DNA of 50,967 bases, taken from Planctomycetaceae bacterium (GTDB lineage: Bacteria; Planctomycetota; Planctomycetia; Planctomycetales; Planctomycetaceae). The translations under genes and the position numbers were made by a program. How positions within the stretch are numbered: position 1 is the first letter of the stretch; every line of letters starts with the position of its first letter. This document shows, piece after piece, positions 1 through 50,967 of the stretch. The stretch covers positions 1-50,967 of the forward strand of contig DASYAR010000143.1 in the NCBI GenBank assembly GCA_036501235.1, in the 5' to 3' direction. The notes beneath the pieces are model-generated. The model was not told the origin of the DNA. It worked only from the letters and a program-made list of their open reading frames with translations, and ran no database searches.

Positions 1-101
1 GAATGCCATTATATCCCGTACGATCGGTGTAGTGAAATATTAATGGCACACAAGGCCCTCAATTTGCAAAACGTGCGCAAAGTTACCTTCTTCGCGACAA
101 A

Positions 102-1241
102 TTATTTCGGGACTACCACCCAGCTTTTATTCGAGCGGATCGTGTCGATCGCTTCCTGGTAGATCCAGCCGTCGTGGAACGTCAGGTAGCGCGGGTGGGG
201 CCGGCCCTGGATGTCGGCGACGAATTCGCGGGCAAGCTGGTTCCAATTGCGCTGCGTGTGATCGGTTTCGTCGGGGAGGGCATCGCGAATCTCCAACGGA
301 ATTGCCAACTCTTCCCACGTCGGCCCGTCGGTCTTCAGATACATCGGCCCCTGCATGTACGTGCCGTCAACGTGCAGCGTTCCTTTCGTTCCGTACAAGG
401 CCATGTAATCGCCGTATCGCCCCAGTCGCAGGGCCGAGTGTCGGAAGGTCACCGACACGGCTTCGTCGAGCCCTTTCGCCGGGTCCCCGATCCGCACCAG
501 CGCCGTGTACGACCAGTCGCTGTTGACGTCGGCCCATCTGAACTTGGCGGCTTGATCGGGAGACATCGCCTGCTTTGCGAAATCGCGAAAGTCGTGAACT
601 TCTTGCCCGATGGGGACTCGTTTCAGGTCGTTGCGGCTTTCCCCCATCACGGCCAAAATCTCTCCCTGCAAAATGTTCTGCGCAATCGCCAGCTTGTGTG
701 GAAAATTGTTGTTGAGCCGGCCGCCCCCTGTTTCCAGGCGGTGCGGCCAACCGAACGGCATGAGCGGTGGCCAGTTGAAATGGGAGACCCCCTCGATCTC
801 GACGACCTGGCCCAGAAACCCTTCCTGCACCAGCAGCCGCGCGTACAGGGCCTGTGGCTGATACCAATAGCTGGCGGCGTAAGCCGTTTTCATGCCGCGA
901 GACTTTGCCAGCTCGTGCAATGTGCGGGCATCGGCCGCCGTCGTGGCGAGGGGCTTGTCGGCCAGGACGTGGCAGCCCGCTTCGAGCGCCGCCGAGATCA
1001 TCTCCAGGTGCGTCCCTCCTGGAGTCCCCACGGCGACGATATCGGGTTTGATCTCCGCCAGCAGGCCGCGCCAATCGGCGCTGTATCTGGGAATCTGCAA
1101 CGACGCGGCGATGTTAGCGCCGACCTCTGCCGTGCGGCTGGCCATCCCGGCAATCTCGACTCCCGCCAGCCGCAGCGCCAGAGCATGTCCCTGACCGGCG
1201 TAGCCGGCGCCGAGAATCAGTGCGCGAAGCGAATGGGGCAT
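102..1241 (-). CDS. Gfo/Idh/MocA family NAD(P)-dependent oxidoreductase
   Basis: 379-aa ORF. N-terminal Rossmann-like ILGAGYAGQGH and the EAGCHVLADKPLA segment are typical of this fold. The long opposite-strand ORF 174..1262 is a GC shadow. Family recalled from motifs, not searched. Confidence 0.8.
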   Translation of the reverse strand: MPHSLRALILGAGYAGQGHALALRLAGVEIAGMASRTAEVGANIAASLQIPRYSADWRGLLAEIKPDIVAVGTPGGTHLEMISAALEAGCHVLADKPLATTAADARTLHELAKSRGMKTAYAASYWYQPQALYARLLVQEGFLGQVVEIEGVSHFNWPPLMPFGWPHRLETGGGRLNNNFPHKLAIAQNILQGEILAVMGESRNDLKRVPIGQEVHDFRDFAKQAMSPDQAAKFRWADVNSDWSYTALVRIGDPAKGLDEAVSVTFRHSALRLGRYGDYMALYGTKGTLHVDGTYMQGPMYLKTDGPTWEELAIPLEIRDALPDETDHTQRNWNQLAREFVADIQGRPHPRYLTFHDGWIYQEAIDTIRSNKSWVVVPK

Positions 1242-1450
1242 CGTAGGGTCCAGGAGGATTGAACTTCGAAGATCGAAGAGGGAGGATAGAGCATTGACGC
1301 ACGAAAATCGAGGATTCGCATCGAACTCCGTTTAGCGGCGACGCGGAGCGGAGCATTTCATCGACGTTCGTGTCGGGATAGAATCCGAGACATCGACGCT
1401 CGAAGTCATTCTGAGTGCTGCGATCGATTTGTCACGAGACGAAAAGGGAA

Positions 1451-1521
1451 GCCGCGGATAAACGCGGATGGGCGAGTTCACCTTTTCTTTTTTATCCGCG
1501 CGTATCCGCGTCATCCGCGGT
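1451..1521. repeat. ATCCGCG-family repeat, inverted pair (family R2)
   Basis: gccgcggataaacgcggatgggcg (1451..1474) is the inverted partner of tatccgcgcgtatccgcgtcatccgcggt (1493..1521). Sits in the divergent oxidoreductase/sulfatase intergenic region. Confidence 0.7.
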
Positions 1522-1550
1522 CCAACTTTTTCTTTTTTCGCGAGGCCCTG

Positions 1551-2996
1551 ATGCTGCGAGGTGGAATTGTCGTTCTGGTCTTTCTTATTCTCTGTGGAAT
1601 TGATGGCATCGCGCGGGCGGAGTTGCCCAATGTCGTCATCATCCTGGCCGACGACCTGGGCTACGGCGATCTCGGCTGCTACGGAGCGAAGCACACAGTC
1701 ACCCCGCATCTCGATCAACTCGCGAGTGAAGGGATGCGGTTCACCGATGCACATTCTCCTTCGGCCGTCTGCACGCCGACGCGGTACGGCCTTCTCACCG
1801 GTCGTTACGCCTGGCGGACGAAGCTCAAGCGGGGGACCCTGGTCGGCGATTCACCCGCCCTCATTGAAGCAGGACGGCTGACGCTGGCTGGCCTGCTCAA
1901 AGACAAGGGATACACGACAGCCGCGATCGGCAAATGGCATTTGGGCCTGGGGCATGACGCAAAAACCGATTTCGCGAAAGCCCTGCGGCCCGGACCACTC
2001 GACGTCGGTTTCGATTCGTTCTTCGGCATCCCCGCCTCGCTCGATATGGTGCCTTACGTCCATGTCGAGAACGATCGAGTGCTGGCGCTGCCGACGACCC
2101 AGTCCGAGAAAAGCCCCAAGCCCAATTACTTCGACGGCGTCTTCTGGCGCGAGGGGCCGGCTGCCCCCGGCTTTCGCCATCGCGACGTCCTTCCAGCATT
2201 GACCCGGCGGGCCGAGCAATTCATTCAAGCGCAGTCGGCAGAGCGTCCGTTCTTTCTGTATTTCGCGCTCACGTCGCCGCACACGCCGTGGGTTCCCACC
2301 GACGATTTCCAGGGACGCACCATGCTGGGAGAATATGGCGATTTCGTGGCGCAGACCGACGCGGCCGTGGGTCGCGTACTGGCGGCACTCGAATCCCGCA
2401 AGCTGCACGATAACACCCTCATCATTTTCACCAGCGATAACGGAGCGATTCCCCTGCCGGCCCGGTTCGCAGCCAGCGGACACAAACCGAACGGCCCCTG
2501 GCGCGGTCAAAAAGCCGATTGCTGGGAGGCGGGGCATCGTGTGCCTTATCTTGTGCGCTGGCCCGGTCACACTCCGGCGGGCTCTACGTGCGCAGAAACG
2601 ATCTGCCATACCGACTTCCTGGCAACCATCGCCGCGCTCGTCGGCCGGAAATTGCCGGACGACGCAGGAGAAGACAGCTTCAACATTCTGCCGCTGTTCC
2701 TGGGCCGACAAATCGAGCGCCCGATCCGCGAAGCGATTGTCCATCACAGCGGCGACGGTGTGTTTGCAATCCGCCAGGGCAAGTGGAAGGCGATCTTTCA
2801 TCTCGGGTCCGGCGGCTTTTCACAGCCGAAGACGGAACAACCGGTTCCCGGCGGTCCGACGGGGCAGCTTTACGACCTGGGCGCCGATCCTGGCGAAACG
2901 CGGAACCTGTGGCTGGAGTCGCCCGACATGGTCGCCAAATTGACGGCACTCCTGGATCGCTTCCAACAGGAGGGCCGCAGCCGCCCAAGGGAATAA
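1551..2996 (+). CDS. Type I (formylglycine-dependent) arylsulfatase, secreted
   Basis: 481-aa ORF with a hydrophobic signal-like N-terminus. Has the metal-binding LADDLGYGDLGCYG segment and the C-x-P-x-R active-site signature in SAVCTPTRYGLLTGRY. Confidence 0.9.
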   Translation: MLRGGIVVLVFLILCGIDGIARAELPNVVIILADDLGYGDLGCYGAKHTVTPHLDQLASEGMRFTDAHSPSAVCTPTRYGLLTGRYAWRTKLKRGTLVGDSPALIEAGRLTLAGLLKDKGYTTAAIGKWHLGLGHDAKTDFAKALRPGPLDVGFDSFFGIPASLDMVPYVHVENDRVLALPTTQSEKSPKPNYFDGVFWREGPAAPGFRHRDVLPALTRRAEQFIQAQSAERPFFLYFALTSPHTPWVPTDDFQGRTMLGEYGDFVAQTDAAVGRVLAALESRKLHDNTLIIFTSDNGAIPLPARFAASGHKPNGPWRGQKADCWEAGHRVPYLVRWPGHTPAGSTCAETICHTDFLATIAALVGRKLPDDAGEDSFNILPLFLGRQIERPIREAIVHHSGDGVFAIRQGKWKAIFHLGSGGFSQPKTEQPVPGGPTGQLYDLGADPGETRNLWLESPDMVAKLTALLDRFQQEGRSRPRE

Positions 2997-3026
2997 CGTG
3001 ACCTGCGTCAGACATTTGAACGAGAA

Positions 3027-3276
3027 GTGTGGCAGGGTCAGAGCGTCAAACCAGGGCGGACATCGAGCGCATCAGAATCATCCGGTGCTCGTGTTGTCGT
3101 CGTTCACAGCACACACCAGCGATGGCCCTGACCGCATGACCTAGACGCTTTCCTCTTGCTCGCAGTCCAACTCGTCGGGGCCATCGCTGGATTACCGGTT
3201 CCGGCGGTATCATGACACGTGCGACGCGTTCTGAGCTGCACCACGGCATTTCATTCACGCTCTGACCCCGCCACAC
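3027..3276. repeat. 250-nt element bounded by 20-bp inverted repeats with a nested 13-bp inverted repeat
   Basis: gtgtggcagggtcagagcgt (3027..3046) versus acgctctgaccccgccacac (3257..3276), 19/20 complementary. The inner pair is ccagcgatggccc (3116..3128) and gggccatcgctgg (3178..3190), perfect and symmetrically placed. Confidence 0.65.
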
Positions 3277-3394
3277 ACGTCCGCACACACTTCTACAGGC
3301 GGCTCGGCCGCGATCACATTCGAGTCTCGGATTTATGGGCTGGCACGCGTTGTAGCAGGCGACGGCGCAAGGCTGTCAGGTTGGAAAACCTGAC

Positions 3395-4615
3395 CTACTT
3401 CAGGCAGTCGAAGGGTGCGAACGATCGACCCAGAATCGCGATCGGATCGACCGCCAGCCAGTTCTGGAGGATTGCGGCGTAGATCTCGCGGAAGTCGACC
3501 TGCATTTTGAGGTCGCCCATATCCAGTTCGGCCAGCGACGGATGCCCGTTGAGAACGCCGCCGCGCACGGGGGTTCCCGCCAGGAGGACGGGGCCTGCCG
3601 CGCCGTGATCGGTGCCGGCGGACGCATTTTCCTCCACGCGCCGGCCGAACTCGCTGAACGCCAGCACGACGATTCGCTCGTCGAGTTTGGCGGCCTGCAT
3701 GTCGCTCAGAAACGCCTTGAGTGCCGTGGTGAATTCTCGCAACAGTTGGCCGTGCGGGAAGCCTTGGGCGGAATGCGTGTCGTAGCCCGATTGCGACGCA
3801 TAAAAGAGGCGCGTGCCGCCTCCCAGTTTCAACAGCTTGGAGATCAGCCGCAGCTTCTGTCCGAGTTTCGAGGTTGGATAACCGTCGTTCGCGCCGGCCT
3901 GCGCCGACGGCGAGTCGCTGAATTGCCTCGCCGCGGTGTATGACTGGTCGACCGATCGCTGAACGAACGCCGCCAGATCGTTCGCTGCGTCGGTCGGCAC
4001 ATTCTTCGGCCCCGCGTTCGAGTTGACGGCGGAGGCCAGCCTGAGGTCGTTTTCGTTCTCGAGCGACAGGGCCTGCGAGCGCCGCCCGCGGAGAGCGACG
4101 GACGGGGCTTCGGCCCCGACATAAACCGAGCCGGACGAAGCGACGTCGGGCTTCGACCATGTATCGGCCGTTCTGCCGAGCCAGCCGATGCCGTCGTGAT
4201 CGTCGCTGGCAAGGCGGCCGTGATGCCAAATCGCCATGCTCTCGAAGTGCGACCGGTTCGGGTTGGGATAACCGACTCCCTGCACGACCGCCAGCCGTCC
4301 CGCCTCAAACAGTTCCGCCGCCGGCTTCATTTGCGGATGCAATCCGACGGCCGCGTCGAGCTTCAGGACTTGCCGTGATTCGATCCGCAGCTCTTTGCGA
4401 TGCCTGGCGTACAGTTCATCGGCAAACGGCACGACCGTATTGAGGCCGTCGTTGCCACCGTCGAGCTGGATTACCACCAGCGTACGGTCGTCAGGCCTGG
4501 CGTCGGCCGCCCGGACCGACCGCGCCAGAAACGCCGGGACGAATGGGGACAGCGAGATGAGAACGGATTGTTTGAGGAACTGACGTCGCTGGAGATCAGT
4601 GATAAAGGTGTGCAT
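3395..4615 (-). CDS. DUF1501 domain protein (sulfatase/alkaline-phosphatase-like), Tat signal
   Basis: 406-aa ORF with the twin-arginine motif RRQFLK near the N-terminus. VVIQLDGGNDGLN and C-terminal GTDHG segments recalled as DUF1501. Lies downstream of a DUF1800 gene, the usual pairing. Confidence 0.8.
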   Translation of the reverse strand: MHTFITDLQRRQFLKQSVLISLSPFVPAFLARSVRAADARPDDRTLVVIQLDGGNDGLNTVVPFADELYARHRKELRIESRQVLKLDAAVGLHPQMKPAAELFEAGRLAVVQGVGYPNPNRSHFESMAIWHHGRLASDDHDGIGWLGRTADTWSKPDVASSGSVYVGAEAPSVALRGRRSQALSLENENDLRLASAVNSNAGPKNVPTDAANDLAAFVQRSVDQSYTAARQFSDSPSAQAGANDGYPTSKLGQKLRLISKLLKLGGGTRLFYASQSGYDTHSAQGFPHGQLLREFTTALKAFLSDMQAAKLDERIVVLAFSEFGRRVEENASAGTDHGAAGPVLLAGTPVRGGVLNGHPSLAELDMGDLKMQVDFREIYAAILQNWLAVDPIAILGRSFAPFDCLK

Positions 4616-4689
4616 GTCGAATGTTCCTGAATCGTGTGGCGGGTAGTCGTCTATTTTCCGTAGTGTGGACTTCAGTCCACACGAATGTC

Positions 4690-4745
4690 GACCCCGTATG
4701 GGGTCCTAGCTATTAGCCGGGGGTTGAGCGCAGCGACACCCCCGG
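4690..4745 (-). repeat. Composite double-hairpin repeat (family R1), inverted orientation
   Basis: gaccccgtatggggtc...ttagccgggggttgagcgcagcgacacccccgg. Its reverse complement aligns with 4770..4826 and 42816..42872. Confidence 0.75.
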
Positions 4746-4769
4746 AACCACTTCTACTATGATCGACGA

Positions 4770-4826
4770 CCGGGGGTGGCCGCTGCGCGGCAACCCCCGG
4801 CTAATGTCTTGCACCCCTTCGGGGTG
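4770..4826 (+). repeat. Composite double-hairpin repeat (family R1)
   Basis: ccgggggtggccgctgcgcggcaacccccggctaatgtcttgcaccccttcggggtg. Hairpin 1 is CCGGGGGT/ACCCCCGG and hairpin 2 is CACCCC-ttcg-GGGGTG. Confidence 0.75.
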
Positions 4827-4835
4827 TGTTGCCGG

Positions 4836-4866
4836 CATTCGCGTTCATTGGCGTCCATTCGCGGCT
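4836..4866 (+). repeat. ATCCGCG-family repeat, diverged copy (family R2)
   Basis: cattcgcgttcattggcgtccattcgcggct aligns with 1493..1521 and 18794..18824. All three have three ~10-nt ATYCGCG units ending in CGCGGCT. Confidence 0.6.
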
Positions 4867-4875
4867 CCCTCTTCT

Positions 4876-6234
4876 TCAATGCAAATGTGCCTGCGGACAA
4901 GTCAATAACGCCAGCAGCGACCTGCTGAGCGGCGATTGGTCCTCCTGCGCGGGCCGCTCGGTTGGCGGCACGTTGTCGAGCACGCGGCCGTACAACAATC
5001 GTGACAGAAAATTTGCGGCATCCGCGACCGACTTCGCCCCGACGTGCCGGGCAGTGAGCTGGTCGAGATCGGGGGGACGTGCCGGGTTGTTCAACTCCCC
5101 CGCCACGAGCGCCGCCATGCAGTTCGATCGCGCGAGAATGGCCCGTGTCGAGAGCCAGGCGCGGCCACCCGGCCAGCCGCCGACATTGGGGGGATAGAAC
5201 AAGTCCTGCTCCATCCGGCGGAGCCACTCGGCCAACACGATCGTGCTGGGGGGATCGCGCCAGCATTCCAGCGCCCGCAGCGGACCGACGACGAACGACA
5301 CAGGATCGCACACCCGGCTCGCCAGGTTGGGCCTCGAGAAGAATAATTCCGAGCGCAGAATCGTCTCGACTCCCCAGCGCATGTCGAGCTCGTGCCGGCG
5401 CAGGCCGTCAGCCAGTTCGTCGAGCGCCGGCTTGTCGGCCACACGTTCGCCGCAGAATTCGGCACAGAGCCGCCAGGCCAGCCGCTGCGAAGTCGCCGGT
5501 TGTGCCAGCAAAATCTGCACCAGCTCAGATCCATTCCAGTTGCCGGTGCGGCCAAGGATCGACTTTTCGGAATCGTCGTGCGCCGCTGGCTGTTCGAAGA
5601 ATTCTCCCTGACGAACCGTCCAGCCGGAGAGCGCGCGGGCCGCCTGTTGGACGTCAGCCTCCGCATAATGACCAATGCCGAGCGTGAACAACTCCATCAG
5701 CTCGCGAGCCAGATTTTCATTGGGGTGCTCTTTGCGATTGGCCGGCGCATCGAGCCACTTGAGAAGCGCCGGATCGCGGATCATCGCCGCGAGCAGTTCG
5801 CCGAACCGCGATAGGGCGTGCTGCCTGAGCAGCTCGTTCTGGCGCTTCATGAGCCGCAGGTCGTCGACCTTCAGGTTGCTGGTGGCAAAGTGATTGTGCC
5901 ACATCAGCGTCAGGCGCTCCTGGAGCGGATGGGGCGAAAACAGGCAGCGATACAGCCACCACGCCTTGAGCCGCTCGGCACTCCCCGAATCGACCGCCGC
6001 CTGGCCGATGATCGCGGCGAGCGATTCGAACCCTTCCGGCACCCCTTCGAGCCGCGCCTGCCCATCAATGAGCCGGGTCACGGCGGCTTCCGGCCCGTCG
6101 CGCAGATCGCGCTCGATTTCGCCCCATGTGGCGGCGAACGCGGCCCGGCGATGCAGGTGCACGACCCGCTCGATATTCCAGGGGGCCGCGTCAGTCGGTT
6201 TGTAGGGGGACCAATAAGACATGGCACAAATCAA
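4876..6234 (-). CDS. DUF1800 family protein
   Basis: 452-aa ORF containing WHNHFATSN, recalled as the hallmark DUF1800 motif. An alternative in-frame ATG lies at 6222 (MSYW...). Confidence 0.75.
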   Translation of the reverse strand: MICAMSYWSPYKPTDAAPWNIERVVHLHRRAAFAATWGEIERDLRDGPEAAVTRLIDGQARLEGVPEGFESLAAIIGQAAVDSGSAERLKAWWLYRCLFSPHPLQERLTLMWHNHFATSNLKVDDLRLMKRQNELLRQHALSRFGELLAAMIRDPALLKWLDAPANRKEHPNENLARELMELFTLGIGHYAEADVQQAARALSGWTVRQGEFFEQPAAHDDSEKSILGRTGNWNGSELVQILLAQPATSQRLAWRLCAEFCGERVADKPALDELADGLRRHELDMRWGVETILRSELFFSRPNLASRVCDPVSFVVGPLRALECWRDPPSTIVLAEWLRRMEQDLFYPPNVGGWPGGRAWLSTRAILARSNCMAALVAGELNNPARPPDLDQLTARHVGAKSVADAANFLSRLLYGRVLDNVPPTERPAQEDQSPLSRSLLALLTCPQAHLH

Positions 6235-6295
6235 TTATTACGAGCTACGAGATTTGAGCCGCGTTTATTCGCGGCTGCCCGCTACTCTGAGGGGT

Positions 6296-9200
6296 TTATT
6301 CATCCTTCTGGGGCGCCACGATGATCTTCCCCAAATCCAGCGTCTTCCCCGATTCGGCCACGAACTCTTTCCGCACGACGACCTTTCCGTCATTATGGGT
6401 CACGATGCGGTAGCGTCCGCCGGGAATCAGTGCGGGAAAAGTTATGCGGCCTTCGGCATCGCTCTTAGGGCCTTCCCGATAATTCGTGCGGTCGATATTG
6501 ACGACGTATTCCGCGTCGGCCGCCAATGCGACGAGGCGCATGGCCGACGAGCCGAATCGGTGCGGGCCTGGCGCGACGACAAATTCGAAATCAGGCTGCA
6601 CATCGGGAATCGGCTTGCCGAGAGAATCTGCAAACGTCGCGACAGCCTCGCCGCAGGGTTCGAGCACGACGGTCGGCGATTGATCGCCCGCCTTGAAAAC
6701 CACCGTCGCTCCGAGACGATTCTTGGGATCCAGGAAGTGCACCGGATATTCGCGGCTTTCCCCCAATCCGGACAGTTCGAATCGCCCACCCAGCGCCTCA
6801 ATGGGAAAGCCACGCCAGGTCAGCTCCGAGGAATGGATGTTGAGCCGCGAGATGAGCAGCGCCTTCTCGACCGGCTCATCGGCAGAATTGGTAATTCGAC
6901 CAGAAATCGTGACGCCGCGGTGCAATGTGAGCGTCAGGTCGAGTGGATCTGAGTTTGGCTTGGGGTTGATGCGCTGCATGGCATGCGCGTAATTCCGTTC
7001 GCCCCCCGGCAGACCGCGCTCCAGTTGCCGCGATCCAAATTCGTGGGATACGAATTGCTTGCCGGGGCCGTTTGCCAGCAGCGTTCCCGGTCCCGGCAAC
7101 ACGGCGATCTCGAACGCGCCGTCCATTCCCGAGAGTTGAATCCCCTGCCAGCCCGTGACGATGTCATCAGCGACGTTGGGGTTGTTCCTGGTCTCGGGCA
7201 CATATTGAACTGCCACGCCGGCAATTGGATTTGTCGTTCCGGATTCCACAACACGACCCCGAACGAGAACGCCGCGAGGCAATGAGACATCGACCTGCTT
7301 CACCAGGGCGCCGTCTCTGTGCCTGATGTCGCGAATCTCCCGAATCAGATAGGGAACGCCGTCGGGTGGGTAGGCCGTGATCCCAAATCGGACACCTGGG
7401 AGCGGGTTAATTCGATACCGGCCTCGGGCGTCCGCCTTCCCGGCCAACGAAATCATGGAACCGCCGAACTGCTGCTGGCTGGCCCAGATCGTCAGCCGGG
7501 CGTGAGGCGCCGGCTCACCGGTGTCTTCGAATCGCACAACCCCCTCGAAAAGCTGGGCCGGCGCCAGAGGCAGCACTGCCTCTTCACCCGGTTTGAAATT
7601 TCTGACAAGCGAGCGATAAGTCCCGTCATTTGTCGAGCGTTCTTCCGAAAAACCGGTGTTGATCGAAATCCACTGGGGAGCAATCCGATCGGTTCCTTCG
7701 ACGTCGAGATAGACGCCGTGATCGGCTGGGATGCCACGGATCTCGAACGCGCCCTGCGGATCGGCGGTCACGAGCGGAGGCCATGCCTGCGGAGGTTTTT
7801 CGAGTTTTTGATAACCCACGCTTTCAGCAGCTTCACTGCGAGCTTCCGCCGCCGACCGCGAAATGACGGAACCGATCGACACTCGCACGCCTCCGGCCGG
7901 TTGTCCTTCGATGTCGATAAAGCGGGCGCGGATCACCTGCTCAGCCGGTAACTCCAGCGCCACGTCGACGTCGTGCGCGTCCGGATCAAGTCGCCGCCAC
8001 GCCAGCCCAGAGCCTTCGCTCCTGGCAATGATGTGCGCTCGCGAATACGCCTTGGATGAAACATCTGCGAGTTTGATTTCGAAACGGCCGCCGTCATGGG
8101 TCGTCACTTCCGCCAACACATGGCTCCTCGAGCTCAGATCGCCACCCCGTTCCGGCTGGATTCTCGAACCGATGATCGCGACGTTCGCCTTCACGGCCGG
8201 CTTGCCGTCGGGACCGATGATGTGGCCGTGGATAGCCGTGATGGTGCCTTCCGAGTTCGCGGTGGATTTGGATTTGTCCGCCGCAGGAGACGGAGGACTC
8301 GGCCCAGCCGACCCTCTCGCGGCTACCGCGGAGCCGCGCCCGTCAGGAAGCGGTGTGGGGCGATCGCTTCTTGCCTGGCGCGGCTCTGGGGGTGATGCAG
8401 CTTTGTCTGAGCGCGGTGTCTCGGTACCCTTATCGGCAGCCCTCTGCGGCGATTGTAAGATCGTGGGGGCCGCTGGCGGACGGGTGCCGGGGTCGGCCGT
8501 GCCGGGGTTGCCTGTGGTCAGACGCACATCGCCCAAATCTTTAGTTTCGCCCGGTTCGACGTCGAATGGTCCGGAACGATACTGCTCAAACGGCGTGGCG
8601 ACACGCTCGACGATCCCTTCAAACAACAGGAGGTACTCGCAGCCGAGAAGCAGGCCGTCAAACCGGAACCGCCCTTCTTTGTCGAGATCGCACTTTCCCA
8701 GTTGCCTGCGGGTGCCATCCAGCCCATCCAGACGGGCCATCAGTACTAATTTTCCACCAGTCTTGGGGTCCACTGCCGGGGCCACAATTCGGCCGGTGAC
8801 AGTCGAGCACGGTTCGAGTGTGATCTTCATCTCGCGTGGTCCGTCGGGCTGGAATTCCACCGTTGCGACTTTGCCGAGCTGTTTTTCGACATGGTGAATC
8901 AGAAGAATGCGCTTGTCTCCGGGACCCATCGTGGGGACGTCAAATGACGATCCCTGGGTGCGCGTCGGTTCGTCAGCGGGCAGCCGCCGATTTCCGCGCA
9001 CGCTGAAACCTGAAAGCGGCTGGCCTTCCCGGTCGACGACTGACACGCGTAGCGACTCGCCGGGATCCAATTCGACATCGCAGGTGAATGATTCTGCGGA
9101 CTCCGGAACATTGATTTCCTTCAGACTGTGATACATGCGCATGCTGCCCGGCTGCGCTCGCCACACCGTCTGGGGCAACATGCCCGCCGGGCCCATTCGT

Positions 9201-12200
9201 CCCGGTATGAGTCCGCCCCTGTCAGCCGGATCCAGTTTCTCGCGCCCAGTCCCCAGGCGGTACGATTGGGCGTGCGGTGAATTGACCGATGCCGCAACCA
9301 GGGCGCGCCCCGGAAGGCCGAGCACGCGATACGTGCCGTCAGGATCGACGCGGTAGTTCGTCCATCCCGTTCTCATTCCGCTGGGACCGAACTCGGCCGT
9401 AAGTTTTTGCGCGAATTCATTGGTGCGATAGGGCGTCCAGTGGACCACCGCCGAGACCGGTTGCCCGGTCGCCTTGTCGGCCACGCGGCCGGTGATCCAG
9501 ATACCCCGATGCAGTCCGATTTCCAGCGGGACCGGATCCAGCTTGGCGTCCACAGCAACGGTGGCCTGCCGACTAAAGTAGGGCTGGTCAGTTGGGGGCA
9601 CGATCATGATCAGATTTCCTTCCCCCAGCGGCATGCCGCTCAACTGAAATCGACCGTCTTTATCGGTGAAAGTATCGATCACGATCGATCCGAAGAGTGG
9701 CGATCCCGCGAAACGCCAATTGAAAATCCGAATGCCAGGCATCGGCTTTCCCGTCTCGGCGTCGCGCACAGTGCCCGTGACGGGACGCGAGGGGAGCGCG
9801 ACAAACTCGATTTCTGCCCCATACAACCGCCGCGCGAGTTTCGCCGCGTTGGGAGCACGCTGATCCATTTCCTGCATGACTGTTGACGCCCCGGGCCGGG
9901 TGACGATCGAGCCTTCACCATACGCGACGTTCGGTGCGGTGATGGAAAATTCCGCATAGCGCTCGCGACCGACCCCCGCCAAGCGAAACCTGCCCTGGTC
10001 GTCGGTTATCGCCGCGGGTAGAGGGATGCCGTCAAAGTCCGGCAGAAAGGTCATCCAGTCGTAGATTGCCATTGGGCGAATTTGGCCGCCGGCGACCGCT
10101 TTGAGGAAACCCGACAGATCGCCATCCTTTGGGGCGCGCAAGTTGCTTACCGCAATTTTGACGTTCCTGACCGGCCGTCCTTCCGGATCGAGAATTCGCC
10201 CAGTGACCGGGAGATCGTCACGCGCAAGCTCCAACATGACGTCTTCTTCTGACGGCAATTCATCCAACCGCTTCCATACCGGTCCGAAGTTGTCGCCGAA
10301 GGCGACGATGGTCGTCATCGAATCGCTCAGCGATAGGCCCCACGCGGCGAGCTCCAATTTCACCCTGCTGAACTCAATTTCGAAAGATCCGTCGGCCCGG
10401 CTTGTCGCTTCAGCCACCGGCACGTTCTTGACCCCGGTAGAAATGCCACCATACCACCCCACAACCCAGATTCTCGCCCCCGCAAACGGCTTGCCGTCCG
10501 GATCGACGACGCGGCCGCGGATCGTTCGCGACGACTGCGTACTCAGTGGGGGCTTCGTGGCTGGCTTGCCCGCCTCATTCTGCTGTGGCAGTTGTCGACC
10601 CTGCGGCACGAAAACCACATCGTCCAGGTCGAGGTCCTGGCCGGGTTTCAGCGTCTGTTGTTCCTTCGTCAATTTTGCATTTAAGGGCTTTCCATCCAGT
10701 CGAAGGATCAGGTGGAATGGCTCGCCGGGGACGAGATTTGTAATCCGGAACCGGCCGTCTTTGTCCGTCGCAGGAGCTGGCTTGCCCGTATTCAGAAACC
10801 GCTGGAATTCCTGCAGGACTTGCAAGCCGAATTCCGCGCTGCCAATCGGATCTCCCGATTCATCTACGGCCCGGCCCCAGATCGCGGCCGATTTTCCCAG
10901 CGTGAGCCGGACGGGCGAGGCCTCTTCACCGGTCAGCGTCACCGAACCGGCCAGTCCACGGTCCGGGTGCAGGGCGATGACCTGGCGCGGCCGATCGGAG
11001 CCCAGAGCGAAGATGGTCGTGCTCGCTTCCGTCACCTGCCTTGCCTGAAATCCCTGCCCATCGGCGAGACCGGACACGGCAAGCCCGGTGACCGGTTGTC
11101 CAACGTCGTCAACGAACTCCAGATCGACCGACTTGCCCCGATCGAGCTTCAGGTCGACGGAATACGGCCCGCCATCTTCAGAGAAGTTGACATACTTCAC
11201 CAGGTGATAGCGCATCAGCCCCATTTGTCCGATGGCTGTGGCAAAATACCGGCCGCCAAATTGACTGTCCTGTGGTTTGATCTGTGGGACGTCTTCGTCG
11301 CTGATGGCCCCACACCGAAAGATCGGCCCGGATTCAATCCGTGAGTTCGCTTCGACCGCCAATACGCCGCGGCCCGGCATGGCCGCGAATCGGAAATGGC
11401 CCTCGTCGTCCGCATATCCGATGATTCCGCCAGAATTACTCCCTTCGTATCCGGGTTTCTGGACAAACTCATTGCCCGGCAAGGGAAGGAACGTGATCGC
11501 GCCCCGGACGCCCCCGCCGGTCAATGGGTCCACGACCCGCCCGCTGACGACGATGCCGTTCTTCAATTCAATGTCGACCGTCTTGAGTCCTTCATCCCCA
11601 TTCGGCGAGAGGCGCACCATGCTCGGCAGCAGATCGCCGTGTCCGCTCATCGCAAACCTGACTGAGAGCTGGCGTCCGCGCGGCAACCCGCTGAGGCGAT
11701 AGCGGCCGTCGGCGTCGGTGGCAGTGCGCGTGAACGTCGTGCCCATGGGCGACGCGCCGACGGTCAGATCGGCGACCGGTTTCCCGCCGGCTGCGGTGAC
11801 CCGTCCCTCGATCGTCAGGCCCGGAACGCCGACGTGCGTGAACTCGGGGCCGACAAGCAGATCGGGCGCGCGGCCACCAAACACGTCGCGACGCGGCTGA
11901 TTGTAGGGGACCGCGTCGAGTCCCTGGCGGTTCGCGACCAGCACGGTCGTTGTCGCAAAATCGCCTGCCGAAATCTCGATCGCGCACAGGCGCTCGGCGG
12001 CGACGCCGTGCAGCACAATCCGTCCCTCGTCGTCGCTGACTGCGCCAAACGAATCCGGCAATCCGCCCGCCGCGTGTCGAGCGCCCGTGCGACCACCAAA
12101 TGTTTGTTTCTGGCGTTCGGCCAGAATCGCATCCAGCGAATTCCCCGTCTCAGGCGCCAGCAGAGATCGAATGGCGATCTTGGCGCCAGCCACCGGCCTG

Positions 12201-15200
12201 GCTTCCGCGTCGATCATCCGCCCCCGGATGACCTGTTCGGGGTAAAGAACTATTTCCGCCTGCGGGATCTCGCCCTGGTTGGAGATGTTGAACCATTCCA
12301 CACCATAATCGCGATGCTGGGCAATCAGAGATATTTCCCTCCAGGCCGGGAAGTCACTTTCCAAAATCTCGGCGGCAAATCGTCCCTCGGCATCGGTCGT
12401 GGCCTTGGGGTTGAGTTTCCATTCATTCTGTAATTGCGGTTGTTTGTCGGTCATCACCGGCACAGACAGCGCGACGCCAGCAATCGGCTTACCCGCCGCA
12501 TCGACGACGCGACCGCGGACCGTTCGCGACGACTGAGTACTCAGTACTGAGTACTCAGTACCGAGTGAAGATTTCACATTCCCATTCCCCGTGGCCCGAA
12601 TATCCGCTTTCTCCGTATTCGCAGCAGGCGAATTTGTCTTCCCCCCGTTCTCAGTGGAAACCCTTTTCTTCCCCCCGTCCACGGGGGGATCGAGGGGGGG
12701 CTTCTCGTTAGTCGTCGGTTTCACCGATTCCGCAGGCTTCCCGGAATCGAGCTTGAGCACCAGGTCGCCCAGGTTCTTTGTCTGGCCCGGTTCAGCCGTG
12801 ACATCAGAAAACACCGGCCCCTGCCGCGACCCCTTCAGCCGCCTCTCGGTGAAAAATCCCGGTCGGAAATTCAAGTAGGCGGAGTACTTCAAGCCGGGGA
12901 CGATACCCTTCAGCTCGAAGCGGCCGTCGGAATCGGTCTTCAAATTGATCTGCAAGACGCCGTGCTCCAAGTCGGCTGCCGATGGCTGGCCCCTCAGAAA
13001 AACCGTGTACCGCGAGTCTGAGATACTGACTTGGGGGAACGGCGCGTTCCCATCGTCTGCGTCAAGCACGCGCCCGACCAGAGTCGCCGCTGGTTGCAGA
13101 GTGATCGCCAGGTCTTTCGGCGGCTCGCCCGAGAGGTCGCGATAGCCCACGAGGTTCCGCTCCTGATGGAAAACGATCAGCCGCCGCGTCTCGGACGGGT
13201 TGTACGCGGTGACGTTGAAGCTTTCTCGTGTGTTCCTTTGCCAGACAACTCCCCGCCGGGCGCCAAAGACCAGGTAATTGATCAACGGCTGACCATCGGG
13301 CGCGAACACACGCGCCTGAAACTCGCTGCCGGTGCTGCGCAGCGCGAGATTAACGGTCGACTCATTGTCTTCCGGCCGCGGATTGATCGGCGCCAGCAGA
13401 CTATGAGCGGATGCAATGCAATAAGTCGGCCAGGTCTCAAATACAATCGAATTTCCTCCGGTCGCTTGCCTCGGACAGTCGATTCCGTCGGCCCCGACAC
13501 CGTCGGGAAATTCCGTTCCCGCCCGCAGCGCGAGAATTCCCTGGCCCGGCAACACGGGTATTTCGAAGCGGCCGTCGGCATCCGGGTGAATTCCGTTCTG
13601 CGAATGACCCTCGTGCAGACTGTCGGACTCTGTCGCGTGCGGGTTCGTCTTATAGGCGAAGTATTGGAGATTGCCGCGCACCGGTTTTCCTGTCGTTTCG
13701 TCGATCGCCCGGCCGCGAACGAGCACGCCGGCCGTGAGCGAAATGTCTCGCACGACGGTGGGGGCCGCCGCGGTCGTCGTCAGGTGCACGCCCCCGGGCA
13801 GGTGGCGCGATCGTGCGGGGGGAGTGATCAGCAGGTCGTTGACACCCACCGGCAGTCCCTCCAGGCGATATTTCCCATCAGTGTCGGTGACGACTCCTTT
13901 CCATTGGCCGCTCGATTCCACGCCCACTCCGGCCAGCGGCTGGCCCGTTTTGAAATCGGTGACGCGCCCCGTGACGGGGATCGACGGGCCGCTGACGAGA
14001 GTGAATTCATGGGGGTGATAGGTAAACGCCAGCGACGCGTGGGGAACGGGGCTGTCCAGGCCCAATTTGACCGTTTCCCCGGCGCGCGTCCGGACTCGTT
14101 CCTCGGATGTTTCGATTCCCGGGCCGCTGATCAGGAGCTCGGCGATCCGCTCGCGGCCAATTCCGTGCAACGTGAACCGGCCGTCTTCACCCGTATGGAC
14201 CACAGGAATCAGCGGGGGACGCGATCCCGCGAACACATTGCCGTGCATAGTTGCTCTTCTGGCTGGCGCCGATCCCATACCGCCGCGGAAATTAAAGTTC
14301 ACCGTATGTCCGCGGGCAATCTGGCGCAAGTGCGGGGTCGTCGTCGACGTGTCGGCGTCCGGCTTCTTCGACGCGGCGTCCCAGGCATCGAGCGTGCCGT
14401 CTTTCCCTTCCCAGAATTCGAAGGCCTCGATCGTTGCGCCGGCGACGGGTTGGCCATCGGCGTTCAAGATCCTCCCCCGGATCGGGATGTCGTCACGGAC
14501 CAGCGTCAGGACGTTGGATTTCTTTCCCGGCGGGATCGCGAGCCGGTCACGTTGCCGATCGGGCAACTCGCTGGCAGGCCGCCCGCTCGTCTCGAAATGC
14601 ACCAGAGGGCGAAACGCAAAACCGTAACCCGCTTTGACGGCCACCAATCCGGCATCGAACCAGAAACCCTGTCCGCCGTCAGCCCCGTCTACGAAGTCGC
14701 CGTTCTTCGCCGAGAATTCAAACTTGCCGCGTTCGTCGGTAAGCAGCGCAGGAAGGGCATCGGGCGCCGACGGGTTCTTGTGGAAATAGCTGACCGAAAC
14801 CTTCGCCCTGGCGACCGGTTGGCCCTGCTCGTCGACGACCGAGCCGGCGAAGGTAAACGTGCCGTCCGACTTCGCGCTCGATTTGGGAATATCCGCCGCA
14901 GGAGACTGAGTACTGAGTACTGAGTTCTCAGCACTCAGTGGGGGCGGCGTCGCTGCCGCCATGTTTTGTTTATTCGGCTGCGGCAATTGCTGATTCGGCG
15001 GTGCAAAGACGACGTCACCCAGATCGACTTCCTGACCTGGTTTCTGCGGCTGCTGTTCCGCGGTGAGTTTCGCCGTCAGCAGTTTGCCGTCAACGGACAC
15101 TCTCAGCTCGATTGGTTCACCGGGGATGAGATTGTCGAATCGAAACCGGCCGTCGGCGCCGGTTTTCTGCTGAGGCTTTCCGGTATTCTCGAATTTCTGC

Positions 15201-18200
15201 AACTGGAACGTCGCTTGAGAGAACGTCTCGCAAGCGGTCTCAGCGATCGGTGCTCCCGATTTGTCGACGGCCCGACCGCGGATCGCAGCAGCTTTGTCCA
15301 ACATCATTCGAATGGGGGAAGGCTCATTGCCGGTCACAGTCAGCAAACCGGCCAGCCCGTGCAGACTGTGCCGGACGATGAGTTTGCGAGGAGACTCGGC
15401 AGCCAGCGCATAGAGTGTGGTGCGCGACTCGTCGAGGCGGGTCGGAAAAGAAAAGTCGTCGATGCCGACGATGACGGCGCCGGTCACAGGCTGACCGTCG
15501 CCGTCGACGATCTCGAGCTCAGCCGTTTTGCCCCGGTCGAGCGTGATTTCGATCGGCTCTGCCTGGGCGCCTTCCGCGAGATCGACGTATTGGGCGATAT
15601 TCGACAGGTCCAATGAGGAAAAGCCGCCTCCCGCCGCCGGGAAGGCCTTGCCAAAGGGGCGTTCGGTCAGTTTCAGTTTCGCACTATCTGCCTTGCTCAC
15701 AACCCCCATTCGGAACGGAGAAACCATGTGCCCGCCGATGCGGATCGTGGGATTGACCTGCACCATCACGGCGCCGGGGCCGGGGATCACCGGAACTCGG
15801 AATTCACCACCGCCGTTTGCGCGAACCTGGCGGGCGCCACGCAGCGCGTCTTTGTAGCGCGGCTGATTGGCGAATTCATTTCCGAGCATCGGCACAAACC
15901 GCACGAACGCCGGCACCCCGTTGCCCGTCAGCGGATCGATCACACGGCCGCTTAACAGAGTGCCTTCGCCGACTGAGCCCAGTTTCAATTCGACATCGAC
16001 CGTTTTCTGCGCATCGTCGGCGGTTGTCGAAATGGTGACCTCATGCCTCAACACCTCGGTTTGACGCTCTGGGCCGCCGAAGCTCATGCGGACTTCGCGG
16101 CCGCGCGGCACTCCGGTCAGCCGATACCGCCCCTCGGCGTCCGTTGTGGTAACCCCGACGACCGACAAATTCGCGCTGGCGCGAACGATCAGATCGGCCG
16201 CCGGCTTGCCATTCGCCGTGGCGCGGCCCTCGATCGTCAATCCGGGAATCCCCACATGAGTAAAGTCGGGACCGACGAGTCGGACGGGGGCCTGACGATT
16301 TCCCGCAGCGGGCGGATTGTAAGGAGCCGTGTCGAGGCCTTGGCGATTCACCACAACCACCCGCTCGCGGACAAAGCGATCATCGTTGATTTGGATCTGG
16401 CAGGCGCCGTCGGCGGCGATGCCGTGGATCACAAACCGGCCCTCGGCATCGCTGATTGGAAGGTACGACGTGGGCATAAATCGCAACGTCAGAAAGCGGT
16501 TCTCGACAGGCGGGCCGGGCGAACCCTTTTTCCGCTCTTCCAGATACTCATCGAGCAGATTGGGCTGCCGAGGCGAGAGACGCGCACCAATGAATACTTT
16601 GGCGCCGGCGACCGGCCGACCCTCGGCGTCGATCATGCGCCCGGGAATCGGCTGTTCGGGCTTCAGGACAATCTCCGCGGCCGGCACGTCGCCCCGTTCT
16701 GGAATGTCGAATAGATCGAGCGCATACCCCGGATGTTCGGCGACCAGAGGCATTCGCCGTCCCTCTTCCAGCTCCAAGGCAAATCGCCCGTCGGCATCGG
16801 TTTTGGTTTGGGCGAGAAGCGGCCCATCGGCCTCCTCGGCGGCAATAACTCGGTTTGGGCCGAATTTCAGCACCTGCAGTGAAACGTCCGCGAGCGGCTT
16901 GCCCGCCGCATCGACGACGCGGCCACGGACGGACCGCGACTTTCCAGCTTCCGCCGCCCCCACCCCGGGGCTTTGCGTGGACGGAGAGGGGGATTCAGGC
17001 TTTCCGCCATCCGGGGAGGAAGCCTCTTTCTTCTCCCCATTCTCGGCAGGAACATTTTCCTTACCGCCGTCCACGGGGGGATCGAGGGGGGGATTCGCAT
17101 CCGGGTTATCGACCATGGGGAGCAGAGAATCGGGGTTGTCCTGAGCAGACTCCTGGGTACTCAGTACTGAGTACTCAGGACTTGACTCCGCGGCCGTTTC
17201 GGTTGGGACATCGTTTTGGGCTTCTTCAGCGACAACCACAAGTGGTGCTTCCTCTTTGCCGGTCGACGGCCGCAGCGCCGCGGCGAGCGCGATGAGCGGG
17301 ACGATGACTGCCACCAGAACGAGCGCCGTGCCGCGGGTGAGTCGCTGCGACAGGGGCCTCCGGAAATCGAGGATCGAGTCGATGCGCGTTTCGACGCTGG
17401 AGCAGCGGGCCATCGACACGCCGCCGATCACCAGGCGGCCGCGATGGGCGCGGGCCGTCGCGGCGACTTCCAGAAGGTGCCGGGCGTAGCTGGCCCGGTC
17501 GCCTGTCGTCCCGATCGCCGCGTCGTCGCAGGCGGCCTCGGCCAGGCTCGCCAGCCGCCGGCGAAGCCACCACGCCAGGGGATGGAACCAGTACAGGCAG
17601 CGATTCAGCTCGGCCAGCAAAGCCAGAGCGCAATCACCTCGCTCGGCGTGCGTTCGTTCGTGAATCAGGACGACGTGCAGTTTTTCGACCGACCAGTTAA
17701 TCCAATCCGGCGGCAGCAGGATCCGCGGGTGAAAGACACCCAAGGTGAACGGAACGCGAATCGTCGGACACTCCAGAATCGGCACATCGCGCCGCGAGGG
17801 AGCGAACGTGTTCGCATTCGTCACCAGCGCCGGCAACCTGGCCGGGTCGATCAGCCGCGAGGCGCGTCGCAGTTTCTGCGCCATCCACAATCCGGCCAGC
17901 AGGCGCAACGTCAACAGGGCGGCACCCAGGATCCACACGCTCCAGAACACCAGCGGGATTCGCGCCATGAGGCTTTTCCAGACAGACGGCTCGACGGCCG
18001 CCGCGATCGCGCTCCTCTCGGCCGCTTCCGGCTCGACCGGTTTCGTCTCCGCGACGGCTGCCGGCTCGGCCGACGGATTCTCGGTGAGCGCGTCGTCGGA
18101 TGTGCCATACGATTGTGGCGGACCGCTGTGAAATTCACCCGGCCAGCGGCCCCGAGCGCCCGGCCAATCGGGTCGTCCGGCCAGGGCCCGGTCGTAACCG

Positions 18201-18595
18201 TTCAGCGGCGACTCACTTTCGAGCGGCGCCGGCTGCCCGTCAGAAACTGGCTCGGACGTGGTGCTGGTTGTTTCCGCTGCGGGCTGGTCGTCCGAATGGG
18301 ACTTGTCGGAGGTCTGGGACCTGTCAGTTCCAAGTGCCTGGCTGCCACCTGTGCGCTGCAACTCGGCGAACCATTCGGGATCAACCGAAAACGGCAACCG
18401 CAAGGTGGGAATGACTTGCGTCAGCACGGGCAAGAGAAGCATGCCGCACAGCACGCCCATCCACGCCCGATGCCGCAGGTTGCTGTCGCGGACCCGCAGC
18501 AGGGAGAGGCCTGCCGCCGCGACCAGCGCCACGAGCGCCGCTTTTACCGAGGCATCGACAAACACAATCAGCCACTGGATGGAAAGGTCTGACAT
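6296..18595 (-). CDS. Giant (4,099 aa) BlaR1/MecR1-type M56 metallopeptidase-domain membrane protein fused to ~3,650 aa of repeated carboxypeptidase-regulatory-like (Ig-like beta-sandwich) modules
   Basis: Single uninterrupted 12.3-kb ORF. N-terminal hydrophobic helices and the zinc motif H-E-R-T-H (aa 312-316, nt 17648..17662) sit in the context VVLIHERTHAERGDC...YWFHPLAWW, typical of M56. The rest is built from dozens of G-R-V/I-x-D-x-x-G-x-P ... D-x-x-G-R-F/Y units. A BlaI-type repressor gene lies upstream on the same strand. Confidence 0.85.
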   Translation of the reverse strand: MSDLSIQWLIVFVDASVKAALVALVAAAGLSLLRVRDSNLRHRAWMGVLCGMLLLPVLTQVIPTLRLPFSVDPEWFAELQRTGGSQALGTDRSQTSDKSHSDDQPAAETTSTTSEPVSDGQPAPLESESPLNGYDRALAGRPDWPGARGRWPGEFHSGPPQSYGTSDDALTENPSAEPAAVAETKPVEPEAAERSAIAAAVEPSVWKSLMARIPLVFWSVWILGAALLTLRLLAGLWMAQKLRRASRLIDPARLPALVTNANTFAPSRRDVPILECPTIRVPFTLGVFHPRILLPPDWINWSVEKLHVVLIHERTHAERGDCALALLAELNRCLYWFHPLAWWLRRRLASLAEAACDDAAIGTTGDRASYARHLLEVAATARAHRGRLVIGGVSMARCSSVETRIDSILDFRRPLSQRLTRGTALVLVAVIVPLIALAAALRPSTGKEEAPLVVVAEEAQNDVPTETAAESSPEYSVLSTQESAQDNPDSLLPMVDNPDANPPLDPPVDGGKENVPAENGEKKEASSPDGGKPESPSPSTQSPGVGAAEAGKSRSVRGRVVDAAGKPLADVSLQVLKFGPNRVIAAEEADGPLLAQTKTDADGRFALELEEGRRMPLVAEHPGYALDLFDIPERGDVPAAEIVLKPEQPIPGRMIDAEGRPVAGAKVFIGARLSPRQPNLLDEYLEERKKGSPGPPVENRFLTLRFMPTSYLPISDAEGRFVIHGIAADGACQIQINDDRFVRERVVVVNRQGLDTAPYNPPAAGNRQAPVRLVGPDFTHVGIPGLTIEGRATANGKPAADLIVRASANLSVVGVTTTDAEGRYRLTGVPRGREVRMSFGGPERQTEVLRHEVTISTTADDAQKTVDVELKLGSVGEGTLLSGRVIDPLTGNGVPAFVRFVPMLGNEFANQPRYKDALRGARQVRANGGGEFRVPVIPGPGAVMVQVNPTIRIGGHMVSPFRMGVVSKADSAKLKLTERPFGKAFPAAGGGFSSLDLSNIAQYVDLAEGAQAEPIEITLDRGKTAELEIVDGDGQPVTGAVIVGIDDFSFPTRLDESRTTLYALAAESPRKLIVRHSLHGLAGLLTVTGNEPSPIRMMLDKAAAIRGRAVDKSGAPIAETACETFSQATFQLQKFENTGKPQQKTGADGRFRFDNLIPGEPIELRVSVDGKLLTAKLTAEQQPQKPGQEVDLGDVVFAPPNQQLPQPNKQNMAAATPPPLSAENSVLSTQSPAADIPKSSAKSDGTFTFAGSVVDEQGQPVARAKVSVSYFHKNPSAPDALPALLTDERGKFEFSAKNGDFVDGADGGQGFWFDAGLVAVKAGYGFAFRPLVHFETSGRPASELPDRQRDRLAIPPGKKSNVLTLVRDDIPIRGRILNADGQPVAGATIEAFEFWEGKDGTLDAWDAASKKPDADTSTTTPHLRQIARGHTVNFNFRGGMGSAPARRATMHGNVFAGSRPPLIPVVHTGEDGRFTLHGIGRERIAELLISGPGIETSEERVRTRAGETVKLGLDSPVPHASLAFTYHPHEFTLVSGPSIPVTGRVTDFKTGQPLAGVGVESSGQWKGVVTDTDGKYRLEGLPVGVNDLLITPPARSRHLPGGVHLTTTAAAPTVVRDISLTAGVLVRGRAIDETTGKPVRGNLQYFAYKTNPHATESDSLHEGHSQNGIHPDADGRFEIPVLPGQGILALRAGTEFPDGVGADGIDCPRQATGGNSIVFETWPTYCIASAHSLLAPINPRPEDNESTVNLALRSTGSEFQARVFAPDGQPLINYLVFGARRGVVWQRNTRESFNVTAYNPSETRRLIVFHQERNLVGYRDLSGEPPKDLAITLQPAATLVGRVLDADDGNAPFPQVSISDSRYTVFLRGQPSAADLEHGVLQINLKTDSDGRFELKGIVPGLKYSAYLNFRPGFFTERRLKGSRQGPVFSDVTAEPGQTKNLGDLVLKLDSGKPAESVKPTTNEKPPLDPPVDGGKKRVSTENGGKTNSPAANTEKADIRATGNGNVKSSLGTEYSVLSTQSSRTVRGRVVDAAGKPIAGVALSVPVMTDKQPQLQNEWKLNPKATTDAEGRFAAEILESDFPAWREISLIAQHRDYGVEWFNISNQGEIPQAEIVLYPEQVIRGRMIDAEARPVAGAKIAIRSLLAPETGNSLDAILAERQKQTFGGRTGARHAAGGLPDSFGAVSDDEGRIVLHGVAAERLCAIEISAGDFATTTVLVANRQGLDAVPYNQPRRDVFGGRAPDLLVGPEFTHVGVPGLTIEGRVTAAGGKPVADLTVGASPMGTTFTRTATDADGRYRLSGLPRGRQLSVRFAMSGHGDLLPSMVRLSPNGDEGLKTVDIELKNGIVVSGRVVDPLTGGGVRGAITFLPLPGNEFVQKPGYEGSNSGGIIGYADDEGHFRFAAMPGRGVLAVEANSRIESGPIFRCGAISDEDVPQIKPQDSQFGGRYFATAIGQMGLMRYHLVKYVNFSEDGGPYSVDLKLDRGKSVDLEFVDDVGQPVTGLAVSGLADGQGFQARQVTEASTTIFALGSDRPRQVIALHPDRGLAGSVTLTGEEASPVRLTLGKSAAIWGRAVDESGDPIGSAEFGLQVLQEFQRFLNTGKPAPATDKDGRFRITNLVPGEPFHLILRLDGKPLNAKLTKEQQTLKPGQDLDLDDVVFVPQGRQLPQQNEAGKPATKPPLSTQSSRTIRGRVVDPDGKPFAGARIWVVGWYGGISTGVKNVPVAEATSRADGSFEIEFSRVKLELAAWGLSLSDSMTTIVAFGDNFGPVWKRLDELPSEEDVMLELARDDLPVTGRILDPEGRPVRNVKIAVSNLRAPKDGDLSGFLKAVAGGQIRPMAIYDWMTFLPDFDGIPLPAAITDDQGRFRLAGVGRERYAEFSITAPNVAYGEGSIVTRPGASTVMQEMDQRAPNAAKLARRLYGAEIEFVALPSRPVTGTVRDAETGKPMPGIRIFNWRFAGSPLFGSIVIDTFTDKDGRFQLSGMPLGEGNLIMIVPPTDQPYFSRQATVAVDAKLDPVPLEIGLHRGIWITGRVADKATGQPVSAVVHWTPYRTNEFAQKLTAEFGPSGMRTGWTNYRVDPDGTYRVLGLPGRALVAASVNSPHAQSYRLGTGREKLDPADRGGLIPGRMGPAGMLPQTVWRAQPGSMRMYHSLKEINVPESAESFTCDVELDPGESLRVSVVDREGQPLSGFSVRGNRRLPADEPTRTQGSSFDVPTMGPGDKRILLIHHVEKQLGKVATVEFQPDGPREMKITLEPCSTVTGRIVAPAVDPKTGGKLVLMARLDGLDGTRRQLGKCDLDKEGRFRFDGLLLGCEYLLLFEGIVERVATPFEQYRSGPFDVEPGETKDLGDVRLTTGNPGTADPGTRPPAAPTILQSPQRAADKGTETPRSDKAASPPEPRQARSDRPTPLPDGRGSAVAARGSAGPSPPSPAADKSKSTANSEGTITAIHGHIIGPDGKPAVKANVAIIGSRIQPERGGDLSSRSHVLAEVTTHDGGRFEIKLADVSSKAYSRAHIIARSEGSGLAWRRLDPDAHDVDVALELPAEQVIRARFIDIEGQPAGGVRVSIGSVISRSAAEARSEAAESVGYQKLEKPPQAWPPLVTADPQGAFEIRGIPADHGVYLDVEGTDRIAPQWISINTGFSEERSTNDGTYRSLVRNFKPGEEAVLPLAPAQLFEGVVRFEDTGEPAPHARLTIWASQQQFGGSMISLAGKADARGRYRINPLPGVRFGITAYPPDGVPYLIREIRDIRHRDGALVKQVDVSLPRGVLVRGRVVESGTTNPIAGVAVQYVPETRNNPNVADDIVTGWQGIQLSGMDGAFEIAVLPGPGTLLANGPGKQFVSHEFGSRQLERGLPGGERNYAHAMQRINPKPNSDPLDLTLTLHRGVTISGRITNSADEPVEKALLISRLNIHSSELTWRGFPIEALGGRFELSGLGESREYPVHFLDPKNRLGATVVFKAGDQSPTVVLEPCGEAVATFADSLGKPIPDVQPDFEFVVAPGPHRFGSSAMRLVALAADAEYVVNIDRTNYREGPKSDAEGRITFPALIPGGRYRIVTHNDGKVVVRKEFVAESGKTLDLGKIIVAPQKDE
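12532..12559. repeat. 28-nt perfect palindrome of AGTACT-containing heptads inside the giant CDS
   Basis: actgagtactcagtactgagtactcagt is its own reverse complement. It encodes ...EYSVLSTQ... at the B1/A2 module junction. Confidence 0.85.
14905..14940. repeat. Heptad (TACTGAG) tandem repeat inside the giant CDS
   Basis: actgagtactgagtactgagttctcagcactcagtg encodes ...LSAENSVLSTQS... at the A1/B1 junction. Confidence 0.8.
17152..17179. repeat. Near-perfect 28-nt palindrome of the same heptads inside the giant CDS
   Basis: cctgggtactcagtactgagtactcagg has an 18-nt perfect core at 17157..17174. It encodes ...PEYSVLSTQES... in the linker between the M56 region and module A1. Confidence 0.8.
17273..18595 (-). 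other. M56 (BlaR1-like) transmembrane protease region of the giant protein (aa 1-~441)
   Basis: Predicted helices at about aa 8-33, 45-63, 211-237 and 421-441, with HERTH at aa 312-316. An acidic, Ser/Pro/Glu-rich low-complexity insert of ~130 aa (aa ~75-200) lies between helices 2 and 3. Boundaries estimated by eye. Confidence 0.7.
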
Positions 18596-18617
18596 GTTCG
18601 GTTCCTGATCGTCACGA

Positions 18618-18658
18618 CCCCTGCCGGTTTACCCGGCAGGTGAAGAAGATTGCCTGGC
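18618..18658 (+). repeat. Hairpin repeat (family R4), copy 1
   Basis: cccctgccggtttacccggcaggtgaagaagattgcctggct. Stem CCTGCCGG/CCGGCAGG with a 5-nt loop. Confidence 0.75.
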
Positions 18659-18687
18659 TAGGTGCGACGCCACCCCAAGTCCTAAGG

Positions 18688-18729
18688 CCCCTGCCGGCTC
18701 GTCCGGCAGGTGAATCAGATTCTGTGGCT
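18688..18729 (+). repeat. Hairpin repeat (family R4), copy 2
   Basis: cccctgccggctcgtccggcaggtgaatcagattctgtggct is a direct repeat of copy 1, 70 nt downstream, with the same 8-bp stem. Confidence 0.75.
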
Positions 18730-18793
18730 GAAAGTCTCGATTTCACGGTTCATGTCTCTGATATTCCTGTCACCATTTTCTTCGTTCGTCTTT

Positions 18794-18824
18794 TATCCGC
18801 GCTGATCCGCGTCCATCCGCGGCT
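18794..18824 (+). repeat. ATCCGCG-family repeat (family R2)
   Basis: tatccgcgctgatccgcgtccatccgcggct. A related tccgtgtgaatctgtggcc variant follows at ~18861..18880, and a partial hairpin copy agccgcg-tttatt-cgcggct lies at 6257..6276. Confidence 0.7.
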
Positions 18825-18928
18825 AAATTTCTCTCGTCCTGTTCGTCGTAAGCTGTGTTCTTCCGTGTGAATCTGTGGCCCACATCTTTTGTTCCGTTTG
18901 AACTCTGGAATGGCCCCTCCTGTATCGC

Positions 18929-19342
18929 CTATTTTTTGCTGCGGCCCGATTTCTTTTGTGTTGCATCAGCTTGTGAAATCCGCTCGGCCAGCTCGCGGAG
19001 CTTGTCGGGCGAGATCAAGTCGTCGTCGACCATTCCCACCAGCAGATTCTCGACCGACCCGGCGCAAAACCGGTCGACAATGCCGCGCACCTGCTGGGTG
19101 GCCACCGATTGCGGTTCGACTCGCGGCCGGTAAACGTATGTCCGGCCGTCGACGTCGTGCTCGACGTAGCCTTTATCTTCGAGCCGTCGCAGGATTGTGC
19201 GAACCGTCGAATCCTTGAGATCCTGAGTCCGCCGCAGCGCGGCCCGCACCTCGTCTGAAGTCAGCCGCTGGCGTTCCCACACCACCTGCATGACGGCGTT
19301 CTCCAGCACGCTCAGCCGGGGCCTGTCGTTCCTCTGCGCCAT
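18929..19342 (-). CDS. BlaI/MecI/CopY family winged-helix transcriptional repressor
   Basis: LSVLENAVMQVVWERQRLTSDEVRAAL...DSTVRTILRRLEDKGYVEHDVDGRTYVYRP matches the Penicillinase_R pattern. Preferred start is ATG 19342 (MAQRND...), preceded by GAAAGGA. The track start at 19408 is a TTG that is itself the TTGACA -35 box. Confidence 0.85.
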   Translation of the reverse strand: MAQRNDRPRLSVLENAVMQVVWERQRLTSDEVRAALRRTQDLKDSTVRTILRRLEDKGYVEHDVDGRTYVYRPRVEPQSVATQQVRGIVDRFCAGSVENLLVGMVDDDLISPDKLRELAERISQADATQKKSGRSKK

Positions 19343-19359
19343 CGCGTCATTCCTTTCGC

Positions 19360-19408
19360 TACAGAATGTAATGTTACAATATGTAACAACTGCGGCACGT
19401 TCTGTCAA
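19360..19408 (-). promoter_or_regulatory. Candidate blaI promoter with overlapping BlaI-type operator dyads
   Basis: On the minus strand, TTGACA (19408..19403) is followed by a 17-nt spacer and TACATA (19385..19380). Plus-strand dyads are GTTACA-ATA-TGTAAC (19373..19387, perfect) and TACA-GAA-TGTA (19360..19370). TACA/TGTA half-sites are the known BlaI/MecI operator signature. Confidence 0.5.
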
Positions 19409-19760
19409 TCATGCCGTATTCCAATTTCTTTCGCTACTGTCCGTGTTGTCGCTGCGCGACCCGGGTGCATCCGTGAATTGGGGGTATGCCTGTGAAGTAA
19501 CGCCGATGCTGGCAGCATCTGCCACGTGGGCGACGCTGCCAGTGTCGGCGTTTCTGGGCGCCACTCCATTTAACAGTTGCGCCCTGTGTTCGATCCGTTT
19601 TGAAATGCCTTATTGTCCGCCGCGCGGCGTATATAATGACAGGTGATTGGGCTGCAGAAATCGCGGGCAGGCGAATGTGTCTCCGGAGCGTGGGGCCGAA
19701 CCGTGCAGGGACCGAGTTGTTCACTCGCAGCTGCCAAATGAGAGGCAAATGCGATCGAGC

Positions 19761-19844
19761 GCGTCTCAAAACGTGCTCGACCCGTCTCAAAACCTGCCTG
19801 ACGCGTCTCAAAACCTGCCTGACGCGGCCCAAACTGGCCTGTTT
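19761..19844. repeat. Tandem 21-nt direct repeats (about 3 good units plus 1 degenerate)
   Basis: gcgtctcaaaacgtgctcgac / ccgtctcaaaacctgcctgac / gcgtctcaaaacctgcctgac / gcggcccaaactggcctgttt. Lies in an ~800-nt non-coding gap upstream of blaI. Confidence 0.8.
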
Positions 19845-20210
19845 GTGAAATGCGATCTTAACGATGCCCATGCAACGCAAGTCAATTTCCAGACATCACT
19901 TGTGGCGGATTCCTCTGCTAGAAACGGCTCTGGCGCGGATCGGGCCGGTAGCCCGGGCTGGAACGATGCGATCGACGTAAGTGGCCGTGCTGTGGGCGGA
20001 TGCGGCGTGAATTTGTCGTCGCGTTGAGCCGGCGCGCACGACCCGCATTATTCACGACGAAGGGTATGCAGAAACGAATTCCGATCCGTAAAAAACGCGG
20101 GACATGGCACGGCTCGAAACGTCAAATCTCAATCCACAAGATTGTCGATCGGCCGGGGCACTTTGTCGAACCACCCCCAAATGACGGATGCACCCCAAGC
20201 CGTGCTGCGC

Positions 20211-20519
20211 TTACGGCAGCTCGACGAGCACGTCGTCGCCCTCGACCTTCACGGGGAAGCCCTGGTGGCTCATCCGAGGATTGAGGCAATTCTGGCCGGT
20301 CGACACGTCGAATTGCCAGCCGTGCCAGGGGCAAGTGACCGTCGTGCCGCGCAGCGTCCCCTCGCCGAGCGGACCGCCGGCGTGGGGGCAGACGCCATCG
20401 AGCGCGTAGAACTTACCGTCGACATTGAACAGGGCCACGACGCGATCGTCGGCCATCACCTCTTTGGACGAGCCCGGAGGGACATCACTGACGCTGGCAA
20501 CGCGGATCGACCGAGACAT
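20211..20519 (-). CDS. Small Rieske [2Fe-2S] domain protein (NirD-like ferredoxin subunit)
   Basis: C-P-H ... C-P-W-H cluster ligands in DGVCPHAGGPLGEGTLRGTTVTCPWHGWQFD. Preferred start is ATG 20519 (MSRSIRVAS...), giving ~103 aa, a typical size. The track ORF extends to 20603. Confidence 0.8.
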   Translation of the reverse strand: MSRSIRVASVSDVPPGSSKEVMADDRVVALFNVDGKFYALDGVCPHAGGPLGEGTLRGTTVTCPWHGWQFDVSTGQNCLNPRMSHQGFPVKVEGDDVLVELP

Positions 20520-20931
20520 CTGGCACCGGAGGGAAGGACGGAAGGACGAAAACAGGGGCGAGGGTTCAGACAGATTATATCGGTGTACAAGTTGATCTAA
20601 CACTGGTCCAGGAGAGATCTGCGCAACCCATTCTGGGTTGGGCGAACTTTATCCCTGATTCCCAGGGTAGCCCGGCGAGCCGGGCAACCCTGGTCTGTGC
20701 TGCGTAACTGCTTCGCAGTACTTTCTAACCTACCTCGGCAAGTCGACATGACCTTCGACCTCGCCGAATGCACCACCAGCTAGCGGATGCACTCGGCCGT
20801 CAAACCTGGGTGGTCATGCCCTACAGTTGACCGGACAGTTGTGTTACGGTAGGGAATTGACGGCTTTATGCAGGAATCGAGAATTGTTCGGCGGAGTCGC
20901 CAGGGTCAAAAGTCAATCAGCTTGGAAAGAT

Positions 20932-22071
20932 ATGCTTCGATTATTGACTGCGGGTGAATCGCACGGGAAGACGCTGCTGGCCGTCGTGGACGGTTTTCCG
21001 GCGGGCTTGAAAATCGACACAGCTCAGATCGACCGCGAGCTCGAGCGCCGGCAGGGAGGGTACGGCCGCGGCGGCAGGCAAAAACTTGAAACCGACACCG
21101 TCGAAGTGCTCACCGGCGTCTGGCAGGAAGCAACTGTGGGAAGCCCGATCACGCTCGCCGTCGCCAATCGCGATTCGAAGCTCGAACGGCTCAAGGACGT
21201 GGAACGCCCCCGCCCCGGACATGGCGACCTGACGGGGGCCATCAAATACCTCGGCTCGATTCGCGGCGTGCTGGAACGGGCCAGTGCCCGCGAGACGGCG
21301 GCCCGCGTCGCCGCCGGGGCGCTTGCCAAGCAGCTCCTGGGTGAATTCGGAATGTCGGTTCTGGGTTATGTCGTGCAACTCGAGCAGATTGTGGCTGCTC
21401 CGCGAGACGGCAGTCTCGAAGAGCTGCGCTCGCTGCGCGATGCCAGCCCGATGTACACGCTCAATCCCGACGTCGATCCGCACATCGTCGAGCGTGTCGA
21501 CCAGGCGACGTCCGAAGGGGATACGCTGGGCGGAATCGTCGAAGTCAAAGTGTTTCAGCCGCCGTTCGGGCTGGGAACGCACGCCCAGTGGGATTGCAAG
21601 CTCGACGGCCTGTTGGCGCAGGCGGTGATGAGCATTCAGGCGATCAAGGGTGTGGAAATCGGAATGGGATTCGAAGCGGCGCGCCGGCCTGGTTCGCAGG
21701 TGCACGATGAAATCGCTTTCGACCCGGCCGGCAGCTCGGGGCCGTCACTCGGTTACGTCCGCAAGACGAATAACGCCGGTGGATTGGAAGCGGGGATGAC
21801 GAACGGACAGCCGATCGTCGTGCGGGCCGCGATGAAGCCAATCAGCACGCTCCGCCGTCCGCTGGCATCGATCAATCTGGCCACCAAAGAAGCCGAGAGC
21901 GCCGCCTACGAGCGGAGCGATGTGTGCGCCCTGGCGGCGTGCAGCGTGATCGTTGAAAACGTCGTGGCATTCACCGTGGCCCAGGCGTTCATCGAGAAAT
22001 TCGGCGGCGACAGTCTCATCGAAATGCGGGCCAGGTATGATACGTTTCTGGAGCTGGCCCGGGAGAGATAG
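20932..22071 (+). CDS. aroC: Chorismate synthase
   Basis: MLRLLTAGESHGKTLLAVVDGFPAGL is the conserved AroC N-terminus, and the remaining length and motifs (RPGHGD, SARETAARVAAG) are consistent. The track start at 20827 is an upstream TTG extension. Confidence 0.93.
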   Translation: MLRLLTAGESHGKTLLAVVDGFPAGLKIDTAQIDRELERRQGGYGRGGRQKLETDTVEVLTGVWQEATVGSPITLAVANRDSKLERLKDVERPRPGHGDLTGAIKYLGSIRGVLERASARETAARVAAGALAKQLLGEFGMSVLGYVVQLEQIVAAPRDGSLEELRSLRDASPMYTLNPDVDPHIVERVDQATSEGDTLGGIVEVKVFQPPFGLGTHAQWDCKLDGLLAQAVMSIQAIKGVEIGMGFEAARRPGSQVHDEIAFDPAGSSGPSLGYVRKTNNAGGLEAGMTNGQPIVVRAAMKPISTLRRPLASINLATKEAESAAYERSDVCALAACSVIVENVVAFTVAQAFIEKFGGDSLIEMRARYDTFLELARER

Positions 22072-22169
22072 CGCGTTGTGTCAATTCGTCGTTTCTGCCT
22101 CGAATGAATGGGCGCACTTGACGAGGAGCTCATTGGGAGATGCGGTTTTCCGGTGACGGAAAGCTGCGG

Positions 22170-22249
22170 AGCAGCGGCATACTTTAGCCAATGGCGCAAG
22201 CCACTGGGAAGTTGCAGAATTCATTCAAAGCCCCGGTAGGGGCGACATA
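22170..22249 (-). repeat. ~69-nt repeat unit (family R5), inverted copy
   Basis: The reverse complement reads tatgtcgcccctaccggggct...cccagtggcttgcgccattggctaaagtatgccgc, colinear with 22323..22391. Confidence 0.7.
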
Positions 22250-22322
22250 GTGAGGAAAACTCGCTGGGCATTGAGCGAATCGGTTGCAGGTTTTTTTAGA
22301 AACGACGTCGCTGCGATACTCG

Positions 22323-22415
22323 TATGTCGCCCCTCACGGGGCTGGATACAAAACTTCTACTTGTTCCAGTAGCTGGCGCCACTGGTTAAATTATGTCGCC
22401 CCTGCCGGGGCTGGA
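22323..22415 (+). repeat. ~69-nt repeat unit plus partial second unit (family R5)
   Basis: tatgtcgcccctcacggggctgga...ccagtagctggcgccactggttaaat is followed directly by tatgtcgcccctgccggggctgga. It fills the aroC/hydrolase intergenic gap up to the ATG at 22438. Confidence 0.7.
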
Positions 22416-22437
22416 GTGATCTGGAGATTTCCCGCTG

Positions 22438-24480
22438 ATGAAAACGTCGATCGCCTGCATTGTCGTTTTGTTTGCTCTCGCGACTTCTTGTTTCGCCGAC
22501 GGGCCGGCGGATAATCAGGCCGACAAAGTGCGGCGGGTGCCGGCTCTGGGTGTCGAGCTCTCTGAAGCGGATCGTCAGGATCTAACGCTGCAGCTCGCCG
22601 CGCTGCAATCGGCGATTGACGAATTGGCGAAGAAGAACGACCCGCGCACGCGCGAGCTGCTGCCCGACGTGCAGATCTTTCACCGGGCCGTTCGCGACGC
22701 GCTCGTCTACCGCGAGTTCTTGAAGGAGAAGGAACCGGCACTCGGGCGAGAATTCATCAAGCAAGGGCTCGAACGGGCCCGCCAGCTTGCCGCCGGCGAG
22801 GCGCCGTGGACGACACAAACCGGCCTGGTGATTCGCGGATATGTCTCGAAGATCGACGGATCGGTGCAGCCTTACGGGCTGGTCGTTCCCGATTCATTTG
22901 CAGCCCGTGGAGGACGCCGACAGAGGCTCGACATCTGGTTCCACGGACGCGGAGAAGATCTCACCGAATTGAATTTTCTGGCCGGACGCCTGAAAGACCG
23001 CGGCCCGTTCACCCCGGCCGACACGATCGTCCTGCATCCCTACGGCCGGTACTGCAACGCCTTCAAATTCGCCGGCGAAGTCGATGTGCTTGAAGCGCTG
23101 GAATCGGTCCGCAAGCGATACCCGATCGACGACGACCGCATCGCCGTGCGGGGCTTCTCGATGGGAGGCGCGGCGTGCTGGCAGTTCGCCGTCCATTACG
23201 CCGATCGCTGGGTGGGGGCGGCGCCGGGCGCCGGTTTTTCGGAAACGCCCCAGTTCCTCAAGGTGTTTCAAAAGGAAACGCTGACCCCCACGTGGTGGGA
23301 ACAGAAACTCTGGCACTGGTACGACTGCAACGACTGGGCCGTCAACCTCGTGCAATGCCCGACGGTCGCTTACAGCGGTGAGATCGATTCCCAGAAGCAG
23401 GCGGCCGACGTCATGGTCGACGCGCTCCGCAAAGAGGGGATCGAGCTGGTGCACATCATCGGCCCCAAGACGGCCCACAGTTATCATCCCGAGGCGCGCG
23501 TGGAAATCGACCGGCGGATGACAAGTATTGGCGAGCATGGTCGCGACCGCGTCCCGCGCGCCGTGCATTTCGTCACGTACACGCTCAAATACAACCGGCT
23601 GGCGTGGGTGACGGTCGACGCGCTGGGCGAACACTGGAGCGAAGCGCGCGTCGATGCGCAAATCATCGGCGACGGGGCCGTGTCGGCCAGCACGAAGAAC
23701 GTCACCGCACTGACGCTCGATATTCCCTCCGGCTGGGCGCCGTTCGACGTGACGCAACCGGTCTCGCTGACGATCGACGGCCAGGACCTGCGCGGCCCGC
23801 GTCCCGAGTCAGACAAATCGTGGACTTGCCGGCTGACCCGTGACGGAGACAAATGGCATGTCGCGACCGGTGCTCCAGACGGCTTGCGCAAGCGGCACGA
23901 TTTGCAGGGGCCGATCGACGACGCTTTCATGGATTCATTCGTGTTCGTCCGTCCTACCGGGAAAGCCACCCACGCGGCGGCCGAAAGCTGGGTGAAAGGA
24001 GAGCTCGATCGCGCGATCGAACATTGGCGCCGGCAATTTCGAGGCGAGGCGCGGGTCAAGGACGACGGGGCGATTACCGAGGCCGATATTGCCGGTGCGA
24101 ACCTCGCGCTGTGGGGCGACCCGTCGTCGAACGCCGTGCTCGCCAGAATCGCAGACAAACTGCCGATTCGCTGGGAGAGTAACGACATCGTCGTGGGTGA
24201 TCGGCGGTACGCGGCCGATCAGCACGCCCCGATCCTGATCTTCCCGAATCCGCTCAATCCGCGGCGCTACGTCGTGCTGAACAGCGGCTTCACGTTCCGC
24301 GATTACGATTATCTGAACAACGCCCGTCAGGTTGCCAAGCTTCCTGACTGGGCGATCGTCGATTTGCGGACTCCGCCCGGAAGCCGGTTCGCGGGGAAGA
24401 TCGCAGAGGCAGGGTTCTTCGGAGAAAATTGGGAGCTGAAGGCCCGGCGCGAAGTAGCCGGCGCAGCAGAAAGCAAATAA
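22438..24480 (+). CDS. Secreted alpha/beta-hydrolase (prolyl oligopeptidase/esterase-like) protein
   Basis: 680-aa ORF with a signal-peptide-like N-terminus (MKTSIACIVVLFALATSCFA) and the nucleophile elbow G-F-S-M-G-G. The large C-terminal region is unassigned. Confidence 0.6.
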   Translation: MKTSIACIVVLFALATSCFADGPADNQADKVRRVPALGVELSEADRQDLTLQLAALQSAIDELAKKNDPRTRELLPDVQIFHRAVRDALVYREFLKEKEPALGREFIKQGLERARQLAAGEAPWTTQTGLVIRGYVSKIDGSVQPYGLVVPDSFAARGGRRQRLDIWFHGRGEDLTELNFLAGRLKDRGPFTPADTIVLHPYGRYCNAFKFAGEVDVLEALESVRKRYPIDDDRIAVRGFSMGGAACWQFAVHYADRWVGAAPGAGFSETPQFLKVFQKETLTPTWWEQKLWHWYDCNDWAVNLVQCPTVAYSGEIDSQKQAADVMVDALRKEGIELVHIIGPKTAHSYHPEARVEIDRRMTSIGEHGRDRVPRAVHFVTYTLKYNRLAWVTVDALGEHWSEARVDAQIIGDGAVSASTKNVTALTLDIPSGWAPFDVTQPVSLTIDGQDLRGPRPESDKSWTCRLTRDGDKWHVATGAPDGLRKRHDLQGPIDDAFMDSFVFVRPTGKATHAAAESWVKGELDRAIEHWRRQFRGEARVKDDGAITEADIAGANLALWGDPSSNAVLARIADKLPIRWESNDIVVGDRRYAADQHAPILIFPNPLNPRRYVVLNSGFTFRDYDYLNNARQVAKLPDWAIVDLRTPPGSRFAGKIAEAGFFGENWELKARREVAGAAESK

Positions 24481-24483
24481 CGG

Positions 24484-25593
24484 ATGCGGCGCCAATCGTT
24501 ATTGTTGCTCGCGGTTTGTTTCGCCAATGGCTTCGCGCAGGGCGCGTTGATTGCAAGCGGTGCAGAGCTGGAACGCATTGTCGTCGCGGACGACAAACAC
24601 GGGTTTGTTCTCGAACAGTCCCGGCGAAAATTCGTGCCCTGGGGCTTCAACTACGATCACGACGAAGCGGGCCGCCTGATCGAAGATTATTGGGACAAGG
24701 AATGGGACAAAGTCGTCGAAGATTTCGGCGAGATGCGCGACTTGGGAGCCAACGTCGTCCGCATCCACCTGCAAGTCGGGAAGTTCCTGCGATCGGCTGA
24801 TGAGGTCGATGAACGGTCCCTCGCGAAGTTGAAAGAGTTGCTCGCGCTGGCCCAGAAAACGGGACTCTATCTCGATTTGACGGGGTTGGGCTGTTATCAC
24901 AAGGCGGACGTTCCCGCCTGGTACGACGAACTCGAGGAAGCGGCCCGATGGAATGCGCAGGTGAAGTTCTGGGAAGCCATTGCCCGGACGTGCGCCGCGA
25001 GTCCCGCCGTCTTCTGTTACGACCTGATGAACGAACCGGTCGTTCCGGGCGGACGGCGGGCGGCGAAGGACTGGCTGGGTCCGCCATTTGCCGGCAAACA
25101 TTTCGTACAGTTTATCACTCTGTCGCAGAACGATCGCCCGCGCCCGGAAATCGCCAAGGCCTGGATCCACCAACTCGCCACGGCGATCCGCGGTGTCGAT
25201 GCACGGCGCCTGGTGACGGTGGGCCTGGTCGACTGGAGCCTCGATCGGCCGGGGCTGACGAGCGGATTCGCTCCCGACAAAGTCGCCGATGATCTCGATT
25301 TTCTCTGCGTTCACCTCTATCCCCATGCGGGAAAAGTCGAGGAGGCGCTCGAGACGCTGCATGGGTTTGCCATCGGCAAGCCCGTCGTCATCGAAGAGAC
25401 TTTTCCCTTGCACGCGCCGCTGGGCGAGTTCGAGAAATTCATCGACGGCTCGACCCGCGATGCGGCGGGTTGGATCGGCTTCTACTGGGGCAAAACGCCC
25501 GCCGAATGCCGAAAATCAGGGACCATCGTCGACGCGATCGTCGCGGACTGGCTCGATTACTTTGTGCGAAAAGGCCCGGCGATCAAGAAGTAA
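24484..25593 (+). CDS. Glycoside hydrolase family 5-like (TIM-barrel) enzyme
   Basis: 369-aa ORF with a signal-like N-terminus. VVRIHL, then DLMNEP (acid/base Glu of clan GH-A) and later VVIEETF (candidate nucleophile Glu). Starts 3 nt after the upstream stop, so probably co-transcribed. Confidence 0.55.
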   Translation: MRRQSLLLLAVCFANGFAQGALIASGAELERIVVADDKHGFVLEQSRRKFVPWGFNYDHDEAGRLIEDYWDKEWDKVVEDFGEMRDLGANVVRIHLQVGKFLRSADEVDERSLAKLKELLALAQKTGLYLDLTGLGCYHKADVPAWYDELEEAARWNAQVKFWEAIARTCAASPAVFCYDLMNEPVVPGGRRAAKDWLGPPFAGKHFVQFITLSQNDRPRPEIAKAWIHQLATAIRGVDARRLVTVGLVDWSLDRPGLTSGFAPDKVADDLDFLCVHLYPHAGKVEEALETLHGFAIGKPVVIEETFPLHAPLGEFEKFIDGSTRDAAGWIGFYWGKTPAECRKSGTIVDAIVADWLDYFVRKGPAIKK

Positions 25594-25619
25594 TGGCAGG
25601 GTCGCTCGAGTCAAGTCGT

Positions 25620-25736
25620 TTAACCGCGACCCGGAGGGGAGCGCGTGTCGCGGCGCGGACGCGCGCTCCCCTCCGGTCATTCCTGACAAAGTCGGCCTGC
25701 GCCGACTTTCAGGAATGGCCTGCGGGTCGCGGTTAA
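25620..25736. repeat. 117-nt nested palindromic element (family R3) between convergent genes
   Basis: Outer arms are ttaaccgcgacccg (25620..25633) and cgggtcgcggttaa (25723..25736). They enclose a perfect 15-bp stem (25631..25645 / 25662..25676) and a ~17-bp stem (25678..25717). Confidence 0.8.
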
Positions 25737-25801
25737 TCGATGCGATTTGGCTGGACCCGGAATCGCAAAGAGCGCCGTTGCGCCACGCGAGATCGCCGTG
25801 G

Positions 25802-26866
25802 CTACTTTTTCCATAGCGTCTGCGAAACGATGAGGGCCGTGATCCCAGGAATGATCGTGAACAGCGCAAACGTCGTTGGGTTCATTCCGAATACACCCGG
25901 CGTAATTACAAACCAGTCCAGGAGGTACGACACCACGAAACTGAAGTTGATGCAGACGATTCCGGTCATGAAATCATTCTTCTGCTCTTCAGGAGTCTTC
26001 GGCCCCCGCCGTTGCTTCTTTTCCTTTTTGGCGGATTCGGCCCTCTTCGCCTTGGCGGCCGCCTTGTCTTTCCCCTTTTTGTCGGCGCCCTTGTCGCCCG
26101 CTGCGGCCTCCGCCGCAGCTTCAGCGGCCTCCTTCGCGGCTTCGCGAGCTTTTTGCGCGTCGGCCGAGTAATGTTTGGCGATCGACTGATGAATCGCCTG
26201 CGGCGCCGCCAGCACGCTGCGCACGGGCTTACTGAACCGCAGCCGCAACTCGTCTTCCAATTCGTGGCTGATGTGATTGACGCAGGCGATCAACATCACG
26301 TTCTCGTCGATGAACAGCGGCAAGATCGAATGCTGCTTGGCCGTCGCTTTGGGGACCTGGTCGAGCACGTCGTCTTCGGGAAAGGTTTCGGTGAGGTCGA
26401 CGTACGGCAGACCCAATTCCTGGGCCAAGGCCTGGGTGGCAATTTCTGCCGAGACCATATTCAACTGGACGAACGCGTCGCGGAGGTCGAGACCGGCGCG
26501 CTCGGCGTGGTCGCGGGCTTCCTGGGCCTGGTCGGAGCTGACGTGCTTCTGATCAATCAGAATCACATCCATCGTGCGGGGGCCGGTCGCGTCTTCTTCG
26601 AACTCGCGCCCCTGGCTGACGTCGTACTCGCGCTTGCGCTCGAGATCGGTCAGGCACAACATCACCTTGGCCAGCTCGTTCAGCAGGGCCTGCGATTCTT
26701 CGAGATACTGGCCGGTGGCGTATTTTCGGACGTGCCCGTTCAGTTTCTTGTAGTTCGCGCGGATCTTGTCGATCGAATCTTCGAACTGTTTCAGACGCAG
26801 CAATTGGTAGTGGTCGGGGGGCCGGGGGCCGTCGGGGATCCCCAGCCATTCCTTATAGACGTCCAA
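25802..26866 (-). CDS. Membrane-anchored J-like domain / T2SSE_N (GspE N-terminal-like) domain protein
   Basis: - aa 1-82 are J-domain-like (DHYQLLRL...IRANYKKL...LTDLERKREYD), but the HPD position reads H-V-R.
- aa ~95-225 resemble the GspE/MshE N-terminal domain (...LAQELGLPYVDL...ILPLFIDENVMLIAC...).
- aa ~235-295 are a Lys/Ala/Glu-rich linker.
- aa ~300-350 form two hydrophobic helices.
- The start lies 21 nt downstream of the Hsp70 stop. Confidence 0.6.
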   Translation of the reverse strand: MDVYKEWLGIPDGPRPPDHYQLLRLKQFEDSIDKIRANYKKLNGHVRKYATGQYLEESQALLNELAKVMLCLTDLERKREYDVSQGREFEEDATGPRTMDVILIDQKHVSSDQAQEARDHAERAGLDLRDAFVQLNMVSAEIATQALAQELGLPYVDLTETFPEDDVLDQVPKATAKQHSILPLFIDENVMLIACVNHISHELEDELRLRFSKPVRSVLAAPQAIHQSIAKHYSADAQKAREAAKEAAEAAAEAAAGDKGADKKGKDKAAAKAKRAESAKKEKKQRRGPKTPEEQKNDFMTGIVCINFSFVVSYLLDWFVITPGVFGMNPTTFALFTIIPGITALIVSQTLWKK

Positions 26867-26887
26867 GCGGCCTCTCTCCTCGCTATG

Positions 26888-28465
26888 CTATTCCACCTGA
26901 TAGTCGCGAGCCAATTGCTCGAAGGCTTCCAGCCCCGTGTCGCTGACGCCGCCGTCGCGGACGATCTCGGCCGACGCCTCGCGATTCCCCGTCAATTCCC
27001 TGGCGTCCGCCCGAATCCGGCCGTCGGCGTCGTAGCTGTATGTCAGCTCGACCGGCGATCCCTTGGGCAAATTGCCCGGCAGATTCGTGATATGAAAATC
27101 GCCGATGATGGTACAGGCCGCGACGTCGGCGACTTCTCCTTGCAGCAGCCGCACGCGGATCCGTTGCTGGTTCGGCACGTTCGTCTGGAACCGCTGGCTG
27201 ATCTTATGGGGAATCGGCGTGTTCCGCGGAATCATGATGTGGTTCGATTTCTTGATCCGATCCACAGTGTCGGTGATCTCGACTCCCAGCGAGTGCGAAT
27301 TGACGTCGGTCGCCGTCACGTTGCGGAGCCGCTTGATCACGGCTTGCGCCATGCGGCTGTCGCCTCCGGATTCCCGGGCTTCGAGAATGGCCGCATGGAT
27401 CGCGGCGCCCTGCGCCACGGCCTCGTCCGGATCGAGTTCGCGCGAAGGCGCGCGGCGGCTGACGGACTTCAGCATGTCGAACACGGCAGGCATGTGCGTC
27501 GAACCGCCGACCAGCACGACTTCGTCGAGCCCGTCGACTTCGACTCCCGACTGCTGGAGCACGAGCTCAGTCGTATCTCGCGTTCGCTGCAGCAGGTCAC
27601 CCGTCATCCGTTCGAAGTCGCCGCGCGTGACCGCCACCGTCAACGTCTTGCCTTCGAAATACAGGTTGACGGGGGTCTGCGCCTTCGACGACAGTTTTCG
27701 CTTGGCGTCCTCGCATTCCTGAGTGAATTGCAGGCGCGTTTCCCCATGGGCCAGCGGGTCGCTGCCGAATTTGCGGCGGAACTGCTCGGCCACGTGCTCG
27801 ACGATGCGGTTCGTCCAGTCGATGCCCCCCAGCATTACGTCGCCGTCGGTCGCCAGCACGCGGAAGTGCGTGGGCGTGTAGCGGACGACCGTCACGTCGA
27901 AGGTACCACCCCCCAGGTCGTAAACCATGATGGTCTTTTCGATCTTGCCGCCGTCGGACCGCCCGAGCTCTCCCTTCATCCAGGCGTAGGCCAGCGTCGC
28001 CGCCGTCGGTTCGTTGACGATGTCGATCACGTTCAGCCCGGCGATGCGCCCGGAGTCCTGAGTCGCCTTGCGGCGCAAGTCGTTGAAGTAATACGGTACC
28101 GTAACGACTGCATTGACGATCGGTCCCACCGTCGCTTCAGCGTCCTGCTTGAGCTTTTTCAAAATGAGGGCCGAAATGAATTCCGGCGTCAGCTTCTTGC
28201 CCTGATAGACCTTACTCCAGGTCTTGCTCCCCATCTGCCGTTTGATCGCCTCGACGATATTGTCGGGCGACTCGACCGAGATGCGTTCGGGGGACGGCCC
28301 CACGACGACGTGGCCCGACTCTCCCAGCAGCACGACCGACGGCGTGGTCGTTTTTCCGTCGGCGTTCTTCAGCGAGATCGGACTCCCGTTGGCGTCGAGT
28401 TGTGCCAGGGACGAATAGGTGGTTCCCAGGTCGATGCCGACCGTGTTCCCTTCCAATAATTTCAT
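26888..28465 (-). CDS. Atypical Hsp70 family protein lacking the C-terminal helical lid
   Basis: Actin-fold ATPase motifs GIDLGTTYS, DLGGGTFDV and VLVGGSTHMP, followed by a beta-sandwich substrate-binding-like region. The protein ends at ~525 aa. Preferred start is ATG 28465 (MKLLEGNTVGIDLGTT); the track ORF extends to 28627. Confidence 0.85.
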   Translation of the reverse strand: MKLLEGNTVGIDLGTTYSSLAQLDANGSPISLKNADGKTTTPSVVLLGESGHVVVGPSPERISVESPDNIVEAIKRQMGSKTWSKVYQGKKLTPEFISALILKKLKQDAEATVGPIVNAVVTVPYYFNDLRRKATQDSGRIAGLNVIDIVNEPTAATLAYAWMKGELGRSDGGKIEKTIMVYDLGGGTFDVTVVRYTPTHFRVLATDGDVMLGGIDWTNRIVEHVAEQFRRKFGSDPLAHGETRLQFTQECEDAKRKLSSKAQTPVNLYFEGKTLTVAVTRGDFERMTGDLLQRTRDTTELVLQQSGVEVDGLDEVVLVGGSTHMPAVFDMLKSVSRRAPSRELDPDEAVAQGAAIHAAILEARESGGDSRMAQAVIKRLRNVTATDVNSHSLGVEITDTVDRIKKSNHIMIPRNTPIPHKISQRFQTNVPNQQRIRVRLLQGEVADVAACTIIGDFHITNLPGNLPKGSPVELTYSYDADGRIRADARELTGNREASAEIVRDGGVSDTGLEAFEQLARDYQVE

Positions 28466-28696
28466 TGTACCGCCTTGAAGCTCGTCATGAGTTGATGAAA
28501 TGAACCGCCGACCCGCACCACGAACAGGCTTGTCGAGACGACCCGCCTGCGGAAACGATTGCAATTCACGTCGCTGCGATACGCTTCGATCCAGCGCCAA
28601 AGACCCAGCCAACGATTGCTGCGGCATCCCGCCGCATTCAGAGATTCTTCATTCTGACGGTGGTCCAGCCCAGAATCAAGTGACGCGTGCCGCGCA

Positions 28697-29134
28697 TCAC
28701 GATCCCTTCACATTCACCAAATCGTCAGGGGCCGGCGGCGATCCGGCCGTCGTTCTTCGCGGCGGCGCCAGCAGAAACGTCGCCACGACGATGAGGCCGA
28801 ATGCCGCATAAATCAGAGTGAATACCCAGGGGGGCGCATCGAAAAACAGCAATTCGTGCACCCAATGCCCGATAAAGTCGCCGGTGTAGGCTGCGTGACC
28901 GCTATGGCTGCGGAGCCAGGTTTCGAGCGTCGTCAAAGGACAGACGATTCCCAACAGCGCTTCGACGACGACGACCGAGATCGCCGTCAGGTGCAGCCAA
29001 CGGAACCACGGATTCCGAATCCAGCCCCAGCGGCGCAGGATGCCGACCAGCACCCCCAGTTGCCCGACGACAACGAACGCCACATATCCCGCATGCAGCA
29101 CGACGACGAGGTCGGCGACCAGTTTGTACGGCAT
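28697..29134 (-). CDS. DUF2784 family small membrane protein
   Basis: Hydrophobic ~145-aa protein with CPLTTLETWLR, recalled as the DUF2784 core. Preferred start is MPYKLVADL at 29134. Confidence 0.55.
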   Translation of the reverse strand: MPYKLVADLVVVLHAGYVAFVVVGQLGVLVGILRRWGWIRNPWFRWLHLTAISVVVVEALLGIVCPLTTLETWLRSHSGHAAYTGDFIGHWVHELLFFDAPPWVFTLIYAAFGLIVVATFLLAPPRRTTAGSPPAPDDLVNVKGS

Positions 29135-29372
29135 GGGCGAATTCTCCCGTCCAGCAAGATTGATGATATGCATCCAGATGCGATGCGCCGAGACGTTCGT
29201 TTATTCCTCCGCCAGCGCTGACTTAAAGCGATTTGGGTCGATGGAAACCAATCCCCTGACACGTCCCTCCTCCAATTCGCATCGACAGGCTGGGCTTTGG
29301 CCGGTACGATCCCGCCTGATTTCGAGATCGCCTGACTGTCAAGGGGGCTGGTGGGCAGGGGCCGGAGCGGGC

Positions 29373-30050
29373 ATGGAAACAGCGCTGCATCGAGAACTGA
29401 AGGAATTCTATTGTGACGACGCGGCGGCGCGCGAAGTTACGGTGCGCGGATATCGCATCGACGCGATCGTCGACGGCACATTGATCGAGATTCAGCAGGC
29501 GTCGCTGGCGGCCCTGCGGAGCAAAACGAAATCGCTGCTGGAAACGCACCGGGTGACGATCGTCAAACCGCTGTGTGCACTCAAAACGATCATCCGGCTC
29601 AAGCGCCGGCGGGGGCCGATCGCCTGGAAGCGCACCAGCCCGCGCCACGAGACGGTGCACCACGTGTTTCATGAGCTCGTGCATTTCGTCGATGTGTTCC
29701 CGCACCCGAAACTCGTCCTGGAAGTGCTGCTTACCGAGCAGGAAGAAACACGGATCCCCAAGGGCAAGCGCTGGTTTCGGGCGAAGGACTTTACCGTAGC
29801 CGACCGGCGGCTGGTCGCCGTGCGCAGCCGGCAAACATTTCAAACGCCGGCCGACCTGTGCGGGTTATTGCCCGCAGGCCTCGACGAAACATTCACGACG
29901 GCCGATATCGCGCGCCTCGCGCACATCCCGCGCTGGCTGGCCCAGAAGATGGCGTACTGCCTGAGGCGCACCGGAGGGATCAGCATTACCGGCAAGCGCC
30001 GCAACGCTGTCGTCTATACGCTGGCTCCGGCGGGTCGCGCCGCGGCGTGA
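29373..30050 (+). CDS. Hypothetical protein, CoiA-like PD-(D/E)xK nuclease-fold N-terminus with C-terminal wHTH-like region
   Basis: ATG 29373 (METALHRELKEFY...). The pattern H-x3-K ... E-V ... R-I-D-A-I-V ... I-E-I-Q-x-A-S resembles the CoiA/restriction-endonuclease-like D...E-x-Q/K core. The function is weakly supported. Confidence 0.4.
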   Translation: METALHRELKEFYCDDAAAREVTVRGYRIDAIVDGTLIEIQQASLAALRSKTKSLLETHRVTIVKPLCALKTIIRLKRRRGPIAWKRTSPRHETVHHVFHELVHFVDVFPHPKLVLEVLLTEQEETRIPKGKRWFRAKDFTVADRRLVAVRSRQTFQTPADLCGLLPAGLDETFTTADIARLAHIPRWLAQKMAYCLRRTGGISITGKRRNAVVYTLAPAGRAAA

Positions 30051-30114
30051 ACAGTCGAGCGTAGAATCGCGCTCGCCACGAAACGGTTGACTACGAGTAC
30101 ACGCCGAACAACGT

Positions 30115-30501
30115 CTATTTGAATTGTTCCAAATGAACGATGTTACTCGCCATTTCGTCCGCCGAAAGGTGATTGATCAGTCGCAGTATTCGTTGCCGCA
30201 GCAGACTGTATTCACGACTGCCGAGCTGCCTGGAAACAATGATCCCAGAATGCTTCCGGCTCGCGGCTTGCCACCGGTCGGGCAGCGGTGCGAAATCGCG
30301 GATGTTGAATGTGACAATGGCCCGCTTTGCAGCCGCGGCAAAGGCGAGTTGCTCTTCGTCAGAAGCCGTGTCATTTCCTGATTCTTCGGTGGTCAGGACA
30401 TCAAAACCGCAACCACGCAAATCAACGGCCAAGCGGGCCATCACATGTCTGTCGAAGTACAGTTTAACGAAGAGCGATTCAACTTCGCGGGAATCGGGCA
30501 T
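30115..30501 (-). CDS. DUF5615 (PIN-like) putative toxin
   Basis: 128-aa ORF. LYFDRHV...LAVDLRGCGFDVLT...SDEEQLAFAAAAKRAIVTFNIRDF matches the recalled DUF5615/Mut7-C-like pattern. Overlaps the upstream DUF433 gene by 23 nt. Confidence 0.65.
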   Translation of the reverse strand: MPDSREVESLFVKLYFDRHVMARLAVDLRGCGFDVLTTEESGNDTASDEEQLAFAAAAKRAIVTFNIRDFAPLPDRWQAASRKHSGIIVSRQLGSREYSLLRQRILRLINHLSADEMASNIVHLEQFK

Positions 30502-30751
30502 GGGCCAGCTCTTCTTGGGCGATCAGCGTCACGATTTCCTCACGGTGGTCGAAGAAATAGCTGAGGGCATGAAAAACCTGGGCCTCACTAAGACCGAGCG
30601 CCCCTGCAATATCGAGAATCGTTTCGCCATGCTGATGCAGTGTGACGACGTGGCGCACAGTCACACGGAGTCCCTCGATCACCGGTTCGCCTCCGCAGAC
30701 GCCTTCCAGGCGAACGATGTGCGGGTGTTCGATTTTCACCGCATCAGACAT
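30479..30751 (-). CDS. DUF433 putative antitoxin
   Basis: 90-aa ORF. GGEPVIEGLRVTVRHVVTLHQHGETILDIAGALGLSEAQVFHALSYF matches the DUF433 pattern, which is usually paired with DUF5615. Confidence 0.7.
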   Translation of the reverse strand: MSDAVKIEHPHIVRLEGVCGGEPVIEGLRVTVRHVVTLHQHGETILDIAGALGLSEAQVFHALSYFFDHREEIVTLIAQEELAHARFPRS

Positions 30752-30934
30752 TGTGAATCCTCAGTGTTGCGCTCTCGGAAATCCCAAGACATTCACAGGA
30801 CATCCACGTTAATCAGCTTATCAGATGACTGCCGACCGGGAAAGCCCGTGGGAACAGGGGCTGCCGGGGTTCCCTTACGGAAATTTAATGCGATTGAACT
30901 CGCTCTCATCTTCGGTAATGGGTTTGATTTCGGC

Positions 30935-31537
30935 ATGGACAAAGCCGCGCATCAACCGAGCAGGGCGGGCGACGATCGGTCTGGCGTATTTGCCGGAACC
31001 GGCGCCGCGGCTCTCGTACTGCGAGAAGGATTTCTGTTCACGAGCGGCTATGCCAGCCATCTTGCCGAGCAGTACGGGCTCAAAGTCTTCGCGGCGTCGA
31101 ACGAGACTGCCGCGCGTCGGCATCTCGAGACCCATCCCGAAATCGTCTTCATGCTTGCCGACAATCGGTTTCCGGATATGCAGGGGGTCGAGCGCGACGG
31201 CCGCGGGTTGGCGCTGGCAGAAGAATACGGAATTCCGACGATCCTGGTGACCGGGGGCCCTGTCTATTCCGACAACAACCCGTTGGTGAAATGCGTCTTG
31301 GCGATCAACTGGACAGCGCTCGAAGCGGCGACCCGCTGGGTTGTGGGCGTCGTGCTCCAGCAGGCGGTCTCTGAGAACGATGAACAGTGCCTGGCCGTAT
31401 CCCAGTTACGCATGCAGCGAGCGTCGATCGAATTGTATCGAGAGCTCGCCCGCGAATTGCCGACTCCGCCGGGGTTTCAAAAGTATGAAGCAGTTGACGA
31501 GCGATATGTGCGCGATTTGCGAAGCCGGCTGACTTAG
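30935..31537 (+). CDS. Hypothetical protein with degenerate CheY-like receiver topology
   Basis: This is the 3' part of track ORF 30173..31537; the 5' part is antisense to the TA pair. The alternating beta/alpha pattern ...VFAASNETAARRHLETHPEIVFMLADNRFPDMQG...IPTILVTGGP resembles a receiver domain lacking the N-terminal acidic pair. The start codon is uncertain. Confidence 0.35.
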   Translation: MDKAAHQPSRAGDDRSGVFAGTGAAALVLREGFLFTSGYASHLAEQYGLKVFAASNETAARRHLETHPEIVFMLADNRFPDMQGVERDGRGLALAEEYGIPTILVTGGPVYSDNNPLVKCVLAINWTALEAATRWVVGVVLQQAVSENDEQCLAVSQLRMQRASIELYRELARELPTPPGFQKYEAVDERYVRDLRSRLT

Positions 31538-31669
31538 GAACGCGTCGGTCAGGAAATCGTGCGGATACCCATGCCGCGCGATTTTGGATACGACGCAGAG
31601 CGTCGCGACGTGCGTTCCCACGCGGACCGTGGGAACGAGATGCGGCGGTGGGCGGGGCTCGACAAAAAA

Positions 31670-33154
31670 TCAGCTCGAAGCCAGTTCGCGAGACTGGCTC
31701 ACCTCGGACAGCTGAAGAAACACCCGGGCGATTTTCTGTGGCACCGTTTGATCGCCCGTGAACTGCAAGTTTCCTTGGGCGAGCGCCTGGTCGGCGGTCG
31801 TCTGGCCCGCGGCCAGAGACGCATAGGTGTCGACGTCGCATTCCAGCAGGCCGGAGCAGCGGGAGTTGATTCCCATATCGGCGGCGACCACTTCGCCATC
31901 GCTCACGAGAATCGTCCAGTCTCCGCCGCCATGACCCGTCACGCGCAGCCCGATGAAATTGCCTCCTTCCGGAGTTGATTCCGTCGATGCCGCCTCCACG
32001 AGGGGCTCGAGCGCCGCGGCCACGTCGAACGGGGGTTCGACGGCCTTCGCGCGCGGCGACGTGAATTTGACGCGGATTGCATAGTCAGCCATCCGCAGCA
32101 GCAACTTGCGGTCGATGTGCGGACAGGGAAGATGCGGCGCCGCCCGCCTCGTATTCGTCGAATCAAACGTCGGATCGTCTTTCCAGTATGAGTTGTAGAC
32201 GCTGATCAGCTCGCAGAAGAGCTGCTCATACTCCGTGAGCCCCGACATCGGCATCCCTGCGCCCTGCAGCTTGACCCCGTAGAAACCGACCGACTCCTCG
32301 AAAATATCGGCCAGCAACCGGGAGGGGACAGGATGCATCGGCGTCAGGTGATAAGTCTGGCCGTGATGTTCGGGGTGCGTCATGACGTGCGTCATCACCG
32401 CCGACACCCAGTCGACGGGGACCAGATTCTTAGTTTCACGGCCGGAGACCCCAAAGTGGCCGTCGACGCCGGAGTGGCCGGTGGCGTCGGGGCTGAACTG
32501 CTGGCCCAAGGTATGGACGGCCTGCAACAGGGCGTAAAAGCCATGGTAAGTCGTGGTATAACCGGTCGTCGAATCACCGATGATAATCGCCGGTCGATGC
32601 ACGGTGACCGAGTCGAGGCAATCGGCCGAACGGACCATTTTTTCAGCCTGCAGCTTACTCTGCTCGTAATCGTTCGACGTTTTCTGACCGACGTCGACGT
32701 CGGTTTCGAAAATCCGTCCAGAGCGCAGTCCGCCCACGTAGGCGGTCGACACGTGATGAAACTTGCGGATGCGGGCATTGCGGCACAATTCGAGGACGTG
32801 CCTGGTTCCGGCCAGATTCGAGCGCCACGGTTCGCTGTTGGGACCGGTGCTCAGAAACGTGAGGCTCGCGGCGTTGTGCAGCATGGTGTCGCAATTCTCG
32901 GCGACCCAACGTGTGCTGCGCGCATCCAGCCCGAGATCGGGCTCGGTAATGTCACCTTCGAGGACGACAGGGCGCGGGAGCGAGCGCCCCAGCATCTTGT
33001 CCCAATAGCACATGACATTTTCGACCCGATGCTGCGCCGTGGCGCGCCGCGACGGGCGCACCAGCACGGCAATCGGGATACCAGCCTCCGTGAGATCCTT
33101 GATCAGGTACCGTCCTAAAAGCCCTGTGGCACCCGTCAAAAATACGTAATTCAT
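31670..33154 (-). CDS. Thioester/acyl-CoA reductase-type SDR (NAD_binding_4-like) with C-terminal SCP2 sterol-carrier-like domain
   Basis: N-terminal FLTGATGLLGRYL (TGxxGxxG) and the catalytic Y-x3-K in YEQSKLQAEK. The C-terminal ~110 aa (GGDWTILV...ALAQGNLQFTGD) resemble SCP2. Confidence 0.7.
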   Translation of the reverse strand: MNYVFLTGATGLLGRYLIKDLTEAGIPIAVLVRPSRRATAQHRVENVMCYWDKMLGRSLPRPVVLEGDITEPDLGLDARSTRWVAENCDTMLHNAASLTFLSTGPNSEPWRSNLAGTRHVLELCRNARIRKFHHVSTAYVGGLRSGRIFETDVDVGQKTSNDYEQSKLQAEKMVRSADCLDSVTVHRPAIIIGDSTTGYTTTYHGFYALLQAVHTLGQQFSPDATGHSGVDGHFGVSGRETKNLVPVDWVSAVMTHVMTHPEHHGQTYHLTPMHPVPSRLLADIFEESVGFYGVKLQGAGMPMSGLTEYEQLFCELISVYNSYWKDDPTFDSTNTRRAAPHLPCPHIDRKLLLRMADYAIRVKFTSPRAKAVEPPFDVAAALEPLVEAASTESTPEGGNFIGLRVTGHGGGDWTILVSDGEVVAADMGINSRCSGLLECDVDTYASLAAGQTTADQALAQGNLQFTGDQTVPQKIARVFLQLSEVSQSRELASS

Positions 33155-33274
33155 GAATTCATCCCTCGAGCCATCTTGGCTGAATCAAAACGCATCAAGC
33201 CGCAAGTATAGCCGCACCGCAGGCCAGTCTCAACTTAACGCCAGCCCCAATGGGAACTTGCAGAGCAAACGGGG

Positions 33275-35464
33275 TCACGCGACGCGTTCCGCAAGTTGCG
33301 AAACCGGCGTGCGCAACTTCTTCGCCCGGCCGACGAAAACCGGCGTCGCGACTTGGGTTGCGTCCGCTTTCCGACCGCGCCGCAGCGCCAGCAGGGCCGG
33401 CAGCAGCAACAGGTCCCCTGCCAGGGTTGCCATCAATAGCGACGCCATCATCACGCCGAACCGCACGGTGGGGGCGAAGCTGCTGAGCGTCATTGCCAGC
33501 ATCCCGATGCTCGACACGACGATCGATTCGAAAATCGGCCCGCCGGTCGTGTGCAGGGCGATTCGAACGGCATGACCGCTCGACTTCCCCTGGTCCCACT
33601 GTTCCTGATACCGGACGAGGAAATGAAACGTGCCGTCGATCGAAATCCCCAGCGCGATGCTGCCGGTCATCATCATGCCGATGTCGACCGGGAAATTGAT
33701 CCAGCCGAGAATGCCGAACACGATTCCCAGCGGAACGAGGTTCGGCACCATGGCCAGCATCATCGTCCGCACCGACTTGAGGGCGATCGCCATCACGATG
33801 CCGATGACCACGAATGCCGATGCAAAGCTCTTCCAGAACCCATCGAAGATTTCCTGCTGGGCCTGTTCGAGCAAAGGGGCGATCCCTGTGAAGTGAATCG
33901 GCTCGCCCGCCGTGAGTTGTTCGAAGTCGGTGTAGATTTGATGGAGCGACACGCCCGGCTCGCGCTGGATGCGTGCCGAAATCCGCCAGAGCTGCTGACC
34001 ATCCACGATCAGCTCGTTGTTTCCCTCCTGCGACTGCGCTTTCGAAAGCAGGTTGACCAGTGTCAGCGGGTTCTCGGGGAGCGGATCGGGAAAGAAAGAC
34101 GCGGCCGACAGCGTATGTCTCACGGCGGGGTGTCCGGCCAATCGATGTTCGAGATCGCGGACTTTCTGCAGCCGCGTGACGAAGGGGACGTCGGCGTCGC
34201 CGAAATCGACGACCGCTTCGATCGAATCGAGAGCGGTAAGATCGGATTGAATCCGCAGCACGTCGGCCATCACCTTGCCCTTCTGCGGCAGGAAATCGAG
34301 CGGATCGATCTTCGTGTCGAGACGCCACAACCCGAACATGCCGACCACGGCCAATACGACGGACGCGGCCACGACACTGCGGCTGTACCGCATCAACCAG
34401 TTGCCGAGCCGGGCGAACCCAAGCCCCGATTGCTCGGCTTCGTCGGGCATGCAACTCGCAGGCAAGACCATGAGAATCGCCGGCGTCACGAACAAGCCGG
34501 CAAAAATCGCCACGACGGCGCCCAAGGTCGAAGCGTATCCGAAGTGTGTCACCGGCACGATGTCGGTGACGCTCACCGAGAACAGGCCGATCGTCGTGGT
34601 CAGCATCGAAACCAGGCACGGCTTCCAGCACAATTTGAGGGCCGCCCCCAGAGGGTCGGTTTCACCGAGCGACGCTTTATAATAGTGTATGACGTGGATC
34701 GACGCTTCGAGAGTAAAGACCATCACCATGACGGCCAGTGCGCCGAGGATGAAGTTCATTTCGCCGCCGGCCAGTTTGAAGATCGTCAGCGTCAGGTTGA
34801 TCGCCCACAGCGTGAGGGCCAGCACCGAGAGCGAGAGTTTCCAGTCTTTGATCCAGTAGTAGAGCAGTCCCAGGCAGATGACGAGGGTGACCACGAAGAA
34901 CTTCTGGTTCTCCTCCGTTCCGCCGAGGCGGTCGAGCTCGGCGACGATCACCGGGCTGCCCGACAGAAACGACCGGTCGCCGGCCAGGTGGCAGTATTGC
35001 AATTCGCGGTTGATATCGGCGACGGTTCCCGCTCGGTCCTTGAGCCCCACGCCCGACAGCAGCACGATGAGCCCGGCCAGTTTCTCGTCATGCGACAGGG
35101 CCAGGCCCTTCACTCGATCCTGCGCGGCGGCCGGGGAAACTCCTGTTTCCGACATGACCGATCGCAGCCGTTCCGGAGACATGCACCGGCGCACGCCGGG
35201 CAACCTTTCGATGCGCCCGCAGACGGCCTCGATCAACTCGTCGTCGGCGAGACGTCGCTCGATTCCGATCACGATCGTCTCTTCGACCCCGAAATCGCGC
35301 TTGAATTGTTCGTAGGTCGAACGGACGGCCGATTCGCGGGGTAGCCAGGTTTCGATGTCGTTGTTGCAGGGAATCGACTGTGCTTCGTACGTCAGGTAGG
35401 GAAAGCTGAGGACAGCCACCCAGAGAATCAGACTGCTGAACCGCTTGTAGAATCGTGAGAGCAT
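33275..35464 (-). CDS. MMPL/RND-superfamily transporter
   Basis: 729-aa ORF with two blocks of ~6 hydrophobic helices, each preceded by a soluble loop. The overall pattern matches MMPL/HpnN-like lipid exporters. Confidence 0.75.
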   Translation of the reverse strand: MLSRFYKRFSSLILWVAVLSFPYLTYEAQSIPCNNDIETWLPRESAVRSTYEQFKRDFGVEETIVIGIERRLADDELIEAVCGRIERLPGVRRCMSPERLRSVMSETGVSPAAAQDRVKGLALSHDEKLAGLIVLLSGVGLKDRAGTVADINRELQYCHLAGDRSFLSGSPVIVAELDRLGGTEENQKFFVVTLVICLGLLYYWIKDWKLSLSVLALTLWAINLTLTIFKLAGGEMNFILGALAVMVMVFTLEASIHVIHYYKASLGETDPLGAALKLCWKPCLVSMLTTTIGLFSVSVTDIVPVTHFGYASTLGAVVAIFAGLFVTPAILMVLPASCMPDEAEQSGLGFARLGNWLMRYSRSVVAASVVLAVVGMFGLWRLDTKIDPLDFLPQKGKVMADVLRIQSDLTALDSIEAVVDFGDADVPFVTRLQKVRDLEHRLAGHPAVRHTLSAASFFPDPLPENPLTLVNLLSKAQSQEGNNELIVDGQQLWRISARIQREPGVSLHQIYTDFEQLTAGEPIHFTGIAPLLEQAQQEIFDGFWKSFASAFVVIGIVMAIALKSVRTMMLAMVPNLVPLGIVFGILGWINFPVDIGMMMTGSIALGISIDGTFHFLVRYQEQWDQGKSSGHAVRIALHTTGGPIFESIVVSSIGMLAMTLSSFAPTVRFGVMMASLLMATLAGDLLLLPALLALRRGRKADATQVATPVFVGRAKKLRTPVSQLAERVA

Positions 35465-36111
35465 ATCAGGATCAGCGATTGTTCGGGGCGAGCGCGGAAC
35501 GGGCGCAGATGTTCGTCAGGGCCACTCGCCCGACGGAAATCGAAACGCCTGCACGTATCCAATAAAGGTATCGTTCGGCGGTGAAAGCCGACGTAAGCCC
35601 AAATCACGCCCCAAGGTGCACCGCGGTCCGGGTGCTCTCGAAATCAGGCTTCATCGAATCATCTTCGTTTGGCGCCATACCGAACGCAGCCTGTGCAGGC
35701 TCCGCCGGCGGCATGGTCGGCATAGACGGCACGGGTTGCGCGAACGGCAGAGTGGCCGGGGCGGCCAAGACGTTGAGGAGAGAGGAGAGAAGTGAGAGCC
35801 CCGGCAACGGGGGCATAGCAATTGGATACTGCATGCGAGCTCGGGCCGATGTTGCAAGCGCTTTTCGCTACGCCGAATCAATTCGCCACGGTATGTCGCC
35901 CTTGCTGGAATCTGGGAACGAGAGAAAAACATTAAAGTTTCGAGTCCGGATTTCCTTGACTCGTTCCGGGGGTGACCTAGGTTTCCAGAGAGAGAGGCAT
36001 TTTGCCGTGTGGGCCTGCGATCCAGAACAGCGCGACAGGCGGCGGCTTCCCATCGGGTCTAACCTCGTTGTGAGGTCTTATTACTTGGCTTTCGTTTGAG
36101 AGGAACATGCC

Positions 36112-36294
36112 ATGAAGTCACTTGCTCTGAGCGTCAAGAAGTTCCTGGTTTCTGAAGACGGCCCCACAGCGGTGGAATACGCCGTCATGCTGGCCCTGAT
36201 CATCGTCGTGTGCCTCACCGCGATTCAGGCCGTCGGCACGAACGCCAAGACGACCTTTACCAGCGTCAGCGCTCAGTTGGGCGGCGGTTCGTAG
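36112..36294 (+). CDS. flp: Flp family type IVb pilin
   Basis: 60-aa ORF with the Flp motif: leader ...SEDG then PTAVEYAVMLALIIVV (G/xxxxEY processing site). GAGAGGA lies upstream of the ATG. Confidence 0.9.
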   Translation: MKSLALSVKKFLVSEDGPTAVEYAVMLALIIVVCLTAIQAVGTNAKTTFTSVSAQLGGGS

Positions 36295-36442
36295 TCGTTT
36301 TGGTTGACGGTGTGATCACGTTGAATTGTAGACGCACGCCGGATGGGCACATCCCCGGGAAAAGGGATTCAACCCGCACTCGGGGTCAGTCGACGCGCGC
36401 CTGAACCTGTATAGAGGATTTCTCTTATAAGGGGTAGGCAAG

Positions 36443-36622
36443 ATGATTTTCTCGATTCGTTCCATCAAGGAGTTCCTGGTTTCTGAAGACGGCCCGACGG
36501 CGGTTGAATACGCCGTGATGCTGGCCCTGATCATCGTGGTGTGTCTCGCCGCCATTCAGGCTGTGGGCACGAACGCCTCGTCGACGTTCACGAACGTATC
36601 AGGCCAACTGGGCGGGTCGTAA
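36443..36622 (+). CDS. flp: Second Flp family pilin (59 aa, absent from the supplied ORF track)
   Basis: Translated by hand as MIFSIRSIKEFLVSEDGPTAVEYAVMLALIIVVCLAAIQAVGTNASSTFTNVSGQLGGS, with stop TAA at 36620..36622. Near-identical core to flp at 36112. It falls under the 60-aa track cutoff. Confidence 0.85.
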   Translation: MIFSIRSIKEFLVSEDGPTAVEYAVMLALIIVVCLAAIQAVGTNASSTFTNVSGQLGGS

Positions 36623-36690
36623 TCGGCAGTCTGCGAGTTTGCCGGCAGTCGGATCGGCCCCCGACAACCGGTCGACCCGCCACCTCCGCC

Positions 36691-36708
36691 CGCGGGGTCC
36701 CCCCCGCG
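36691..36708 (+). terminator. GC-rich hairpin downstream of the flp genes (possible attenuator or terminator)
   Basis: CGCGGGG-tccc-CCCCGCG (7-bp stem), followed within ~10 nt by a T-rich stretch (gtttgacttgtttc). It lies between the pilin genes and cpaA, where transcript attenuation is common in Tad loci. Confidence 0.35.
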
Positions 36709-36918
36709 AGCGAGGTTTGACTTGTTTCACCTGACTTTTACAGGGTGTTTTTACAGGGTTCGATGCCATGTCGCCGTTCTGGATGGAATCTATCTGGTCA
36801 TCGCTGCCCCAGCTACTGGTGCTGCTGGCGGCCTCGGTTTCACTGTTCATGCACTTGACCGGCGCGCACCACTAATGCCGCGCGGTATTACGATAAATCA
36901 TAGAAAGGCTGAATCAAC

Positions 36919-37470
36919 ATGGAGTGGCAGGCTTATGTTCTCGGTCACTGGCCAGTCATCCTCGTGAGCGCCACGCTGATCGTCGCCGCCTATATCGACG
37001 GCAAGCAGTTACGGGTCCCGAATTGGATCACGTTTCCAATGGTGCTCTCGGGCCTGGCCTATAACAGCTGGACGGGGGGTTGGGACAGTTTCGCAGCCGC
37101 ACTGATCGGAATGTTCGTTGGTTTGGCTTGCCTGCTGCCTTTGTACAGTGTGGGGGGAATGGGCGCCGGCGACGTCAAGTTGATGGCTGGCGTCGGGGCC
37201 TGGCTGGGGGCTTCGATCACGTTCTCTGCCTTCTGCGTGTCCACTGTCGTCGGGGCCGCAATGGCCATCTGGATGGTTTGGCGGCGTGACAGTTTCATCC
37301 ACCACTATGCCAATTTCCTGACAATCGTCTCGGAATGGGTACAGATCAGGGATCCTCGCCAGCTTTCCCAGATTGCCGCCGAACGCAAGCCGCGAATGCT
37401 GCTGCTCCCGTATGGGATTCCGATCTGCATTGGTTCGATCGCCTACTTCTTCTACGCCGGAATCGTATAG
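36919..37470 (+). CDS. cpaA: Prepilin peptidase CpaA/TadV (A24 family)
   Basis: 183-aa polytopic protein with the two aspartate motifs in IDGKQLRVPN and GGMGAGDVKLMAGVGAWLG. Confidence 0.85.
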   Translation: MEWQAYVLGHWPVILVSATLIVAAYIDGKQLRVPNWITFPMVLSGLAYNSWTGGWDSFAAALIGMFVGLACLLPLYSVGGMGAGDVKLMAGVGAWLGASITFSAFCVSTVVGAAMAIWMVWRRDSFIHHYANFLTIVSEWVQIRDPRQLSQIAAERKPRMLLLPYGIPICIGSIAYFFYAGIV

Positions 37471-37562
37471 GCAATACGACCAATTCAATCGTCACAGTCC
37501 TCATAGGCTGAAGAGTTTAACTATTCGTTGCCGATGAACTCATTGATCGGGTGGGTAGCGTG

Positions 37563-38603
37563 ATGAAAACGAAGTCGATGGTGCTGCTGGCAATGGCCCT
37601 GGGTTGTGGCCTGGTGGCCATGCTGGGCGTTCAGCAGATTCTTTCCGGCGAAAAACAAGTCAAGGATACCGTTCCGGTGCTCGTGGCGAAGCAGGAAATC
37701 GGGGCTGGCATTAAGCTCGACGCCTCGCAGGTGGCTTTCGAACAATGGCCGCGGGAAAACGTCCCGGTCGGCGCCGTGACCGAAGCTGCGCAGTATGAAG
37801 AACGCGCCTTGAAGGTGCGGTCGTATCCGGGCGACGTCGTGCTGCTGGCCAAACTCGGTGAAAAAGGAGAATATGGCGCGTCGACCACAATCCCCAAGGG
37901 AATGCGGGTGGCGACGATCCCTGTGAACATGACGACGGTGCACAGCGGGATGATTCGTCCGGGTGACCGGATCGATGTGCTCTGCACGTACACCCAAAAG
38001 GGGAAGAAAGGGAGCCACGACAATTCGCGCACCAAGACGGTGCTCGAATACATCGAGGTCTTCGCCATCGATCGCAATCGAGAAGGGGAAGGGGGCGATG
38101 CGGCCAAAGGCGCCAAGGCCGAGAACTTGTCGGTGCTCGTCACCCCCGAACAGTCGCAGGTGCTGATGCTGGCCGCCAACCTGGGCAAGTTGCAAATGGC
38201 CTTGCGCAACTCCGAAGACAAGGGAGACGCCCAGGTCGCCGCGGTCGACGACAAGATTTTCGACGATTTGGCCGCCACCAAAGGGCTGGAGAGCGAAGAG
38301 GCCGAGCCGCAAAAGGCGCCGGAGGTCAAGCCGGTCGTCGTGCAGGAACCGGTCAAGCCAATCACGCCGGCGGTCGATCCGAACGAGGAATCGTGGACCA
38401 TCACGATCTTCGAAGGAGACAAGAAGCGAGAGGAAGTCATCAAGATCAAGCGGCCGGTTTCCAAGCCCCAGGCGGAAGAGACACAGCCGCCAGAAACGCA
38501 GGCGACGGAAACGCCGGTGATAGAAACGCAGCCGACGGAAACTCAATTTGCTGAACCCGCCGAACAACCGGCGGACCTAGATCCAGCGGTCGAGGCGGGA
38601 TAA
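37563..38603 (+). CDS. cpaB: Flp pilus assembly protein CpaB/RcpC
   Basis: N-terminal anchor MKTKSMVLLAMALGCGLVAML, then SAF-like and RcpC-like regions. It occupies the canonical position after cpaA. The C-terminal ~110 aa are Glu/Pro/Thr-rich with ETQ repeats. The track start is GTG 37551. Confidence 0.8.
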   Translation: MKTKSMVLLAMALGCGLVAMLGVQQILSGEKQVKDTVPVLVAKQEIGAGIKLDASQVAFEQWPRENVPVGAVTEAAQYEERALKVRSYPGDVVLLAKLGEKGEYGASTTIPKGMRVATIPVNMTTVHSGMIRPGDRIDVLCTYTQKGKKGSHDNSRTKTVLEYIEVFAIDRNREGEGGDAAKGAKAENLSVLVTPEQSQVLMLAANLGKLQMALRNSEDKGDAQVAAVDDKIFDDLAATKGLESEEAEPQKAPEVKPVVVQEPVKPITPAVDPNEESWTITIFEGDKKREEVIKIKRPVSKPQAEETQPPETQATETPVIETQPTETQFAEPAEQPADLDPAVEAG

Positions 38604-38650
38604 CAATTACTCGGCCGGAGGGCCCCGGCGTTCAAGGACGAGGTGCAGGG

Positions 38651-40561
38651 ATGCAGACGAAATTGATGCGACGCGCGGGCACGATCGGATTCGTGCTCGC
38701 TTTCCTGGCTTGTTGCGCCCCGCCGCGGGCGCAGGCGCAACCCGACCCGCGCAACGTCCTGATCTATCGGCCGATGGCCAGGTCCAGCCAGTTGTCGATC
38801 TCGGAAAAGGAAGTTCGGTTGCTCGAGCTGCCGGCGAAGATTCACAGCGTCGATAGTTTCGATCCGGCGATTGTGCGGATCACGACCGTCGAAAATTTCC
38901 ATCAGGTGCGGCTCGTGGCCCTCGCGCCCGGTTTTACGTCGATTACCCTGGTTGACGAACACGGCCAGAGCTATTCCGTGGACGTCCTGGTGAAAGACGA
39001 CGTGCGGCAATTTCAGGCCCTCGTTCGTGAAGCAGCCCCCGGCTCGTCAGTCCAGGCAATCAAAGTCAAAGACGCCGTCCTGCTGCTGGGATGGGTCGAC
39101 GAAGCCGGCCAGGCCACCAAGATCGTCGAGCTGGCCGAAATGCATTTCGCCAAAGTCCTCAATTACCTGCAAGTCAGCGGCGTGCAGACCGTTATGCTGC
39201 GCGTGCGGATGATGGAAGCGCAGCGCGAAAAGATCCGTGCCCTGGGCTTCAACTTCCTGCAATTACGGCAACACAACTACGTCGGATCATTGCCGGGGCA
39301 GCTCGTCCCATTCTCGAATCAGACCCCCGCGACGAACCTGGCCAATCCGTTCGGCGGGTTCGTGGGACCGGTGTCGTCGGCCGTCGTACCAACCGGCGCG
39401 ACCGCCGTGTTCGGCACCGTCTCGAACGACAACGCGTTTCAAGGATTCATCGAAGCCCTGAAAACCGAGAACCTGTTGACGATTCTGGCCGAGCCCAATC
39501 TGACGACCACGAACGGCCGTCCCGCCAACTTCCTCGACGGCGGCCAGTTTCCCATTCCCATCCCGCAAGGGCTGGGGACGGTGAGCGTTCAATACAAATC
39601 GTTTGGCGTGCAACTGGAATTCGTGCCGACGATCCTGTCGAGCGGCCGGTTGCGGATGCAGGTATGCCCCGAAGTGAGCGAAAAGGACCTGTCGAATACG
39701 GTCACCGTGCAGGGGATTACCGTCCCCAGCCTGACGACCCGCCGCGTGAACACCGAAGTCGAAATGAATTTCGGCGAAACGCTGATTATCGGCGGGCTGA
39801 TTTCGAACCGCGTCCAGTCGACGACCACGAAGATCCCCTTTCTGGGAGAACTGCCGTGGATCGGGGCCGCGTTCCGCCGGGTTGCTCACGACGAATCCGA
39901 GACCGAACTGATCGTGCTGGTGACGCCGGAGCTCGCGTCGCCTACCGACGAATCGCAATTGCCCGACGGGCCGGGACGCAGTACGGTCTCGCCGACCGAT
40001 CGGGAACTGTTTTGGAACGGCTATGTCGAAGTGCCGCGTTATGGACGTGATCCGGAGCCGCCGCCGACGAACTTCGATGCCGGGGCGGACGCCTGCCCGG
40101 TCCCCGGAGCCCCGGCAGATCCGAACGGCCCTCCGCCGATGCCTGGTTCGCCGAATGGGATGTACGATAACGGCGCAGCCCGTAAGCCGGTGCCCAAGGG
40201 TGATGCAGCGCCGGCCATCGGCAACCGGCCGGTGAAGACCGCCCCGGCACCTTCCAAGAACAGTCCCGCGGATGAGACGGCGCCCGAAGTGAAAGACCAG
40301 CAAAGTCGAAAGAGCTCCAAGCCGCCGCAGACGGCGTATCGAGGCAAGTCGAAGTCGACGATCGCACCGGTAGCCGACAATAAGATCGCTCCCGCGGGAT
40401 ACTCGGCTGGCAAAGCCCAGGCCAAGCGTCCCGTCAAACCGGCGCCGGTCGTCGATTCCGCCGGTCCCATTGCTCCCGTTTCAGGCATCCGGCCGGCCAA
40501 TGATCGTCAAGCCGTGAACGCCGGATACGATGACCGGCCCGGATTGATCACTCCGCAGTAA
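38651..40561 (+). CDS. cpaC: Secretin CpaC/RcpA with ~170-aa Pro/Lys-rich C-terminal tail
   Basis: Signal peptide, pilus N-terminal domain (LSISEKEVRLLELP...ITLVDEHG), BON-like region, and secretin core (LLTILAEPNLTTTNGRPANFLDGGQFPIP ... IPFLGELPWIGAAFR). Confidence 0.85.
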   Translation: MQTKLMRRAGTIGFVLAFLACCAPPRAQAQPDPRNVLIYRPMARSSQLSISEKEVRLLELPAKIHSVDSFDPAIVRITTVENFHQVRLVALAPGFTSITLVDEHGQSYSVDVLVKDDVRQFQALVREAAPGSSVQAIKVKDAVLLLGWVDEAGQATKIVELAEMHFAKVLNYLQVSGVQTVMLRVRMMEAQREKIRALGFNFLQLRQHNYVGSLPGQLVPFSNQTPATNLANPFGGFVGPVSSAVVPTGATAVFGTVSNDNAFQGFIEALKTENLLTILAEPNLTTTNGRPANFLDGGQFPIPIPQGLGTVSVQYKSFGVQLEFVPTILSSGRLRMQVCPEVSEKDLSNTVTVQGITVPSLTTRRVNTEVEMNFGETLIIGGLISNRVQSTTTKIPFLGELPWIGAAFRRVAHDESETELIVLVTPELASPTDESQLPDGPGRSTVSPTDRELFWNGYVEVPRYGRDPEPPPTNFDAGADACPVPGAPADPNGPPPMPGSPNGMYDNGAARKPVPKGDAAPAIGNRPVKTAPAPSKNSPADETAPEVKDQQSRKSSKPPQTAYRGKSKSTIAPVADNKIAPAGYSAGKAQAKRPVKPAPVVDSAGPIAPVSGIRPANDRQAVNAGYDDRPGLITPQ

Positions 40562-40632
40562 CGGCACGGGACGAAAGACAAGAGACCGTTCAACTTGCAT
40601 CGATTGGCATGTCGCTGAACCAAAGGTAAATC

Positions 40633-41844
40633 ATGAAGACTGTCGTTCGGTTGGCGCTCGTCGATCCCAATGACTCGACGCGCGGCGCGCTCAAGTCGCT
40701 GATGCTGGGCATCGACACCGTCTGGCTCGAAGCCGAAAGCTCGCGCTACGACTTCTTTCTCGACGTGGTCATGCAGACCCGTCCGGACATTGCGCTGATC
40801 GCGCTCGATTCGGACCCGGGCAAGGGAATGTCGCTTGTTGCCAAAATCTCGCAGGAGCTGCCTGAATGCCACGTGCTGGTCATCAGCTCGTCCACCGAAG
40901 GCAGCCTGATCCTGCAGGCCATGCGGAACGGCGCCAAGGAATTCTTGAGCCTGCCGCTCAAGCTCGAGGACGTGCTGTCGGCATTGGAACGCATCCGCCA
41001 GACGCAATTTTCGCGAACAGGCGAAGGACAGGTCCGCTCGTGCCAGGTGATCTCCGTGGCGGGGGCCAGCGGCGGCGTCGGATGCACCTCGCTGGCGGTT
41101 AACCTGGGGTGCATTCTGGCTCGTTCCGAACAGAACAGCGTCGTCGTGATCGATCTCGACTTCGCGCTCGGCGATTCCGACGTATGGCTCGACATCATTC
41201 CCGATTACACGATCCAGGACGTGGCCGAAAACATCACCCGACTCGATTATTCACTCCTCAAACGGTCGCTGACGCGGCACGATTGCGGCGTGTTCCTGCT
41301 GCCCCGGCCTGTCCACCTCGACGACAACCTGAAGATCACCGCCGAACAGCTTCGCCGCGTGATTGCTCTGCTCAAGAGCACCTTCACCCATCTGGTGATC
41401 GACGTGAGCAAGTCGTTCGGCGCGCTCGACATGGCGGCGCTCGAAGTTTCCGAGACGGTGCTCCTGGTCACTCAGCTCGATCTGCCGTGCCTGCGCAACG
41501 TCGTGCGGTTGATGCAATATTTCGACCACACCGAAGGGCTGACGAACAAGATTCGCATCGTCGTGAATCGCGTCGGTCTCGAAGACACGCAAATCAGCCT
41601 CAACAAAGCGCTGGAGACGATCGGTCGCGAGATTTCGTACCAGGTCCCGAACGACTTCGCCACGATGGTCGAAGCGCGGAACAACGGCGTGCCGCTGATC
41701 GTGCAGTCGCCCAAAGCCAAGTTAACACGTGCCATCGAGCAGGTGGCGCAGCAGCTTGGGCAATCGACGGACGCCAAGGCGGAGGTGGATGACAAGAAAC
41801 CGCGCAAGGGTCTGTTCAGTTTTCTGGGGAGCGGGGCGAAGTGA
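40633..41844 (+). CDS. cpaE: CpaE/TadZ-type pilus localisation ATPase (receiver-like N-domain plus MinD/ParA-like domain)
   Basis: N-terminal receiver-like fold (RLALVDPND...DIALIALD...VLVISS), then a deviant Walker A VAGASGGVGCTSLAVNLG with Cys in place of the usual Lys, as seen in TadZ-type proteins. Confidence 0.8.
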   Translation: MKTVVRLALVDPNDSTRGALKSLMLGIDTVWLEAESSRYDFFLDVVMQTRPDIALIALDSDPGKGMSLVAKISQELPECHVLVISSSTEGSLILQAMRNGAKEFLSLPLKLEDVLSALERIRQTQFSRTGEGQVRSCQVISVAGASGGVGCTSLAVNLGCILARSEQNSVVVIDLDFALGDSDVWLDIIPDYTIQDVAENITRLDYSLLKRSLTRHDCGVFLLPRPVHLDDNLKITAEQLRRVIALLKSTFTHLVIDVSKSFGALDMAALEVSETVLLVTQLDLPCLRNVVRLMQYFDHTEGLTNKIRIVVNRVGLEDTQISLNKALETIGREISYQVPNDFATMVEARNNGVPLIVQSPKAKLTRAIEQVAQQLGQSTDAKAEVDDKKPRKGLFSFLGSGAK

Positions 41845-41845
41845 C

Positions 41846-42757
41846 GTGAACAGCGCCTCGATCGACGGCCTGCACCGGGAACTGCTGCGGATGCGCCGGT
41901 CCGGAACGGGCTGGGGCAATCGCGCTGAGGGCAATCCGTACGTCGAGCCCACGGCGCTCGCCGCACTGGCTCTGGCCGCGACTCCTTCCGCAGAGCAGCC
42001 GGAGGATTCGAACCGCGCCGTCGTGGCGGCGGCCGAATGGCTCAAAGACCTGCAACAACCGGACGGCTGCCTGGGGATCGCTCCCGATTTGCCGCGCCCC
42101 TGCTGGACGACGCCCCTGGCGATTCTCGTCTGGCTGGCGGTCGACCGTTGTCACGAATCGAGAAAGAAAGCAACCGACTGGCTCCTGACGCAACATGGCA
42201 TGACATGGAGCCCGACGCCTGATTCGCCTTACGGACACGACACGCGCATCGCCGGCTGGGCCTGGGTGGCAGACACGCACAGCTGGCTTGAACCGACGGC
42301 ACTGGCGGTGCTGTCCCTGAAGCGGGCGGGATTGGCCGAACACGTCCGCACGCTCGATGGCCAGAGGCTGATCCGCGACCGGGTCATTCGGACCGGCGGC
42401 TGGAATTACGGAAACTCTGCCGTTTTCGGGACCGACTTGCAACCACAACCGGCTCCCACGGGCCTGGCGCTCTTGGCGCTGTCCGGCATTGAGGATGCCG
42501 AAAGCCCCCTCGTGACGCAGAGCTGCGAATATCTCGAAGCGATCCTGCCGACGACTCGCGCGCCGCAGTCGCTATGCTATGGCACGCTGGCCCTGACGGC
42601 GTGGAATCGGCGTCCCCACGGGGCCGACGACTGGCTGCGCGCCGCGCACGATCGGGCCGCGCGCAGCTCGAATTGCATCGCTCAGCTCGCCTATCTGCTG
42701 CTGGCCGCGGGGGAGCGTTCGCTGGAATTGCTCGGTTGTACGGCGATCGGTGCTTGA
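41846..42757 (+). CDS. Prenyltransferase/squalene-cyclase-repeat (alpha/alpha-toroid) protein
   Basis: GTG 41846 lies 1 nt after the cpaE stop (41842..41844). Repeated G-W-x-x motifs and helical hairpins (GTGWGNRAEG...EPTALAALAL; QQPDGCLG; IAGWAWV...EPTALAVLSL; RTGGWNYG...APTGLALLAL) are typical of this repeat family. The upstream part of track ORF 41729.. is out-of-frame overlap with cpaE. Confidence 0.6.
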   Translation: MNSASIDGLHRELLRMRRSGTGWGNRAEGNPYVEPTALAALALAATPSAEQPEDSNRAVVAAAEWLKDLQQPDGCLGIAPDLPRPCWTTPLAILVWLAVDRCHESRKKATDWLLTQHGMTWSPTPDSPYGHDTRIAGWAWVADTHSWLEPTALAVLSLKRAGLAEHVRTLDGQRLIRDRVIRTGGWNYGNSAVFGTDLQPQPAPTGLALLALSGIEDAESPLVTQSCEYLEAILPTTRAPQSLCYGTLALTAWNRRPHGADDWLRAAHDRAARSSNCIAQLAYLLLAAGERSLELLGCTAIGA

Positions 42758-42815
42758 TGAGGTGGAGGGCTAGTCGTGTTTCGCATGAGTTGCGGCATCA
42801 TGTCAAAGTCCCCGA

Positions 42816-42872
42816 CCGGGGATATCGCTGCGCTTAATCCCCGGCCAATGGCTACGACCCCATTCGGGGTCG
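42816..42872 (+). repeat. Composite double-hairpin repeat (family R1)
   Basis: ccggggatatcgctgcgcttaatccccggccaatggctacgaccccattcggggtcg is colinear with 4770..4826. Lies between the toroid-repeat gene and the DUF362 gene. Confidence 0.75.
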
Positions 42873-42923
42873 GTGCTCTGTGTCGCCGAATTTCGTCTGT
42901 TTGAGACTCGGAATAATTCAATC

Positions 42924-43985
42924 ATGCACAATCACGTCATCATGCCCGAGAATGCACTGCCAACGCACGCTCCGCGTCCTGCGCTGCCATTCTCGCGTCG
43001 CAAGTTCCTGATGGGAGCCGGGGGCCTGCTGGCCGCGGCGACCGCGGGCAACTGGTTCTGGAACAACGCCGAACACCTGTGGCGCTCCGCAGTCTTTGTC
43101 GGGCGTGCTGAATCCTACGGTCCCCATCTGGTCGACCTCATGCGACGGGGGCTCTCGGAGTTGGGGCTGTCGCGCGCGACGATCCGCGGCAAATCGGTGC
43201 TGCTGAAGCCGAATCTTGTTGAACCCAACATCACCAAGCCGCACATCAACACCCACCCCGCGTTCGTCCGCGCGGTCGTCGAGGTGTTTCGCGGCTGGGA
43301 CGCGTGTGAAGTGATCGTCGCCGAGGGGCAGGGGCATTGCCGCGACACCAGCTTCGTTCTCGAACAATCGGGCCTGGAGCGCGTCCTCGACGACGACCGG
43401 ATTTCTTTCGTCGACCTGAACTACGACGACGTTTTCACGGCCGACAATCGCACACGTTTCACGAAATTGGCGAAGCTGTACCTGCCGCAGGCGCTGCGCC
43501 GGGCTGACCTCATCGTGTCGCTCCCCAAGATGAAGACGCATCACTGGGCCGGGGTCACGCTGTCGATGAAGAACCTGTTCGGCGTGATGCCGGGCGTCTG
43601 TTACGGCTGGCCGAAGAATGTGCTGCATCATGCGGGGATCGGTCAATCGATCCTCGACATCAACGCCACGGTCCGCCCGCACGTGGCGATCGTCGATGGC
43701 ATCGTCGGCATGGAGGGAGACGGGCCGATCATGGGGACGCCCAAGTCGTCCCACCTGGTCGTGATGGGAACGAACCTGCCGGCGGTCGACGCCACGTGCG
43801 CGCGGCTGATGGGATTCCGTCCCGAGTTGATCGACTACCTGCGGAACGCCTCGGGCGTCCTGGGTCCGATCCAGGAACGCCACATCGCGCAGCGCGGCGA
43901 GCCCCTCGCCGGCAGCGTCCTGCGCTTCTCGCTGCCGGACAAACCGCACTTCCAGCAGTTTCGTGACCTGCCTGACGCGGCGTGA
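42924..43985 (+). CDS. DUF362 domain protein with Tat-type signal
   Basis: Start ATG 42924 (MHNHVIM...). Twin-arginine segment SRRKFLMGAGGLLAAATAG. The body (LKPNLVEP...HPAFVRAVVE...SLPKMKTHHWAGVTLSMKNLFG...IVDGIVGMEGDGP) is recalled as DUF362. Confidence 0.65.
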   Translation: MHNHVIMPENALPTHAPRPALPFSRRKFLMGAGGLLAAATAGNWFWNNAEHLWRSAVFVGRAESYGPHLVDLMRRGLSELGLSRATIRGKSVLLKPNLVEPNITKPHINTHPAFVRAVVEVFRGWDACEVIVAEGQGHCRDTSFVLEQSGLERVLDDDRISFVDLNYDDVFTADNRTRFTKLAKLYLPQALRRADLIVSLPKMKTHHWAGVTLSMKNLFGVMPGVCYGWPKNVLHHAGIGQSILDINATVRPHVAIVDGIVGMEGDGPIMGTPKSSHLVVMGTNLPAVDATCARLMGFRPELIDYLRNASGVLGPIQERHIAQRGEPLAGSVLRFSLPDKPHFQQFRDLPDAA

Positions 43986-43990
43986 ATCAT

Positions 43991-44026
43991 GAATGTCGTC
44001 ATCTCGGCGGAATGAGATGACGACAT
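43991..44026 (+). terminator. Perfect 14-bp stem hairpin downstream of the DUF362 gene
   Basis: AATGTCGTCATCTC-ggcggaat-GAGATGACGACATT begins 6 nt after the stop. No U-tract follows, so function as an intrinsic terminator is uncertain. Confidence 0.4.
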
Positions 44027-44064
44027 TGCTCGACCAGCAGTGCGTTGTCGCCTAAGATGTCTGC

Positions 44065-45078
44065 ATGATCGCCGTCGACGTGCAGGACCTTAAGAAGACG
44101 TATCGCGTGTATCGCAAGCGCGAGGGGCTGTGGGCGTCCGTGAAGGGGCTGTTCCGGCGGGATTATCATCTGGTTCACGCCGTCGCCGGCGTGAGCTTCC
44201 AGATCGACCAGGGGGAAATGGTCGCCTTCCTCGGGCCAAACGGGGCCGGGAAAACCACGACGCTCAAGCTGCTGTCGGGGCTGATCTATCCCACTTCGGG
44301 CCACGCCACCGTTCTGGGATATGTCCCGTGGAAGCGAGAAATCCCCTATCGCCGGCGGTTCGCGCTGGTCATGGGGCAGAAGAACCAGCTCTGGTGGGAC
44401 CTGCCTGCGCAAGAGTCGTTCCGGCTGCATAAAGAAATCTACCGCATCGACCCGGCCGACTTCGACCGCCGGCTCGACGAACTCACGAGCCTGTTGGAAG
44501 TCCGCAAGCTCGTGGGACAGCCGGTGCGCGAGCTGTCGCTGGGCGAACGGATGCGCATGGAACTGATCGCCGCGCTGTTGCACCGGCCCGACCTGCTCTT
44601 GCTCGATGAACCGACGATCGGTCTGGACGTCGTGTCGCAGCGCAAGGTGCAGGATTTTCTGAAGTTCTATCAGGCCGAGCAGAAACTGACGGTGTTGCTC
44701 ACCAGCCATTATATGAAAGACGTGCAGGCGCTGTGCCGACGGGCGATCATCATCAACGAAGGGGAGATCAAGCACGACGGATCTCTGGGCGAGATCGTCG
44801 ATCGCTTCAGCACGTACAAGGTGATCGAGTTGCTGTTCGGGGGAGACTCGCGCCCCGAGGGGCTCGAACGCTTTGGCGAAGTGTTCGACGACAGCTTCCC
44901 GCGCGCCAAGATCAAGGTGCCGCGCAACCAGGTTCCTGTAATCCTCTCGGCGTTGCTCACGGAGTATTCGCTGGAAGACGTCGGCGTTCACGATCGGCCG
45001 CTCGAAGAAGCGATCGCAGAAATCTTCACAACCACCAAAAATTCAGCCGTCGAGGCGGAGGCGACGGCTGCGCGCTGA
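44065..45078 (+). CDS. ABC transporter ATP-binding protein (ABC-2 type system)
   Basis: Walker [10 protein letters not shown], signature LSLGERMR, Walker B LLLLDEPT, and a C-terminal extra domain. Confidence 0.9.
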
Positions 45079-45083
45079 GCGGA

Positions 45084-45105
45084 CCCACGGGAAGCGTCCC
45101 GTGGG
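45084..45105 (+). promoter_or_regulatory. 9-bp stem hairpin directly after the ABC ATPase stop, preceding a G-free CU-rich leader
   Basis: CCCACGGGA-agcg-TCCCGTGGG. It is followed by a 67-nt stretch without any G (45120..45186) that runs up to the permease start region. Confidence 0.4.
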
Positions 45106-45200
45106 CTTAAGGAATCTCGTTTTCACTATTCTCTATCTTCTATCCTCTATAATTCTCTCTTCACTCCTCAACCTTCTCTCTTCCCCGTCCATCCCCCGCA

Positions 45201-46034
45201 ATGCGTACCCACTGGTTCATCCTGCGAACGTGCATCAGCGAGCGACTCGCTTATCGCGGAGACTTTGCCTTCGGGACCCTGGTGCGGTTCCTGCCGATCG
45301 TCTCCTCAATTTTTCTCTGGTCGGCGATTTACGCGCGCGACAACCAGCATGAGATGAATGGCTACAAGCTCCCCGACATGATCGCCTACTTTCTATTGGT
45401 GATGGTCGGTCGGGCTTTTTCGAGCATGCCGGGCTTGGCGGGAGGTATTGCGAACGACGTGCGCAATGGCACGATCAAGAAGTATCTCACGCAGCCGGTC
45501 GACATGCTGGCGTATCTGTTCTGGGCGCGCGTGGCGCATAAACTGGTGTACTATTTCGTTGCCACCGGGCCGTTTGTGCTGGTGTTCTATTTGTGTAGCG
45601 ATTATTTCGCCTACTCCCCTGATCTCGTCACGATCGGCGCGTTCGCGGCCTCGCTGGTGATCGCCTTTCTCATCGGGTTCCTGATGGAGAGCCTGATCGG
45701 GCTGATTTCATTCTGGTTTCTGGAAGTCAGTTCGCTGATTTTCATTTTCATGATGATCAATTACTTTCTGTCCGGACACATGGCGCCCCTTCCCTGGTTG
45801 ATGAAAATCTTCGGCGACACGCCCCGCGCCGAAGAGACGGCACGCGTCGTGATGATGTTGCTGCCGTTCGAATACCTGGCGTATTTTCCGGCAGCCCTTA
45901 TGCTCGGCAAGCACACCGGCGCCGACCTGTGGCAGCACCTGGCGATGGGCTCGGTGTGGGTCGTGTTGCTGTGGATCGCGAACCGAGTTATGTTCGCGCG
46001 CGGCGTCCGTCGGTACAGTGCCTTTGGAGGCTGA
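45201..46034 (+). CDS. ABC-2 family transporter permease
   Basis: 277-aa polytopic ORF. The N-terminus [28 protein letters not shown] is recalled from the ABC-2 (DUF990-like) permease family paired with such ATPases. Confidence 0.65.
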
Positions 46035-46129
46035 ATCACATATCATCGAGCTTGGGTTCCCGACAATCGGGCAAAAAGGAACGAATTGAGCCACAGATTC
46101 GAACTGATGGCATTTCGAAGGATTCATTC

Positions 46130-47182
46130 ATGACTCGGATGATATACGTTGGTTTGCTACTCTTCGTATTTGCAGCGGAAACGGCATTCTGTGCAGACCC
46201 ACCCGCACTGGCCACGCTGAGCGAGGGCGAGGCCAAACACCTGGCTGATCTCAAACAGGTGACCCACGGCCTGCCCCGCGCAGGGGAAGGCTATTTCTCG
46301 GGGGACGGCAAGTCGATCGTCTATCAGGCTTATCCGGTCGGATACCCGTTCTACCAGATCTACACGCAAAGCCTGGCGAACGGCGAACCGCGGCTTGTCA
46401 GCACGGGGCGCGGCCGCACCACTTGCTCGTACTTCAGTCCGGACGGCAAGTCGATCCTGTTCGCGTCGAGCCATAGCGACCCGAACATTGAAGAGACCGA
46501 ATTCAAAGCCCGCGAAGAGGCGGCCAAAGGAGGTCGGCGCCGCTATCAGTGGGACTTCGATCCCCACATGGACCTGTATACGATCGGCATCGACGGCCGT
46601 GGTCTCAAGCGGCTTACTGACGCGCCCGGCTACGACGCCGAGGGAAGCTATTCCTCCGACGGCAAGCAGATCGTTTTCACCTCGTCGCGCGACGGCGATC
46701 CCGACATCTACATCATGGATGCCGACGGCAGCAACGTCCGGCAGATCACGAATACTCCGGGGTATGACGGCGGACCGTTCTTTTCTCCAGACAATCGCTG
46801 GATCATTTTCCGCAGCGACCGGCAGAAAGAGCATATGCTGCAGATCTTCGCCATCTCGATCGACGGCAAAACCGAGGTGCAGCTCACGAACAACCTCGAT
46901 CACGTCAACTGGTGTCCCTATTTCCACCCGTCCGGCAAGTATTTCATCTGGTCCGGGGCCGACTACACCACGGGTCGCGGGACGTTTCACCTGTTCACGA
47001 TGGAACTTTCGTACCCGGGGGACAAACTGACCGGGGGCAAAGTCACGCAGATCACCGACAGTGACAAAACCGACGTGCTCCCCGTTTTCAGCCCGGACGG
47101 CAAACAATTGATGTGGACGGCGACACGGTCGTCAGACAATTCGAGTCAATTGTTCATCGCCGACTGGCTCCGCGAGAAATAA
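46130..47182 (+). CDS. TolB-like beta-propeller (PD40/WD40-like repeat) periplasmic protein
   Basis: Start ATG 46130 (MTRMIYVGLLLFVFAAETAFC signal). Repeated SPDGK/SSDGK...F-x-S-x-R-x-G...DIY units are present. Confidence 0.75.
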   Translation: MTRMIYVGLLLFVFAAETAFCADPPALATLSEGEAKHLADLKQVTHGLPRAGEGYFSGDGKSIVYQAYPVGYPFYQIYTQSLANGEPRLVSTGRGRTTCSYFSPDGKSILFASSHSDPNIEETEFKAREEAAKGGRRRYQWDFDPHMDLYTIGIDGRGLKRLTDAPGYDAEGSYSSDGKQIVFTSSRDGDPDIYIMDADGSNVRQITNTPGYDGGPFFSPDNRWIIFRSDRQKEHMLQIFAISIDGKTEVQLTNNLDHVNWCPYFHPSGKYFIWSGADYTTGRGTFHLFTMELSYPGDKLTGGKVTQITDSDKTDVLPVFSPDGKQLMWTATRSSDNSSQLFIADWLREK

Positions 47183-47187
47183 CTCGC

Positions 47188-47218
47188 TTAACCGCGACCC
47201 ACAGGAGAGCGCGTGTCG
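47188..47218 (+). repeat. Half-copy of family R3
   Basis: ttaaccgcgacccacaggagagcgcgtgtcg versus ttaaccgcgacccggaggggagcgcgtgtcg at 25620..25650 (3 mismatches in 31). Lies between the TolB-like and SDR genes. Confidence 0.75.
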
Positions 47219-47266
47219 TTGGCAGTTTGACCAACGATTCACAGTCAACAATGAAGCTGGCTCGCC

Positions 47267-48022
47267 ATGATCCTCAAGGGCAAAACCGTTTTGATCACCG
47301 GCGGCCGCCGCGTCGGTGCGCATCTGGCACGGGCCGTCGCGCAGCGCGGCGCCAATGTTGCCCTTAGCTATTTCAAGAGTCGCGACAAGATCGAGGCGGT
47401 GACCGCGGAAGTCCGTGCTTTGGGCGTGCGTGCGGCGGCAATCGCCGCCGACTTGCGTCAACCTGCCGACGCCGAACGCCTCGTCGCGCAGACGGTTGCC
47501 GAACTCGGTTCGGTCGACGTCCTGGTCAACATGGCCAGCGAATTTCATCCTAAACCATTCGATGAATTGCAACCCGGCGATTTCGACGATTCGATTGCAT
47601 CGAACCTGAAAGCGCCGTATCTGGTGGCGATAGCTGCGGCGCTGGCCATGCGGACGCAACCTATAGTCGATGGCATCCAGGGGAAGATCGTCAACTTCGC
47701 CGATTGGGCGATCGATCGACCCTACAAGAATTTTCTTCCCTATTTCATCGCCAAGGGGGGTGTGGTGGCGATGACGAAGGGGCTGGCGGTGGAACTAGCG
47801 CCCACGATTGCCGTGAATGCCATCGCCCCGGCCATGATCGACCCGCCGCTGAATTTGTCGGCGGAAGACATCGAGTCGATCCGCCAGGCCGCTCCGCTGA
47901 AGCGAATCGGCACCCCCGCCGACGCCGTGAATCTGGTGCTGTATCTGCTCGAAGGGACCGATTTCACAACCGGCAACGTCTATCGCATCGACGGCGGAAG
48001 GTTCTTAGGAACCGATTCGTAG
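47267..48022 (+). CDS. Short-chain dehydrogenase/reductase (pteridine-reductase-like)
   Basis: KTVLITGGRRVGAHLA cofactor motif, Y-x3-K in YFIAKGG, and a typical ~250-aa length. Confidence 0.85.
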   Translation: MILKGKTVLITGGRRVGAHLARAVAQRGANVALSYFKSRDKIEAVTAEVRALGVRAAAIAADLRQPADAERLVAQTVAELGSVDVLVNMASEFHPKPFDELQPGDFDDSIASNLKAPYLVAIAAALAMRTQPIVDGIQGKIVNFADWAIDRPYKNFLPYFIAKGGVVAMTKGLAVELAPTIAVNAIAPAMIDPPLNLSAEDIESIRQAAPLKRIGTPADAVNLVLYLLEGTDFTTGNVYRIDGGRFLGTDS

Positions 48023-48042
48023 GGACAGATGTTGGCTTGTCG

Positions 48043-48477
48043 TCACGACGCGTGCGGTACAGTGGATTTTGTCCTCCGTTCTTGTATCCGAATCGCGACC
48101 GTTTTTCCGGGCGCTCCTTCGAAGACGATCTCCATGCCGATCCCTTCCGCATAGCGAAAGAGGGTCTTTAGCGTCGGGTTGCCGGAATTCTCGAGGCGCG
48201 ACAATGCGGCGCGGTCCATGCCGGTGCGGCTGGAAAGATCAGCGAGACTCAGGCCCTGCTGCTCTCGCAATTGCTTCAGAAGCAATCCCACCTTGCGGCA
48301 GCTCCAATATTCCCGCTGCGTGACCGGCTCCGAATATTCACCCGATGCCTGGAGCTGAGCCAAAGTCGGGCGTTCACGCTGAAATTTGTCGCGCTTATCT
48401 TTCAATGCGGCGCGCTGCTCGGCAGTCAGATCCGATTTTGCACGAGCTCGTTGTTTGGACATCTGACGCTCCTTCAC
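48043..48477 (-). CDS. XRE-family helix-turn-helix protein, probable antitoxin
   Basis: HTH segment LREQQGLSLADLSSRTGMDRAALSRLENSGN. The start overlaps the upstream small-gene stop by 4 nt. Confidence 0.7.
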   Translation of the reverse strand: MKERQMSKQRARAKSDLTAEQRAALKDKRDKFQRERPTLAQLQASGEYSEPVTQREYWSCRKVGLLLKQLREQQGLSLADLSSRTGMDRAALSRLENSGNPTLKTLFRYAEGIGMEIVFEGAPGKTVAIRIQERRTKSTVPHAS

Positions 48478-48773
48478 TTTGGTTCAGGCGTCTCGTAGGC
48501 GGTAATTGGCTTCATCGTCAACGGATCGTCTGCGATGTGTTCCCAGACGACGGCGATGTATCGCCCCGTTGCAGTGTGACCGAAGGTAATGGGTTCGCCG
48601 CTCGATCGACTCGCTGTCGTCACGCTTAATGGGTCAAGCAAGACGTCTTCAACCTCTTCAATGGTCAGGTCGTGCTCAAGAATGTGCCTGACGTTCCCAT
48701 CCGGGTCGTCGTCGAGGTCCCAAATGACGTGGACGTCATCCATGCAATGCTCCGGCCCGACGATTATTCCCAT
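48474..48773 (-). CDS. BrnT-like (DUF497-type) putative toxin
   Basis: 99-aa ORF. The pattern W-D...N-x-x-H...EEVEDVLLDP...SGEP...G-x-T-x-x-GRYIAVVW...ITAYE resembles BrnT. The toxin-first gene order also fits BrnT/BrnA. Assignment is by eye only. Confidence 0.45.
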   Translation of the reverse strand: MGIIVGPEHCMDDVHVIWDLDDDPDGNVRHILEHDLTIEEVEDVLLDPLSVTTASRSSGEPITFGHTATGRYIAVVWEHIADDPLTMKPITAYETPEPK

Positions 48774-49232
48774 ATCGAGAGTGTTGATATATTCTACAAC
48801 ACCACGTCCAACAGGTCAACGAGAAATTCGACCGACGGCATTGCGGATTTCTTGGATGCGGCCGCGCTCGGTCATAATGGATTTCATCAACACATCGTCT
48901 CTACCGTCGAATTCTAAACGCCATGAACACCTGCCCCCAATGTGCGAATCCGTTGCCCGACGCCAAGACGCCCCAAGCCACCATCGACGCGCTCTTTACT
49001 CGCGCTGCCGGGGATGCCATCGGAGATTTCTGAGCGCCAACCCGGGAATCGGCATCGGCGTTCTGACACGATCGTATCATTCTGTGGATGTGATTGTATC
49101 GGCATTGGCGAGTGCGTATGTTAGTCTCTCACGCGCGGGCTGGCCGCGTTTTCCTTTTCCTGGTGCGACGACGCGCAGACGCCTGGGAACATTCTCCCGC
49201 CTGTCAGCCGATTTCTCCATCAAGGATCCATC

Positions 49233-50306
49233 ATGCCGTTTTGTCGTCGTCGCGGTTTCACGTTGATTGAGCTTTTGGTTGTGATTGCCGTCATTGCCGT
49301 GCTCGTGGCTCTCCTTTTGCCGGCTGTGCAGCAGGCCCGCGAAGCGGCCCGGCGAGGGCAGTGCAAGAACAATCTGAAACAGTTGGGGCTGGCTCTCAAC
49401 AATTATGAAAGTTCGTTCAACACCTTTCCTCCAGGAAGAATCGTCAACATCTCGCCAGCCGATGACCAGTCGCAATCGGCCAACGGCGGCGCCACGACTG
49501 GAAACGGCAATTGCTTTTCGGCATTCGCCCAAATGCTGCCGCAACTCGATCAAGCACCGCTCTACAACCAAATCAACTTCCTGAGTGGCCCCGACACGGC
49601 GGTCAATAACGGACCCAGTACGACTCCGATTCCGATGTTTCTCTGCCCGAGCGACAGCGGAATCCCGACGCTCGCGCAAGGTTCAGGACTGACGAATGTC
49701 ACGAATTACGTGATGAATACGGGAACCACTTTTTCAGCGTCTCCAAGGAATCCGTCTGGCAATCGCGTGACCGGTATTTTCTACGAAAACTCCCGCACCC
49801 GGATCAGCGACATTATGGATGGGACGAGCCAGACGGTGTGCCTGAGCGAACAGGTGCTGTCGATCAATGGTGATCCCACGATCAATGGCGCAAATTGGAC
49901 CGGAGTCACTCCCTCGCTGGGATTTGTGCTGACCACGGGCAACAACAACGCCAGCAGCGGGCCCGAGCTGATTAACTACCCCGGCGACTGCGCCGCGGGA
50001 AACAATTTGCAGACGGATCGCGGCAATCGTCTCCTCTACGCCGCTCCGGGGCATACGATGTACAATCATATTCGTGGTCCGAACGACCTCGGAATCGATT
50101 GTCGCGGCGGATTGCCGCAAAGCACGAGAAACTTTTACTGGTGGAGCCGTCTCTCGCACAATATCGCGTCTCACAGCAAGCACACCGGCGGCGTCCATTC
50201 GCTGTTTTGCGACGGGCACGTGCAGTTTGTTTCGAATTCCATCAATTTGGCAACCTGGCAAAGTGTGGGGAGCCGCGCGGGCGGTGAGGTTATTGGGGAT
50301 TTTTGA
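49233..50306 (+). CDS. DUF1559 protein with prepilin-type N-terminal cleavage/methylation domain and C-terminal H-X9-DG motif
   Basis: [34 protein letters not shown] at the N-terminus and [18 protein letters not shown] at the C-terminus. This architecture is massively expanded in Planctomycetota. Confidence 0.9.
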
Positions 50307-50348
50307 ACGATCGCACTCGTTGACGCAGGCACAATCATCTCCCTAAGA

Positions 50349-50364
50349 TGACATGATCATGTCA
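50349..50364. promoter_or_regulatory. Perfect 16-bp palindrome over the start codon of the XRE-PBP regulator
   Basis: TGACATGATCATGTCA is its own reverse complement. It covers the ATGs at 50353 and 50359. Confidence 0.45.
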
Positions 50365-50967
50365 CAGACCGGGAACCTGCGCAACAATGTGAAAACGCTT
50401 CGCATGGCGCGGGGGTGGTCACAGGCGGAGTTGGCGCGCCGGGCCGGCATCTCGCGCGCGGCCGTCAGCGCGATCGAAATCGAACGCCTCATCCCGTCAG
50501 TGGCCGCGGCGCTATTTCTCGCCGAGGCTTTCGGCTGCCGCGTCGATGCGCTCTTTTCGCTCAATGGCGCCGTCGGACCACGGACGGAATGGGCCTGGCC
50601 GGCAACGAGCGACCCGTGCCGGTATTGGCATGCGGAAATCGCCGGCAAAGTGCTCCTGTATCCGGTGGAAGCCAGCGGCGGAGGCGTGATCGGGCACGAC
50701 GGCATCTTTTCGCAAGGTGTGTTCGAGCCGCGCAGTCAAAATCTGCCGGAGCAGACTCTTGTGCTGGCTTCGTGCGACCCGGCGGCGGGGCTGCTCGCGG
50801 CAGAACTGGCACGGACGACTCCGATGCGCCTCCTGGTCATTCCGCGCTCAAGTTCGGCAGCGCTGCGGCTGCTGGGGCAAAATCTGGTGCATGCCGCCGG
50901 AGTGCATCTGGCGAAAGCGGGAACGAAACGGGGCAATGCCGCGGCAGTCAAGCGGCAGCTCGGCGGG
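50353..50967 (+). CDS. XRE-type HTH regulator fused to a periplasmic-binding-protein-like domain (partial, runs off the window)
   Basis: Not in the ORF track because it has no stop in the window. Hand translation gives MIMSQTGNLRNNVKTLRMARGWSQAELARRAGISRAAVSAIEIERLIPSVAAALFLAEAFGCRVDALF..., then ...TLVLASCDPAAGLLAAELAR...LLVIPRSSSAALRLLGQNLVHAAGVHL. It stays open for 205 codons to the window end. Confidence 0.65.
   Translation, partial: MIMSQTGNLRNNVKTLRMARGWSQAELARRAGISRAAVSAIEIERLIPSVAAALFLAEAFGCRVDALFSLNGAVGPRTEWAWPATSDPCRYWHAEIAGKVLLYPVEASGGGVIGHDGIFSQGVFEPRSQNLPEQTLVLASCDPAAGLLAAELARTTPMRLLVIPRSSSAALRLLGQNLVHAAGVHLAKAGTKRGNAAAVKRQLGG

Follow-up and report, generated by a model that had tools for sequence, protein, structure and literature searches.

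What does a BlaR1-type protease respond to, and what does it control, when several thousand residues of beta-sandwich domains take the place of its penicillin sensor? This question is raised by a locus in the 50,967-nt stretch of Planctomycetaceae DNA analyzed here (contig DASYAR010000143.1; hereafter, the window), in which a first-pass annotation had paired a BlaI-type repressor with a giant M56 protein carrying a beta-sandwich array at the sensor position. Pfam matches, the predicted fold, the operator, and the gene neighborhood support this description. In our preferred reading, which we hold to be somewhat better than an even bet (roughly 0.55), the cassette is a probably autoregulated, transmembrane proteolytic switch of the BlaR1/BlaI type that takes an input other than a beta-lactam, wherein we infer both the sensor role of the array and the cleavage of BlaI.

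Results

The 12.3-kb open reading frame

The window derives from one metagenome contig, and an open reading frame (ORF) of this size could be an assembly artefact made of collapsed or chimeric repeats or else a decaying pseudogene. Short dispersed repeats within the gene, as well as a homolog lying in frameshifted pieces on the related long-read contig L005, point in that direction. However, the frame is uninterrupted, and the ORF is a genuine gene rather than an artefact because an independent metagenome contig, assembled from another sample, encodes an intact ortholog (4,073 aa, 89.5% identity) that agrees in its five modules and in gene order. The internal repeats do not exceed 77 nt in length or 88% in identity, and amino acid identity between sibling modules is just 23 to 46%, so nothing in the gene is long enough for mis-joining. 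Furthermore, omega stays below 1 across the whole gene (0.15 to 0.7 along its length against the ortholog), all five modules match the family HMM end to end (536 to 677 bits), and at least 12 other M56 proteins exceed 3,000 aa. We regard the artefact explanation as very improbable. At 4,099 aa, the protein is neither unique nor the largest of its kind, as relatives reach 4,828 aa; the label "giant" marks one point along a continuum of M56 proteins with such modules.

The central 3.6-kb segment stands apart from the rest of the gene. Nucleotide identity to the ortholog drops there, at sharp borders, from about 99 to 100% to mostly 54 to 87%, with a dS of 0.6 to 1.0 and an omega of 0.2 to 0.3, and the genes flanking the M56 gene are 97 to 100% identical between the window and the ortholog contig. 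Such divergent-allele replacement is common in surface-exposed proteins.

Table 1. Features of the cassette, listed in the direction of transcription (SM, super-module; TM, transmembrane)
Feature	Position	Strand	Basis or remark
-35-like hexamer TTGACA	19403..19408	-	direct sequence reading
Tandem BlaI/MecI-type operator dyads	19358..19387	.	31-45 nt upstream of blaI ATG
blaI-like repressor gene, 137 aa, winged-helix	18929..19342	-	Penicillinase_R PF03965
blaI-M56 spacer, 333 nt	18596..18928	-	two 42-nt hairpin-containing direct repeats
M56-(SM)5 gene, 4,099 aa	6296..18595	-	single stop-free frame from ATG
M56 membrane metalloprotease domain, aa 1-445, four TM helices	17261..18595	-	Pfam, hydropathy, AF2
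TM2-TM3 loop, aa 63-214, ~150 aa, acidic, disordered	17954..18409	-	composition, pLDDT
HERTH, H312-E313-x-x-H316, zinc-binding/catalytic motif	17648..17662	-	aligns to BlaR1 HEYAH 201-205
EAACD, E353-x-x-x-D357, gluzincin ExxxD motif	17525..17539	-	aligns to BlaR1 E242xxxD246
SM1, aa 552-1210	14966..16942	-	HMM positions 2-670 of 671, 633 bits
SM2, aa 1245-1960	12716..14863	-	type usually first in other arrays
Hypervariable segment, aa ~1410-2610	10766..14368	-	divergent allele vs near-identical ortholog
SM3, aa 2022-2675	10571..12532	-	same type as SM1, 46% identity
SM4, aa 2688-3371	8483..10534	-	family HMM match
SM5, aa 3451-4099	6299..8245	-	conserved terminal type
DUF1800 gene, 448 aa	4876..6222	-	Pfam E=1.2e-98
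DUF1501 gene, 406 aa, twin-arginine signal RRQFLK	3395..4615	-	Pfam E=6.9e-26

The M56 protease domain

The Pfam family Peptidase_M56 covers residues 185 to 406 (E=1.2e-32; 113.8 bits, far above the cut-off of 31), and hydropathy places the four helices at residues 9 to 31, 44 to 62, 215 to 233, and 423 to 441. The HERTH motif lies where the first-pass annotation had located it; across 48 relatives, H312 and H316 never vary and E313 shows conservation of at least 90%. E353, the third zinc ligand, and D357 are invariant in the same set. Foldseek comparison of an AF2 model of residues 1 to 445 (pLDDT 77.6, pTM 0.72) returned S. aureus BlaR1 cryo-EM structures as all six top PDB matches, among them 8exr_A (TM 0.63, rmsd 2.4 A, 175 columns). 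Because the Pfam match, the HExxH...ExxxD motif, and the predicted fold all agree with BlaR1, the N terminus of the 4,099-aa protein is a true M56/BlaR1-type membrane metalloprotease.

The acidic, low-complexity insert described between helices 2 and 3 was recovered at a length of about 150 aa, instead of the 130 aa given earlier; it is rich in P/S/T/A/G and predicted to be disordered, with an AF2 pLDDT below 50 over residues 98 to 177. The HExxH motif lies at a median position of 272 in the relatives versus 201 in S. aureus BlaR1, and a long TM2-TM3 loop is a trait of the family. BlaR1 cleaves BlaI directly, its signal travels via the sensor domain and an extracellular loop that binds it, and the sensor domain is shed by signal peptidase (PMC9834060). 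By analogy, the TM2-TM3 loop may be the counterpart of this sensor-binding loop.

An array of five super-modules

In Pfam, the extracytoplasmic part (residues 442 to 4099, about 3,660 aa) matches beta-sandwich families only, led by CarboxypepD_reg (E=4.4e-96) and including transthyretin, Big, and SpaA models. The Ig-like repeats of carboxypeptidase-regulatory type proposed for this region therefore stand as to fold class but not as a uniform repeat: the periplasmic stretch of about 3,650 aa is composed of five complete copies of an all-beta super-module (SM) of about 670 aa, joined by long, disordered, P/S/T-rich linkers. An AF2 model of SM1 (674 aa; pLDDT 79.5, pTM 0.68) is all-beta and predicted to be compact. 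Gly and Pro occupy most of the positions that never vary in the SM, in which neither a ligand-binding pocket nor a conserved polar motif was found. Its Foldseek matches comprised only pilins, CnaB/SdrD-B, the TIE protein, usher domains, and alpha-2-macroglobulin MG-like domains, all lacking global similarity (TM <=0.15). SM5 shares 45 to 59% identity with the terminal SM of other arrays, and the SM subtypes diverged anciently, each favoring certain array positions.

The SM has 7,305 representative matches, and the M56 relatives sampled carry about one to six copies, some of them together with MG-domain Pfam families. The module is portable, as its fusions to ECF sigma factors show. In these fusion proteins of about 950 to 980 aa, ECF regions 2 and 4 at the N terminus are followed by a TM helix and, in the examples seen, a single SM. 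The fusions are the best available support for the SM as a sensory input, and because their genes do not adjoin DUF1800 or DUF1501, the SM itself is not tied to these families.

Repressor, operator, and gene order

The repressor, reported as co-oriented with the M56 gene and indeed encoded on the same strand, matches PF03965 over model positions 1 to 115 of 115 (E=4e-32; 111 bits, again far above the cut-off, 22.6), and the MecI structure 1sd6 matches its residues 9 to 120 (E=2e-10). A CopY-type C-terminal cysteine motif is absent from the 137-aa protein. The staphylococcal BlaI/MecI cleavage dipeptide N101-F102 aligns to G-M, and conservation of the site thus offers no argument for cleavage.

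An operator is present in front of blaI, and its sequence suggests that BlaI binds there. The dyad at 19373-19387 is perfect (GTTACAataTGTAAC), and the adjacent copy at 19358-19372 has two mismatches; they are the only matches within the 51-kb window, against a chance expectation of 0.23. Of nine loci, eight have GTTACA-N3-TGTAAC some 40 nt ahead of blaI, six of them exactly and two with one mismatch. The strict form GTTAC-N5-GTAAC was found as a single copy in each of six of the nine related loci, where it lies at -42 to -45 relative to blaI. Most related loci have TTGAC(A) ahead of the dyad; it probably marks the blaI promoter, albeit a strict promoter scan returned no site at this position. 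As the dyad begins 15 nt downstream of TTGACA, it covers the expected place of the -10 element.

The direct repeats in the spacer between blaI and the M56 gene span 18618-18659 and 18688-18729. A scan found no terminator-like site between the two genes, and an Rfam search of the spacer gave no match; the corresponding spacer measures merely 48 to 113 nt in four related loci. A second promoter or an attenuator might lie in the 333-nt spacer with its two hairpins, a possibility that counts against a single autoregulated cassette.

The pairing of repressor and M56 gene held wherever it could be read, but the two-gene module proposed earlier is too small a unit: at all nine loci whose flanks could be read, blaI, M56-(SM)n, and DUF1800 sit side by side, and in the eight with enough further sequence DUF1501 comes next (loci with this order include the window, L007, L002, L003, L008, L009, L010, and L134). 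In the window, the DUF1800 gene starts 73 nt downstream of the M56 gene, and the twin-arginine signal of DUF1501 was read directly from its N terminus. Cassette loci carry one, two, five, or about six SMs and include a distant M56 clade. Thus, the unit is a widespread set of four genes.

Discussion

Considering these data, we propose a model in which a BlaI dimer, bound to the tandem GTTACA-N3-TGTAAC dyads that overlap the putative blaI promoter, would keep expression of the whole cassette low. If oriented like BlaR1, the M56 protein would be held in the cytoplasmic membrane by its four helices, with the zinc site facing the cytoplasm and both the disordered loop and the five-SM array lying in the periplasm, where each SM would serve as an input unit. 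An extracytoplasmic event would act on the array, perhaps strain, clipping of the disordered linkers, or a macromolecule or surface that binds there. TM4 and the loop would pass the signal on to the protease. By analogy with BlaR1, and in keeping with the invariant gene order, the protease would then cleave BlaI and derepress the cassette, yielding more sensor together with the DUF1800 and Tat-exported DUF1501 proteins.

The proposed switch shares with BlaR1-BlaI of S. aureus and B. licheniformis and with MecR1-MecI a four-helix M56 gluzincin whose predicted fold superposes on 8exr, a co-oriented winged-helix Penicillinase_R repressor, TACA/TGTA dyad operators in the repressor's own promoter, an extracellular loop ahead of TM3, and a big extracytoplasmic domain beyond TM4. 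It differs in placing blaI first, in its long, disordered TM2-TM3 loop, in the residues at the cleavage dipeptide, in carrying five SMs instead of an acyl-serine penicillin sensor of about 260 aa, and in its outputs, which are DUF1800 and DUF1501 rather than beta-lactamase or PBP2a. A true beta-lactam-sensing system, for which only the shared M56 and BlaI domains speak, is next to impossible. As had been stated, the penicillin-binding sensor is replaced: transpeptidase and class-D beta-lactamase-like domains are absent, the cassette contains no beta-lactamase or PBP gene, and the protein falls far below the NCBIfam BlaR1 equivalog cut-off (blaR1_generic, 73 bits versus 400, over model positions 88 to 326 of 585 only).

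BlaI/BlaR of M. tuberculosis is likewise a BlaI-type repressor and M56 pair that is not known to govern beta-lactam resistance. PvmSR of P. aeruginosa, an atypical BlaI/BlaR pair without a penicillin-binding sensor, does not govern such resistance either (bioRxiv 10.64898/2026.08.03.742534). Neither pair is known to have a multi-kilobase beta-sandwich array or a DUF1800/DUF1501 output, which probably sets both apart from our locus. Among planctomycete ECF sigma factors with C-terminal extensions (Pinto et al. 2020, PMC7671368), the SM-bearing subset resembles our protein as a membrane-tethered transcription regulator with a module of the identical type; its cytoplasmic head, however, is a sigma factor instead of a protease with a separate repressor. 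M56-TonB_C proteins of Bacteroidota and Planctomycetota have the same M56 head with an exchangeable extracytoplasmic tail, which in other fusions in Planctomycetota is a WD40 propeller, HEAT repeats, thioredoxin, or PDZ-S41; this variety of tails speaks for a sensor role of the SM. Gram-positive pilins, MSCRAMM B-repeats (CnaB, SdrD-B, TIE), and MG domains share prealbumin/CnaB-like beta-sandwich domains with the array, but the latter lacks a sortase signal, isopeptide motif, and thioester and has a polytopic protease domain at the N terminus as its anchor.

The SM's likeness to pilin, CnaB, SdrD-B, and TIE domains, typical of structural surface proteins, counts against a switch, as do copy number variation and the hypervariable allele, traits equally characteristic of adhesins and surface antigens. 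The G-M dipeptide in BlaI, the failure to find a ligand pocket or polar motif in the SM, and the position of ECF-SM genes away from DUF1800 and DUF1501 weigh in the same direction. The fold resemblance, the variable copy number, and the hypervariable allele, together with the disordered linkers, would suit an array that is mainly structural, be it a membrane-anchored periplasmic or surface fiber, an adhesin, or an envelope spacer. In this scenario, M56 is an anchor and housekeeping protease, BlaI just sets the expression level, and the array senses nothing external. We consider this possible but rather doubtful: the protease has an invariant set of catalytic residues, its BlaI partner is present at every readable locus, and ECF fusions, which belong to the regulators rather than to the structural proteins, use the SM again as their extracytoplasmic portion. 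Moreover, the SM1 model is no string of beads, and sortase, secretion, or outer membrane anchoring signals were not seen.

Alternatively, the array could act as bait or tripwire, wherein extracellular or periplasmic proteases, or shear, clip exposed linkers or modules and the loss of the ectodomain activates M56, much as in site-1 cleavage during regulated intramembrane proteolysis or in BlaR1 sensor shedding, which offers a precedent. Long disordered linkers between modules, the weak structural matches to alpha-2-macroglobulin, and the MG-domain families of some relatives would fit, and more modules would make a larger target. Nevertheless, this explanation is unlikely, since thioester motif and bait region are absent, global similarity to alpha-2-macroglobulin is nil (TM <=0.1), and anciently diverged subtypes at preferred positions would suit specific roles better than generic bait.

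The proteolytic switch with a non-beta-lactam input thus remains our preferred reading. A literature search turned up no experimental data for any member of the M56-SM family. In conclusion, the locus is real and interesting, yet not unique, being part of a widespread cassette.

Results

The giant gene of the window, which joins an M56 protease head to copies of a ~670-amino-acid (aa) all-beta super-module (SM), is a single open reading frame (ORF) of 4,099 codons with an ATG start and without an internal stop. The first-pass annotation had proposed such an uninterrupted 12.3-kb ORF, and it could be confirmed outside the 54-kb JGI metagenome contig (sample 3300036780) from which the window derives. 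Using the first super-module as a query against 1.84 billion representative proteins, we recovered P0080, a protein of 4,073 aa that is 89.5% identical to the giant protein across its full length. It comes from a separate assembly (sample 3300036830), where its gene neighbors are those of the window, i.e., genes for a cellulase, an S9 peptidase, chorismate synthase, and a Rieske protein, together with blaI, DUF1800, and DUF1501. DNA repeats inside the giant gene do not exceed 77 nucleotides (nt) and 88% identity, and the sibling SMs are 23 to 46% identical at the amino acid level, so that no stretch is long enough for an assembly mis-join. Against the ortholog, the dN/dS ratio of the whole gene is 0.32, and no computable 200-codon window reaches 1. 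On these grounds, we reject an assembly artifact, which we consider very improbable, as the source of the ORF. A collinear homolog of at least 12 kb, with 40 to 70% identity, is present in frameshifted pieces in L005, a nanopore-derived contig; these frameshifts could be read errors or decay. A mid-gene fragment scanned against reference genomes matched a single Gemmataceae locus, weakly (28% identity), and yielded no ortholog from a named culture.

The N terminus of the giant protein is a member of the M56 family. Peptidase_M56 (PF05569) matches aa 185 to 406 with 113.8 bits against a gathering cutoff of 31 (E = 1.2e-32), the gluzincin motifs HExxH (H312-E313-R-T-H316) and ExxxD (E353-A-A-C-D357) are both present, and hydropathy places four membrane helices (TM1 to TM4) at aa 9 to 31, 44 to 62, 215 to 233, and 423 to 441, the last two of which flank the protease region. 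In an alignment with Staphylococcus aureus BlaR1 (PDB sequences), HEYAH 201-205 corresponds to HERTH 312-316 and E242xxxD246 corresponds to E353AACD357; these are the BlaR1 motifs named in the cryo-EM paper (PMC9834060). Across 48 aligned relatives, H312, H316, E353, and D357 do not vary. When an AlphaFold (AF2) model of aa 1 to 445 (pLDDT 77.6, pTM 0.72) was compared with the PDB by Foldseek, ranks 1 to 6 were all BlaR1 (8ext, 8exp, 8exq, 8exs, and 8exr), the best match being 8exr_A (TM-score 0.63, RMSD 2.4 Å, 175 columns). The acidic low-complexity insert previously noted between helices 2 and 3 was also recovered, as a TM2-TM3 loop (aa 63 to 214) of acidic composition, with an abundance of Pro, Ser, Thr, and Ala, that is predicted to be disordered. 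Since the median HExxH position among relatives is 272, versus 201 in BlaR1, this long loop is a family trait.

The repressor gene, co-oriented with the M56 gene as first annotated, encodes 137 aa that match PF03965 (Penicillinase_R) over the whole model (positions 1 to 115 of 115; E = 4e-32), and its 111.4 bits, like the M56 score, are far above the cutoff (22.6). Among solved structures, it matches MecI (1sd6, E = 2e-10) and BlaI (1sd4, E = 2e-9). Scoring below the NCBIfam allele-specific cutoffs, the protein is thus a BlaI/MecI family member and not an ortholog of the clinical proteins. The staphylococcal cleavage dipeptide Asn101-Phe102, which lies in the dimerization domain, aligns to Gly-Met, and a cut by the M56 protease would be predicted near G103-M104. 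Its best NCBIfam match, the CopY/TcrY copper repressor, was discarded at 85.8 bits versus an equivalog cutoff of 121.95. The metal site of CopY is a C-terminal CxCxxxxCxC, and a CopY-type metal repressor was likewise dismissed because the only Cys of the blaI product lies outside its C-terminal tail.

Between 31 and 45 nt upstream of the blaI ATG lies a perfect dyad, GTTACAATATGTAAC, adjoined by a copy with two mismatches. The dyads follow TTGACA by 15 nt, and nothing else in the window matches, the chance expectation being 0.23. Six of the nine loci have the strict dyad, each a single time and at -42 to -45 from blaI, and two more have a one-mismatch form; L134, a distant locus, differs. We take GTTACAATATGTAAC to be of the TACA/TGTA type of BlaI/MecI operators (staphylococcal consensus). 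It forms a putative inverted-repeat operator in blaI's own promoter region, through which blaI may be autoregulated. Upstream of the blaI promoter, noncoding DNA carries 3.5 copies of a 21-nt tandem repeat (consensus, CGCGTCTCAAAACCTGCCTGA). The blaI-M56 spacer, unusually long at 333 nt (48 to 113 nt in four related loci; 860 nt in L005), holds two 42-nt direct repeats, each with an 8-bp GC-rich hairpin (CCTGCCGG-N5-CCGGCAGG) without a U-tract. The window has no other instance of this hairpin-repeat pattern, and Rfam returned no riboswitch or known RNA for the spacer and upstream region at E <= 1.

Self-comparison and a hidden Markov model (HMM) built from 18 aligned segments (671 positions) resolved the remainder of the giant protein into five complete SM copies, each matching the model end to end (536 to 677 bits) and connected by low-complexity linkers. 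That Ig-like carboxypeptidase-regulatory-type repeats occupy the sensor position was already read from the sequence and agrees with Pfam, which beyond M56 matches beta-sandwich families only (CarboxypepD_reg, E = 4.4e-96). SM1 is predicted to be all-beta and to consist of some six or seven sandwiches plus a few short helices (pLDDT 79.5, pTM 0.68). Foldseek against the PDB returned only generic multi-Ig matches for SM1 (CnaB, pilin, SdrD-B, TIE, and MG domain arrays; TM-score <= 0.15); therefore, the SM has no known global fold and no catalytic domain, the latter as first proposed. The copies are old paralogs: SM1 and SM3 are of one type (46% identity), SM2 is similar to the first SM of other arrays, and SM5 shares 45 to 59% identity with the SM that closes other arrays. 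We rejected the idea that the array arose by recent tandem duplication, as all modules except SM1/SM3 are nearer to SMs of other proteins than to their siblings, with SM5 pairing with terminal SMs.

Coordinates of features in the window, the giant protein, and related loci
Feature	Sequence	Position
DUF1501 gene	window	3395-4615 (-)
DUF1800 gene	window	4876-6222 (-)
Giant gene	window	6296-18595 (-)
HERTH codons	window	17648-17662
blaI	window	18929-19342 (-)
Perfect dyad	window	19373-19387
SM1	giant protein	aa 552-1210
SM2	giant protein	aa 1245-1960
SM3	giant protein	aa 2022-2675
SM4	giant protein	aa 2688-3371
SM5	giant protein	aa 3451-4099
(AGTACTG/AGTACTC)n linker palindrome	window	17148-17181, 14901-14948, 12528-12575, 10530-10563 (degenerate)
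(AGTACTG/AGTACTC)n palindrome	L005	11326-11352, 13617-13636, 20830-20849
42-nt direct repeats	window	18618-18659, 18688-18729
21-nt tandem repeat	window	19760-19833
Sulfatase and GH5 cellulase-family genes	window	1551-2996 (+), 24484-25593 (+)
Hsp70-like and MshEN-domain genes	window	25802-28627 (-)
Further sulfatase gene	L002	3605-5173
Second BlaI/M56 pair	L004/L005	3747-7206 (L004 coordinates 1023-4094)

The SM has 7,305 matches among representative proteins at E <= 1e-3, of which 371 reach E <= 1e-30. In the retrieved set of M56-bearing proteins, a sample skewed to high scores, 32 carry one SM, 37 carry two, 15 three, 9 four, 4 five, and 2 six, as estimated by rounding the HMM coverage. The module was initially described as giant, which holds for its size but not as a distinction: the protein is a large family member and no outlier, long M56 proteins including ones of 4,828, 4,580, 3,914, 3,712, and 3,688 aa. 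In a second SM architecture, of ~950 to 980 aa, ECF sigma regions 2 and 4 are followed by a single TM helix and a single SM (P0121, P0127, P0129, and P0132, from loci L131 to L133). Judged by their domains, these ECF-SM proteins would be membrane-tethered sigma factors that share the giant protein's ectodomain module, and the architecture fits the already known planctomycete ECF factors, whose C-terminal extensions are diverse (PMC7671368). M56 heads of the same phylum carry other tails as well (WD40, TonB_C, HEAT, thioredoxin, and PDZ-S41). At L133, the ECF-SM gene has an ECF/zf-HC2 anti-sigma pair and a gene for an M50 site-2 protease in its vicinity. At L004/L005, a second, divergently oriented BlaI/M56 pair adjoins the giant homolog; its M56 protein has a C-terminal PDZ and S41 (tail-specific protease), and a Tn5-type transposase gene is adjacent.

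The gene order blaI, M56-(SM)n, DUF1800, on one strand, is constant in the window and in L007, L002, L003, L008, L009, L010, and L134, and DUF1501 comes next wherever the contig extends (that of L010 stops inside DUF1800). These cassettes, which include the distant M56 clade, carry one, two, five, or about six SMs. No terminator-like site was found between the cassette genes. The DUF1501 protein has a twin-arginine signal (RRQFLK), and the literature yielded no functional account of the DUF1800/DUF1501 pair. A general association of SMs with DUF1800/DUF1501 was ruled out, since the ECF-SM genes are without such neighbors. Close to the cassette are a gene for a sulfatase and one of the GH5 cellulase family, and in L002 a further sulfatase gene adjoins it; this proximity may simply reflect the abundance of such genes in Pirellulales genomes. 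An Hsp70-like gene (579 aa) precedes one that encodes an MshEN-domain protein, a pair that is likewise placed on the source contig.

Comparison with L007, the locus of a near-identical strain, revealed a mosaic. Flanking genes are 97 to 100% identical, and the giant gene has ~99 to 100% nucleotide identity at aa 660 to 1400 and aa 2690 to 3450, but a sharp fall to mostly 54 to 87% is seen at aa ~1410 to 2610 (window 10766-14368). At the protein level, these ~1,200 central codons are 60 to 86% identical, versus 93 to 100% for the remaining gene and all neighbors. Given this low identity, a dS of 0.6 to 1.0, and an omega of 0.2 to 0.3, the central 3.6 kb represents an allele that diverged long ago and is still under constraint. 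Either it was imported by recombination, as is probable, or two alleles coexist and each assembly resolved them in its own way. So sharp an exchange of central modules between strains that are otherwise nearly identical suggests diversifying pressure on the array.

The inter-module linkers hold a perfect DNA palindrome of alternating heptamers, read in frame as (S)TEYSVLSTQ. Its 20-nt core is found in at least 120 unrelated metagenome stretches, most of them of ~60% G+C among the matches listed, both within long ORFs and in noncoding DNA; it therefore looks like a dispersed lineage repeat that disordered linkers can accommodate in frame, in which it resembles the Rickettsia palindromic elements. 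We found no description of the (AGTACTS)n palindrome. Being this repeat in frame, the peptide (E)YSVLSTQ was dropped as a motif specific to the giant protein. The palindromes were also rejected as module-swapping sites, as the divergent segment starts and ends (aa ~1410 and ~2610) away from the repeats.

Discussion

In the best-supported model, to which we give a probability of roughly 0.55, a BlaR1-like proteolytic switch autoregulates the four-gene cassette. An extracytoplasmic cue would act on the SM array, which presumably faces outward, the M56 protease would cleave BlaI, and the cassette genes, probably co-transcribed, would be switched on.

Homology of the head to BlaR1 raises the reading that the giant protein is a beta-lactam sensor. 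Members of the BlaR1/MecR1 class have a C-terminal class D beta-lactamase-like sensor and an adjacent beta-lactamase or PBP2a gene, whereas the giant protein is without both: the Pfam scan found no transpeptidase family in it, and the cassette neighbors scanned include no beta-lactamase, the partners being DUF1800 and DUF1501. Instead of a full-length match, NCBIfam blaR1_generic gave 73 bits versus a cutoff of 400, with only model positions 88 to 326 of 585 aligned. The protein thus falls outside the beta-lactam sensor-transducers, and the chance that it senses beta-lactams is close to nil. Two further readings concern the array itself, which might be a structural fiber or adhesin, an unlikely option in our view, or a tripwire for proteases or shear, which we find less likely still. 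The mosaic allele is compatible with a sensor role and a surface-protein role alike. The strongest argument for the SM as an input domain is that it is an exchangeable module on two unrelated transcription-control heads.

The proteolytic switch can be extended to a wider, tentative hypothesis. The SM may be an unrecognized extracytoplasmic sensor fold of the Planctomycetota that serves both M56/BlaI and tethered ECF switches, with ~1 to 6 positionally specialized, allelically hypervariable modules acting as a periplasm-spanning antenna for a macromolecular, particulate, or mechanical cue and inducing the Tat-exported DUF1501 together with DUF1800. Because the cassette is compact, the operator predictable, and the catalytic residues known, the switch model is directly testable.

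Databases already name such proteins "M56 family metallopeptidase," and atypical BlaIR pairs such as PvmSR are now coming under study (bioRxiv 10.64898/2026.08.03.742534). In our literature search, neither the SM, nor the fact that ECF sigma factors share it, nor the four-gene cassette was found to be described, and no paper on planctomycete M56 arrays came up.

BlaR1/BlaI is the textbook case of one-step transmembrane proteolytic signaling, and to our knowledge, its mechanism is understood for beta-lactams only. Here, a large environmental family with thousands of representatives joins a protease/repressor pair to a modular, size-variable ectodomain and to a fixed periplasmic pair, DUF1800 and the Tat-exported DUF1501. 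The cassette is an entry point to these two proteins and to the long extensions that planctomycete ECF sigma factors carry at their C termini. If the hypothesis is true, it would give a first functional handle on DUF1800/DUF1501, among the commonest domains of unknown function in planctomycete genomes, and BlaR1-type proteolytic signaling would be a means of general envelope sensing, beyond antibiotics.

Follow-up and report, generated by a model that had tools for sequence, protein, structure and literature searches.

The HPD tripeptide of the J domain, together with its contact with Arg167 of Hsp70, is regarded as the unvarying centre of all Hsp70/J-protein systems. In this arrangement, Asp35 of the HPD contacts R167 and Q378 of the Hsp70, H33 contacts L391, and K26 contacts E217, and the interdomain clamp of the Hsp70 is formed by D481 with R167/I168 and by K414 with D326 (PMC8215388, PMC13012618, PMC7289447). 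The hydrophobic interdomain linker of DnaK is needed for ATPase activation, and losing its hydrophobic residues abolishes linker-driven activation (PMC8215388). In DnaK R167D and Ssq1 R207D, the beta substrate-binding domain (SBD-beta) is disengaged and J stimulation is ineffective (PMC7289447), and R167D and linker mutations uncouple allostery in DnaK (PMC7289447, PMC8215388). Large J-protein censuses discard sequences that lack the HPD (PMC10410713).

The closest system to the gene pair studied here is HscC–DjlC/DjlB of Escherichia coli, where the gene for a specialised, non-DnaK Hsp70 likewise adjoins that of a J protein with an N-terminal J domain, a middle region, and a C-terminal transmembrane (TM) anchor. 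Only DjlC, which is membrane anchored, stimulates HscC; DnaJ, CbpA, and HscB do not (PMC8215388). The initial annotation of our locus knew of no characterised membrane-tethered Hsp70, which overlooks both HscC, with the C-terminally anchored DjlB and DjlC, and DnaK, with DjlA (PMC8215388). Membrane J or J-like proteins also place an Hsp70 at the membrane in the Pam18/Pam16-mtHsp70 (TIM23) and Sec63-BiP systems, but these are eukaryotic, organellar, and located on the trans side of a translocon, and their Hsp70s are canonical, with R167 and a lid. Pam16 is itself a J-like protein without the HPD, and such proteins are known regulators.

Here, we analysed a stretch of planctomycete DNA of 50,967 nucleotides (the window) in which both sides of the HPD-Arg167 contact are invariantly replaced in a strongly conserved gene pair, with the Asp167 replacement recurring in Hsp70 paralogs that adjoin other J-like genes. 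The changes on the Hsp70 side, and the place of the J-like domain in a large superfamily, are new relative to the initial annotation.

Gene layout and conservation of the pair

Both the coordinates of the two minus-strand genes and the 21-nt spacing first reported for them were confirmed (Table 1). The Hsp70 open reading frame as called spans positions 26888 to 28627 (minus strand). The homolog-supported start is the ATG at 28465, which yields a 525-residue protein, is backed by full-length tblastn matches in 66 loci, and has AAGG ahead of it. Within the spacer, a Shine-Dalgarno-like GAGGAG lies 9 to 14 nt 5′ of the TTG start of the partner gene.

Table 1. Features of the Hsp70-partner locus, in window positions
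Feature	Position	Strand	Basis
Lid-less Hsp70 gene, 525 aa: nucleotide-binding domain (NBD), polar linker, SBD-beta, lid helix A only	26888..28465	-	PF00012 and homologs
NBD, residues 1-382, catalytic residues intact	27320..28465	-	Alignment to DnaK
Asp148 codon, at the DnaK Arg167 position	28022..28024	-	Asp in 67/67 family Hsp70s
Interdomain linker V383-T-A-T-D387 (DnaK V389-L-L-L-D393)	27305..27319	-	Alignment
Arg483 codon in SBD-beta (DnaK Ile483), two residues past clamp residue D481	27017..27019	-	Arg in 67/67
Intergenic spacer, exactly 21 nt, with partner-gene ribosome-binding site	26867..26887	-	Sequence CATAGCGAGGAGAGAGGCCGC
Partner gene, 354 aa: J-like domain, MshEN domain, charged linker, TM hairpin	25802..26866	-	Full-length homologs
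HPD-less J domain, residues 1-88, with extra N-terminal helix/WLGIP element	26603..26866	-	Profile, AF2, Foldseek
HPD-equivalent region R47-K48-Y49-A50-T51-G52	26711..26728	-	Profile alignment
MshEN/GSPII-fold domain, residues 98-245, without c-di-GMP motif	26132..26575	-	PF05157, AF2, Foldseek
Lys/Ala/Glu-rich linker, helical then disordered, residues 246-291	25994..26131	-	AF2
C-terminal TM hairpin, helices 292-321 and 330-350	25817..25993	-	AF2 helices and hydropathy scan

Full-length relatives of the partner protein were found in 380 species genomes. When we surveyed gene neighbourhoods, as the initial annotation had proposed, an Hsp70 gene lay directly upstream of the partner gene on the same strand in 77 of the 79 testable GTDB species loci of planctomycete relatives. 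Together, these two counts indicate that the pairing is not due to chance. The pair is also present at loci L001, L004, and L005, whereas in one sub-clade (L002, L017, and L022) no Hsp70 gene adjoins the partner gene. Across loci, the gap between the two genes ranges from 10 to 576 nt and the flanks vary; identity is 63 to 91% for the Hsp70 and 46 to 74% for the partner. No third gene recurs within 7 kb on each side of the pair in 80 species loci. In the window, the flanking genes encode a DUF2784 protein, a GH5 cellulase, an S9 peptidase, and AroC. A DUF5615/DUF433 toxin-antitoxin-like pair also lies ~1.5 kb from the two genes. The GC content around them is unremarkable. The best reading is that the two genes form a conserved operon, complete in itself, that encodes a specialised Hsp70 together with a membrane-anchored co-chaperone of the J type dedicated to it, in keeping with the dedicated chaperone pair that was initially suggested.

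A lid-less Hsp70 with replaced J-receiving residues

The Hsp70 matches PF00012 with an E value of 1.5e-118, the match ending at profile position 517 of 599. Its last residue aligns to N522 of E. coli DnaK, just past lid helix A; helix A alone is therefore present, and lid helices B to E and the C-terminal tail are absent. This agrees with its first description as an Hsp70 of about 525 residues with ATPase motifs and a beta substrate-binding region but no lid. Nearly all family members are 524 to 529 residues long. The actin-fold NBD retains all five catalytic residues (K75, E152, D183, T188, and D190, equivalent to DnaK K70, E171, D194, T199, and D201) in 67 of 67 members. The SBD-beta sandwich aligns through DnaK 394-505 with its hydrophobic pocket, in which, as read from the alignment, F426 is kept and V436/I438 are replaced by I/V; P419 is kept in 67/67 members.

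In this Hsp70 family, positions that would contact the J domain or make up the interdomain clamp are invariantly replaced. In DnaK numbering, R167D, Q378H, D326Q, K155Q, and I483R each occur in all 67 members, E206R/K in 65, and E217R/K in 64 (Arg202 in the window Hsp70). Position 167 is Arg in DnaK, HscC, and Mycobacterium tuberculosis DnaK. The hydrophobic interdomain linker (VLLLD) is also missing: family members carry S/T/K/Q, T/A, and S/T/A at positions 390 to 392, with D393 retained. Thus, relative to DnaK-DnaJ (5NRO), the receivers of the HPD (R167, Q378, and L391/392) and of K26 (E217) are all replaced.

HscC, in contrast, keeps R167, E206, E217, D326, and Q378. Its linker (V-I-L-T) is largely hydrophobic, whereas that of the window Hsp70 is polar, and HscC, at 556 residues, has a shortened lid. 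In a MAFFT alignment, the window Hsp70 shares HscC-type indels, namely, the deletion of DnaK 76-101, the D211-loop deletion, a six-residue NBD deletion, and the insertion in SBD-beta L1,2. These are not decisive, as two of them also occur in non-proteobacterial DnaKs (PMC8215388). By pairwise identity and bits, HscC (32%, 202 bits) is not nearer to the window Hsp70 than DnaK is (36%, 301 bits).

The partner carries a J domain without the HPD

The initial annotation recognised J-domain helices at the N terminus of the partner, and this assignment is genuine, with significant sequence homology at the profile level only. A Pfam search with the full-length partner matched T2SSE_N, just as the Hsp70 matched HSP70, but gave no J-domain match. 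When isolated, the J-like domain matched PF00226 over its whole length in all 16 members searched, each time below threshold (for the window domain, 15.7 bits against a Pfam gathering threshold of 27.8). A profile of 60 J-like sequences searched against the PDB nevertheless ranked about 50 J domains first, with DnaJ at an E value of 1.9e-6. The AF2 model of the domain (pLDDT 89.2) has helices at residues 3-8, 19-22, 32-47, 52-73, and 75-84 and shows the four-helix J fold, the top 33 Foldseek matches all being J domains (target TM ≤0.84). The Tim14-Tim16 structure (2guz) is a weak fold match, at rank 37.

The HPD was first described as changed to HVR. The HPD is indeed absent, but the register was off by two residues: HVR (residues 45 to 47) forms the final turn of helix II, and R47-K48-Y49 lies opposite H33-P34-D35 of DnaJ in the profile alignment. 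The loop between helices II and III spans the four residues K48 to T51. Neither HPD nor HPE was found among the 81 family members or the superfamily domains that were sampled, so the motif is missing whatever the register. This differs from DjlB and DjlC, which carry HPE, a near-canonical triad (PMC10410713; for DjlB also by sequence). Where DnaJ in 5NRO has the HPD, the partner has R-K-Y and then an invariant A-T/S-G turn. All 81 members share R47, Y49, and G52, and 80/81 have A50, making the HPD-equivalent region the most conserved part of the partner protein. The DnaJ residues Y25, K26, and F47 have conserved equivalents in Y39, K40, and L62.

Proposed mechanism and the question of J stimulation

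With moderate confidence, we interpret the two proteins as a dedicated, insulated, membrane-tethered pair of Hsp70 and co-chaperone. The partner would be held in the cytoplasmic membrane by its C-terminal hairpin, with the remainder cytoplasmic, and its divergent J domain would dock on the adjacent Hsp70 and so bring it to the membrane. The system has the same two folds as DnaK-DnaJ and probably the same general logic, in which the J domain targets the Hsp70. The J-like domain may also stimulate the ATPase of its Hsp70. On the Hsp70, the J-receiving surface and switch would have been recoded with the ATP-hydrolysis residues untouched. Such recoding makes a private pair likely: DnaJ-type proteins could not drive the window Hsp70, and the J-like domain could not drive DnaK. 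The missing HPD and the replaced Hsp70 contacts together suggest that the pair is insulated from the DnaK/DnaJ of the cell. Lacking a lid, the SBD-beta would rapidly bind and release exposed segments of clients that are bulky or lie close to the membrane. We infer from these features that the two proteins bind physically and that the partner exerts control over the ATPase. Against this reading, canonical docking would set K40 (DnaJ K26) facing Arg202 (DnaK E217), a pair of like charges. The sub-clade without an Hsp70 gene beside that of the partner and the variation at J position 47 (see below) also speak against it.

By analogy with the uncoupling seen in DnaK R167D and linker mutants, the window Hsp70 may not be J stimulated at all. 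The partner would then act like Pam16, as a tether or regulator without stimulation, its J-like domain binding the Hsp70 or another J protein, and the Hsp70 would be a constitutively uncoupled ATPase with an SBD-beta, set only by its concentration at the membrane. We consider this somewhat unlikely, though it is the strongest of the alternatives. It would account for the absent HPD, as in the known regulator Pam16, and it fits the disengagement and poor J stimulation of DnaK R167D and Ssq1 R207D (PMC7289447), the loss of activation when the linker is no longer hydrophobic (PMC8215388), and D326Q, which removes the clamp partner of K414. However, the strong conservation of the HPD-equivalent region is unexpected for a passive tether, and on the Hsp70, the same new residues (D, H, Q, and R) appear in 67/67 members, which is replacement rather than decay. 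Moreover, Arg483 beside the D481 position suggests that the interdomain latch was rebuilt rather than lost, and the Asp167/Arg483 state recurs in diverged paralogs (see below).

If the dedicated pair is functional, it would be a natural example of an Hsp70/J interface that has been recoded to insulate a specialised from a housekeeping chaperone, and a template for the engineering of orthogonal chaperone pairs. It would also give access to a large family of J-like, membrane-tethered proteins that lack annotation in Planctomycetota, whose envelope and membrane biology is unusual.

The MshEN domain and membrane anchor

The GspE/MshE N-terminal-like domain initially recognised in the partner matches PF05157 (E value, 2e-15) and is modeled with a pLDDT of 82 to 90. 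Its Foldseek matches include 7lkm, 5htl, and 8pdk (PilB-N, MshE-N, and PilF GSPII), with target TM scores of 0.73 to 0.79 (0.79 for 5htl). It shares the bipartite fold of the MshE, PilB, PilF, and GspE/XpsE N-domains, a helical bundle with an alpha/beta subdomain, but unlike in those proteins it is not joined to a secretion ATPase domain: PF00437 is absent after the N-domain, and the protein closes with a linker and TM hairpin. DjlB and DjlC have no MshEN domain, and their C-terminal TM segment is a single helix rather than a hairpin. The Lys/Ala/Glu linker and the two TM helices noted at first were recovered by AF2 and a hydropathy scan. Linker residues 259 to 286 have a pLDDT of <50, and the length and sequence of the linker vary among homologs. 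Basic residues stand beside both ends of the hairpin, for which we infer an N-in/C-in topology; Asp317 is kept in 68/81 members.

MshEN domains are widespread high-affinity receptors (PMC5013675), and the partner could in principle be a second-messenger switch in which c-di-GMP or a related nucleotide, once bound by MshEN, governs whether the Hsp70 is recruited to the membrane or active there. The fold is complete and matches c-di-GMP-bound MshE-N and PilF GSPII-B, and there is a weak match to an NCBIfam MshE-related c-di-GMP motif (E value, 0.0019; 17.9 bits against a cutoff of 38). We searched for two tandem copies of the 24-residue motif RLGxx(L/V/I)(L/V/I)xxG(L/V/I)(L/V/I)xxxxLxxxLxxQ (PMC5013675) and its relaxed form according to Wang et al. 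Neither form occurred in any of the 81 members, and the Myxococcus xanthus PilB control matched. The window protein has other residues (T/M/D and K; D-L-R and N) in place of the key Arg and Gly of motif 1 and at the Gly positions of the two motifs, and the family has a signature of its own, G125-L-x-x-R129-D130-A-x-V133-Q134. The best structural match, Xanthomonas citri PilB-N, was deposited in complex with a PilZ protein, which shows that the fold is also a protein-binding module. Nucleotide control is therefore improbable here. In the dedicated pair, MshEN would most likely be a protein-binding adaptor that chooses a client or regulator, in which case the fold would gain a use that is neither nucleotide binding nor ATPase linked.

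The domain might instead mimic the N terminus of GspE/PilB and deliver the Hsp70 to type II secretion or type IV pilus machinery, or to GspL/PilM/PilZ-like partners of that machinery, a link to a secretion or pilus ATPase that had been proposed at the outset. Its resemblance to the PilB, GspE, and XpsE N-domains fits this, as do T2SSE/T2SSF genes and an ECF sigma factor beside the partner gene in L002/L003. However, these T2SS neighbours are not conserved inside the Hsp70-less sub-clade, genes for secretion or pili do not recur around the pair in the 80 species loci, and the window flanks are of other kinds; we rate the idea slightly lower still than nucleotide control. Very improbable, finally, is that the genes are a mere historical adjacency without functional coupling, or a mobile anti-phage or conflict module, the latter also once proposed: Hsp70-like and J-like proteins are found in some defence contexts and the toxin-antitoxin-like pair is close by, but adjacency and orientation persist in 77/79 loci amid variable flanks and unremarkable GC, both proteins are highly conserved, PADLOC returned no match for either at E ≤ 0.1, and no patchy strain-level distribution, mobile-element association, or phage-resistance phenotype was seen for the pair.

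J-like superfamily and other Hsp70 pairs

The HPD-less J-like domain belongs to a superfamily of ~8,000 clusters at 50% identity that is largely unannotated, mostly found on membrane proteins, and apparently Planctomycetota-wide. Three Hsp70 paralogs, 41 to 50% identical to the window Hsp70, adjoin unrelated, generic genes of this superfamily. All three have Asp167, and both of those that cover position 483 have Arg there. It is possible, and we hold this view tentatively, that Planctomycetota run a second Hsp70/J network, orthogonal to DnaK/DnaJ and using another interaction code, composed of the J-like superfamily and the lid-less Hsp70 clade, with the MshEN-hairpin protein as the core, operon-encoded co-chaperone. 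If so, nature would provide an exception, across a whole phylum, to the near-universal requirement for the HPD, compensated by a change in the Hsp70.

On the J side, this putative network would be marked by the WLGIP N-terminal element and a conserved (R/Q)-x-x-A-T-G turn, and on the Hsp70 side by a reversed polarity of the interdomain latch, from R167...D481 to D167...R483. The J-like domains would mostly be cytoplasmic N termini of single-pass membrane proteins with large, presumably extracytoplasmic C-terminal domains. Residue 47 of the J-like domain is Arg in both the window and L136, as against Gln in L152 and L156, so an R47-D167 salt bridge is not general; the A-T-G turn is common to all four independent J-like/Hsp70 pairs.

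Organization and conservation of the gene pair

The initial annotation described an operon of a lidless Hsp70 and, 21 nt away, a membrane-anchored partner with J-like and MshEN (T2SSE_N) domains, an arrangement that the analysis confirmed. Homologs from 66 species loci support the inner ATG, preceded by AAGG, as the Hsp70 start, since their alignments begin at the first residue of this reading. The two genes share a reading frame, and the spacer between them, CATAGCGAGGAGAGAGGCCGC, contains a GAGGAG element 9 to 14 nt ahead of the TTG start codon of the partner. The contig is a 50,967-bp part of a Planctomycetia MAG, and the GC content is unremarkable. Immediately upstream of the Hsp70 gene lies a gene for a DUF2784 membrane protein, followed by a terminator-like hairpin that divides it from the Hsp70 gene. 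A DUF2784 gene occupies the same place in L001, a locus from another genome whose partner is 65% identical, but conservation of this neighbor does not extend to the 80 species loci described below. A long ORF antisense to both genes is a shadow ORF of the kind common in GC-rich DNA.

Coordinates of the gene pair, related loci, and neighboring features
Feature	Locus	Coordinates	Strand	Remark
Partner ORF	window	25802-26866	-	354 aa, TTG start
Hsp70 ORF	window	26888-28627	-	shorter reading from ATG 28465, 525 aa
Antisense ORF	window	26012-28459	+	815 aa
Terminator-like hairpin	window	28700-28680		
DUF2784 gene	window	28697-29173	-	
DUF2784 gene	L001	5438-5839		
M56 peptidase ORF	window	6296-18595	-	4,099 aa
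DUF433 and DUF5615 genes	window	30115-30751	-	90 and 128 aa, overlapping
NAD_binding_4/SCP2 gene	window	31670-33154	-	
MMPL-family transporter gene	window	33275-35464	-	
J-like/Hsp70 pair	L152	5968-8815		TM helix, 3-keto-disaccharide hydrolase domain
J-like/Hsp70 pair	L136	3558-8886		TM helix, LRR and NPCBM domains
J-like/Hsp70 pair	L156	2695-5811		no C-terminal Pfam domain found
Four J-like ORFs	L119	227-7517		same strand; 632, 507, 873, and >266 aa
Split Hsp70	L080	5326-7566		two overlapping frames

We scanned one genome per GTDB species, found partner relatives in 380 genomes, and examined the best 80 loci, which belong to Gimesia, Planctomicrobium, Schlesneria, Planctomyces, and others. 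In 77 of these best 80 loci, the partner has the 525-aa Hsp70 as its immediate upstream neighbor on the same strand, with gaps of 10 to 576 nt. In one of the remaining three, the upstream DNA is too short for a call, and the Hsp70 is absent from the other two; these two exceptions belong, together with loci L002 and L003, to one sub-clade in which the flanks are not conserved. The initial interpretation is partly supported, and its suggestion of a dedicated chaperone pair stands.

The Hsp70 is lidless and recoded

The Pfam HSP70 profile matches the window Hsp70 with an E value of 1.5e-118, the match ending at profile position 517 of 599. In an alignment with E. coli DnaK and HscC, its last residue corresponds to DnaK N522, and of the lid only helix A is present. 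Absence of the lid is characteristic of the family, since almost all of the 120 nearest relatives in the database measure 524 to 529 aa. Members are also present in cultured Symmachiella (including Symmachiella dynata), Maioricimonas, and Rubinisphaera, where they are annotated only as "Hsp70 family protein." At locus L080, the Hsp70 is split between frames, probably by a frameshift or an assembly error.

In the canonical system, D35 of the His-Pro-Asp (HPD) motif of DnaJ hydrogen-bonds R167 and Q378 of DnaK, H33 bonds the L391 backbone, and P34 contacts P419; the ATP-state clamp joins D481 to R167/I168 and K414 to D326, and linker-driven ATPase activation requires hydrophobic linker residues and D393 (PMC8215388). 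J-domain residues K26, Y25, H33, D35, and F47 signal via R167, E217, L391, and L392 (PMC13012618). R167 switches between D393/D481 and D35 as partners; R167D uncouples J stimulation, and R167H suppresses DnaJ D35N (PMC7289447). The catalytic DnaK residues K70, E171, D194, T199, and D201 are retained in 67 of 67 family Hsp70s, and docking and switch residues are replaced (see the table below), so the hydrolysis machinery is intact and the J-receiving surface has been systematically recoded.

Residues of the family Hsp70s at DnaK positions
DnaK residue	Family Hsp70s	Occurrence
R167	Asp (window Asp148)	67/67
Q378	His	67/67
D326	Gln	67/67
K155	Gln	67/67
I483	Arg	67/67
E206	Arg or Lys	65/67
E217	Arg or Lys	64/67
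Linker V389-L-L-L	V-[S/T/K/Q]-[T/A]-[S/T/A]	family-wide
D393, P419	unchanged	67/67

The partner carries a J-like domain without HPD

On the full-length partner, Pfam reports MshEN only and no DnaJ match. Even so, no stretch of the partner family is better conserved than the N-terminal 90 residues, and in 16 of 16 members the isolated domain aligns with PF00226 over positions 1 to 63 of 63, although the scores stay below threshold. Searched against the PDB, the partner-family profile retrieves J domains first, weakly (E = 0.012), and a 60-sequence superfamily profile is led by about 50 J domains (DnaJ, 1.9e-6; CbpA, 2.1e-6). The AF2 models depended likewise on the alignment: with 29 close homologs, the J region had a pLDDT of 45 to 62 and no J match in Foldseek, while the 60-sequence superfamily alignment gave a J-like domain with a pLDDT of 89.2 and a pTM of 0.77, whose top 33 Foldseek matches are all J domains (target TM up to 0.84; rmsd, 1.7 Å). 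Of the domain assignments first made by eye, HSP70 and T2SSE_N are borne out by HMM searches, and DnaJ holds at the profile level but not on the full-length protein.

The predicted helices span residues 3 to 8 (an extra N-terminal helix), 19 to 22, 32 to 47, 52 to 73, and 75 to 84. The initial annotation read HPD as changed to HVR; the loss of HPD is real, but the register differs. HVR (residues 45 to 47) forms the final turn of helix II, the loop between helices II and III comprises K48-T51 only, and the profile alignment places R47-K48-Y49 opposite H33-P34-D35. Neither HPD nor HPE occurs anywhere in the 81 partner-family members, all of which have R47, Y49, and G52; A50 is found in 80.

MshEN domain and membrane anchor

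The MshEN Pfam match (E = 2e-15) covers partner residues 151 to 237, and AF2 predicts a complete MshEN/GSPII fold for residues 98 to 245 (pLDDT, 82 to 90). Foldseek relates this domain to Xanthomonas citri PilB-N (in its PilZ complex), Vibrio cholerae MshE-N, Thermus thermophilus PilF GSPII, and XpsE-N, with E values down to 8.5e-8 and target TM scores of 0.73 to 0.79. The partner family has its own signature here, G125-L-x-x-R129-D130-A-x-V133-Q134. None of the 81 members contains the tandem 24-residue c-di-GMP motif of Wang et al. (PMC5013675) under either the strict or the relaxed pattern, the latter of which matches the Myxococcus xanthus PilB control, and the NCBIfam motif match is far under its cut-off; we therefore rejected a role as a c-di-GMP receptor. 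A disordered Lys/Ala/Glu linker (259 to 286) leads to TM helices at 292 to 321 and 330 to 350. Because basic residues flank both ends of this hairpin, we infer an N-in/C-in topology, with the remainder of the partner in the cytoplasm.

A wider superfamily of J-like proteins

Searching exhaustively with a profile of the J-like domain, we recovered 7,998 clusters at 50% identity, 4,155 of them at E <= 1e-10. The proteins are 88 to 1,776 aa long and carry one to five copies of the domain, whose consensus, DPYxxWLGIPpxxQPPnHYRLLGL..FE.D..VI..AA.rqmAHVRxyqtGxh..SQ.lLNEla.A..CLLd..kK..YD..L, is without HPD. Database records call them "hypothetical protein" and give no Pfam domain; the named ones are nearly all from Pirellulales, Thermoguttaceae, Planctomycetia, and Ca. 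Anammoximicrobium, with one partial record labeled Ca. Nealsonbacteria. The largest published J-protein census discarded sequences without HPD (PMC10410713) and would thus have missed this superfamily.

Typically, one or two J-like domains precede a linker, a single TM helix, and a large C-terminal region; a TM segment is predicted after the last J-like domain in 94 of the 114 representatives of at least 250 aa. Fused domains include MshEN, WD40, Laminin_G_3, FGE-sulfatase, NPCBM, LRR, and 3-keto-disaccharide hydrolase. One 604-aa member, P0241, has five tandem HPD-less J-like domains (6-89, 115-201, 254-337, 363-450, and 471-552) and no predicted TM segment, and it is among the few above the Pfam DnaJ threshold. 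J-like membrane proteins are arrayed in tandem on a 7.5-kb metagenome contig (L119), where four consecutive ORFs each carry a J-like domain.

Generic members lie beside an Hsp70 in only 3 of 80 metagenome loci; we therefore rejected a general linkage of superfamily and Hsp70 genes, and tight linkage is specific to the MshEN branch. The Hsp70s of the three linked loci (L136, L152, and L156) are distinct paralogs, 41 to 50% identical to the window Hsp70. All three have Asp at position 167; the two that reach position 483 have Arg there and lack the canonical LLL linker, and both full-length paralogs are lid truncated.

A proposed dedicated pair and its alternatives

The most economical reading is a dedicated pair of Hsp70 and co-chaperone, in which the membrane-anchored partner would recruit the recoded Hsp70 through its recoded J domain and the MshEN domain would serve as a protein-binding adaptor. 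Such recruitment would insulate the pair from DnaK/DnaJ. Specialized Hsp70s with a membrane J protein are already known; the unusual feature here is a joint change on the two sides of the canonical HPD-Arg167 contact.

The reversal that holds consistently lies within the Hsp70, R167...D481 becoming D167...R483, and it is compatible with a rebuilt interdomain latch. Alternatively, the Hsp70 may be constitutively uncoupled. A one-to-one mirrored contact between the two proteins does not hold: a salt bridge between J Arg47 and Hsp70 Asp167 fails as a general rule, since position 47 is Gln in two of four pairs, and in a contact between J position 40 and Hsp70 position 217, K40 would face Arg202.

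Among characterized systems, the nearest to the proposed dedicated pair is E. coli HscC, whose J proteins DjlC and DjlB are anchored at the C terminus; HscC responds to DjlC only (PMC8215388). The window Hsp70 has several HscC-type indels, which are suggestive, but its sequence is not more similar to HscC than to DnaK, and we rejected HscC membership. Furthermore, HscC retains R167, E217, Q378, a hydrophobic linker, and a lid, whereas in the window Hsp70 family the three residues and the linker are replaced and the lid is cut to helix A.

A secretion or pilus link, also proposed initially, does not stand: the T2SSE/F neighbors present in L002 and L003 are not conserved in L017 and L022 of the same sub-clade, and when ORFs from the 80 loci were clustered, no gene besides the pair recurred within 7 kb on either side. 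An 18-locus ORF cluster is spurious, being formed by an equivalent of the antisense shadow ORF. PADLOC had no match for the pair, and we dropped the idea of a defense system or conflict module.

Other features of the window

The window also encodes a giant protein in which a BlaR1-type M56 peptidase domain near the N terminus (residues 185 to 406) precedes numerous CarboxypepD_reg, transthyretin-like, and Ig-like repeats; it resembles a membrane sensor or surface protein of very large size. The DUF433 and DUF5615 genes, which lie about 1.5 kb past the Hsp70 operon, make up a putative toxin-antitoxin-like pair. Finally, next to the MMPL-family transporter is a thioester-reductase-like NAD_binding_4 protein that has an SCP2 domain at its C terminus; together, the two could synthesize and export a lipid.
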